Shown piece by piece: positions 1 through 64,000 of a DNA stretch of 64,000 bases. Made by a program: the position numbers and the translations under genes. How positions within the stretch are numbered: the stretch's first letter is position 1; each line of letters starts with the position of its first letter. Source of the stretch: Bugula neritina (lineage: Eukaryota > Animalia > Bryozoa). The notes under the pieces are model-generated. The model was not told the origin of the DNA. It saw only the letters and a program-made list of their open reading frames with translations, and made no database searches. The stretch covers positions 13,320,642 through 13,384,641 of the forward strand of contig OZ037770.1 of assembly GCA_964035545.1 (NCBI GenBank), read 5' to 3'.

Positions 1-3000
1 CCAGCATTGTTACTTGTAGCCATGGAGTTTAAACTGGCACTTGGTGGCGTGTTTGCAGGCCTAATCATAACAGAGTACTGACTATCTGTAGGCTTTTTAG
101 GCTGTAGGCCAGGTTTTTGTGATGCTTGTTGCTCTTGTAGATTTCTGTGCTGTGTCCATGGTGAGCTAGATTGGATGGAATAATTGCTTTGAATTTGTTT
201 TTGGCCTCCAATCGTATTGCGTGATGTGCCTGTCTGGCCATAGTGTTTAGTATTTGGACTTTTGCTTCTTCCTCTTTTGGTAACTTGCAATGTGTCCATT
301 TTACTTTCGCTTACTGGGTATTTAGACATATTTGGGCTTATAGCATTATTAGTTTCTGAGGAAGGTTGTTCAGTGATTATTGGTGGAGGGGCTTGTACAT
401 ATGAAACAGTAGATGGTTGTCCTCTCACTGCAAACATACTTTGCTGTGAGCTTGCACGCTGCTGCCAATCAGATAATGCATTTAATCTGCTTGGAGTAGG
501 CAGTGTATGCCCATCTCTCATCGTTGTTGAATTATATCTGCTCTCGGTTTTGGTGGCTTGTGGTTGAAAGCCATTTACTGACTTTGTGCCAGGAGCTGCT
601 CTATATTGACTCATTACTGATGGTTGTCTCATCATTGATGGAATCTTCTGTGGTTGCTGTTGACTGGTATCTTGATAACTTTGAGATGGAGGTGTTTCTG
701 GCTGTTGCATCATTGATGGAACTACATTAGAGCGTAGAGATGTGGCAGGATTTTCAACATATTGGCTGTTATAAGAAGCATAATTTTGAGGTATGTTGGG
801 CGAATTAGAGGCCATTATAGCCGTCTGAGTGAGCGACTGATTTTCAAGTTCTGCGTCCTCATCCTCTTGAATTGCACCCAACTGATTTTCATAATCTAGA
901 GGTGGTGCGGTGTATACCTGTTGCACAATTGAAATAGCATCTGGATCTACTTCTCGCATAGTTGCTCCTGGATCATCATCTTCCTCAAACTCTACATCAG
1001 CAATTCCACTTTGTGGTGGCTCTACTCCATCTTTTGCCGAATAGTCTATAACCACTTTATTTGATAGTTGACTTGTTACCTTTGAATTATAATCATTAAT
1101 AGACGACATTTTCTGCTGTATATCAGATTGCTCTTCGGTAATTGTCTCGTATTTGTTTCTAGCGTCTGTCATACTGAAGCCCTGTGGCGTCTGCCCTCCT
1201 TGGAACATGGATATTGCGCTAGTTTGACCTCTTTGGGTGTATGATGGCTGTATCTGGCTTTGAATCTTAGAGACTGAGCGAGTTCCTACACCTAAATATA
1301 CTTCGCTTTCTTGTACACCTTGCTGATCTATTCCTGGAATGCTCTCTACTGGCTGTCCTAATTGCTGGTCATCTATCTGGTTTGGATCTGATTGATACAT
1401 GGCTTGTAGCTGGTTTTCGTCATTCTGATAATCTACATTTTGATTTTGGCCCATCATTTCTTGTTGAAATTGTAGCTGGTTTTCGAGCATAATTTGACTT
1501 TGATTAGTTGGAGTCATTCCACCTTCTATGGGAACAAACATGCTAGGTTGTTCTAGGTATTGGTCTTGATACGGAACTTGTGATTGATATGCATCAGGCT
1601 CTGCCATGTAACCTACATCGCCATATTCTTGATTATACATTTCTTGTTGATATGCCATTTCATCTTGATACGCTGCCTCATAGTTCTCATAATTTTGCAT
1701 GTCTTGTGGTAAATCATCTTGGAATGGTACATCTTGATAAGGCACTTGTTGCCCATTCATGTACATAAGACTTTGAGTCAGCGGCGTTTTAGTAGCTTGG
1801 TACACAGAATATGTTTGACCTAAACCTGCTTGTCGTTGAATGTATGATGGACTGTTCATTTGAGCCTGTGATGCTTGAGCTTGTTGGTATGCTGATAAGG
1901 TTTTACCTATGCCTCCTTGCGGTTGACCAGATGGGGACACTTTCATTTGACTTGGTGTCAAAGTATAGCCAGATAAATTTGGTGCCATTCGTAAGACACT
2001 CTGTGTGACAGCATTACTCTGGGGCTGATTTCCAGAGGCTGCAATCCTCATTAAAGACATTTGTTTTTTCTGGCTGGACAGCTCGCTATAATTCTTATAC
2101 TGTGACAATGTCTTGCTGATTGGTTGTTTATCCATAGTGTCTTTCTCCGCTGATACAGTTTTATTTTTCTCTACTGGCTTATTTGGCTCTGGTTGGTCTG
2201 AAGGAGTTAGAACACAAAATGGATCATTTTTTGGCTGTAAAGGACACTTTTTTGGCTGGCATTTTGTATCCTCTTCAGTTTCTTCATCGCTGGAAGACTC
2301 GCACTTATTCTTTTTCTTGCTTTGTTTGGTTTTCTTGCGACACTTTTTTGCGGCTTTCTTTTTCCTAAATAAGAGTATGTAAAAGTTCAAAAAAAATTTA
2401 GTTTAGGCTGCATCTGCTCAAAATTTGTAAATACTCTCCTCCAATAACTCTCTCTGCATGGCAGAGAGAGTTATTGGATAACACTACATGGTTACAAAAA
2501 TAGGAGCCATTATTCGTGTTAAGGTGGGCTCTATTTAGTATACACATAATATATATGAGAGAATGAGCGTGTGTAGAAGAGTGGCAATAGATTATCACTG
2601 TGTTGGCATCAATAATAATTATAATTATAATAGTGAGCGCCCAATTCGGAATGTTTAAACTGTGGGCTGTCACGATACTGGCTCTTTATCTTGGAGACGC
2701 CCAGTAGCCAAAAAAATATCGCCTATATAGCACGTAGAACTGATTCTACAGAACTAGAGCTACTAGGCCACAATATACTTAGTCAGTTTATACAGTAATA
2801 CCTGTCCTAACAAATCACTTTAATAGTTTGAATCAAAACAATTTGTTGAGAGACGAAAGTGGCAGCACTTACGAGTTGGCATCTGAGGAGCTAGATTCTG
2901 ATGTCTCATCTGTACTGTTTAAAGCTACCGTACCATCTGGGTCCCTGAAACATTGTAGTGGTCATACAACTTTTCGCATAAATAAAATACGTTAATTTCA

Positions 3001-5687
3001 ACCTATGAAGCTTATGTGGATGGTTAAACGTAAAGCTGAAACTGCAGCGATCTTTTACTCTGTTTGAAAAAGTGATGCCTCTTTAAATGGCCTGCAGCTC
3101 ACATTGCACTTGGAGCTCTGTACAATCTACAATCTCCTGTATACTAAATTTAAGTAAAGCTCTGCGATGAATGCATTACTTAAGGTTAAAACAGCACTCA
3201 ATTGAACATTTTTGCTTTTCTACTCTTAATATTATAATATTATACTTTCAGTGCATAAATCAGTTTCAAGCTGTGTAAGTTTATTAGGCTAGGTGACAAG
3301 ATTCTTTAGTGTGACCAAGTGACATACTTTCTCTCTGCGAGAATTGATTGCACTTCGGAGTCGACTTTGAGTAGCTTCGCCAAGTGGCTGGCACCTTGGC
3401 TTTTGAAGCACTGGCGGATCTCCTTGTAGAATGTCTGAGGATAGTCACAAACCGACAGGACTTGCTTGAAAGAACTGATACCAGTTATTTGTGAATCTGA
3501 AAGTAAGTTCAACTAGTTACTCATACTTTACTAACATTATTTTGCTAACTCTAATTTTTTTCAACTTATATTTGTATAAATAGTAATAGAATGTTGAAAA
3601 ATAAACCATCTGTTGAATTAAAAATATATAATTAAAAATTGCAATAGTTTTACATAATTTATATGAATGGGTGTTGAGTGAGAAAATTGAGAAACAAGGC
3701 TATTGTTTAATTAAGTTTGATTTGCTGATTAGTATACAGCTATGCAGGTACAAACTAGTTTAATTTGTTGTACAACCCAACTTCCTATTCTTTCAAAGAT
3801 GAAAAAATGACATGTTTTGTAATTCACTTAGTAGAGGAAATGAGCTGCTATCCACCATCAGGCAGAGCCAACCGTTGAACTATAACCCTTATAGTTTCAG
3901 TTCAGTGGAGCCAACCCAACCTCACCAAATTTTACAAACCAAATAAAGAGTCGGGTGAGTTTGAAAAATGGTAAAAGCAGCACCAAGCTGAAAATTATCA
4001 GTGTCTGAACTCTCCAACCATGCACTGCGTTTAGTGACCACCAACTCTGCGCTGCTTCAAGCGATTTCCTTCCTAAGAGCTTACTTTACACGGATTTCAT
4101 TGTTTATATTATACAACAGACCTTTAAATGCGCTTGTATTTTACAGCCATCTAGAATAAGTTGATGTTTCTAGAAGAGTCTATAACCACATGCGACTATA
4201 AATAGATGTTTAAAATCAACCTACTTGCGCTAAACTGGCGCTTCCCAGCATCAAAGAGTAGTTGAGCCATTCCCTGACTGTTGCACAGTTCCTTCTCCTT
4301 CTTGTCTTTTTCCGACTGGAAGAGCTGCTCGTATTGCTGCAGTTTAGAAGGAGAGCAGTCGTTGCTGTCATACATGTGAGCTAGCACAGACTGCGGCTTG
4401 TATTGGTACTTTGACTCGCACATGCTGTTGTACATTGAGAGAGGTATTGACGAACTCTCGGTAGCTTTCTGCTTGCCATTGCACTGCTCTTTACAATACG
4501 CTTCCCACAGTGACTCTAGAAATAAAGTTGTTATTCTATTCAATAGTCTGAATATGTTATGCTTAAGGATGGCTAATGCAATTCTGAGAAGAAAAACATG
4601 TGTAGCGTTTAGTCAGCACATTGAGTTTCGCCAGTGTCAAACAATATGCTATTTCTATATTCAACACATAGTCTGAAAGATTAACCAGATTTGCAATCTG
4701 TGTTGCTTCATCACATTCAACACCTGTAGTGCTGTAGGTACTTGAGACACATCATAGTAACTAGTAAGCATCTACTATGATGTATTTTATTTTATTAGCC
4801 CTATCAATATATTATATTGCACAGTAATGTGAAAGAATACTTATACTGTGCAATATCTTTTAGCTTAATTTATCGCATAATTTATATCAGAGATGTTTTC
4901 TCATTATAACCAAATACTGCCGAACATACCTGCTGTCGTAGGACACTGTGATGCTGACTTATCTTGATTGCGCAACCCGAGACTCATGGTTGACGTTCCT
5001 TCCGTCACACTTCCTCTCTGTTGGTCTTCTATTGGGTCACAGCCGCTCTCTGTTAGGTTCGTCTGATCTGATCTAAATGTAGATTCCAAATCATTGCTAA
5101 TTTATATATTTAAACACCATTTGTAATGGAGGTAGGTGCAGTTGTTATAGAGAAAGTCTGTGTTCTAAATTAAAACTTAGCAAATAAAGTTATCTTCTCG
5201 AGAGAAGTTCAACTAATGCCCCAAACCAAACGTCCTTTTTAAAAATTGAAAAGTTTGAGCCATCAAAATTTCTCCACTTATGCAAAAATTGTTAGTCTAT
5301 GAATTGATAGGTAAAAACTATAGATTGCTTTTTGTAAAACCACCACTAGTCCATTGTATCTATGTGAAACTTGTTAATATGTTGAAAAACATGCTGAGCC
5401 AATATTTTCAATACATGCATATCATACTAGAACTTCTAACCGTTTTAATACACGTTCTTTAACTTGCTTTTTCAATACATGTTCTTAAACTTACTTTTTC
5501 AATACATGTTCTTTAACTTACTTTTTCAACATGAATACTGAACTTACCCTGCTATCAAGTTCCACTCTCTCAGTTTACTTCTGATTCCGTTTTCGTATCT
5601 CGTAGATGCAAGAGCTACTCCAGCTCCAATGGTTATTAGTCCAGCGCTTTTTAGTATAGTTGTAGTCAGTGGAGGGCTATCTCCCAT
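1..5687 (-). CDS. Uncharacterised protein, 3'-truncated by window edge (>1050 aa): N-terminal hydrophobic segment, short helical region, basic K-rich patch, long Q/S/P/Y/M-rich disordered tail
   Basis: Phase-consistent GT-AG exons 5687-5548 (MGDSPPLTTTILKSAGLITIGAGVALASTRYENG...), 5072-4930, 4515-4225, 3496-3328, 2944-2873 and 2364-1. The last exon (KKKAAKKCRKKTKQSKKK...YQDEMAYQQEMYNQEY...) is open to base 1 and is missing from the ORF track because it has no stop. Probable 5'UTR exons at ~6631-6769 and ~8241-8290. Confidence 0.8.
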
Positions 5688-5722
5688 ATCAGGGTGCCTG
5701 TTTCGTGAATACAGTATAATGT

Positions 5723-5860
5723 GCACTTACTGTTAGGTGTCATACTCTGCACTTACTCTTAGGTATGAAACTCTCTACCTACTCTTAGGTATAAAACTCT
5801 GTACCTACTCTCAGGTGTAAAACTCTTTACTTACTCTTAGGTGTGAAACTCTCTACTTAC
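5723..5860. repeat. ~26-bp intronic tandem repeat, ~5 copies
   Basis: Unit ~ctacttactcttaggtatgaaactct, just upstream of the minus-strand acceptor at 5698-5699. Confidence 0.85.
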
Positions 5861-8199
5861 ATATACATCATACCTTGCATACCTATATAGTATGATCATT
5901 ACTCTAAAGTCTAGCCAATAGTTACAGTTATAATCTATACTTTAATAGAATTTGAAATAGCGAAATAGCATATAAACAGTAACTGGTGAGTTGTGTTAGA
6001 TTATTATTACTTTTCATATATTATTCTATAATTTAATGGCATAAAATATTACTTGTAGAATATTAATATTATGAGCTGCAACAGTTTTAATATCAGATGA
6101 AGAAAACAATTTTTTTTAGATTCCTTTTACATTAAATGTAGTTGTCTTTAAATAAACTGTCTCAAAAAACTGCCCATTTTTCAAAAAAAAGTTTTCTCAC
6201 AAGGCTAATAATATATTAGATGGTGAAAACTTCTAGTTGCAATAGGGCTTTCATGTTTAAAATTGTAGCATGTATAAATGTAGAAAGTTTTTGTAGCAAA
6301 ACTGTGTTTTATGAAAAGCATAAAAATTAACTTGTTATCACATTTCACCACACACATCACTACAATCCTTTAGTACAGAGCTGCAACCTTGTGATGTACT
6401 TAAGTGGCCTTAGTGTAAGGTTAAATAGCCCTAGTATACATGTATATACAGTATATACCTCTAATATACTTATATATAGCCTTAACATGTATATACTTAT
6501 ATAATTATAGGCCTTAGTACACTAATATGACACTAATGTAAGCTTATATAGCACTTGTATACAGTTAAATAGTCCTAGTACACTTATATAGCCTTGGTAT
6601 ATCTAGTGAGTTGCTATAAACAAATCTTACCAGACTGAGAGAAAATTCTTTAGGCCGAAGACCTCATTATCATAATAACATAATTACATCAGGAATTCTG
6701 CCAACTGTATAATAACAATGCCATACCAACATTTCTCACATTCTTGTCATTACATTCATACACCACATTCTATTAAAATATATTCAATATTAAAATAATA
6801 TAATATGTTGCTCCACAGTAAAATTTGAATTTAGGAATATTAATTTATTGATATTGAAATTCGAGGCATCGTGAACAGACAACTCCGAAAGTTTATGATA
6901 TCTAGCATGTTTTGTATAATGTGCAAATGGGACTCTATCTTAAAGAGCCGTGCATTGTAAAAATATTAGAATCTATGACTGAATTAATGCAAAAAATTCT
7001 AATAAAGACATGATTTTCCCAGCTTAAATTTAGCGTGCAACAATTTTGTCTGCCTACACCATATTGTAGAAGTTGTTTTTTATGGCATTTATGATAGATT
7101 TAGTAATTAAACAAGCTTTCTTCGTATTTTAACGAAACAAATTAATAATGTGCTTGTAGACTGCTAGGAAAATTTAAATGTTAAGTTGCTTTTGTTTATC
7201 TTCTACATGTAAACTATAAACAAATATAAAGAATAATTCAAAGATAACTCTTAATAATTACATTAAGTAACCAGTTATTTATAAAAATTATTTTAGAGTC
7301 CTAACTATTTCTGTGAGAACTTGTTGTGAATGTTGGAGCCATTTCTTCTTTGTATTGTATTGTCATTCAAATTGTAGTCACACTTGATAGTTTAGATTTA
7401 TATAATATATTCAATATACTAAAATCTGTTACTTACTGAATACACCATAGGGATTGGAGACCTAGGTGTATTAATTTGCATTATATGGAACTAATATTCT
7501 GCTAATCATTTTCAATATCCTTTCAATGAAAAGCAGTTATATTGAGCTATTCAGCTATCAGCTATATTACATTAAGTTATATATATATATATTAAGCCAT
7601 CAGGTAATAAATATAGTATAGATGTCAAAACAATATATTATAATGATTATTTGAGTGTTTTTGATAGCTGCATATCTTGCTGTGTGGCATATAAAACCTT
7701 TTAAACTTGTGATATAAATAATAATCTTCTTTCTTTACTTCGCTGACTTATTTAAGGAAAAAATACCACAAATGCATGTTTCAATCTTTTGAAAGCATCA
7801 TTCTGGCTTTGCTGTGTTGATTACCCAATCTTTTTAGTATGAGCTATGCATGAAGTTATACATTGAAAAGAAAAATCAACTTTTTTTTAGTACTATATAT
7901 TATGCAGTAGACTCAAGGAAAATTGTGTAATCTAAGGGCAGGCGATTTGCAAATAATATGCATAAAATTATATTTATTTTAGCCTAAAGTTTGCCGCATT
8001 TTGCTTTTAAATTGGTTTATTACTTATATACAACACAAAACTTTAAAATAGTTAAAACATTGGAATTCTAAATTAATTATTGATACCACAAATATTAATT
8101 TTGGTATCACAAATTTTGTCTGTGAAAACCCACAGAATACATTCTGTGGGTCTTCACAGACCTACAGAGTGCATTATGTAATAAATGTTTTAGGAGTTG

Positions 8200-8360
8200 T
8201 CGTCTCACCTGAACCTGTTATTTGTGCACGCATCGCTTACTTGTTGTCTGCAAAGTCGCAAAATATCGTAGTTACATAGTGCATTCGCGAATTGGTTATT
8301 GGACTGACCAGGTTCTCGTTTGTAAGATCAGACGGGGAATCCCGTGCCGAGGACTTGCAT
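8200..8360. promoter_or_regulatory. Putative bidirectional promoter (gene 1 / TRIM copy 1) with NF-kB site
   Basis: Local CpG enrichment in very AT-rich DNA. Two ATTGG (CCAAT) boxes at 8291-8302, GGGGAATCCC at 8334-8343, and minus-strand donor sites at 8207-8208 and 8239-8240. Confidence 0.55.
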
Positions 8361-9147
8361 AAGTTTAGGAAAAACTAAAACAAATGAAAAATAGAGATAT
8401 AACTGGATGAAACCATTAATATACTTGTTTGAATAATTTAAATGAGATAGAGTTAGGTTTATTTGGTATTGACTGTTGACTTTATAAAGCTATCTTTAAT
8501 TAGATTACGCCTGTTAGAGTTTTCAAAACTGAAACTCAAAGTCAGTCAAACTGACTTTAATTTTTAGGGTAAGACTGAGACTCATAATGCTATAGTTACA
8601 GTGTTAGTGTTAAACTGTAGCAAGGACTGGCGGATAGCTTTGTTTTACTTTTTTGATTAAAATTGAATTTGATGCTGATTGTGATAAACAATAGCGTTAC
8701 TGTGAGTAACACTGTTCGTCTTAGTCTTACTGATACTCATAGTCATAGTCACTAGTGATACTGATGGTGAAACTCAAACTGATTGTCATCATAGTGATAA
8801 TCATAACCATAATGATAGCACTAGCCACCACTCATAAGAAATAGTAGATTTTATGAGTATCAGAATGACCATCATAATGATAATCTAAGAAAATTTCAAA
8901 TTACAAGAACAAAGTTAAATTACCATGACCCTGGCGATCATATGCATAGTGACTCAATTTGCCACTAGAAGAGTCCATCTTCATATAATTTGCTTATTAC
9001 AATAACTTTTCTTTAAAAGTAAAAGAAACCTGCAACTTGAACTCTAACACCTCCTAAATGCACAACCGGAACAGTACAAAGCTACTAGTACTCTAGTAGT
9101 ACTAGGGTTACTATAAATAACTAAATTTATGTCATATTAGATCAAAC

Positions 9148-12100
9148 ATGGCGGAGGCTGAATTTACTAGAAGTAATCAGTGTGGATTTTGCTTTCTTCA
9201 AGAAGGTTTGGAAGACCCCAAATCGCTACCTTGTGGTCACGCTCACTGTTTATCTTGTCTGAATGGTGATTTTGGTGTTAACAATATGGTGAGATGTCCT
9301 TGGTGTAGGTAAGTTATAATACAATTCATCTCGCCAATACAGACTTATGTATGATTATAGAGACCCGAATAACAATACATAAAAGTCTAGTGAATATTCA
9401 CAGTCAGTTTTTAACGCTTAAAATCGTGATTATTAACTGCATAGGACACTATAAAAGTGAAAATAGATTTATAAAATCGTTGCCTGGTAGTTTAGGATGA
9501 CTTAATTCAAATCTAACTGTGCTATTTTTTAGAGAAGTGTGTAATGTGAGTATAGACAGTCTCCCGTCTGCTGATAGGGAAGATAACTCCACACCTTGTG
9601 ACGTCTGCACTAAGAAAGAAATGAAAAACATATCGGCTGTCATTTACTGCACTTATTGTCATAAACTCCTCTGCCAGGAACATAATGAGGTTAGGATTTA
9701 TCTAAAGTTGTTTACTGTATTGGCTAAATATTTAGTTTTGCATATTTAAACTCAATTTTAATTATTGTTTTGTTGATTCAGTAAACTTGATTTAATAAAT
9801 AAATGTCAATAATAGTAAATTAATATTTAGTATCAATGCAATCCTTTTCACTGACTGGTGATAGAGAATGCTTTGTAAAGTTTTTTCCAGTTGTTAATTG
9901 GTTTATCAATTACTTGTTATTTGATACTCTAATTAAATGATTAATCGTTTTGAATTTTTATCGTGCTATAAATAAAATGTTTTGATTTGTAATAGCAACA
10001 TGATGTCGTGTGTGATGACCACCAGAAGATGACCATTTTTGACTACAGAATACAAGCCAAGAGACTGGAAAAAAGAGTTTGTCCCAAACACACAGACCAG
10101 CAGATATCTCAAGGATGTAGAGTCTGCATTCAGTTGTTCTGTGTGCAGTGTTTATCTGGTATTGAGTCATGTGTTGGAGGTAAGACTTTCTTAGTGCTTA
10201 AAGAATTTATTTAGTAGCTAGCAGGTACAAGTAGAAGTGCTATTGCGTTTATATTTACATTTAGTTATTAGCGATTTAGTAGATATGAGTAGAATTTGCT
10301 TATCTAAAATAGATTATAAATAAACTCTCGTTTGTTTATCATGTCCCATTTCTGTGATATTGTAAAAACTCGTTTCCATTGTTGGGAATGCTCTTCCTAA
10401 CATCACCAATGACCTTTACAGAGATTCAGACCCTGTGTTTACTGAGCCAGTGTTTTAACCCCTAGACCACGGCTACTCCATAGTATTTGTTATAAATATT
10501 GTGAGTTAAAAAGCTGGTGTACATATGTTACAGGCTCATCCCATGACATGGTGAGTCTAGATGACCTGGTTCAACACATAACAGATTTGAATAAACTGAT
10601 TGGTACAGAAGAAAAAGTGTCTGCTTTCTTCAAAAAGATTTCCAAAACTGTGTCTGATTTTGACACGGCGACAAGAGATATGTTGGATGTTCTATACACT
10701 CAACGTGATGAACAGGTGACTGTTTATATTAGGGTATTATACCTCGTAGCACTTGTGTGTATTATATTAAGGTATAGGAGCTATTGAGCTATAGGATTTG
10801 CATAGAGTTATGTGAGCTGTAACCAAATTTCAAACTATATCTTATCCTCGTTAGCACTTCTGTGTGTTATTTAAAATCATGGTTTTGTTTCAACCTACAT
10901 AGAATTATGCTGAATTGCAAACAAATTTCAAAATACAGTAGACTATACAAGGCACTCATGTTGCACACCATTTATTTTGTTAATGTTTGTATCTTCCTGC
11001 TAGATGAATGCTGGGATTTCGTGATATAGAAAGTTCTAGATGATAAAATATCTTTGACTTGTAATGTTATGACTAAACTTGTAGCTCTCATGAAATTATT
11101 TTTCATCTACTGATCTAGTTGACTGAAGTGAGACTGAAATATGAGAAACTGGAGAAGGAATTCTTGGCTAGTAGAAAGAAGACTAAAGAGGAACTGAACA
11201 GATACATGGAGAGAGAAGTTGGAACTGTTTGGTCTGAACTGAGCAGGAATAGAATGAAGATAGAAACTCAGCTCAGACGTGACAATCAGGTGTGTTTAAT
11301 ACCATTTTAGGTAAAAGTGGCAAAGATAAATATGGCACTAGTGAAATTGGCACAGGTAAAAATCACATGGTATAAATGGCACAAATAATAATGGCACAAA
11401 TGGAAAGTACGTAAAAATGGCACACTGATGTTGAATTTTCTCAAACTCAAACTCCCATTTCCAAACCCAAACCCCAAACCCTAATATTGAAAATGTGCCA
11501 TTATTACCTGTGCCATTTGTACCATGCCATTTTTACCTGTGTTATTTTTACCTACTTTGCCATTTTTACTGGACGCTGTTGAATACTTGTCTGATTTCTA
11601 ATTTAAAACTTTTGCTTTTCTGCTACTGCCGAGACCATTTAGCTCGAGAACACAACTCTAGTAATATATATAGTAGGTTTCAGTCTAAATAGATACTATG
11701 TTGTTAGATACATTTGTAGTCTCCAGCAGGAGTTGAGCTTTACTCTGTCATCCAATCCTATATCACTATGAAATCTTATTGGAGAACTTCATAGTTTTGT
11801 TATTGTAAAATGTGTTGGTTATGACTATGGCGGTTTTATTCTCTGCAGATGTTGAAGTGAATCTGCATTTTTAGGGAAAAAAGTGCATCTACATCTCAGT
11901 TTGCTTGACATAATAACATATATAGTAGCATATATATTGTTTGTAAGTTAATAGACACACAGATATTGCTTTGGCTAGCTGCCGTATTATTGTGTTGTAA
12001 GCCTTCACGCTTGATTCTTTCTGCGATTTCTGTTCATGGTATTCTGTTACATGCTGAAATAAACTGAACAGTCAAAGGCATTTTACAGGTGGATCTGGTT

Positions 12101-13303
12101 GAAGGATATGCAGAGATTAAAGAGAGAATACACAGACTGATATCTGTTGAGATACCTAAACTAGAGCTGTGTGATGTCATGTCTCTAAAGGTCAAAGGTT
12201 AGTATACTAAACTATAGCTTATCAATTTCTACTCTATTAGTAAAATATGAGATTCTTATATATACTGTAAGATAAAGTTTCTATACTTTATAGCATCTAC
12301 TATACCTCTATTTGTAGATGTTATTTCTATAGTTTATAGTATCACTGAACCTCTATTTGTAGACAAGAAAAGAGACATAGAAGTAGAAGTGGTATCCGAA
12401 GCAGATGTATCTGCTGGTTTAAATCAAGGAGTGATATTGTATACTCTTCCTAAATCTCTCAAACTCATCAAATCTGTTGATATTTCGAGTAACTCTCAGT
12501 CTGTCTGTGAATATAAGGGCAACACTTACATAGGATTGTCAGCGGGAGGGATAGACAGAATAGATGAGAGTCTCAATGTTACCAAATCATGTATTAGTAG
12601 TGATAGATTTGTGGAATCGGTTACTGTATATAAGGACAGAATATATGTGTTGTTTCGGGAGAATTTCAGTAGTGCTGTCACTGTGTACACTCTTGGTGGT
12701 GACCAGGTGATCAGATGGTCTCATGAGGGTGAAAGTTTTCATTACAACAAACTTGTAATTATTGATGATCAGGTTGTAGTCTCTAATAGACTTCGTCAAT
12801 CATTTACAATTTACTCTCTTACTGGGAAGGTAGTTAAGCATGTGCCTTGCTCTCTACTCAGTTCAGACTCCCCGGTAGCTATATGTACAGCAGACAGACA
12901 TTGTGTAGTAGTTTCTGACTCTGGTTCCTCTCAAGTATTTAAATTAAACTTGACAACAGAGAAAGTCATCTGGACATGCAAGGATGTATCTAAGCCAGAA
13001 AGTGTGACCTGCTATAGAAGTAAATATATTTTGTTGGCCAGCTACAACAGTAAAACTATCTGGGTACTGGATGTAAAGACAGGTTAGTAGACCATAGTCT
13101 TAGCATTGTATATATTCCATGTATATAAATCAGAGAAGGTGATTCAGGCCAGTAGCCATACATTTAATAATGTTGCAGGTGAACTCTTGTCTGAATTACG
13201 GGAGGCTAAAGGCAAAATTACTGTGTATGCTCTAGCTATATCTGGGAATACCTTGATCGTATCTTCTGGTAAGAAGAAAGTGCTGTTCTACCAGATGAAC
13301 TGA
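9148..13303 (+). CDS. TRIM-family E3 ligase (RING, B-box1, B-box2, coiled coil, NHL-like beta-propeller), copy 1, 602 aa
   Basis: Exons 9148-9308, 9533-9689, 9996-10179, 10534-10715, 11119-11289, 12089-12197, 12363-13082 and 13179-13303 total 1809 nt with consistent phases. C3HC4 RING CGFC..CGHAHCLSC..CPWC; B-boxes CDVC..CTYC..LCQEH and CPKH..CRVC..FCVQC; beta-strand repeats such as VAICTADRHCVVVSDSGSSQVFKL. AATAAA at 13352. Confidence 0.93.
10384..10479 (-). mobile_element. Truncated tRNA-derived SINE in TRIM copy 1 intron 3
   Basis: Homologous to 16587-16685 and 38425-38530 (shared atgctcttcctaacatcaccaat and cctagaccacggct). Confidence 0.7.
11302..11576. mobile_element. Foldback/Mutator-like MITE in TRIM copy 1 intron 5
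   Basis: Arms of ~15-bp subrepeats ggtaaaaatggcaca and inverted tgtgccatttttacc, with central aaaccccaaaccctaa. Flanking 9-bp direct repeat tgtttaata (11293-11301) / tgttgaata (11577-11585). Confidence 0.75.
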
Positions 13304-14589
13304 GCAGGTATACATTTTCATACTTAAACCGGTGTTTGACAATTTTTTGAGAATAAAATTAAGTTTTGAAAAAATGTTTGTAAAACAAAATGTAAATTAA
13401 ATTTGAACTTGATTTGGGTGAGTTTTCAGTCAATAATGTTGGTCTCTCTTTTCAAAGTCTATTCAGTCCGATTTGTATTTGAAATCGAGTCATGTGACCA
13501 TATTTCTCCTGAGATTTCTAATCCTCAAATTTCCAGCTTGTAAAAATTTTTTACTTAAAACATGAGATAGAGTTTTATTATTTTCATACTTATGCCACTA
13601 GAGTACCACCAGAATACGCTGCTTACATATAATCATTCTTGCTTTTAAGATTTAGATGTTTCTGGAAGTTGTCCTGTTAGACTGAGTTTCAGCTCCCAAT
13701 GGATGATGATGTTAGGGGTGACAATTGAAACATCTCAGTTAGATGCAACAACATTAGTTTATCTGACGTAAATACCACTTATCTCGATTTTTTGTTTGCG
13801 TTTAGATCTAATGTATAATAATATATTTACAACTCTTTAATAAGAATTTTTTGTTACTTTTTACTCATTGTGTGTTGTCATGGCTACTTAACCACAAAAT
13901 CTTAGCTATTCCTTGTCAAACATACAGTTGAAGAGAGCTCAGGCTACGAAGTAATCTTAGTTTTGTACTATATAATAGTAGTTCATGTAAGATAAACATA
14001 ACTAAATTTGTAATAAAGTTTACCATAACTGATAGACACTTGATTCATGTTCTGTAATATAAGTCATGTTAGATCATTAATCAAAGATCATACGCGAGTT
14101 TTTAATACAAATCAAAAGCACTTGATGCAAAGACAGCTTCCTGATTAATAAATATGTAGGCAATTTCAACGTTCTCAAGTTTTGGAAAACTGCTAAACTT
14201 TTTGATTATCTAAAATCTCCAATATATATTTACCTAAACCCACTGCAAGTTCTATTTTTCAAAATCCTGTTAACATACTGGAATGCTCGAATTTGTATTT
14301 AAGGTGAGAATTCCTACCTGCCACCACCTACGCTCTACCTGATATAATAAACACAATACTTATTTTAGCATATAAAAAGATGCATATTTTGTTTTTAAAT
14401 TGAGTTGCCACTTTTATATAGAATACAAATTTTCAAAATCATTAAAGCATTGGAACCACAAATGCAATTTGACACATCTGTTTTTGATGAACTACGCGTT
14501 GTAGGAGTTATCGTCTTCATTACATCTGCATTTAAAGAGACGTTATTGGACTCGATGAACTGGAAAAAAATAATATTGGTTCTAGCTCA

Positions 14590-14680
14590 GTGATTGGACT
14601 AACCAAAATCTCATTTGAGACCCATAATTTCCAAAGTGGCGGAATTTCCCCTGAAGTCCAGTGTGCCGAGGATACTAAAT
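14590..14680. promoter_or_regulatory. Putative promoter of TRIM copy 2 with NF-kB site
   Basis: GATTGG at ~14592, GGAATTTCCC at 14641-14650 (GGGAAATTCC on minus strand), followed by the gtgccgagga block shared with copy 1. Confidence 0.5.
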
Positions 14681-15373
14681 TTAGAATTACTAAAATTAAT
14701 ATAAATAGAGGTGACATTGAATGCAACGACAACTATGTCTGCTTAAATAGTTTAATTAAGATAGAGTTAGGTTTTATGTCACTTTAACTTAAAACTTTAT
14801 AAAGCTAGCTTTAATTATTTATAAACAGGTTGAGGTTATACCAATTTTAATTTTAATTTAAGTTTTGAATTTGATACTCCATAGTCATAGTGATAGTCAT
14901 GGTGATGGTCTATACCGACACTCGTACTGATGCCTATAGTCATACTCATACTCATAGCGATAGTCATAGTCGACAGTGATGCTGATGCCACTTTAAAAGC
15001 GTCAATATTAATATAATTTGCTTGTTACAATTGCTTTTCGTTAAAAGTAAAGGCAATCTGCAATTTGAACTCCAACAACTCCTAAATGTACACTTGGAAC
15101 AGTACAATGCTACTAGTTGTAGTACTAGTAAAAACTTGTAATTAGGGCAGATTACCTCAATCTCCTGTTTTCACAGTGACAATAAAATTGTTTTATAATG
15201 TATTTAAACACCTGGTTTAACTAACGTAATTGAATTTTTAACGAAAAACTGAACTGCAAACAAATAAACTATTCGTTCTCATTGCTATTTTTATTAAGTA
15301 TTTACTATGATTACTCTATATATAACTAAATTTATTATTTTATAAATGTAATATGTAACACTTCAGATCAAGC

Positions 15374-18300
15374 ATGGCGGTGGCTGAATTAACTAGAAGT
15401 AATCAGTGTGGATTTTGTTTTCTTCAAGAAGGTTTGGAAGACCCCAAGTTTCTTCCTTGTGGTCACGCTCACTGTTTATCTTGTCTAAATGGTGATTTTG
15501 ATGTTAACAATATGCTGAGATGTCCTTGGTGTAGGTAAGTGATCTTACATCAACTCCTCTCATCAGTACACACTAATGTATGTAGACCCGAATAACAGTA
15601 CATAAAAGCTTAGTGAATATTTACAGTCAGTTTTTAACGCATAAAATCGTGATTATAAACAGCATAGGACACTATAAAAGTGAAATAAATTTATAAAATC
15701 GTTGCCTGGTAGTTTAGGATGATTTAATTCAAATTTAACTGTGCTATTTTCCAGAGAAGTGTGTAATGCGAGTATAGAGAGTCTCCCGTCTGCTGATATG
15801 GAAGATAACTCCACACCTTGTGATGTCTGCACTAAGAAAAAAATAAAAAACATATCAGCAGTCATTTACTGTACTGTGTGTCATAAACTCCTCTGCCAGG
15901 AACATAATGAGGTTAGGGTTTATCTAAAGTTGTTTACTGTATTGGCTAAATATTTAGTTTTGCATTTTTAAACTCAATTTTAATTATTGTTTTGTTGATT
16001 CAGTAAACTTGATTGAATAAATAAATGTCAATAATAATAAATTAATATTCAATATCAATGCAGTCCTTTTCACTGACTGGTGATAGAGAACGCTTTGTAA
16101 TTTTTTTGCAATTGTTGACTGGTTTATCAATTACTTGTTACTTGATAATCTAATTAAATAATTTGTATCGTGTTATAAATAAAATGTTTGCTTTGTAATA
16201 GCAACATGATGTCGTCTGTGATGACCACCAGAAGATGACCATCTGTGACTACAGAATACAAGCCAAGAGACTGGAAAGAAGAGTTTGTCCCAAACACGCA
16301 GACCAGCAGATATCTCAGGGTTGTAGAGTCTGTGTTCAGTTGTTCTGTGTGCAGTGTTTATCTGGCATTGAGTCATGTGTTGGAGGTAAGACTTCCTTAG
16401 TGCTTAAAGAATTTATTTAGTAGCTAGCTGGTACAAGTAGCAGTGCTATTGCATTTATATTTACATTTAGTTTTTAGTGATTTAGTAGATATGAGTAGAA
16501 TTTGCTTATCTAAAATAGATTATAAATAAACTCTCGTTTCTTTATCTTGTCCCATTTCTGTGATATTGTAAAAACTCGTTTCCATTGTTGGGAATGCTCT
16601 TCCTAACATCACCAATAACCTTTACGGAGATTCAGACCCTGTGTTTACTGAGCCAGTGCGTTGACCCCTAGACCGCGGCTACTCCATAGTATTTGTTATG
16701 AATATTGTGAGTATAAAAGCCGGTGTACATATATCACAGGCTCATCCCATGACATGGTGGGTCTAGATGACCTAGTTCAACACATAACAGATTTAAATAA
16801 ACTGATTGGTACAGAGGAAAAAGTGTCTGCTTTCTTCAAAAAGATTTCCAAAACTGTGTCTGATTTTGACACGGAGACAAGAGATATGTTGGATGTTCTA
16901 TACACTCAACGTGATGAACAGGTGACTGTTTATATTAGGGTATTGTACCTCGTAGCACGTGTGTATTATTTTAAGGTATAGGAGCTATTGACCCCAACCT
17001 ACAGAGAATTATGTGAATAAATTTCAAAATACAGTAGACAGCACAAGGCACTTCTGCTGCACACGATTTATTTTTTTAATGTTCGTATCTTCCTGCTAGA
17101 TGAACGCTGTAAGTTACCGGGATTTGGCGATTTGGAAAGTTCTAGGTGATAAATTATGTTTGAGTTGTAATGTTAAATTTGTAGCTCAGTAATTGATTTA
17201 TTTTGAGACTATCTACTGATTTAGTTGAGTGAGGTGAGACTGAAGTATGAAAAACTTGAGAAGGAATTCTTAGCTAGTAGAAAGAAGACTAAAGAGGAAC
17301 TGAACAGATACATGGAGAGAGAAGTTGGAACCGTTTGGTCTGAACTGAGCAGGAATAGAATGAAGATAGAAACTCAACTTAGACATGACAATCAGGTGTG
17401 TTGAATAGGATTTTAGGTAAAATTGGTACAGGTAAAAATGGCACAAGTAATGATGGCGCAAATGGAAAGTGGGTACAAATGACACACTGATTTTACATTT
17501 TCTCAAACCCCAAACTCAGACTGCCATTTCCAAACCTAAACCCGCATCTCAAGCACCCAAACCCTAATATTGAGAATGTGCCATTTTTACCTACTTTGCC
17601 ATTTGTGCCATTTTTACCTGTGCCATTTTTACCGGACACTGTTGAATACTTGTCTGTTTTCTAATTTAAGACTTTTGCTTTTCTGCTACTGCCGAGACCA
17701 TTTAGCCCGGAACATAACTTTTAGATGCTATGTGTATAAAAAGATACATTTGTAGTCACTATCTATTGGGAGTTCAACTTTACTCTGTCATCCAATAATG
17801 TATCGCTATGAAATATCATCAGAGAACTTCATGGTTTTGTTATTGTGAAATGGGTTATAGTTAGTTATGGTTATGGTGAGTTTTATTCTCTGTAGATAAT
17901 GCAGATGTTGCATTGAATTTACTTTTTATGAGAAAAAATGAAAGTATACATCTCAGTTTGCTTGACATAATAACATATATAGTAAGGTATATATTGTTTG
18001 TAAGTTAATAGACACACCGATATTGCTTTGGCTAGCTGCTGTATTATTGTGTTGTAAGCCTTCACACTTGAGTCTTTCTGTGATTTCTGTTGATAGTGTT
18101 ATATTACGTACATGCTGAAATAAACTGAACAGTCAAAGTCGTTTTACAGGTGGATCTGGTTGAAGGATTTGCAGAGATTAAAGAGAGAATACAGAGGCTG
18201 ATATCTGTTGAGATACCTAAACTAGAGCTGTGTGATGTCATGTCTCTAAAGGTCAAAGGTTAGTATACTAAACTATAGCTTATCAATTTCTACTCTATTA

Positions 18301-19364
18301 GTAAAATATGAGATTCTTATATATACTGTAAGATAAAGTTTCTATACTTTATAGCATCTACTATACCTCTATTTGTAGATGTTATTTCTATAGTTTATAG
18401 TATCACCGAACCTCTCTTTGTAGACAAGAAAAGAGACATAGAAGTAGAAGTGGTATCCGAAGCAGATGTATCTGCTGGTTTAAATCAAGGAGTGATATTG
18501 TATACTCTTCCTAAATCTCTCAAACTCGTCAAATCTGTTGATGTTTCTAATGACTGTAGGTCTGTCTGTGAATATGAGGGCAACACTTACATAGGATTGT
18601 CAGTGGGAGGGATAGATAGAATAGATGAGGGTTTCAATGTTACCAAATCATTTATTAGTAGTGATAGATATGTGGAATCGGTTACTGTGTATAAGGACAG
18701 AATATATGTATTGTTTCGGGTGGATTACGGCAGTACTGTCAATGTTTACACTCTTAAGGGTGACCAGGTGATCAGATGGTATCATGAGGGTGAAAGTGTT
18801 CATTTAAACAAACTTGTAATTATTGATGATCAGGTTGTAATCCCTAATAGATGTCGTCAATCATTTACAATTTACTCTCTTACTGGGAAGGTAATTAAGC
18901 ATGTGCCTTGCTCTCTACTCAGTGCAGACTCCCCGGTAGGTATATGTACAGCAGGCAGACATTGTGTAGTAGTTTCTGACTGGGGTTCCTCTCAAGTATT
19001 TAAATTAGACTTGACAACAGAGAAAGTCATCTGGACATGCAAAGATGTATCTAAGCCAGAAAGTGTGACCTGCTATAGAAGTAAATATATTTTGGTGGCC
19101 AGCTACAACAGTAAAACTATCTGGGTACTGGATGTAAAGACAGGTTAGTAGACCATAATCTTAGTATTGTATATATTCCATGTATATAAATCAGAGAAGG
19201 TGGTTCAGGCCAGTAGCCATACATTTAATAATGTTGCAGGTGAACCCTTGTCTGAATTACGGGAGGCTGAAGGCAAAATTACTGTGTATGATCTAGCTAT
19301 ATCTGGGAATACCTTGATCGTACCTTCTGGTAAGAAGAAAGTGCTGTTCTACCAAATGAACTGA
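15374..19364 (+). CDS. TRIM-family E3 ligase (RING, B-box1, B-box2, coiled coil, NHL-like beta-propeller), copy 2, 602 aa
   Basis: Exons 15374-15534, 15755-15911, 16202-16385, 16740-16921, 17225-17395, 18150-18258, 18424-19143 and 19240-19364. Same exon lengths as copy 1, no stops or frameshifts, RING and B-box Cys/His pattern retained. Confidence 0.93.
16587..16685 (-). mobile_element. Truncated tRNA-derived SINE in TRIM copy 2 intron 3
   Basis: Same intron position as 10384-10479; same family as 38425-38530. Confidence 0.7.
17408..17639. mobile_element. Foldback/Mutator-like MITE in TRIM copy 2 intron 5
   Basis: Perfect 9-bp direct repeat tgttgaata at 17399-17407 and 17640-17648; inverted arms of ggtaaaaatggcaca subrepeats. 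Confidence 0.8.
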
Positions 19365-20608
19365 GCAGGTATACATTTTCATACTTGAACTGGTGTTCGA
19401 CAATTTTCTGAGAATAAAATTAAATTTTGAAAAAATGTTTGTAAAACAAAATGTAAATAAAATTTCAACTTGATTTAGGTGAGTTTTCAGTCAATAATGT
19501 TGGTCTCTCTTTTCCAAGTCTATTCGGTCAGATTTGTATTTGAAATTTCTCCTGAGATTTCTAATGATCAATTTTTCAGCTTGTAAAAACTTTTTACTTA
19601 AAACATGTTTTATTGTTTTATTATTTTCATACTTATGCCACTAGAATACCACCAGAATACGCTGCTTACATATCATCAATCTTGCTTTTAAGATTTAGAT
19701 GTTTCTGGAAGTTGTCCTGTGAGACTGAGTTCCAGCTCCCAATGGATGATGATGTTAGGGGTGACAGTTGAAGCATCTCAGTTAGATGCAACAACATTAG
19801 TTTATCTGACATAAATACCACTTAACTCGACTTTTTGTTTGTTTAGATCTAATGTATAATCATATATTTACAGCTTTTTAATAATAATTTTTGTTACTTT
19901 TTACTTATTGTGTTTTACTTATTATGTTATTATATACTTACTGTGTATTATCATGGTGGCTCACAGATATTAACTTATTTTTTGTAAATCATGCAATTGT
20001 AAGCTCAAGCGATATCTAATAAGAGTAAATTTATTTTTAGTTTGTAGTATAATATAATGGTGTGTCATGTAAGTTATATATACAAATATCCATGTTATAA
20101 ATTTATATTATAGTTTACAATATCTGGCCATTTATTCATAATATATGTTGGACTGTCAGTATATTATATTGTGTACGGTTCTTGTTTCAATGTCAACAAA
20201 CCTAGTTTAATTCACCAAAATCTAGGTAAAGTTTATTATAGTAATTTTTTAACTTTGTTTACATCATTGTAATAACCATTTCATGCCTTTATTACAGCTT
20301 TTTTTAATACCATCTGCTTGGATTTGTCTTATTTTTCACTCTGTATTCCATAAACATTCCAATGTCTATTGTTTGTGCAATAACTACTCAGTCATTTGAT
20401 TCATCTATTAGTAAATCAACATGAATAAAATAAATAAACTGTTTTTCCAACATTTCTAATTCATACTTTTTCAATTTTAATCAACTAGCAGACAGCTCAA
20501 GGGTATTCTCTACACACTAAAACTTGTTAGCCAAGTATCTCAATTTAGTTATTGCCAAATAAGATGTAACTTGCTGAAGTAAACAGTGTACTAGTTTGGT
20601 ATCCATTA

Positions 20609-23600
20609 CTAGTTGAAGAGCAACTCATTGAAGTACTTCAACTGAGAGAGTATACTAGTTTGGTATCTGTTTGTTGGTCGCACAACCTTCTGTCTATCTG
20701 CTCTCTCAAAGTTGGATCTGAACATCTCATAATATCCACCGTCTGCTAGGGTTACAGATCTCAGATCCATGCATCTCATTCTACAATCAGCCAATAAAGT
20801 AATCAGCTAGAATTATTTTTGAAACTGCATGGTGTGGACTGTAAACTTGCAAAGTAACTACTACTGCTACTAATAATAATAATCATAATTTATTAATTGA
20901 AACAATATTTTACACATGACACTAATTCTGAACAGATATTACGACTTGTATGAACTATTTTTACATTAGTTGTCCAGAAAGTTAAATGTGAATCGCATCA
21001 ATATGATTGGTTTTGATACCCTTACTTTGACTAATCAAGTTCAATTTTTTCGAGAAAACATAGTCACGCTAGAAGATCAGCCAATCACTGATCATACATG
21101 AGTTTTTATACAAGCACTACCTTTGTTTATACTTATTTCTAGCGCAAACGTTACAGTAAACACCTGAATCAACTCACCTCATCAAATCGATGAATTTGCT
21201 ACTCTTATCACTGTATCGTATTGTATCAGGTTCCCACTGTATCTCTACTCGAACAAGTCGTCTGCTGTGAGTAGCTAAGGCATTTATTATCTGATCCACG
21301 TGTACTCTACTCATGTTGCCGTGAAACCAGCCATGTGCTTTACCAATAGTCAAAATTCTAAAACATAAAATAAAAAATAATTTAAAAATCTAAAGTGAGT
21401 TTAACCACAATTTCACTTTCAAACACGAATAAGGTGTTGTAGAAATTGAGCATATTACTCAAATGATTGATTACCGAACCGTAACCAAATATTGAGTTTC
21501 CTACAATTAACTGAAGAACGGTTTTGTTCATCCATCATTTATGAGCTCTACTCACCGGATGTTAGGTAAATGAGGTATAGCAGCCAGCCAGAAGTGCTCA
21601 TCTAGTTTAGATTTACCGTTCAACATGAGACCATGTAGCATGTGTCCGTGTGTTTGTATGTAGTTCATGATGACTTGGTCTGAGAGGCTGTATGTGTTAC
21701 TCAAGTCCACACTCTTTAGAAGTTCCAGTTTGTTGTTGGTAGACATTGACAGTAACACCTGCAACCAAAGATGGAGGTATATGACAGGTAATTCAATAGC
21801 CCATAATATGCTTTAATTAATTGTTTTCATGATGTTTTGGCTTAGAGAGCTCAAAGTATTGCAGAAATACCGTGACTTGTTTTGTGAGATTTTTTATCTT
21901 CACCTAAGCTTTATTATTTCAAGGTATTTTATTGTAGGCCTATAAAAACTGACACAAGGCACGTGTGCAAATTAAATAATTTTTCTCATTTCATACATTA
22001 TTAATACACCTATGAATTTGTTCTATAAAACGACTTAATACTTGAATGCGTATTTTCTAAGTGTATAGTTTCATTGCTCTTGCAAATTTAGCAATATGCA
22101 TATTTAAACTTTAAAGACACATTTTACCGTACAAATTTCTGTATTTTATTTAAAGCAGAAAGTTTAAAAGGAAGGGTAGAATGTGAATGCATTGGTTTTG
22201 TGTAGAGCAAATTGAATTTTACTGAATTTACTTGTAATTTTTTTAACCCTTACTTTATGAATGGTATCCTTGAGACTCTGGTTTTAGGTATACATTGAAG
22301 AGTTATCTTACCTTGTCAGTGAAGAAGTCGCAGTGAGCTACAGAGAGAAATGAGAGACTCGGTAGTTTAGTGAGTAGTTCCATTATAGTGTTCTCACTTA
22401 AATCAGTGCAACTGATGTCTAACTCCTTTATATGCTTACACTTGTGCCAGTCTACTGCCTCCATATATTCATCCTTGAGGTCTGAAATAGGCATTTCATA
22501 GTGCGAGTGGAGTTATCTCCCTTCTTATTCCACTCTAGAGAGTCATGTATAGAAGAATGCATTATGAAAGTTGTAAAACTTCATTATATGCATTATAAGT
22601 TTTTAACTTAAAAACTTGGTGTGCTTTGGCTTTTCCTATTGCATTGTGTTACACTAGTCTGCCTATATAGGCCCATGCTCTGTATATACAATACTCTGTA
22701 TACACAATACTCAAGCTATGCATGCATATGGACAATTAATAGTTACTGTAATATATCAGTATATGCAATAGAGAAAATGTTTGAAATTAATTTATCCACC
22801 TTTTTTGACAAATTTTAAATGTTTCTCTTGATCTTGGTAATTATACAATAAGATTAATACTTAGATGGTAGCTAATTAAAAACATATTTAAGTATATCTT
22901 TTTATACAAGCGACTCAAATTATTCAAGTTCACATAATTTCTTTAATAAAAGCATTATAACTTAGTAGCAGGAGTAGGTATGACAATGTTCTCTACCTGT
23001 ATGGCGAAGAAGCAGCGTTTGAAGTTTCTTACAGCGAGACGTCAGATGTTTGAGAGACGACCCAGTCACCTGCAGGCAGTAGTTTACCGCCAAAACCTCC
23101 AGGTGGATGCAACTGGCCGCCAGCATTTCAAGATGGCTGTCTTCCACAAATGTTACCCCGTAAAAGTTCACTATCCGTAGATTAGGAGTGTAACCTCTTA
23201 TTTTCCCGATGTTTATGACTTCAAACTTTTCTTCACTTTCACTGGACAGATCAAATGTACCTACGCACATGCAATACCGACACACATACAGACGCAGTTG
23301 GCTGCTTGTAAAGTAAGAGGAACATTATGCTATTTAAGTAAACTTTGTCTAAAAAACTGGATGCATTGGAGTTGTCTTATCTCAATTAAAAACCTCATTT
23401 AGATTTTTCAGCAGTAAACTTTCTGCATAAATCAACAGTCTGTTGCACAGACATCTTTGTAGGCATATTGTATTTACTATAACTACTGTACTTACTATAC
23501 TTACTGTATTTACTATACTTCCTGTATTTACTATACTTCCTATAACTACTGTACTTACTATACTTACTGTATTTACTATATTTACTATACTTACTGTATT

Positions 23601-25261
23601 TACTATACTTTCTATAACTACTGTACTTCCTATAACTACTGTACTTACTATACTTACTGTATTTACTATACTTACTATAACTACTGTACTTACTATACTT
23701 ACTGTATTTACTATATTTACTATACTTACTATAATATTTACTATACTCACTATATTTACTATACATATTATACTCACTATAATTACTATATTTACTATAC
23801 TTACTATATTTACTTGTCTATAGTATCAAGCAAGCTTAGCATGAACCCCTCTACTATAGCTCAGAGCCTACCAATAAGGTGAAGGACTTTCAGAGACGAC
23901 AAGAAGCTGTAGACTCTCCTCATGAACCCCTCAAGGAAGACAACTTCTGAGAGACAGATACACAGGCTATATAAGTTGCTAGGGAAGCTGTTGAGGTCGG
24001 TGAAGTCATACAGCTAAAACAATAGTATAGTACTCAGGCTAAGATTGGAAGAGGCTCAATTAACCAATCAAAACGCTAGTTACATTCTGTTAATGTGTAA
24101 TTTTGTTCCCAGAGAAATGTTTCTCTTCGATATGTGAATACAGTCACCTGTGTAGCCTTAGAGAAGTCTAAAGTCATTCTCTTCACCCCTGGACACTTAT
24201 TGGCCAGTTCATGGACCACAGGCACAGTTATAAACTCGCATGGTAAATCTATAGATCGCAGCTGATTTGCAAATCTGAAAAAGTTTCAAGACTATAAGTA
24301 GTTTGAGAGAATATAACTTTTCTGCATGGGACATAACTACAGGTTGATGCATCATAGTAACTTAGTAATTTGTCAGGTTTTTATTAACTGCCTGATACTA
24401 AATCAAAAGCAGCCTAAATTTCATGACCAAAGCTAAGCAAAACACAACATTACCAAATCATAGAACATAAGTTCAGATACTTCATTTTCTTAGTTTATAC
24501 AGAATCTATGTGCCTCTTTTTACCTCACACTAATGAGAGCCATGATAGCCTGAGCCTGTACACTGTAGTCTGTGTACTCTGCTCTAAACGTCATGTCTTT
24601 CCATAACTGGCCATTGTAGCTGAGTAATCTCCACTTGCGACATACTAGGGCCACAGTCTTGGCCAGTTCTCTGTGAGGGACGTATGACAATACCGAGAGC
24701 AAGCTCTTCTCTGGCAGATCATTTATATGCAGCTAAAAAATAAGATATATATACCATACATGTTGTGTGTATGTGTATGTGTATGTGTGTGCTCTCGTGT
24801 AAAATTGTAAATTTTTACTAATATAACAGATTGCGTGCTTAGATATTGCTGCTTCCTTGTATTAAATGTCCATGTTGAGTTAGCACATATAATATGTTCA
24901 TAATATTATCTACCCAACTGGTTATTTACTAATTGGACGAACATATTGCATTGTATGTATTTTTGTGGTATGTTTAGACCTATAAAGTAGACTTTAACTT
25001 ATAAATACTTATAAACCATCCAACCAATAACCCACATGCACATGTTGACAAATATACTGACACATATACTAACACATATACTGACACATATACTGTTACT
25101 GACACATATACTGACACATATACTGACAAATATACTGACACATATACTGATACATATACTGACACATATACTGACACACATATACTGACACATATACCTA
25201 CCCCTACATGTTCCGTTAAGGCAGAGTCCTCTCCAACTCTCCCATGCTCTTCCTCACTCAT
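20609..25261 (-). CDS. F-box/leucine-rich-repeat (FBXL) protein, 506 aa
   Basis: Exons 25261-25208, 24732-24524, 24274-24148, 24013-23872, 23260-22997, 22481-22312, 21758-21556, 21357-21178 and 20780-20609 total 1521 nt with consistent phases. F-box INDLPEKSLLSVLSYVPHRELAKTVALVCRKWRLL..LWK; Cys-containing LRRs (CIHLEVLAVNYCLQVT, IKELDISCTDLS). First coding exon is less certain. Confidence 0.9.
23463..23815. repeat. Intronic 9-bp-period minisatellite (ttactatac-like)
   Basis: Direct inspection; source of the spurious YSK/TIL ORFs. Confidence 0.95.
25050..25200. repeat. 12-bp tandem repeat tactgacacata
   Basis: About 12 copies starting just inside the minus-strand donor at 25206-25207. Confidence 0.9.
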
Positions 25262-27199
25262 CCTACAACCTCTACATCTACACTCTACATCTACACAGAG
25301 AGCAGTGCATTCAGGCTGAATATATCATGCTGCGTGCTCTAAATTCTCCACAGAGATCTGTTAGAACAGCTGGCAGGATGAATGGCTGATGAACTTTATT
25401 ACTGTTGCATAATAGCACACTTTGTAACTTATATAAGTATATAATACCTCCTGGGTAATTGCTAATATGCCTTTAATGCTTCTATCTACTGTTTATTAAT
25501 TATAAACATTATCAAACGTAAGCTTGAATAATTCACTCACAGCGTGTTGGAAAGTGAGAACTAGTGGGCAAAGAGTGTTTACAAATTAATGTTATATACC
25601 TGGAGAGTAAAAGACAATAACTGCAGTGATTATAATTATCTTTACATGTAATTGAGATTTTGTGTTGTTTTAAAACTATAATATATTATAGCACCTTATA
25701 ATATATAATATGTTGTATATAATGTAACATATAATATATATAAAACATAATATGCAACCTAAATAAAATATATGGGATGGTGATACAATAAATATTTATT
25801 TATTTTGATACAAATATAATACATAACAGGTATACATAGCATGATTGATATGTCAATTTGTGTCACTTTACTAAATTATTATATTTTTTGTAGTTATATA
25901 ATAATGAATTTTAATAGATTATTGATGATCTCTTCATAAAAGTCAGTTTAAAATAAAATATTGTAGAAAATTTCAACTTATATTGGCATAAACATGCTTT
26001 AGTAAGCACATAAATCAACACAGCTGCATACCATATTATTTTGCACCATATAAAAACTTCGGCTACAAAATTGCTATAGAAATAAGCCACATGATAAGCT
26101 ATCTAATTATATAACATTTTTATTCCTGCAATGATATGATGTAACAGCTTATTAAATTAATTAAGAAAGTATAATTATATTAACTGTAGAAAAACAACTG
26201 ACAGCTGGCAGCCACCTGTAGCACCTGCGCAACCTGCCACTGTTCAAATGTTCAAAGTCGTGTGCAGGTGATTTATTGTATTGCATCTCAAAACACAAAA
26301 TTGCTATAAACAATAATTTGCTTTAAAGCAGAATTATGTCTTGTAGCAATTTCACAGGAGCTGTAAAAGATAAAATATTTGAAAGATCTAACATTCTAAA
26401 GACCGAATATAGTAGTGTTTAAACTTTTCATGTTATGCAATATTTTTGTCAATAAATGCTGTATGAAAAGTAGAGCAAGCACCAGTCAAAGTTTTGATCT
26501 TCATCTAAATTCGTGTCAATGCCTAGAGTTATTGCACACAATTCAGTCTTAAAAGCAAGCTACTATTTTTTGGTCATATAAACTGGCCAAATCACTGATC
26601 TATTAATACTAGCAAGTATGCTAATTTAATAGGACATCATTAGTCTAGGTTAATAAAATAATAGTACAGAGTAATTAGTATTTTAGTTCTCAGCAGTCAA
26701 ATATTCTTGTGCAGCATTTCTCTATATTAAAAGGTTAAACAAGCCTTAAAGGTTAAAGAATTAAGCAGTCTGCAGCTAGGAAGCAAAGTTCAGTGTACAT
26801 TGGATAAAGAAGGTAAATACAGTATAATTTTAGCCCTAGTTATCACAGTTTCAACTATTTAACGCACCTATATGTAGAATATTACATTGATAAAAGCTAA
26901 CTAATCAGATATGCACCCGTAAAAGTGTCATAGTTTGCTAATGTTTGCATGAAATTGTTACAAATGAACACTTCTAAAGAAAATGTTTACCTATAATTAA
27001 TAGATCTCCATAACTTAGCAGCAAATTTCAGCAATTTTTATAAGAGAATAAAAATATTAATTCTGGTTTTTAGTTAAATTTTACTGCGATATTTTTGTGT
27101 AATTACTCTTATTATGAAATGTTTGATTACAAAAAAGTTATGCATGTAATTTATATTGTATGTGTTATTAAACTGCAGTTTTGTATAGGAGTTGTTCTT

Positions 27200-27420
27200 A
27201 CAATGTTTTCAGCTGGCGCTAAACTTGACCTTTCCACTAGTACTAATTCTCGCGGGCGAAAATTAAACTAAAGCTAGTCTAATCGGTCTTAACAAAAACC
27301 GCACAATCATTTGTTATTCACGATACATAAACGGAAGAAAGCTCAATTAAAAAGAACAGTTTGATGATTGGTTTATTATCAAGACAAACCCCCAGGTGAA
27401 CTTTCTCATAGCGCAGAGTT
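27200..27420. promoter_or_regulatory. Putative bidirectional promoter between the FBXL gene (-) and the centrosomin-like gene (+)
   Basis: CpG cluster, E2F-like gcgggcgaaa (~27252-27261), ETS-like acggaag (27331), gattgg (~27365). Divergent donor sites at ~27228 (minus) and ~27396 (plus). Confidence 0.45.
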
Positions 27421-28634
27421 TTTAAATTGGTTAATACTACTACTAGTAGTAATAGTAATACCAATACTAATACTAATAGTAATTTACTATTCGTCAAAAT
27501 AATTGCAACCTCTTTTCATTGTCATAGATGTTTAAAGTTACTGTTGGTTAATCAAATAACTTTTTGGCTACCGATAGCCTTAAATGATGAAACTAAATTA
27601 CACGCTTTCAGTTTCATGCTGATACTCATAGTCATACTGATAGTGATACTCATAGTCATAGTCATACTGATACTCATAGTCATAGTAATAGTCATAGTAA
27701 TAGTCATACTGGGTGATGTTCATATTGATATTTGATTATCATTATTTCATTATATTTATTTCAAATTTGATATTGAATTTTGACTATTCTGATTTTCTAT
27801 CAGTATCACTATGGCTATGAAGTATGAGTAGTATGACAAGTAAGATCACTAACAGTAACGGTAACACTAACTTAGTCAACCTTGTGTAAGACTAAGTTTA
27901 ACATTTTAACTTTACAGTTTAGAGTTTAGCGTTTACTGTTCTGTTGCACTCAAACACTAACCACTACCATTACCAGTAACACTAACTCACAACTGTAAGT
28001 GCAACCATACTCGTACTGAAGTGAGAGTGAGACTGATGTAGTCCTGTACTGATACATAAATACATTAAGTGTATCATACTGATTTCTCACCTCTGCAGCC
28101 ACTATGACTATTATTATATTTTATTGCCAGCAACATGATTCACTTCATTCTGGATATAATTTTTACTAATAGTTATAGTTAGAATAAAAATGACTTAAAT
28201 CTAAAACTAGTTTATGTAGGATTAGTTTGAAGGTGAGGTTTGGGGTTTCAAATGTTACTATATTTTGTTTACTTCGGTCAAACTAAAGAGGAACTTGTCA
28301 ATTTTCAATGTATTTTTTACTTAATCAAGCATTTTGTACCTCTAGCACTCTTAAGGTATATGGCACTGCTATAAATTGCTTAATTTAGTCACTAAAGCAG
28401 CATTCTGTTACCTGCTAGCGTCAATAGAACAAAAAAGTTTATAATAGTTGAATTTACTTTTCTTCTACAGTGGGATACTTACTTTAGTTGTGCAGACTAC
28501 AAATATAGTCTTAGATACCTGCTTTAGAGCTCTAATAAAGTATTATTAAATTGTTGGTACAGGTTTATACAAACCCGTGAGTACTTTTGGGAGCCACTTA
28601 TTGGTGCAAATAGAGAGAGTGATGAGTGGATCTC

Positions 28635-31600
28635 ATGGCAAGTCTAGAGGATGTTGAAGAAACTCTGAACTTACACGGCAGGTCAGTAGAGATCAAGAGT
28701 AGAGATCAAGGGACATCTTCATTTAGTTATGCACAAATATTTTAGTGGGAAAATACTGTTTCATCGGTATTTGCTGCTAAACTTAATCAGTAAGCTCGGT
28801 GAGCCCCTGTCTTTACTGAATAAGTTCTGTGTGTTGGTCAATGAAGGAATTAAATTGTGGAGATTTATTCTTAGCCATTCTTTGGTGCTATATAATCTTA
28901 CTGAGTAAAATTGATTGCTGAAAATGTTTCTGGTAATTTCAAAACCAGACTACAGTTGCAACATTTTTGTTGGAGAAAATAACTGTTGTGTGACTTAGAG
29001 CTTGGAAAGTGAAAATCTACAGCATGTATTGCTTTAGTCTTTTACATAAATTCCATCCCATAAGGCATAGAACATGAATTGGAATGATTGAAGAAAGTTA
29101 AAATAATTGCTAAACATATTTTGCTACCAGCTACAATGTGCGAGAAATTAACCGCTCTGTTGTGTTGTTTGGTGAAAATTTTAGTTTGTGATGCTTTCTT
29201 CTGATGTGTAGAAGTTTTCCTACCGTTGTATCAGCTGAAATTCATGTGATTTTAGTGTTAATATTACTATTGCAAATCACTGGTGAATGACATCTCATTA
29301 ATTGGAGTTGTCAACACATGTGCCCATGTCTGACTATCTACATTGATAGATGACTGAATATGTTTTAGTAACAAGCGGGCAATTCTAATGTTTATAGCTC
29401 TGCTCAAATTAGGAAACTATTATGGGGTTGTCTTACTTCATTAAAATATTATGGTTTTCAAAGATTAATTTCCTTATGTTATCAGTATGGCATGACTGAG
29501 CTATTTAGTCTGTTAGAGTTGTTTTCTCTTGATATTTATAGTTTGTGACAATGAATTAACCATATTATACTGCAAATAGTTTAATTTTAGAGATTGCTGC
29601 TTGAATTATGCATAAAATCTGAGAAAAGATAAATCTTCGTTCAATTTTTATCAGATCTACATTCTACACTATATTTATGTCTTTATATAAAATTTTTGCA
29701 TAGACTAGTTATATCAAAAAGTATGTTAACTCTGAGATAGATGCAGTAATGAAGAAATTGAGAAAAGCCTGTGTTCTAGATTAGAAATGTAGCATAAGAA
29801 GTTATGTTCGCGCAAAATTTCAACCCGTGCCCCAAACCAAAATTTAAATAATAAAATTAAAGAACTTAAGCTATCTCAATTTCTCCACTACTGCTTCTCA
29901 GTGTTAATTCTTTCATCTTTTACTATTTGTGGAGTTGGTACTAGTTTCATGTATGATGAAGTTGTGAGTTCACAGACAGGATGTGGTGATGAAATAGCAT
30001 ATTCATGTAGTACTCAGTTTCTATTATTGTCGGTGAATTTCCAACGACTGAGCTGCAAGTATGTGTTTTATTTGATGCAGTGTTGGTAAAATACACAAGG
30101 GATTTGTATGGGCTATTTGTATTGTGTAATTAGAAGGGAATGCACACGCTGCCTCAGTTCATATGAATAGGCAGCAGTAAGATTCTTGAGATTCTATTGA
30201 AATGAGTATACTGTACTCAGTGTTTATTCAACTATTGCTTTGGAGAAGGTGTGGATTGTAGAAGGTGACAACAAGAGCAAGTGTCTGCAAGTGTCAGCAA
30301 GTGTCAGCTTTTCAAAGTATAAGATTGTGAATTTAGTGAATTAATTATTGTGCTGCCGGTTGTGTCCGTGACATGGGTTAGCAAGATGTTCATTGCTCGT
30401 TAGGTAAGACTCCTTCTGTTTCTCTTCTCTCCATTGGTTGGTTTTATCTATGTGGATTATGTTGGTTCATTCAAGTGCAGTAATGGAGAAACTCGAACAG
30501 CCCAAGGTTTTTAATTGTCTAAGAATTTTGGTTTAGGGTGAAATTTCTAAGAAACGTAAAACGTTTATTTATAGAACGCAGTCTTTTCCTAATTATCCCT
30601 TACTGCCAGTATCTTAAATTCTTCACTTTCGAGTCAAACACCCAAGGGAAAGTTGTGTTTATGTATAGATACAGCTGTCCCCCCATTTTGTTGTATCTGT
30701 TACACTTTAAGACGGATATTTGAAGTATTATGGGTAGCTGGGGCTAGTTACGGTGTATATATTAGTTAGTAATGCATAGAATAGATATACAGAGTATATA
30801 TTAGTTAGTAATACATAGAATAGATGTACAGGTATATATTAGTTAGTAATACATAGAATAGATATACAGGTATATATTAGTTAGTAATACATAGAATAGA
30901 TATACTGGTATATATTAGTTAGTGAAACATAGAATAGATATACAGAGTATATATTAGTTAGTAATACATAGAATAGATATACAGGAAATCAACAATAGAT
31001 TTCTCATATAATCTAACAGTTGTGTATCCAACCAATATTAATTGCCACACAATACCCCATTGTCTTTTCTCTCACAGAAATATTGATATTCTCTCAGATC
31101 AATAGTGATACTAACCATGCTACAGTTTGTCATCATTTTCACAACTCATAGTCATTTTGCAGAGTTTAGCAAAGCGTAGAGTTTAGCAAACTGTAGAGTT
31201 TAGCAAACTGTAGAGTTTAGCAAACTGTAGAGTTTAGCAAACTGTAGAGTTTAGCAAACTGTAGAGTTTAGCAAACTGTAGAATTTAGCAAAGTGTAGAA
31301 TTTAGCAAAGTGTAAAGTTTAGCAAACTGTAGAGTTTAGCAAAGTGCAGAGTTTAGCAAAGTGCAGAGTTTAGCAAAGTGCAGAGTTTAGCAGAGTGCAG
31401 AGTTTAGCAGAGTGCAGAGTTTAGCAAAGTGCAGAGTTTAGCAAAGTGTAGAATTTAGCAGAGTGTAATATGTAGGGATGTGGATTCAAACATATCACTG
31501 TAAAATGTAGTGCTTGAGTGGGATTCATCTCTCCTTGCTGTACCGTATTAGTATTTGGTACGTCTAACTTTATTATGTATCTACACTATGCTGTGTTTGT

Positions 31601-34600
31601 AAGTGTACATATATTATTGTACATATATTAGTGTACATGTGTAAGTGTACATATACTAATACCGCAACACTTGAGCTGATAACTGATTGGTATATCCATT
31701 GCATGCAGACATACTCCTGACAGCAAAACACTTGAAACTCTTATGTGATTATAAAAAAGGATATTATTTCATTATCCCTTGAGGAGTTGTATGATTAGCA
31801 GTTAGTATATGTATTAGTGGTGATCTACAGTTAACATATGTATATTAGTGGTGATCTGCAGCTAGCATGTGTATTAGTGGTGATCTACAGCTAGTATGTA
31901 TATTAATGGTGATCTACAGTGGTCACAATCACTCTCAGTCTTTCTTTGAGTCTTGCACTGTGTCATGGCATTTCAACTCTGTTTTCAATACAAGTTTATA
32001 ATTTATTTAAATTGTGAGTTGAAGCTCTGTTCTAAATGTATTGTCGGTGGCAATGTACAGAGGTGCTGTGTTTGGTAAATTGTGGTAGGTACATTTTTGT
32101 GTAATGAAAATGATACATTCCACTTGTTTACACTCAGTTACTGTATCAACATTAAGTATTTGGTGGACTGTTAGTGTTACTGAAGTCATGGTAGCTACAA
32201 ATCTGTACAGACAAATATTTATATTAGTATGAGTTCTCAGTCACAGTCTGGACTTATCACTCCGGGTGCTGAAGCTATACTATATAATAAGTATAGATGT
32301 AGAAGTATTTGTGTTGCAGCATGGACCCGGCCCTTCTACCTGATATAACAACTACATATGAGCACATGCAGAGGTCTGATGGCTCAGTCGGCTGTGAGTA
32401 TTACCTACTATATACCTACTATATACCTACTCTATATACCTACTATATACCTACTCTATATACCTACTATATACCTATTATATACCTACTATATACCTGC
32501 TATATACCTACTCTATATACCTACTCTATATACCTACTCTATACCTATTATATACCTACTCTATATACCTATTATATGCCTACTATATACCTACTCTATA
32601 CCTACTCTATACCTATTATATACCTACTCTATATACCTACTCTATACCTATTATATACCTACTCTATATACCTATTATATGCCTACTATATACCTACTCT
32701 ATACCTACTCTATACCTATTATATACCTACTCTATATACCTACTCTATACCTACTCTATATACCTATTATATACCTACTCTATATACCTATTATATACCT
32801 ACTCTATATACCTACTCTATATACCTTCTTTGTATAGCTAATACAGCTCTTAACCTGCAATATGTCTATTCTACAAGTTTGTTTTTATACTGAAGTCAAC
32901 TACTTGGTGTTGGTATTCTTGGGTTAGTTGAGGAGTTGCCATGGTGACGATAAAACAGGAAGTTCATATTTTAGTTTTGTGAGTAGAACACTGCAGGGTG
33001 TGGGCTATGGCAGGTCTTCTAACTGCTGACTCTTCTATAATCCGATTGGTTGCTAGATGATGTTGTGTAGTTGGCAGCTGGCAGCTGGCAGCGTTGGCAA
33101 GGATTAGGCTCAGTCCATTTACTCTCCTTCTCCTTCCATTTGACATTCTCAATGCGGCAGCAATGGGCTATTTGATTGCATAACGGCAGCTGATTGTTGA
33201 GATGAATAGCTGGGACTCTGAATGCTCTGCCCAGTCAACTCTCCTCTATTATTACTTACAATAAAATACCTGCAATTACAATACTTTTCAAATAATTCAC
33301 TGATTGGAATTAAATTAATTTCTCATTCTGACTGCACCTGAGCTCATGCCAGGCTGCCCGGTCAAGCAGAAACTGTACTGCTAGTAGTTGGCAGCAGGCA
33401 GCAGGCTGTGCTCTGAGCATGCTCTATTGAGGTTCTCCCATTTCCTGTGGTTGTGTTAGGAACTGACCAGCTCTGGTTGTTTGTTTAAACTTCTCTTGTA
33501 GCGTATCATTAGCAGTTTTGTTGTGCGACTTTTTTGTATTTGAGATTGTAGAAAGAAATGGGGCTCAAGTTACAAAAGCTGGCCTTTTCACTCTAAGGCT
33601 TTGAATTCAATAATTACTTCACAGCGTTTGTTACTTTTAACTTTCCTGAGTACTCAAGCCCTTTCACTCACTCTAATAGGCTCGGCTTATATTCAGTATT
33701 TGTTTAACATAGAACATAGTTTGGGATTTGTTTTCTCTCTGATTGTTTTTAATTTCTTCTTTTATAAAACGAGTGCTGAGGCATGATTCTCTGTTCTGGT
33801 ATTTGGTAAAAGCTGGATTTTTATCAAGTTTCAGTATAACCGTGTTATTTCAGAGAATGCAAGGAAATGCAACTCCTGGCCTAGCTACACCATGCTGTGA
33901 AAGGCTGTGTGTGTGCCTACAACACTTTCATACAGAAGTTAGCATAGTAATTAGTTGCAGGCTGACGAACTACTAATTATATACCAATTTGGTTGGATAG
34001 TTTTTCTTGCTGCTATCATTTATGTAGCGTTGTCTGGATAGTTGGATGTTCATGTAGAAGGAGTTCCCCTTAGTCTAGGAAATCAGTCTTATAGTTAGCC
34101 CAATGAGCTTTTGATCCAAAGCTATGATTACCTGTCTATACTAAATTCTATTAGATTAGGCCTTAGGTCTTTTTTCTTGAAAATATCAGCATTTTGACAA
34201 ACATGAGGTGCTGTGAAGCTGCTGGACATTACATTTATCATGTTCTCTCCCTCCTTTGCTCTGGAGTACATGACTTCTTGTTATGACAATTTATTTGACA
34301 GTTGTATACAGTTTTTAAGTAAAAGCTTTTTCATTGTTTTATTTTCCAACAGCTGTTTTATTAAAAGCAATATTGGCATGCAAACATAGTTTTTGTTTTT
34401 GCGTGGTTTGTGGAATTTATTTGCAAATCTCGGTTTATATTTTGTTGTATAAGCCATAAGGTAATTTTACTTCTGTGTGACAAATTCAACATATGGATTT
34501 ATATTCTGTGGCTTTTGATGGGTCCTGGAGTTATGCTCTCCGTATCATTGTCTTGTATTACTCTTGCCATGTTGTTGTGATGTCACTGAATAAATGTCGT

Positions 34601-34962
34601 GTATTTGCAGTGGTGGAGAAAGCCAACAGTGGCCGGATGTCTCCCATCAGAAAGAGGTCTGTCAAGGATACCAAACAGGTAAGTCTTGTACGATATATGC
34701 AGCAGGTAGAAGTCTCATGTACATTACACACAGTTACTAAACTTAGCCTGTGCTCTGTCCCTGTAGCAAATAGAGACTCTTGAGAAGGAGAACTTTGACC
34801 TGAAGCTGAGGATCTACTTCCTAGAGAATCAGAAGGGGGTCAACAAGGATGACACCCTCAAAGTGAATATCGACCTGAGAGTTCAGCTACAGAGCATTCA
34901 CCAGGAGTTTCAGAGGAAGCAGGATACCTGGGAGCAGATGATGTGAGTAGTGATAGTTAGTG

Positions 34963-35004
<42 letters not shown>

Positions 35005-35168
35005 GTAGTAGCAGTAGCAGTAGTAGTAGCAGTAGCAGTAGTAGTAGTACTAGTAGTAGTAGTAGTGGTAGTAGTAGTAGTAATAGTAGTAGTAGCAGCA
35101 GTAGTAGTAGTAGTAGTAGCAGTAGCAGTAGCAGTAGTAGTAGCAGTAGCAGTAGCAGTAGTAGTAGC

Positions 35169-35217
<49 letters not shown>

Positions 35218-35279
35218 CTAGTAGTAGTAGTAATAGTAGTAGTAATAGTAATAGTAGTAGCAGTAGTAGTAGCAGTAGC

Positions 35280-35319
<40 letters not shown>

Positions 35320-35495
35320 CTAGTAGTAGTAGTAGTAGTAGTAATAGTAATAGTACTAGTAGTAGCAGTAGTAGTAGCAGTAGTAGTAGTAGTAGTGGTA
35401 GTGGTAGTAGTAGTAGTAGTAGTAGTAGTAGTACTAGTAGTACTAGTAGTAGTAGTAGTAGTAGTAGTAATAGTACTAGTAGTAGTAGCAGTAGC

Positions 35496-35526
<31 letters not shown>

Positions 35527-35751
35527 ATAGTAGTAGCAGTAGTAGTAGCAGTAGTAGTAGTACTAGTAGTAGTGGTAGTAGTAGTAGTAGTGGTAGTAGT
35601 AGTAGTAGTAGCAGTAGTAGTAGTAGCAGTTATAGCAGTTATAGTAGCAGTAGTAGTAGTAGTAGTGGTAGCAGTTATAGCAGTTATAGTAGCAGTAGTA
35701 GTGGTAGTAGTAGTAGTGGTAGTAGTAGTAGTAGTGGTAGTAGTAGTAATG

Positions 35752-35791
<40 letters not shown>

Positions 35792-35882
35792 CAGTGGTAG
35801 TAGTAGCAGTAGTAGTAGTAGTAGCAGTAGTAGTAGTAGAAGTAGTAGTAGTAGTAGTAGCAGTAGTAGTAGCAGTAGTAGC

Positions 35883-35962
<80 letters not shown>

Positions 35963-38900
35963 TAATAGTAGTAGTAGTAGTACTAGTAGTAGTAGTGAGT
36001 AGTAGTAGCAGTAGCAGCAGTAGCAGCGATAGTGGTGGCAGCGATAGTGGTAGTGTTGTAGTAGTAGTTTTATACAACTAATAGTATTGATAGTGATAGA
36101 TGTATAACAAAGTAGGTAACTATCTGATAGTCTGAGATCTAATTGACTGATTGTAGGACTGGTTATGAGAGCCACATTGAAGAACTAGAGCAGAGGCTAC
36201 AGACTGACCAGTCGGCTGATTTGGTGCGGGACTATGAGAACCTGAAGTTGAAACTCGCCACCACCGAGCTCAGGTATGCTGTGTGTAGCTCAGGTATGCT
36301 GTGTGTAGCTCAGGTATGCTGTGTGTAGCTCAGGTGTGTAGCTCAGGTGTGTACCCCAGGTGTGCTGTGTGTAGCTCAGGTGTGTAGCTCAGGTGTGCTG
36401 TGTGTAGCTCAGGTGTGGGGCTCAGGTGTGCTGGGTGTATTATTCTCAGCCTGGTGTTTTCTTACCTCCAGTCTCCAAGAGATGGAGCAGCTGCTGAACG
36501 ACAAGGCGTTTGAGAGTCAAGGTCAGCTTCAGTCAGCCACCCAGGAGATTGAGAAGTTGAAGGAGCAGCTCGCTGATCGGGAGAGGCAGCTGATCACGTC
36601 ACCCACCCAAGGTGAGTCTGTCTGACCCACCTAAGGTGTGTCAATTTAGCCGCCCAAGGTGGGCCACAATGTAGCCCACCTTAGGTGAGGCACTAGTGTG
36701 TGCGTTTATATATAAGTGGATAACCACCTCAGCTGTCAGTTACTATGACTATTGCTTTAAGTTAACATAAATAAGTTATCAATGATCTTTTCAAAAAGTT
36801 ATCTCATCTTCATCAGTACTCAATCCATGGAATACTGTTCAACATTAGTTCATACTTTGCCAACACATAATCTCAATAGTAGAGTTCATGATGTTTCAGA
36901 AGATTCTACAAGTGGTACGTTGCATCACACTTCCTGTTTATGCTGCCTTGTTATCCGTCAATATTCTGCATTTGTTATGATTTGCTATAAATGATTTGTG
37001 TTGCATGTTCCATTGTTATGCTGCCGAGTTGTAGTTTCTCTAAAATGGAATTATAATTTAGGTTATTCAAAGTTGTGTTCTCAATTTATTAATTTGGGGA
37101 AGTCAATTTCATTTGATTCGATGAAAATATACTGCTTTGCTTTTCCGTTCATCACAGACAGCCTTTCCCTAGTTTATCAATGTTTGGCCAAGTTTATTTT
37201 TAAGTAACTTGAGATTTTTTTCAGTTAGCATGTCCTCCCTTCATACTTTCTATATTGAGGCTGTTGCTTTGAAAATTCAAGTGAGGTGAAATGGGTTTTA
37301 TCTAAATTAATAACTTCGAATTGTGGGCTGTATATTCATATAGCCGCCTTCTTGTAGTACCATAAACTACTGTATCATACTACATTCTATCAGCTAACTA
37401 TCTACTCACTCTACTGTAGTATATATTAATACACACTATACTATACTCTACACACTATACTCTACACACTATACTATACTCTACACACTATACTATACTC
37501 TACACACTATACTATACTCTACACACTATACTATACTCTACACACTATACTATACTCTACACACTATACTATACTATACACACTATACTATACTACACTA
37601 TGCTATACTATACTATACTATACTATACTCTACACACTATACTATACTCTACACACTATACTATACTCTACACACTATACTATACTCTACACACTATACT
37701 ATACTCTACACACTATACTATACTCTACACACTATACTATACTCTACACACTATACTATACTCTACACACTATACTATACTCTACACACTATACTATACT
37801 CTACACTCTATACTATACTCTATTCACTATACTATACTCTACACACTATACTCTACACACTATACTATACTCTACACACTATACTATACTATACACACTA
37901 TACTATACTCTACACACTATACTATACTCTACACACTATACTATACTCTACACACTATACTATACTCTACACACTATACTATACTATACACACTATACTA
38001 TACTCTACACACTATACTATACTCTACACACTATACTATACTCTACACACTATACTATACTATACACACTATACTATACTCTACACACTATACTACACTA
38101 TACAACTATACTGTGGTATATATGTACAGAGGAACTACTGGAGCTGAAACACTCACTGAGTGAGAGAGAAAGTGCACTAGAAGATAAAGACCTTCTCCTC
38201 TCTACTTATTCTCAGCAAGTGAAAGATCTGGAAACTCAGGTGCGTTATTCCATTCCTACTGTAGAGTTGTCTTCTCTACTCACAATACTTTCACTATGAG
38301 ACACTTGACAACCTCATACAAGTTTATTGGTCACCATCTCTGTGGGAAAACTCCTGATGGAAAGGGTTTTTGTTAAATTGGGCTAAGGACTTATTCATAT
38401 GTGACACAGGAGCCATTATGACTGGATGCTCTTCCTAACATCACCAATGGCCTTTGTCGGGTTCGAACCCATGACTTCGTGCTTACTAGGCAAACACTCT
38501 AAAGCTAACTCCTAGACCACGGCTGTTCCCGTGACAGTTACAAGTTTTGTAACTGAATAAAATTTCAACATTGCGCATATTTCTAGTATTTTTTCTGTAA
38601 GTTCTGTCGCTGATGACTTCATTATGTCTTCTAAAACCAGTTCTGTTGCATGTTGTTGAGTTGTTGACCTCCAAGCTTGTATTTGCTCTCCGAACAGTTG
38701 AAGCAGGTGATAGCCAAGCTCTCAATGACCTCTAATGACCTGTCGGAGAAGGAGAAAGAGCTCAGTGCCAGGGACAGCGAGCTAAACGAGAAAGACCAGG
38801 AGTTGCACGCTGTCAAAGACGAGCTGACGCAGCGGGACTTCTCTCTGAGGAAGGCTCAAATAGACTTACAGGTACGCAGCTAATGCTAAGTGTAGGTTCG

Positions 38901-41900
38901 CAGTTAATAATACCTGGCTGTACCGACACTACCAAGTTTATGAATATGATTTATTCTGCTATATTTATCTAGCTTACAGAGTCACAGGTAATACCTGGCC
39001 AGGTAACGAGTCTATATCCCACCCTGTTTCCCCGGAATATCTGGTCATGTGATCATCTTGTATTCTGATATTAATTTTCTGAGTTTCTCTAATTCACTGT
39101 AATTGTACCTGTTTCACAATCTCTTGAATGTTTCAACTTCTGACTGCCAATGTGTTCACTATACCTAATGTTTATTTCTATTTCAATCTGATTATAACGT
39201 AGCAATTATAGTATAACATAATGTAGTAATTATAATAATATAATATAGTCACTATAATATAATATAGTAGATATAATGATAATAATGCAATATAGCAATT
39301 ATAAAGTAGTAATTATGTTATAATATAATGTAGTAATTATAGTATAATGTAATATAATAATAATATAATAGCATAATATAGTAATTATAATAATATAATG
39401 GAGTAATAATAAAATAGTTATATAATATATTCATATCTGTTTCCTAGGCCCTCGGCACATCTAAAGCAGGCACAGACGTAGAGTTGGAGAAATACAGAGC
39501 AGAGTTGGCTGAGAAGTTTCACCTTGACACTCAGTCTATGGCCTCGGAACTGCATACTGCACAGAAACTGGTGGCGTACCGAGGTGGGTGCAGCTTGAGT
39601 TCCAGATCTCAGTCTATTCTATGTCACGTCAGGTTTATTGGGGTTTGGTTAGTGATGACCTTTGAATAAATTGCTAGTTTCTTGACTATTGAAGGGTATT
39701 TGTTTACTTGTCAATCAACTGTTCATAGTTGGGAGAAACCAGTATTCAATATGTATTTCTCAATCACTCTTCCTGCTTCAAAATTTTAATAAAAGTTTGG
39801 AAATTTTGAAGTTTTTGCTGAAAGTTATTCAATGTACAAGTGGGACAAGTGGGCATGTCACCTGAAACTTGTGTGTTCATCAAAGTTGTTATCTCTGCTA
39901 TATACACCGTAAGGTCGTGACCTCTCTAAGCTATATACACTGTAAGGTCATGACCTCTCTAAGCTTTATAATGTAAGGTCGTGACCTCTATAAGCTCGAT
40001 ACACTGTAAGGTCATGACCTCTCTAAGCTTTATAATGTAAGGTCATGACCTCTCTAAGCTTTATAATGTAAGGTCGTGACCTCTTTGCTGGCAGATGCTG
40101 AACTGGCTGCTAAGAGCAAGGAGTTCAAGTCTCTAGAGAAGAAGTTGACAGAGAGGGATGAGAGTCTCGGCTGTATGAACGACGAGATCAATAGGCAGCG
40201 GCAGCAGATGGCGGTACGTCTTGTCTGTCTGTTTGTCTCCGTAATGCTGCGTTATGATGTGGCTGTAGTACTGCTAGAGTTTTGATGGGAGTACTATGTG
40301 TTCTGTGCCTGTTGAATTTTATATCTTTCTGCTGTTTATTTCATGGAGAATTGGAGTAGCCATAGCAATTGTTTATGGTTGCTGGTTAGATTCGGTCTTA
40401 GATGATAGTTGTATTTTATATCTCACTTTGTAGTTTGTAGTTGAAGTGAATATGTTAAAAACTTATCTTATTTTTTATTATTGATTATGGGTTTTGATGA
40501 TAGTGGAGATGTTTAAAGGCTGAGAGTGTGTTGTAGATGCTGAGCCAGTCAGTCACTGATCTGAAGTCAGCGCTGAGGGACAAGGAGAGGCAGCTGGAGG
40601 AAGCTCGGCAGCACCTGCAGCTCAATGCTGACAAGTTTAGTAAAGACGTGGCCAACCTGGAGCAGCAGATGGTGCTCCTTCAGAATACCATCAACACCAA
40701 AGATATGGAGATTGAGGTACTATTCATATATGTAGTGTAATATATAATATATGTAGTGTAATATAATATATGTAGTGTAATATAATATATGTAGTGTGAT
40801 GTAATATATGTAGTGTAATATAATATATGTAGTGTAATATAATATATGTAGTTTAATATAATATATGTAGTGTGATGTAATATATGTAGTGTAATATAAT
40901 ATATGTAGTGTAATATAATATATGTAGTGTAATATAATATATGTAGTGTAATATAATATATGTAGTGTGATGTAATATATGTAGTGTGATGTAATATATG
41001 TAGTGTAATATAATATATGTAGTGTGATATAATATATGTAGTGTAATATAATATATGTAATGTAATATAATATATGTAGTGTAATATAATATATGTAGTG
41101 TGATATAATATATGTAGTGTGATATAATATATGTAGTGTAATATAATATATGTAGTGTAATATAATATATGTAGTGTGATATAATATATGTAGTGTGATG
41201 TAATATATGTAGTGTAATATAATATATGTAGTGTGATATAATATATGTAGTGTAATATAATATATGTAGTGTAATATAATATATGTAGTGTAATATAATA
41301 TATGTAGTGTAATATAATATATGTAGTGTAATATAATATATGTAGTGTAATATAATATATGTAGTGTAATATAATATATGTAGTGTAATATAATATATGT
41401 AGTGTGATATAATATATGTAGTGTAATATAATATATGTAGTGTGATGTAATATATGTAGTGTAATATAATATATGTAGTGTGATGTAATATATGTAGTGT
41501 AATATAATATATGTAGTGTAATATAATATATGTAGTGTAATATAATATATGTAGTGTAATATAATATATGTAGTGTAATATAATATATGTAGTGTGATAT
41601 AATATATGTAGTGTAATATAATATATGTAGTGTGATGTAATATATGTAGTGTAATATAATATATGTAGTGTGATGTAATATATGTAGTGTAATATAATAT
41701 ATGTAGTTTAATATAATATATGTAGTGTGATGTAATATATGTAGTGTAATATAATATATGTAGTGTGATGTAATATATGTAGTGTGATATAATATATGTA
41801 GTGTAATATAATATATGTAGTGTGATGTAATATATGTAGTGTAATATAATATATGTAGTGTAATATAATATATGTAGTGTAATATAATATATGTAGTGTA

Positions 41901-44900
41901 ATATAATATATGTAGTGTAATATAATATATGTAGTGTGATATAATATATGTAGTGTAATATAATATATGTAGTGTGATATAATATATGTAGTGTGATGTA
42001 ATATATGTAGTGTAATATAATATATGTGACCCATCGCGACAAAACCGGGAACTTGGCGGCATTCATGAAGTGTAGTAAATGAAGGTTAAATTTTGAAAAA
42101 CCAAAAATTGAAATTTTTTGCCAGTCTTTAAATTTTAAACTTTTCTTATACAGAAAAACTCAAGGATTTCAAATATCATATTTTCGCAAGCATTTGCTAA
42201 TTCCTTCAACCTCAAAATCAACTCTAAAGTTGGTAACTATGCATTAAATATTTTTTCAAAATGGCGGATCGTAGTCAAGTTGACTCGGAGTTATCATTAC
42301 TATTACGAAAATGAAATTAAAACATTTCATAGCGCGGAATCCTACAAACAATTTTTTGTTTAATAAAGGTAGCTCTTGCATTCTCCTCGCATGATAGGAA
42401 GCCTACTTTTGAAACTAAGTTTAGTATTAGCTGTTTTTGGCGCTGGCTGCAAAGATTAAGTTAGCTTTTAATGCAACTAATTTCCTTAGCTGTAGTTTAA
42501 TATTGATCTTTATCTTTGGATTTTATGATTAAATCACTACAAAGCAGGTAATTATACTGAAAATAGCTCATTTACGCTACTAAATAATTATATAATTTAC
42601 TAGTAGTTATTAACTTATACTTATAGTTAAAGTTATACTTCTACTTCTAATGTTGTAGTTGTTGAATTTAATAATAATAATAATATTAATAATCATGATT
42701 AAAATATTATGATCAATCCGAGTTATATACTTATTAAGTTATTTGTATTAATAAATAATAATAGTATTACATTTTCATTTTGATCTAGTGATTTACTCTA
42801 GCCTACGTAGACCAAATGCTTTCTTGACTTTCATTTTTAACAGCTGATGCTAAAAAGATGATATTTTTAACTTGAAATTTTTAGTATTGAGTGTTTTATT
42901 TTTATTCAAAATTAAATGCTCATACTCACATTGATAATACTATTAAATAGGGTTCAGTATTACACTAATACTATTAGTAATTCTTTCAGTTAGTTCTTGT
43001 GATAATCTTATTGAATATTATATTATTATTATCATTAACTTGAAGTTCATAGTATTAAATGTTCATTTTCATATTGATTATTTATAGAAATTTTAAGTCT
43101 GGGCATGTTAACTGGTCCACAGTCAGCGGAGCGCCACTTTTATATTGAATATGAATATTATTATTTAACATAATCTATACTCATACTGAAATATCGAATG
43201 TGATTCAATTTGAATAAGTTCAAGTATAAGAATAATATTCATAATAACAGTGATTAAGATCTTTAAGAGTGAAACAATAATAATGATGTCAAAATCAAGT
43301 CAGTTGTTGTTAGTCACTGTCAGCCTAACACTTACAGCTACCCTTAGTTTAAATCTTATAGTTATCTATGACTATTAGAATACGTCACTTTTATCATGCA
43401 AGACTTTCCAGTTTCAAAATAGAATTTGAGTACTACAACTACTTATGCTGATTTATTTATTATATTTATTTATATTTAAGTAAATAATTGAATTTAAATT
43501 GGTTTTGCAGTAGCTATATTTAGTAGGTTTTGTTGCTACTTGGCTAGCTCTGTCTACTCACTTTGAATTGAATGTTAAATAGTATATTGATTAGTTAGTT
43601 GTTTTATTTTTCAAATACAAGCTCATTGCTTTAGTACTGCAGATTCAAACATGCTAAATATTCAAATGACTTAATTTTTGATGGCAATAGGAAAAGAAAA
43701 TATTATTATTACTACATCATGATTATTATTCAGGAATATAACATTATTTTCATTTTAGGAAAGTGAAGATGTGAGGGCAACATGATGGAACTTGTTGATG
43801 AGGTGCTGTTTGGTATGTTGCCTATACAGCTCAAGAGCATGCTGCATATAACCTATCATTCTTACACTTGTGATCCGGACTCCCTGCATTTGGAGAGCTA
43901 CCGCTTGCAAGCTTATAGCTTCTGCTAACTTTACTCGAAAAAAGGTGTCTAGTATTTCATTATGCTCAAAAATTTTATAAATAACTAGTTTGCAAATGTG
44001 CCTTCAAACTCGCTATAAACTTAAATGTTGAGAAATTGCTCAATAATTATTAGCTGCTGTAATGTAGTAGTTAAATGGTGTTAAAACAATTACATTATAT
44101 AGCCAGATTTAATTTCTAATGCACTATTATTCTCTTTTATAATCTAAAAATAAGTTTAATATTATATTTGCAGGTCTAAGTGGCTATAGATGAACAGGGT
44201 AGATTTATAGTAGCAGCATCTATTAACTTTGACTACTGGAATATCGTTTGTAGCAGCAATTAAGCTCTTGGTTATGTGCTTATACTCTATAAACTCACGC
44301 TATGAAGAACAAGGACATAGATTCAGAGACCATACGAACCACCTAAACAGTCTTTCTGCTATATGAATTAATTTAAGTTTCATTTATGCTGAATTTCTAC
44401 ACTTTTATCTGTTTATAATAATTGATTTGAAGATTAAAAATAACTTATACCTTATTTTCTTGTATGGATACTCAATATCTCAACTGATTCCCTATGTGTA
44501 ACTTTTGATCACTCTACATTGTAACTGTATGACTGAATAAATTTTGTATAATATCATAATAGTTGAATGATTCTCTTATATGATTTTTACGCATGAAACA
44601 ATTGATACTATCGAATGGCATGGCTCAATAGCTACAGTTGGACATGTTACATGAGATATTAATAATTAAGGAAATAGCAAATGTAAAACAGGAAATGGCT
44701 GCCATTTTGTTTCATACGACACCTAGTTAGCATAGTTGGTTCAAATGAATGTCGGTGCAAAAAAGTGCTTAAAGGTCCTTATATGTGCTGAAAGTAGCAA
44801 AATTTTCAACTGTTATCACAATTTAATAGCTATTCGGGAAAATAAAGTTACAACAAGTTTGGCGGCCATCTTTGACCTAATTTTTTGTTTAGGAAACGTA

Positions 44901-47900
44901 AAAACTGGTTGAGCTGAAAGCCCATACTTAAACAAATGTTTTGATACCAAATTTGTCCAGTTTGCTAGAATAAAAAGGCCCGTTGCTATGGCTTGACAAA
45001 TGTAAACAAATAATCCATAAATTATTCCAGACCTCCTTACTTTAAAAGCAAATTTCTCAAAAACGTAAATTGACTGTTTTAAAAACGCCAAGGCTTTTGA
45101 ATATTAATATCTCGAGTTCTATTTGCACTAGAGACTTCAAATAAATTGCAAAATGATTGCAAAGATCTGCTCTTTAACTCTATACTAATAACTCAATTTT
45201 GAAAAACTGACCAACGTTCCCTGTTTTGTGGTGGGAGGTCACATATGTAGTGTAATATAATATATGTAGTGTGATATAATATATGTAGTGTGATATAATA
45301 TATGTAGTGTAATATAATATATGTAGTGTAATATAATATATGTAGTGTAATATAATATATGTAGTGTAATATAATATATGTAGTTTAATATAATATATGT
45401 AGTGTGATGTAATATATGTAGTGTAATATAATATATGTAGTGTGATATAATATATGTAGTGTAATATAATATATGTAGTGTAATATAATATATGTAGTGT
45501 AATATAATATATGTAGTGTGATGTAATATATGTAGTGTAATATAATATATGTAGTGTGATATAATATATGTAGTGTGATATAATATATGTAGTGTAATAT
45601 AATATATGTAGTGTAATATAATATATGTAGTGTAATATAATATATGTAGTGTAATATAATATATGTAGTGTAATATAATATATGTAGTGTAATATAATAT
45701 ATGTAGTGTGATGTAATATATGTAGTGTAATATAATATATGTAGTGTAATATAATATATGTAGTGTAATATAATATATGTAGTGTGATATAATATATGTA
45801 GTGTGATATAATATATGTAGTGTAATATAATATATGTAGTGTAATATAATATATGTAGTGTGATATAATATATGTAGTGTAATATATGTAGTGTAATTTA
45901 ATATATGTAGTGTGATATAATATATGTAGTGTAATATAATATATGTAGTGTGATATAATATATGTAGTGTGATATAATATATGTAGTGTAATATAATATA
46001 TAGTATAGTGTAATATAATATATGTAGTGTAATATAATATATGTAGTGTAATATAATATATGTAGTGTAATATAATATATGTAGTGTAATATAATATATG
46101 TAGTGTAATATAATATATGTAGTGTAATATAATATATGTAGTGTAATATAATATATGTAGTGTGATATAATATATGTAGTGTGATATAATATATGTAGCA
46201 GTAATATAATATATGTAGTGTAATATAATATATGTAGTGTAATATATGTAGTGTGATATAATATATGTAGTGTGATGTAATATATGTAGTGTGATGTAAT
46301 ATATGTAGTGTAATATAATATATGTAGTGTAATATAATATATGTAGTGTAATATAATATATGTAGTGTGATATAATATATGTAGTGTAATATAATATATG
46401 TAGTGTAATATAATATATGTAGTGTAATATAATATATGTAGTGTAATATAATATATGTAGTGTAATATAATATATGTAGTGTAATATAATATATGTAGTG
46501 TGATATAATATATGTAGTGTGATATAATATATGTAGTGTAATGTAATATATGTAGTGTAATATAATATATGTAGTGTAATATAATATATGTAGTGTGATA
46601 TAATATATGTAGTGTAATATAATATATGTAGTGTGATATAATATATGTAGTGTAATATAATATATGTAGTGTAATATAATATATGTAGTGTGATATAATA
46701 TATGTAGTGTAATATAATATATGTAGCAGTAATATAATATATGTAGTGTAATATAATATATGTAGTGTAATATAATATATGTAGTGTAATATATGTAGTG
46801 TGATATAATATATGTAGTGTGATGTAATATATGTAGTGTGATGTAATATATGTAGTGTAATATAATATATGTAGTGTAATATAATATATGTAGTGTAATA
46901 TAATATATGTAGTGTGATATAATATATGTAGTGTAATATAATATATGTAGTGTAATATAATATATGTAGTGTAATATAATATATGTAGTGTGATATAATA
47001 TATGTAGTGTGATGTAATATATGTAGTGTAATATAATATATGTAGTGTAATATAATATATGTAGTGTAATATAATATATGTAGTGTAATATAATATATGT
47101 AGTGTAATATAATATATGTAGTGTAATATAATATATGTAGTGTAATATAATATATGTAGTGTGATATAATATATGTAGTGTGATATAATATATGTAGTGT
47201 AATATAATATATGTAATGTAATATAATATATGTAGTGTGATATAATATATGTAGTGTAATATAATATATGTAGTGTGATGTAATATATGTAGTGTAATAT
47301 AATATATGTAGTGTGATATAATATATGTAGTGTAATATAATATATGTAGTGTGATATAATATATGTAGTGTAATATAATATATGTAGTGTGATGTAATAT
47401 ATGTAGTGTAATATAATATATGTAGTGTGATATAATATATGTAGTGTAATATAATATATGTAGTGTGATATAATATATGTAGTGTGATATAATATATGTA
47501 GTGTAATATAATATATGTAGTGTAATATAATATATGTAGTGTAATATAATATATGTAGTGTGATATAATATATGTAGTGTGATATAATATATGTAGTGTG
47601 ATGTAATATATGTAGTGTAATATAATATATGTAGTGTAATATAATATATGTAGTGTGATATAATATATGTAGTGTAATATAATATATGTAATGTAATATA
47701 ATATATGTAGTGTGATATAATATATGTAGTGTAATATATGTAGTGTAATATAATATATGTAGTGTAATATAATATATGTAGTGTAATATAATATATGTAG
47801 TGTAATATAATATATGTAGTGTAATATAATATATGTAGTGTGATATAATATATGTAGTGTAATATAATATATGTAGTGTAATATAATATATGTAGTGTAA

Positions 47901-50900
47901 TATAATATATGTAGTGTAATATAATATATGTAGTGTAATATAATATATGTAGTGTAATATAATATATGTAATGTAATATAATATATGTAGTGTGATATAA
48001 TATATGTAGTGTAATATAATATATGTAGTGTGATATAATATATGTAGTGTAATATAATATATGTAGTGTAATATAATATATGTAGTGTAATATAATATAT
48101 GTAGTGTAATATAATATATGTAGTGTAATATAATATATGTAGTGTAATATAATATATGTAGTGTAATATAATATATGTAGTGTGATGTAATATATGTAGT
48201 GTAATATAATATATGTAGTGTAATATAATATATGTAGTGTGATATAATATATGTAGTGTAATATAATATATGTAGTGTGATATAATATATGTAGTGTAAT
48301 ATAATATATGTAGTGTAATATAATATATGTAGTGTGATATAATATATGTAGTGTAATATAATATATGTAGTGTAATATAATATATGTAGTGTAATATAAT
48401 ATATGTAGTGTAATATAATATATGTAGTGTGATATAATATATGTAGTGTGATATAATATATGTAGTGTGATATAATATATGTAGTGTGATGTAATATATG
48501 TAGTGTAATATAATATATGTAGTGTAATATAATATATGTAGTGTAATATAATATATGTAGTGTGATATAATATATGTAGTGTGATATAATATATGTAGTG
48601 TGATATAATATATGTAGTGTGATGTAATATATGTAGTGTAATATAATATATGTAGTGTAATATAATATATGTAGTGTAATATAATATATGTAGTGTGATA
48701 TAATATATGTAGTGTGATATAATATATGTAGTGTGATGTAATATATGTAGTGTAATATAATATATGTAGTGTAATATAATATATGTAGTGTGATATAATA
48801 TATGTAGTGTAATATAATATATGTAGTGTGATGTAATATATGTAGTGTAATATAATATATGTAGTGTGATGTAATATATGTAGTGTGATGTAATATATGT
48901 AGTGTAATATAATATATGTAGTGTGATGTAATATATGTAGTGTGATGTAATATATGTAGTGTGATGTAATATATGTAGTGTAATATAATATATGTAGTGT
49001 AATATAATATATGTAGTGTAATATAATATATGTAGTGTGATATAATATATGTAGTGTAATATAATATATGTAGTGTAATATAATATATGTAGTGTGATGT
49101 AATATATGTAGTGTGATGTAATATATGTAGTGTGATGTAATATATGTAGTGTAATATAATATATGTAGTGTGATATAATATATGTAGTGTGATGTAATAT
49201 ATGTAGTGTAATATAATATATGTAGTGTAATATAATATATGTAGTGTGATGTAATATATGTAGTGTGATATAATATATGTAGTGTAATATAATATATGTA
49301 GTGTAATATAATATATGTAGTGTAATATAATATATGTAGTGTAATATAATATATGTAGTGTAATATAATATATGTAGTGTAATATAATATATGTAGTTTA
49401 ATATAATATATGTAGTGTGATATAATATATGTAGTGTGATGTAATATATGTAGTGTAATATAATATATGTAGTGTAATATAATATATGTAGTGTGATGTA
49501 ATATATGTAGTGTGATATAATATATGTAGTGTAATATAATATATGTAGTGTAATATAATATATGTAGTGTAATATAATATATGTAGTGTAATATAATATA
49601 TGTAGTGTGATGTAATATATGTAGTGTAATATAATATATATGTAGTCAACAGCAAAGATCATGAAATATAAATTGAATTACAGTAAAACATAGCAGTATT
49701 GCTGTGATGTGCAGTTTTATCGCTTTTATTCCATGAGGAATTATATTATCATAATACAACTATGGTGTGCATCAGTGATATATCATAGGCCTAATGCTAA
49801 TTATATGCTATTAAAAGTCATATTAGCTAAAATCAACATAATTATTATGTTCTTATTTCTGAAGTCAATGTTTTTGAAGTTGTTCTCTTTCCATGTTCTG
49901 CAAGTACGATGCTTTAGCAAGCAAATGGAAATCTCTTGCACACTTTATCTATGAAGTACTAATACTAATACTATACTATACTAATACTTTAGCTTAGCTA
50001 TCACCCACATACTGTTTAAGGCTTGAAAGCTTAAACTTTAAGTTTTCAACGTAGCTCCACGATTAAGCTGTGCGTTACAGCATCTAAGAATAGCATGCAA
50101 TGAAAATCAGCTATATTTATTATTCGTTAAATAATGCCATGGACTTCAGAGCCCTAGGAAATGGAAAAATTTGTTATAAAATAAAATTGTTTGAGCATAC
50201 AGCCCTCAAACAGCCGGTAGGTGATAGCTAAGATAAGTATTTTATTACCTACAATGGTTTAATAATAAATGAAGTGTGTCAGAGATTCTTTAACAGTTCA
50301 TAAAGCTGGTTTGATATACTGATGACTTCAGTTCATCCCTGCTTCCAATATTCTTGATAATGAACTGTTATACAATTTCTTATCATTCAATTAGTGTTTA
50401 TAAAATAAACAAATATATTTACTATTTCTTAGCTTTACTCGTAACGATTAAATTAGATGTCACCAGAGCCAGACTGGCAGGTTTTTAATTTGACTCTCTG
50501 TTTGTTCTGCACCAGGCAGGACTCCACTATCTACCACTCTAATTCACTACTTGAATTCAGGAGTTTTAATCACGACTATTGCATTACAACCCCAACACTG
50601 CTTATCAAGTGCTGCTAAGTAGAGCCCTCAGTGTTCACAACTTGGTATCTTAATTTACTTTAGTGTGCTGATAAATATGGTTGGTTGGGTGCACTTGCAG
50701 ATAAGGTAAGGCAGCAGGCAGTTATTATAGGCAGCAAAAGGTTATTATAGGTAATAGTTGTTTGGTTATATCTGTGTTTGGTCGTAGCAGTCTGCCGGGT
50801 GTGAAAAGTTCAAAGGTGAGGGTGATTTTTATACCATTTAGGAAGTTCTACCAATATTTTTTGTAATAAAATCTGTGAAATTGATATGATAGTTGTTAAG

Positions 50901-53900
50901 AATTACAATTTTTCATGCAGTAGTATATCAGCTAGCGATTTCTATATCATCTTGACCTGGTAGTGTTTATAATGAACATATTGTGTAGATATAAATGTAT
51001 GTTGAATAAGTTGTGTAGGACTTCAGCTAAACATGTTCTTTGGAGTTTGAATAACATGTATAAGTAGTATAATATATATATTTTATATTATATATTATAT
51101 TATATTATATTGAAACATGTTGAGTTTTATTCAAGATATCAATTCAATCACCAATTATATTATTATATATTTATGAATAAACTAATAATAATAATATACT
51201 AACTATATATACTTTATATTTCAATCTGTTGCAGATTTATAGGTAAATGTTCCCAACATATTTAGAAGGCCTCTCAATATATACTGATACATACATTTTA
51301 TTTTAAATATATTCTGTAGAGTTTGAAAGGCGAGCGGCTGACAAAGCTGGAGGCAGAGCTGCTGGAGAAAGACAGGCAGATATCTTCTTACGCTGAGTCG
51401 TATCGGCAGCAGGAGAATCTCATCGAGGAGCTGAAGGCGGCAGCAGAGAACGGCGAAGATAAACCGGACTGTACAAGCACACCCCGAGGTGAGATGCGTG
51501 TAACTATAGGCTATGTGTGTTGGAATCCTAAGGCTATCTAGCTGCTAAACATGGAGTAATGTCTTTTGACTTTTTTTGTAGAAGAGGTGTGCAGCCCGGC
51601 AATCACTCACTTGTGTATGGAGGTAGAAAGACTGAAGAAGGAGAACGCAGCTCTGAAAGAGGGAAGACCTCCTCTCGATTACTCCGGAAGTGATCTGGAG
51701 ATTGATATCGACGGTTTGAGTGACAGCAGCGACAACCGTGACTATCTTCATACGCAGCTTGCCAAGAGCAACGTAAGTTTTCAGAGCTTGTTCGACAAAG
51801 CAGGTGGTTGGCAGGTGGTTTGTGTGCGGTGCAGTTGATAGCTTATTTCACCTGACAGAGCGGGTGGTTGTCATTTGATTGTCTAACAGAGCAGGTGGTT
51901 GTCATTTGATGCTATGACAGAGCAGGTGGTTGACAGTTGGTTTATTGTGACAGGCTAGAGCTCAAGCACTGCAGGCCAAGATACTGGAGATGTCGAGGGA
52001 GGATATTGATGGCGGGTCTGAAGCATCGTCTGTCCTTCGGGAGCAGGTGGCGGCCCTGATGAGGATGAGAGAGTCAGACCAGAGGGTGATAGAGGCGCTC
52101 AAGAAACACATTGCAGTCAAGTGAGTTGTATTACTGTGATGTCAGTTGTATTGCGTGATATGTTATTCTTATGTGAAGTACTTGATGTCATATATTACTG
52201 TAGTGTCAGTTATATTATGTGATGTATTATTCTAAAGTGAGGTATATTATATCATATATTACTGTGGATTCAGCTGTATTATTGTTGAGTAATGCTATCT
52301 GTAAAATAATGTGAACTCAATCTGAGTTATTTGACCAGGAAGTTAGTATTATGTAAGAGTTATATTTAGATATAATTCTGTAATCAGAAATTGAACTCAC
52401 CGCCTGTTGTGTCAATACCTCTTTGCTGATATCTGAATGTGTCTACATTGTTTTAAATTCCAAGCCGCTGCATTTTAGCCATATTCTAATCTCCGTGTAA
52501 TCTAGTAGCACTGTATTGTATACCCAACAGTCTAGTGACCTGTGCAGCAGGTCTACTTGCAGACGTGTGGCTCATTTCGTTTAGAAGTTTCAACGAGTCA
52601 CCATTGCTTCCAGTTGTCGTCTGTATTTGAGAAACTTGTCATGTCTCTTTTCCAAAGTTCTGACTCGGAGTTCAACCCGGAAGTGATAAACGAGCTCTCC
52701 ACCAGTGTGCACATGCTCACGGCTAAGGTCAAGGAGCTGCAGAAGAAGAACAGGAAGTACCAGAAGTCGCACAGTTCAAGGTCGACGAGGTCTAGCAGTA
52801 GTGGTGGCGGTTCCGTCTACAGAGAGGAGATTGACCATCTGAAGAGAGAGCTGGACGTGACGAGACACGAAGGTAACTCGATCTCTAAATCTGCCAGCCT
52901 AACCCTCTTTATCTCTCAGTCTAACCCTCTTTATCTCTCAGTCTAACCCTCTTTATCTCTCAGTCTAACCCTCTTGGTCTCTCAGTCTAACCCTCTTGGT
53001 CTCTCAGTCTAACCCTCTTGGTCTCTGAGTTTAACCCTTTTGATCTCTCAGTCTAACCCTCTTTATCTCTCAGTCTAACCCTCTTTATCTCTTGCTGCAT
53101 ATTTCTGCAAATATTATTAACTTTCACTTCTCCAAAGCTGCCAAATTATAACTAGCTGAAAGGTAGTCGTACTTCCAGTAGCTAATTGGAGGTTTGTAAA
53201 CTAGTGTAAACTAGTGTATGTTGTGTCACACTGAATGTCATATGTGATTGGCTGTATTGCAGCGTCTAAAGTGAGGTCAGAGTTGAACAGGCTGAGCGAT
53301 GAGTCAGCGGTTGTCACCAAACTGCTGTCGACGGAGGCGCTGGTGCGACAGCAGGCTGACGAGAAGAAGAGCCTGGAGGCGGAGCTAGAGTATTACAAGG
53401 GACTGTTGGCTGCCGCTGGACTACTTCCTTCCTCCCAATTCGCTCGCAGGGACTCGGCAGCGGAACGAAGCAAAAGGGTGTGTACTGAGATGTGTGGTGT
53501 GCTGTGATTGGCTACCTTTCTGCATCGTGTGTTCTGAATGGTTGTTCTGGTTGGCGGTCTGTCAGTTATCCCCAAGTTCCAGACATATTTTACCGCATGC
53601 TAAAATGGCTGTGTATGAATATGCTAACCTTGACCCCGAACTAAAGGTTTAGACTGTGTTCTTGTGAACTTGTAGATTAGTAGAATACCGAGACGCTCGT
53701 CGTCAGCTCCCCGTCCTGAGGTAACATTTCTCACACACCCTTAGAATGTGTTACGCTAACACTAACCATATTACCATGTGTTGCTGTACTTACTGTACTT
53801 ACTGCTTAGTTTATGTTGCTAGACTAGACTATCTGTGTGATGTAGTTTATTTACATTGTGCCATTATCATGTCAGGTTATTTATTACAGTGCTATATATT

Positions 53901-56900
53901 GTTGTAATATATGTTATACAATTTTACATTGGTATAATATCTGCTATGATTTTGTATATTGGTGTATTATTCCACATGGTGTATATATATACATTAAATG
54001 TCATATTAATACTTGAATTCTAGTCGAGTTCAGATATGGGAGCAGATGAAAGTCCTAGAGATGCCAACATTGAGGTGAGTGAGTTACGTACATAAACAGC
54101 AGTACACCCAGCTGACTCTAATCTATTACATAGACAGTCAGATGTAACCAGCTTTTTGGAGTTGTGTCCCCTACTATAGCATGTACATGTACACGTTCAA
54201 AGCTGATTTCTTATGTTTTTGTGTTGGGAAGTCTTTTGGTGCTTTACTGTTCACTATGGCACCATAGTGAACAGTTTCTATGCAGACTCAGCACATAGAT
54301 TGTCCATCTCATCAAGTAGCAGTGGAGTTGTTAACTATTACTAGTACACTACTACTAGCAGAATAGTGTCTTGTAGTGCAATATTTTACAACATGTTTAT
54401 ACCTGCAGGACCGAGTACGTGGTATGATGTTTAGGCAGCAGAAACTTAAACCTGAGATTGTCAAAGACACTGTAAGTTGTGTATCGTAGTTACTCTATTT
54501 ATTCACTAATTATTCATATGTCATAGTAGAACCATTTTGCAGTTAGTGTAGCTCTAAACTGTTTCAAATCTAGCTTGGCAAGATTTATAACAGAGATAAA
54601 TAAATTTGAATTGTTATATAATGTTACTTACTACTAATATCAGCTATAATATGATACCCTCTGTAAATACTCATATTGAACATCCTAGTAGGATTTTAAT
54701 GTCGCGCTTAAAATATCGTCTGCATAACATGTCGTATGTGTAGATGCAGAAGTTGGGGAGCAATATACCCGCTATTAGCCAATCAGCTCCCTCCACTCAT
54801 TCACGCATTCCTACTGTCAGCCAATCAGCTGCAGCCACCTCAATGGCAGAGAGGCAGGCCGGAACCAATGAGATGGTGGAAGAAGATTATATTGAAGAAG
54901 TGAGGGAGTATGGAAGGTGAGTAGCCTTAGTACTTCCTTTAGCTTCTTATGGCGTTTACAGGACCCCCTCCTTATTGTGGTAACGTTTGTTGACTGGTGA
55001 ATCAAGTATTGATATTAAGGGTGACTTATTCAAGTTTTAACTTTTTTCAAAACTTGGTAGATGAGAGTATGTGGGGTAGTTTAAAGAGCTAGGAGAGTAG
55101 GTGGGAGGTAGTTTAAAGAGCTAGGAGAGTAGGTGGGAGGTAGTTTAAAGAGCTAGGAGAGTAGGTGGGAGGTAGTTTAAAGAGCTAGGAGAGTATGTGG
55201 GAGGTAGTTTAAAGAGCTAGGAGAGTAGGTGGGAGGTAGTTTAAAGAGCTAGGAGAGTAGGTGGGAGGTAGTTTAAAGAGCTAGGAGAGTTGGTGGGAGG
55301 TAGTTTAAAGAGCTAGGAGAGTAGGTGGGAGGTAGTTTAAAGAGCTAGGAGAGTAGGTGGGAGGTAGTTTAAAGAGCTAGGAGAGTAGGCGGTACTGCTA
55401 TCTGCATATGGGAATCTACAACAGCGCTTCTACGGTAGATGTGTTTATTTCCAGACCAGCTGATCTGAGGAAGAAGATTGTTGAGCTGGCTGGTGAGTTG
55501 GAAGATACTCAGGATAGACTGAACCAGTCAGTGGAGTACAACCAGCAGCTGGAGCATACGTGAGTCTCTAGTTGTTGTCAACGGTGGTGGTCATGGTGGT
55601 TTCGGTGGTGGTGGTGGTGTATTAGTTGAGAGGATATATTTAGCTAGCTGATTGAATGTAGTACAATAGTTGTTTATTCTATAATTGTATGCTATAATAT
55701 GTTATAATATAACAGGATATATAATACAATATGATATATAATGCTATACAGATACGAGACTAAACTGGAAGAGAAAGACGAATACATCGAGGAGTTGGAG
55801 GAGAAGATCAGGCAACTGGAGGCTCAGCTCAGAGGTCTGTGAATCCTGGCAGCAAATTCATCTCACTCTACGCTGCCTTTAGGGAATGTCTTCTTTGGAC
55901 AACCTACTAACCTATCTACTGCTTTCTGTTGCAGGGTTCTACACAGACAGAAGTGGTTCCATCACCCTGGAACTGGTGGGCAGCCGCCCACCTTCCTCTC
56001 TGCATTCTGTCCCAGTAGAGAGGACCAGTTCCAGAGTTGTCACTCTCAATGACAGCGGCCCCCACGATAGGTGAGTGTTTAGTGGCCAACTGTGGCCAAT
56101 AGCAGTGAGCTAAATGGTATCTGCGTATGTATTGGCTAGCTGCAGCCAATAAGAGTGGACTGAATGTGTATGTGTGTAGCGAATGACAGAGCGCTGGGTT
56201 TGTTGTTGTTGTTTTCAATTTATTGCTTCTAATAGTAAATGTAGAAAAAAATCTTGAGCTAAGCTAAGGAAAAAAAGGAGTACAAAAAGAAGAAGCAAAA
56301 GGGTACTGTCCGATGGCTTGAAGCTGAATGGTATCTGTGTGTTAATTGTAAATAATGAGTGACGTATGCAAGTACAAGTATTCCTGTTGTAATTTGCTCT
56401 CTCCTTACTAGGTCAACCAGTGGTGTAGCTGTTGATAGAAGTACCCTCACGTTCTCTGGATCCACTCACCGTCCAGGGTCCGTCTCACCACTGGAGAATG
56501 TTCCCAGGACCTCTCTGAACAAGAGTACTGAGTCCGGAATTAGCCAGGGGGCATCCGCTCCTTCTACGTCCCGCAGTCACCCCGCCCCTCAACCCTCTGC
56601 ACACGATGACTCTGTCACTCAGTCTAATGCTGATCTCCACCTTTCAGCTGGTAGATTTTTTCTCTTCTGTCATCTCTCTATCAACCACTGTAATATTTCT
56701 ACGCAATCCAATTGTTCTTTATTGGAAATAACATAGTGTTCCCTGACTTTGAGATTTTTAAAACTTGAAGACTAGTCTTTTACCTCTCAGCTGGCAGCTT
56801 TGATGTTTCATCTGTTTTGGCATCTCTGTAATGTAATGGTCTTTCAATAAAATGTTAGTCGTCTATGAAACTTGCCAACTCTGTGATTTTAATAACTCCA

Positions 56901-59900
56901 AGACCACTTTTTAGCTGTCTGTGTAAAGCAGAGCGTTTGCCATTTATAGAGGCAACGTTGCGTCACGTTTCACCATTTCACTGTCTTTGTAGAAATATCT
57001 CCAGTGGTTGCCGGTCAGCAGCTGGCAGCTAAAGTTCTTAGCCCTCTGCACGAGGTGAGCCCCACCTTTAGCCGTGAATCTCTGGCCTCAGATCGCTACC
57101 AGAGGGATAGCGGGCTAGAGACGTCCCAACCCAGTAAGAGAGACAAGGGAGACGATGAGACCCGATCAGTAACTAGTCTACTGGATACTCTCGGTGAGTC
57201 TAGCAGACGTACAGTGCAGATGTACAGTGCAGGCGTACAGTGCAGACGTACAGTGCAGACGTACAGTGCAGGCGTACAGTGCAGACGTACAGTGCAGACG
57301 TACAGTGCAGGCGTACAGTGCAGATGTACAGTGCAGGCGTGTAGTGCAGACGTGTAGTGCAGATGTACAGTGCAGGCGTGTAGTGCAGATGTACAGTGCA
57401 GACGTCTCCTGTCTACGTGTTTTATAAAGTATGCCTTTGCAAAATGCTTTTTATGTCATAAAGGTGACCAGGTGTTTTGAGGTAAATAAGACATGAATTT
57501 GATATTTTGTACTTTTTATTGTTATTTTGTTCCGCTGAAGCACATTGGTCTTTTGTTAAACACCTGAATATTGTAATTGATTTTAAAAACTGCTCACATT
57601 ATGCCATTAAATTGTTTGCCGGTAAAATTATTAGCCTAACTCTCTGTCGCTAATGTGAGCGGGCATTATACTATTCCCCCACATCTTCAATTGCAGTAAG
57701 GCCACTTGGTTAAATGTTTACTAATATATAGCTTTCTTGTAGACGGTACAACGGAGAGGATGAGGAAAAGCAACTCCCTGCGTTACAACGAGCCGCCGAG
57801 TCTGGGCGGTTCACTCTTGCCGGCTGAAGCTTTGCGCACCCAGGAGAACCTGCTCAACGTGTCGTCAGAGAACATCCACAAAATGGCTGCAGAGCCACAC
57901 GTCAAACGAGCGTTTGCCTCCGATATAGCCGCTTCTCCGGAGAAGGGACGCGTGCACAGCCCGACTGTCTCACCGCAGAGCCAAGTATTGATCAGTCCTG
58001 TCAAGAACTCGGGCAAAGAGTTAGTATTTGCTGAGATTGTGGGCAGTTTGTTTTATACTATAGTTTTACAGCGCAGTTTAATCTGTTGTTTCTGTAGTCT
58101 AGTGTTGTGACTTTAAAAACTGCCTGCCTAGGTTGTATATCACCATGCTTAACGTAGACCTTTCTCAACTGTAACTTATTGTTATATTACTTTTCAATTT
58201 TGTGTTTTATTGTATAGCTTATCCTGGGTGTGTTTGTATTTAATGTATTGAGTTGCAGTCGGTCCACGGAGAGGTACGAGAAGCAGACGTCCCCCAACCG
58301 TCAGCTGTTGGAGAGAGCTCAGGCTACCAGCTGGGAACAGGCGGCCGATCAAGCGTTCCCTAGCCAGTCGGGCAAACCAGCTGATGCTGAGCATAGAGGG
58401 GTGCGGGGGTCTGCCGTACGCCCGTCCTCTACCAGTCTGGTGGACGTGGATACTCTGTCTAACGAAGGCGTGCTGTACGAGAGACCTCTGTCGTCAGCGT
58501 CGGCCAGCATGCAGACGGACACTGATGACATGGTGGAGCTGAGTAAGAAGTTGGTTATGGCGCTGAGCAGGGAGGACTCCCTGAAGGAGCAGAGGAGACA
58601 CCTGGGTGAGTTGTCTTATCTCGTGTCTCTATGTCGTATTATCTCTATTTCGTGTCTAAATCTTCTATTCTATGACTCTTGAAAGGTTTTTGAGAGTATT
58701 TTCAACTACTGATTGCTGTTGATTTCTGTAATTACTAGCTACTTAATTCACCTGAGTTAAATTATAGCTGTTCTGGTTTTATTCTCCATATTGGATAATT
58801 CATTCGTGAGTATTAGCAAGCAAGTAAGTAAGTAAGTAGGTAAGTCTTGTATAATTCATACTGCAGTTATAGCTTTGCCTTAGTTTATTCCATGTATCTA
58901 CAGGTGATTTGCATCGGCAGTATGAAGAGGCCCTCAAAGCGTCACAAGAAGAAAATGAAGAAATTAGGTTAGGAAATATTATTAACGCCCATGTCTTTAC
59001 TGTTTGATTTATGAATCACAGATTATATGTACAGATGTCTGTATTGCGTATTGTGTAGACATCTGTATCGCGTATTGTGTGTTTCATGCTGAAGGTCAAG
59101 GTTATCCGAAGCAGACGCCGACCTTGACAATCAAATACAGAAGAGACTGGAAACTGCCGAGATAGCCAACACCTTGCAAAGACAGGTAAAATATTCATAT
59201 TTCCCGTTAGTCACATGATCACCAGAGATTTAATTGGCAGCACTTTTCTACCTCCTGTCAAGAGAGTTTAGGTTTGCCGAATATATTTTCCTAATGTCAG
59301 GTTCTTTGTCGTGGTCTCTCAACAGCTCATAGGTTGGACAACTTTAAACTCTAGATAGTTGTTTGTTGTTTCTAGGCAACACTCAGCAGGCTGTATGTTA
59401 TGTTATAGTTTGGTGATACGCTGGACTTCCCCGAGTACACCGTAAGACATACATTGCTAGTGAATGCTGTGATTGCATTGTGTAGTCTAATGTTCCAACT
59501 TCCAACTTCTTTGGGCTGTAATATCACACGTGTGTGTTACTAATGAGTTCCTAGTGCTACCCTGTGTCATGTGTTATAGGTGTCAACGTGATAGCAGGTG
59601 TCATGTCATGACATGTGATAACAGGTTTCATGTAATATGATACAAGTGTCATGTCATGTGATTCAAGTGTCCTGTGCTTGCAAGTGTGTGTCTTTAGATA
59701 ATACTTAACTAGCACAAAGAATATTTCTGTGTTTTGGCTAGCCCTACACAGCTTCTAATCGTGTTTTTAGTTGGCGAAGAAAGATGCCGAGTTGAAGCAG
59801 TCGAATCAAACTGTATCCAAGCTCAAAGAGAGGCTCTCAAGATCCAAGGTATGCCGTGTCTACCTGTCCTGTGAATACGTCATGTTTGTTTTCACCCATT

Positions 59901-62900
59901 CATTGGTATCCTGTTTATTGGTGGTTGTACAGCTGGAGGTCTGCGACCAGACGCATTGTTTTTAGTCATTCGAAAGTGTTTTCACTTGAACCAACTTAGT
60001 AGTACGCAACATGACATCATGACATGACGTCACGTCCTGAGGTGTTTTATTGTAGAGTGATTTGAGTGCATCTCAGGATGAGCTCAGCTCCACCAGGCAG
60101 GAGCTCAATTCAGCCAATCAGAACCTCATAGACTCTAGTAAGAAGTTTAAGGAAACTGCCAAACAGCTCAGGTGAGTAACTGTAGTAGTGCTGGTAGCAG
60201 TATAATAAGAGTAATCGTAGTGGTAGTAGCAGTAGTAGCAGCAGCAGTAGCAGTGGTAGTACACAATCTGTTTGTTGTAGGGAAGTGAAAGATCATCTTC
60301 ACAAAGTTCAGGAAGAACACAGAAAGTCTCTTTCAGAGCTGCAGCAGACCACCAGCAGGTAGGAGACCATCAGATACGCTATATTCATAGTCTAGTGTAG
60401 TTTCTACTACTCCATTCTCTTCTGATCTATCAACATTCCCATTGGCTGCCCTTGGCGCACTGTAGCTGTGTTCCTCTGTGTTTAGTTTGAAAGAGAAAGA
60501 TAGGCAGACTGAGATGGCGCAGGCTGAAGTCTCCTCCATAAGGAAATCGTTTAGTAAGGCAGAGGATGAACTACGAGCTTCCCAGACTGAGCTGAGAATT
60601 GCTAAAGAAGAGTTGACTAGGAAGACAGACTGGTGAGAATTTACCTGCAGAGGTGGATGGGGGGGGGGGCAAATCTTCCATGTCGAGATCAGACTTTGTT
60701 TAGCTTGGCTGTGAGGGTTTTGCTGTCTGGTCGTATCTTCTCTAGAGATTTAGCAGTATCTGTAGACTTTGTTTACTCGAGCAAGCTAGAAATTTTATTT
60801 TCACTTTTTCCTTCAATATGAAAATGTTGATACATTTTCCCCATCAAGTACACATATTTCATTACACATCATTTTCCACCTCTAAGTTTAATGTTTCCAG
60901 CCAAGTAGAACTGACAAAGAGACTGAGCCAGTTGGAATCTGAGCGTGGAGCTGTACTGAGACGTCATGAAACCATCCCCTTCCCCGCCCAGGAACTTCAG
61001 GCCCCACCTGTTGTTTCAGCGGACTATGACGACAGGTTGCAGGACACGCCTGAAGGATCAGTAAGAGACAGGTAAGTCTACCTGGGAGCTTACCAAGTCT
61101 TTCAGGTCACTGGAAGATGTGCTTCATTAGCAAGAAGTAGGTCAATCACGTCGATAAATCAAGAAATGAGCGAAGATCCCTACTTCATTTATTCTAACTT
61201 ACTGCGTAACGTTTTACTTCATCAGTATCTGATTATCCTGCTTTGTTCCGGTAAGTTTCTAATAGACGTGTGTGTGTTGACTAGGGCTTCTTCTCTGAGA
61301 CGTCCCAGTAGCATCGCAGCTCTGCAAGAGGAACTTGGCTCTATTCTGGACGCCAGTCAGCATATCAAATCAAATATTGCTTCTGCGCTGGAACAATCTA
61401 GACTACAGGACACTTTGATGGCAGGTAAAGTCAGTGCTTTTGTGTATCAAATGTCACTTCACTGGCAGGCAATTTCCAAGCTAGATACTCATGTGGTTTT
61501 TAAAAAGATGTACTGTAAATGATTGCAGTTTTTGCTAACATAAAGTTTAAATTTCAATAATTTTCTGTTCGTCACAAGTTCACCACCTAATATGATATCC
61601 ATCACAAACTGCTTACTTGCACCTTTTTAAAAAACAACTAACAATCACCTGTTCTGTCACCTCACAGTCACTTAGCAATCACCTGTCACCACAGTCACTT
61701 AGCAATCACCTGTCACCTCAGTCACTTAGCAAACACCTGTCACCCCAGTCACTTAGCAACCACCTGTCACCTCAGTCACTAAGCAACCACCTGTCCTGTC
61801 ACCTCACAGTTACTTAGCAATCGCCTGTTCTGTCACTTCATAACTACCTGTTTGCATTTAAAGATGGTGACAATGCTAACGCCGGTCTCGGCTTGCGTGC
61901 AGAGTGTGAGCTAATAGAGTTGTTGAAGTTGAACATAACCCGGGTGGAAAAACTCAACGAGAGAATCAACGAGCTTCTTCTGCTGGAGCAGGAGTTGCTT
62001 GCTCCTGGTCGGTTTGCCGTGTCCCACCAAGCCGGTAATTCAGTAGCTGTGTATAATACATTGTGGTAGGCATAGACTGGCTTGTTGATCACACTAATAA
62101 GATGTAGCTTGTGTAGCGTGTGAATAATTCCTTTAAAGTGGTTGTAAATGTAAATGTGCCAAACTATTCTATGGTTTGCTTAGCCTCAGCTCTACTTTAT
62201 AGGCGTCCCGATTCAGCCAGTACATTCTCAGTCTTTACCATTGTCTGTCAAACACGAAGTATCTACACCATCTTTTCAAGGTTGGTCTTTTTTCTGTCTC
62301 TGGTCTGTATTCTGTAACTTTATGCTGTCTGCAAGGTGTTTAATGCTGTCATGCGGTATTGTAGCTCACCATTCCAAACAGCCAATCAGCTTCTCTGACC
62401 AGCTAAGCACGTCCGCCAACAATGCCACAGAAAGATCCCTCACCGACTATAATACAGCTGGACCAATGGCAAGAAATAGCTATATAGTGTCACATGATAT
62501 TTCTAATGGACAAGTGTCACAAGGCGCCCCTGAATTGGTCACTATCAACGGTGTCGAATACCAACAAGTGCCCTCATCTAGAGTACCACCTGCCAGTAGC
62601 ACTCAACTTCCTGTTACGAGCGGCTCTCTAATAGTGCCAGAATTTCAGAGTTTCCAACAAGCACCTGCCACTGGTTGTCAGCAATCACCTGCCACCACTG
62701 AGTTCTTTGGGTCACCAACAATACATCAGCAAGCACTTGCTGGACCTCATCAACCAACACTCTATGCTACAGGAAGCAGCCAACAGCTACCTTCTCCCGC
62801 CAATCAGCAAACGCGGTCTTACTTGTCCAACTCCAAGACTATACCAGAAACTAATAATCAGTGTAGTCCAGTAACTGCTGGCTCTCAGCCACACCCACCC

Positions 62901-64000
62901 TCAGCTGTTTCTCAACAAGCACCTGCCTCAACTAATCCGTATTGTCAGTCACTTGCTCTTGGTCACCAGCAGGCAAACACTGACACTTCTCAACAACCAC
63001 TTAATGGAAATTCTCAGCAATCGCCTGCCACTGGTTATCAACAAGCACCTGCCACTGGTTATCAGCAAGCACCCGCCTCTGGTTATCAGCAAGCACCCGC
63101 CTCTGGTTATCAGCAAGCACCTGCCACTGGTTATAAGCAAGCACCCGCCTCTGGTTATCAGCAAGCACCCGCCTCTGGTTATCAGCAAGCACCTGCCTCT
63201 GGTTATCAGCAAGCACATGCCACTAGTTATCAAAAGTCACCTGCCACTGATCACCAACAAACACCTGCCACTAGTTATCAAAAGTCACCTGCCACTGCAT
63301 ATCAACCATCACCTGTGACTGGTTATCAACAAGCACCTGCCGCTGGTTATCAAAAGTCACCTGTCACTGGTTATCATCAAGCACCTGTCACTGATTGTCA
63401 AAAGTCACCTGCCACTGGTAACCAGCAAACACCTGTGAGCGGACAGCAGTATTCCCCTGTTGTAGGTTATCAACAAGCACCTGTAAGTGGACATCAATAT
63501 TCATCCATTGTAGATTCTCAGCAGGCACCTGTTTCTGTCTATCAACAGACACCTGCTGCTTCTTTTCAGCAGACGCCTACATCAGGCTACCAACAAGCTG
63601 CAGTTGGCAAAAATATATTTCAGAATTCCTGTGCTGATGGCAAGGATTATTCTCAAGATGCTGGCGCTTGGTCCATGCCAGGTGTGTCAGGAAGAGGTGG
63701 TGAGACGGCCGCTGACGCAGGATACAGCGCAATGCTGCCGTACAAACAGGGTCAGCTGGGCAAGGTGACTCAGCCTCCCATCTACACGTCTACACCGGTG
63801 CTGGAGCAGGTGGCAGAGCCTCGGCGTCTGGCACCCACGCAGCAGGCCCATAGCCAATCAGGAGAGAGACAGCCAAGAGAGAGCCAATCAGGAGAGAAAC
63901 AACGTGGATTGAGCCAATCAGGAGAGAGACAGCATGGAGAGAACCAAACAGGAGATCCTGTATATGAAGTGTTAGTCACCTCTAACAGACAGCCTCGTAA
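28635..64000 (+). CDS. Centrosomin/CDK5RAP2/myomegalin-family coiled-coil protein (CM1 domain), >2200 aa, 3'-truncated
   Basis: CM1 motif KQQIETLEKENFDLKLRIYFLE (34670-34826). Phase-consistent exons: 28635-28681, 32320-32393, 34611-34678, 34767-34942, 36157-36273, 36472-36611, 38130-38239, 38698-38871, 39448-39583, 40095-40213, 40537-40716, 51320-51488, 51582-51772, 51954-52120, 52658-52872, 53263-53477, 53676-53720, 54024-54074, 54409-54471, 54744-54916, 55455-55559, 55752-55834, 55935-56070, 56412-56650, 56993-57193, 57743-58019, 58259-58605, 58904-58967, 59095-59185, 59771-59848, 60056-60171, 60281-60358, 60486-60632, 60901-61071, 61285-61424, 61864-62034, 62365->63996. The start could alternatively be ATG 32321. 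Confidence 0.88.
30756..30985. repeat. ~38-bp tandem repeat, 6 copies
   Basis: Unit gtatatattagttagtaatacatagaatagatatacag. Confidence 0.9.
31161..31468. repeat. 17-bp minisatellite, ~18 copies
   Basis: Unit agagtttagcaaactgt, drifting to agagtttagcaaagtgc along the array. Confidence 0.95.
32400..32825. repeat. 11-13-bp minisatellite (tatacctactcta)
   Basis: Begins ~6 nt after the donor at 32394. Confidence 0.95.
34945..36070. repeat. ~1.1-kb interrupted (AGT)n trinucleotide tract
   Basis: Begins within the donor gtgagtagt at 34943; AGC/GGT/AAT interruptions. Confidence 0.97.
36267..36430. repeat. 20-bp tandem repeat containing the exon donor site
   Basis: Unit agctcag|gtatgctgtgtgt, with degenerate copies downstream. 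Confidence 0.9.
37432..38110. repeat. 19-bp minisatellite ctatactatactctacaca, ~35 copies
   Basis: Direct inspection; ends ~20 nt before the acceptor at 38128-38129. Confidence 0.95.
38340..38530 (-). mobile_element. tRNA-derived SINE
   Basis: Minus strand reads GGGAACAGCCGTGGTCTAGGAG (A-box-like) ... GGGTTCGAACCC (B box) ... GGTGATGTTAGGAAGAGCATCCAGTCATAA. Two other copies in the window. The SINE 3' boundary is uncertain. Confidence 0.72.
39905..40085. repeat. ~32-35-bp tandem repeat, ~5-6 copies
   Basis: Unit tgtaaggtcatgacctctctaagctttataa, running into the acceptor at 40093-40094. Confidence 0.9.
40726..42025. repeat. 19-bp minisatellite atatgtagtgtaatataat, left arm (~68 copies)
   Basis: Begins ~10 nt after the donor at 40717; variants tgatataat and tgatgtaat. 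Confidence 0.97.
42026..45242. mobile_element. 3.2-kb non-autonomous DNA transposon, imperfect TIRs (GTGACC...GGTCAC), ATAT target-site duplication
   Basis: Left end GTGACCCATCGCGACAAAACCGGGAAC vs reverse-complemented right end GTGACCTCCCACCACAAAACAGGGAAC (21/27 match). ATAT at 42022-42025 and 45243-45246; removing the element plus one ATAT restores an exact repeat unit. No intact transposase ORF. Confidence 0.88.
45243..49645. repeat. 19-bp minisatellite, right arm (~230 copies)
   Basis: Same unit and variants as 40726-42025. Confidence 0.97.
52895..53090. repeat. 22-bp tandem repeat cagtctaaccctctttatctct, ~9 copies
   Basis: Direct inspection; starts ~20 nt after the donor at 52873. Confidence 0.92.
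55062..55390. repeat. 32-bp purine-rich minisatellite, ~10 copies
   Basis: Unit gagagtaggtgggaggtagtttaaagagctag. Confidence 0.95.
57203..57405. repeat. 13-bp minisatellite gtacagtgcagac, ~15 copies
   Basis: Begins ~10 nt after the donor at 57194. Confidence 0.95.
61640..61840. repeat. 27-bp tandem repeat cctgtcacctcagtcacttagcaatca, ~6-7 copies
   Basis: Ends ~20 nt before the acceptor at 61862-61863. Confidence 0.9.
63033..63609 (+). repeat. Coding 24-bp repeat encoding (GYQQAPA[T/S])-like octapeptides, ~24 units
   Basis: In frame with the exon starting at 62365. No indels or stops despite heavy unit divergence. Confidence 0.9.

Follow-up and report, generated by a model that had tools for sequence, protein, structure and literature searches.

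Diversifying selection on the predicted propeller face of an expanded bryozoan TRIM family that includes a tandem gene pair of Bugula neritina

TRIM proteins work as antiparallel coiled-coil dimers, with B-box-driven clustering, RING activation and ubiquitination. A filamin-type domain is found in TRIM2, TRIM3 and TRIM71, and is absent in Brat and TRIM32. In the TRIM-NHL proteins (class VII or subfamily C: Brat, Mei-P26, Thin/Abba, LIN-41/TRIM71, TRIM2, TRIM3 and TRIM32), a RING, two B-boxes and a coiled coil precede a six-bladed propeller, whose top face is made of the b-c and d-a loops (PMC4015489). These proteins are conserved and number three to five per genome (PMC4015489). In primate TRIM2, two sites are under selection, neither of them inside a domain (PMC3845644).

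The class IV TRIMs (primate TRIM5 and TRIM22; fish finTRIM, btr and trim35/hltr) show tandem expansion, recombination between copies and an RBCC half that stays constant while the C-terminal recognition loops are under positive selection (PMC3137616, PMC3845644). Their recognition module is the B30.2/PRY-SPRY domain. Lineage-specific multiplication has likewise been described in a marine invertebrate, the sea urchin, with 140 annotated TRIMs (PMC13043383), and for TRIM-like genes in a bivalve B-box orthogroup (PMC8382680). In the accessible parts of these two sources, the expansions are reported as counts, without selection analysis or mapping of a variable face, and we liken them to the present family by description only.

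The stretch of B. neritina DNA analysed here (the window) is 64,000 nucleotides long and has a GC content of 34.8%. Self-alignment of the window revealed a tandem duplicate of ~4.8 kb (9139–13876 and 15365–19916), carrying two forward-strand genes, A (9148–13303) and B (15374–19364). Both were modelled with eight exons, with every intron GT-AG, and encode 602 amino acids with zero internal stops. The exons of B lie at 15374–15534, 15755–15911, 16202–16385, 16740–16921, 17225–17395, 18150–18258, 18424–19143 and 19240–19364. An initial annotation had called the genes twins; they are indeed tandem duplicates, but the word understates their setting, a family of ~150.

Pfam searches of both genes were run exon by exon. 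Exon 1 of gene A (9148–9308) encodes a C3HC4 RING (E = 5.5e-5, under the curated cut-off), with all eight ligands in order (C12, C15, C29, H31, C34, C37, C50 and C53) and an Arg next to the last Cys. The RING motif is intact, and E3 ligase activity is predicted from it. A type 1 B-box in exon 2 (9533–9689) was recognised by a weak Pfam match (E = 0.006) and by its Cys/His spacing, and a type 2 B-box in exon 3 (9996–10179) by a match over the cut-off (PF00643, 24.8 bits). The coiled coil starts in exon 4 (10534–10715), continues through exon 5 (11119–11289) and ends in exon 6 (12089–12197), followed by a linker. As a stand-in for A and B, the full-length fold was taken from a Watersipora homolog (P0109), in which the coiled-coil helices are predicted at residues 184–227, 230–282 and 285–304. 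The initial annotation had called the genes TRIM genes, and RING, both B-boxes and coiled coil were all located, by Pfam, ligand spacing or the homolog model. The protein begins with the RING, and inspection showed no obvious signal or membrane segment; a cytosolic location is therefore predicted.

According to the predicted structures, exon 7 of A (12363–13082) encodes linker, the closing strand of blade 6, blades 1–4 and three strands of blade 5; exon 8 (13179–13303) adds the last strand of blade 5, blade 6 and the stop. Exon 7, folded as a single exon, gave a model with a pLDDT of 85. Its best structural matches were the NHL domains of Brat (Z 21.9), Mei-P26 (21.8), Thin (21.7) and TRIM3 (21.3), with 11–15% identity and an rmsd of 2.2–2.7 Å to solved NHL domains at Z 21–22; in the same structure search, YWTD propellers scored within 1–2 Z units of these. 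In the homolog model, RING and B-boxes were followed by a long coiled coil and then by 24 strands arranged in six blades with 3+1 closure, and NHL structures were again its top matches. At the sequence level, the Pfam NHL profile (PF01436) had no match to A or B at E ≤ 1 and gave weak matches to 11 of 62 relatives, the best at E = 1.5e-4, and a sequence search of the PDB returned nothing significant. Both models predict that the C-terminus is a six-bladed NHL-like propeller, in agreement with the beta-propeller of the initial annotation. No filamin match was found, a short linker alone lying between coiled coil and propeller. Likewise, no B30.2/PRY-SPRY domain was found at the C-terminus, where the predicted structure has the propeller fold in its place.

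In the 216-Mb genome, exon 7 had at least 150 matches and the B-box 2 exon at least 142, largely co-located in tandem arrays on contigs C1–C9. The family thus comprises roughly 140–150 TRIM-propeller genes. About 64 of the propeller exons were 53–64% identical to that of A, the exception being exon 7 of B (18424–19143), with 87%. The closest outside proteins were from JGI contigs labelled AY690838, a Bugula label. Because their identity to the analysed genome paralogs was at most 93%, either the JGI sample belongs to a sister lineage or turnover of the repertoire is rapid. One JGI contig, L051, formed a separate long branch with A and B, and the pair is an outlying, diverged two-gene branch of a ~150-member bryozoan TRIM expansion. 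In-frame stops were present in 4 of the 20 paralogs fetched whole, consistent with birth-and-death evolution.

In Watersipora subatra, RefSeq proteins (XP_067940943.1, XP_067944866.1 ‘TRIM2-like’ and others) have the same domain order and propeller family, a length of 560–626 amino acids and many copies; they are only ~30–35% identical, and their names are automatic or ‘uncharacterized’. Two metagenome locus scans found nothing. No publication on this TRIM-propeller family was found in the literature searched, beyond whose reach lay most subscription journals.

By predicted fold, the family falls among the TRIM-NHL proteins, and the face that varies in it is the face on which these bind their ligands. 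It differs from them in its ~150 copies and hypervariable face, in the missing filamin domain and in the missing Pfam NHL match for A and B. Since it has no B30.2 domain, it is not a member of class IV; it further differs in its lophotrochozoan lineage. Multigene arrays and positive selection in the putative recognition domain, as in class IV, were nevertheless both found.

Selection was analysed with codon site models in our own implementation, with relative branch lengths fixed and an omega grid, on 50 exon-7 sequences. Among these were 48 genome exons of the at least 150, all from the closest clades. The 2ΔL values were 571 for M1a/M2a, 603 for M7/M8 and 515 for M8a/M8, with an omega of ~5 at 9–15% of sites. 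The signal was kept under F61 frequencies, without indel-adjacent columns and with site-variable silent rates (grid model). Indel misalignment was rejected as its cause, the result being unchanged on 189 indel-free columns. When data were simulated five times on six segment-specific trees with no positive selection, the M7/M8 values were at most 26; the optimiser produced some negative M8a/M8 values in them, so small statistics are noisy. Recombination as the source of the family signal was rejected by these simulations (≤26 versus 603) and by tree-free counts.

Loop classes were preset from the model strands and the published top-face definition (PMC4015489). Tree-free dN/dS in the top face was 2.97 [1.99–4.23] in the C3 clade and 2.21 [1.52–3.19] in the C6 clade, against 0.57 and 0.69 in bottom loops and 0.57 and 0.75 in strands. 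The background dN/dS of the family was high, at 0.5–0.8. Site mapping on 47 paralogs, with A, B and L051 excluded, yielded 28 selected sites, 21 of them in top-face loops (p = 2e-9) and one in a bottom loop; Tyr, Asn and Arg were enriched at these sites relative to the remaining ones. In the N-terminal half of 15 intact full genes, M1a/M2a was 0.0, compared with 165 for exon 7, and M8a/M8 was 10.9, with three sites past B-box 2. Pairwise dN/dS of this half among 11 C6 genes was 0.44 [0.35–0.58]. Diversifying selection is focused on ~20–30 top-face residues, in the family and in the pair, and the N-terminal half is constrained.

The pair itself was recounted. Exon 7 differs between A and B by 32 replacement and 6 synonymous codons and exon 5 by 2 replacement and 8 silent codons, while intron 6 has 2 differences in 165 nucleotides, exactly as first counted. 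The exon-7 dN/dS was 1.38 (Fisher p = 0.22); weighting transitions raised it to 1.71 (p = 0.088). It was not significantly above 1 over the exon, and the pair alone is no proof of selection. Replacement divergence (pN) was 0.063 in exons 7–8 versus 0.030 in exons 1–6 (p = 0.003), the latter being under purifying selection (dN/dS 0.21). Neutral divergence changed in the opposite direction, from 9.2% in introns 1–5 to 1.9% in introns 6–7 (p = 7e-6; silent sites, p = 6e-4), and from exon 6 onward it was 3–5 times below that of the 5′ half. The contrast of exon 7 with exons 1–6 thus arises from doubled replacement divergence together with 3–5-fold lower neutral divergence. Such a lowering, together with a 209-bp run identical in A and B (12137–12345; a probable conversion tract that covers the last part of exon 6 and the bulk of intron 6), points to partial gene conversion of the 3′ half, and partial homogenisation of that half is what conversion would leave. 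The 32:6 versus 2:8 contrast, offered in the initial annotation as evidence of selection, is insufficient alone, because dS was lowered in the partly homogenised half. For the same reason, and with p values of 0.09–0.22, pairwise exon-7 dN/dS was rejected as proof; the pair illustrates how conversion can inflate this ratio.

At the 28 sites defined without the pair, A and B differ at 12, versus 20 of the 211 sites elsewhere in exon 7. Their pN at these sites, 0.24, was above both the local silent rate of 0.04 (p = 1e-5) and the highest neutral rate of the pair, 0.13 (p = 0.012), so the pair shares in the family diversification. All five variable patches quoted in the initial annotation were found in exon 7, and replacements are clustered, modestly (12 close pairs versus 7.8 expected, p = 0.04). 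In the model, the patches fall in the d-a loop into blade 1 (residues 364–367, 12488–12499), the b-c hairpin of blade 2 (421–426, 12659–12676), the d-a loop joining blades 2 and 3 (447–449, 12737–12745) and the end of strand b with the b-c loop of blade 3 (461–465, 12779–12793; only 465 is family-selected), and within the blade-4 b-c loop, residue 508 (12920–12922), also under selection, is Ser versus Trp. The diversification of face-forming loops proposed in the initial annotation was supported by the selection concentrated on b-c and d-a loops across the 47 paralogs; in the pair itself, strict top loops hold only 14 of the 32 changes, bottom loops 5 and strands 13, several of the last at the edges of hairpins.

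A different pattern was seen in exon 6. That of gene A was 94–98% identical to paralogs whose exon 7 was merely 75% identical, and near-identical, silent sites included, to paralogs of the C6 arrays 2–4 Mb off. In exon 6, silent divergence from these arrays was 0.02 for A and 0.05 for B; it was 0.18 in exon 5 and 0.23–0.52 in exons 1–4 and 7. The exon-6 deficit reached significance in every comparison with 11 paralogs (p = 7e-6 to 4e-3; the tests are not independent). The likeness takes in ~25 bases of intron 6 before it ends, and it stops short of intron 5. The C3 arrays have their own uniform and distinct exon 6, with 2.3 differences within and 12 between. These sequence comparisons point to exon-scale conversion among loci 2–4 Mb apart on one chromosome, strong nucleotide-level constraint being the alternative. 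The family appears to turn over by birth-and-death and to exchange exon-sized pieces among its members.

We propose, with a probability of about 0.6, that A and B belong to an expansion of TRIM ligases with a variable recognition propeller, which would sense fast-changing non-self molecules. By extension from TRIM biology, the proteins would be cytosolic antiparallel coiled-coil dimers bearing two propellers, and would cluster through their B-boxes on a multivalent target. Binding and clustering would activate the RING, and the active RING would ubiquitinate the target or a signalling partner. Positive selection leaves the identity of the selecting agent unspecified. The arms-race pattern would suit fast-evolving non-self targets, most likely proteins from viruses or microbes that live inside cells, and an immune or restriction role of the family is suggested by analogy. 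A fuller version, taken as a whole, strikes us as rather unlikely: a cheilostome germline repertoire of >100 cytosolic sensors of non-self, built on a TRIM-NHL-like scaffold and convergent with TRIM5/finTRIM, in which conflict diversifies the top-face loops and conversion keeps the coiled-coil end uniform within chromosome-level subfamilies, giving mixed-propeller dimers with combined specificities. Preservation of heterodimer compatibility by exon-6 homogenisation is a hypothesis within it.

Two other explanations concern the pair only. Its differences could reflect relaxed constraint after duplication, with conversion erasing silent differences; gene A might then be in decay, and the signal of the family would not apply to the pair. 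The non-significant exon-wide ratio, the lowered 3′ neutral divergence and the stops in other paralogs are compatible with this. So are the family-conserved propeller sites, which change in the pair at 0.78 times the local silent rate: ten changes there could be polarised by L051, seven falling on gene A, some at near-invariant positions (C366S, F398C and D517N), which suggests some relaxation of constraint in A. However, changes are five times enriched at the independently set selected sites and there surpass even the pair's highest neutral rate; the same sites vary relative to the second-sample homolog, neither gene has a broken reading frame or splice site, and exons 1–6 are under purifying selection. 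We therefore regard relaxation as an improbable account of the pair. Mis-assembly of two haplotypes into a tandem arrangement is far less probable still: B. neritina is highly heterozygous (PMC7576161), but the copies lie 6.2 kb apart on one 16-Mb contig, their introns differ by 6–11% with many indels and their silent sites by 13%, and their flanks differ upstream and far downstream.

The other two concern the ligand. The propellers could be diversified RNA readers, like Brat/LIN-41, that pursue the RNA of transposons or viruses or other selfish elements, ubiquitination being a secondary function. The nearest structural matches are NHL domains that bind RNA through this very top face (PMC4015489); the face is net positive in most paralogs (median ~+4), and the variable sites are rich in Tyr and Arg. 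Its charge nevertheless varies between −3 and +9, with just +2 in A and +1 in B, the known RNA-binding TRIM-NHLs are few and conserved, and loop-length changes with an omega of ~5 would better suit protein–protein conflict; we consider RNA reading unlikely. Pathogen defence could also be replaced by colony-level self/non-self discrimination (fusion, somatic parasitism) or by control of bacterial symbionts, as the animal is colonial with known bacterial symbionts (PMC7576161). The repertoire is large and polymorphic, as such a role would allow, but the protein is predicted to be cytosolic, with a RING at its start, and members of the family occur on at least nine contigs. To our knowledge, known allorecognition determinants are surface proteins encoded at few loci, and we hold this role to be quite improbable.

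If the TRIM-propeller proteins are recognition proteins that sense non-self, they would provide a concrete candidate for a diversified intracellular immune repertoire in Bryozoa, of which we found none described in the literature searched. With ~28 sites mapped onto a stable six-bladed scaffold, the family lends itself readily to ligand screens and loop swaps. The strategy of TRIM5 and the finTRIMs would then have arisen independently, on a domain that elsewhere is a conserved binder of RNA or protein.

The tandem duplicate genes A and B are adjoined by an F-box/leucine-rich-repeat gene on the opposite strand (window positions 21552-24702, minus strand; F-box-like, E 9.5e-10). A stop-free, low-complexity frame of at least 776 codons was located at positions 3-2330 of the minus strand, extending past the window edge, and had no Pfam match. 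On the plus strand, positions 36100-62000 contained exon-like fragments with coiled-coil character, belonging to a long gene with large minisatellites in its introns. Two of these are built from a 19-bp unit, with 68 copies at 40726-42027 and 232 copies at 45243-49639; a 1.1 kb AGT repeat (34946-36023) was grouped with them.

Intron 5 of both A and B contains a small, MITE-like inverted-repeat element with 15-bp units (11309-11570 in A, 17415-17633 in B), which is the most diverged portion of the pair. Broken-up retrotransposon genes (integrase, reverse transcriptase and RNase H) were found on a JGI contig (L052:5431-8043), immediately downstream of a family member.

Outside the propeller, a weak positive-selection signal was detected among 15 genes at three sites directly after B-box2, in protein residues 160-168 (exon 3/4 junction). 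Four paralogs had in-frame stops, in exon 5 (L039), exon 2 (L042), exon 1 (L043) and exon 7 (L050), and are probable pseudogenes.

Exon 6, encoding the coiled-coil end and linker, together with ~25 nt of intron 6 (12089-12225), was near-identical between A/B and distant paralogs of the tandem arrays on contig C6 (L005-L050). The paralogs on contig C3 carried a different exon 6 version, uniform among themselves. A ~51-bp unit, comprising the exon 6 end and the splice donor (as at 12156-12219), was repeated in intron 6 of paralogs such as L016, L022, L030, L025 and L044. More than one match was present in 23 of the 51 loci, with a maximum of seven, and A and B have one copy each.

Two paralogs, L033 and L034 (G000:C6:11483257 and C6:11539626), have identical exons 7 and matching B-box exons at a separation of 56 kb, suggesting either that the segment was duplicated very recently or that the assembly contains it twice. 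On contig C3, L031 and L049 were near-identical in exons 2 and 6 (silent-site divergence, pS, of 0.05 and 0.03, respectively) and diverged in exons 1, 3, 4 and 7 (pS 0.29-0.52). Judged by these divergences, the pattern is a mosaic, indicative of exchange exon by exon.
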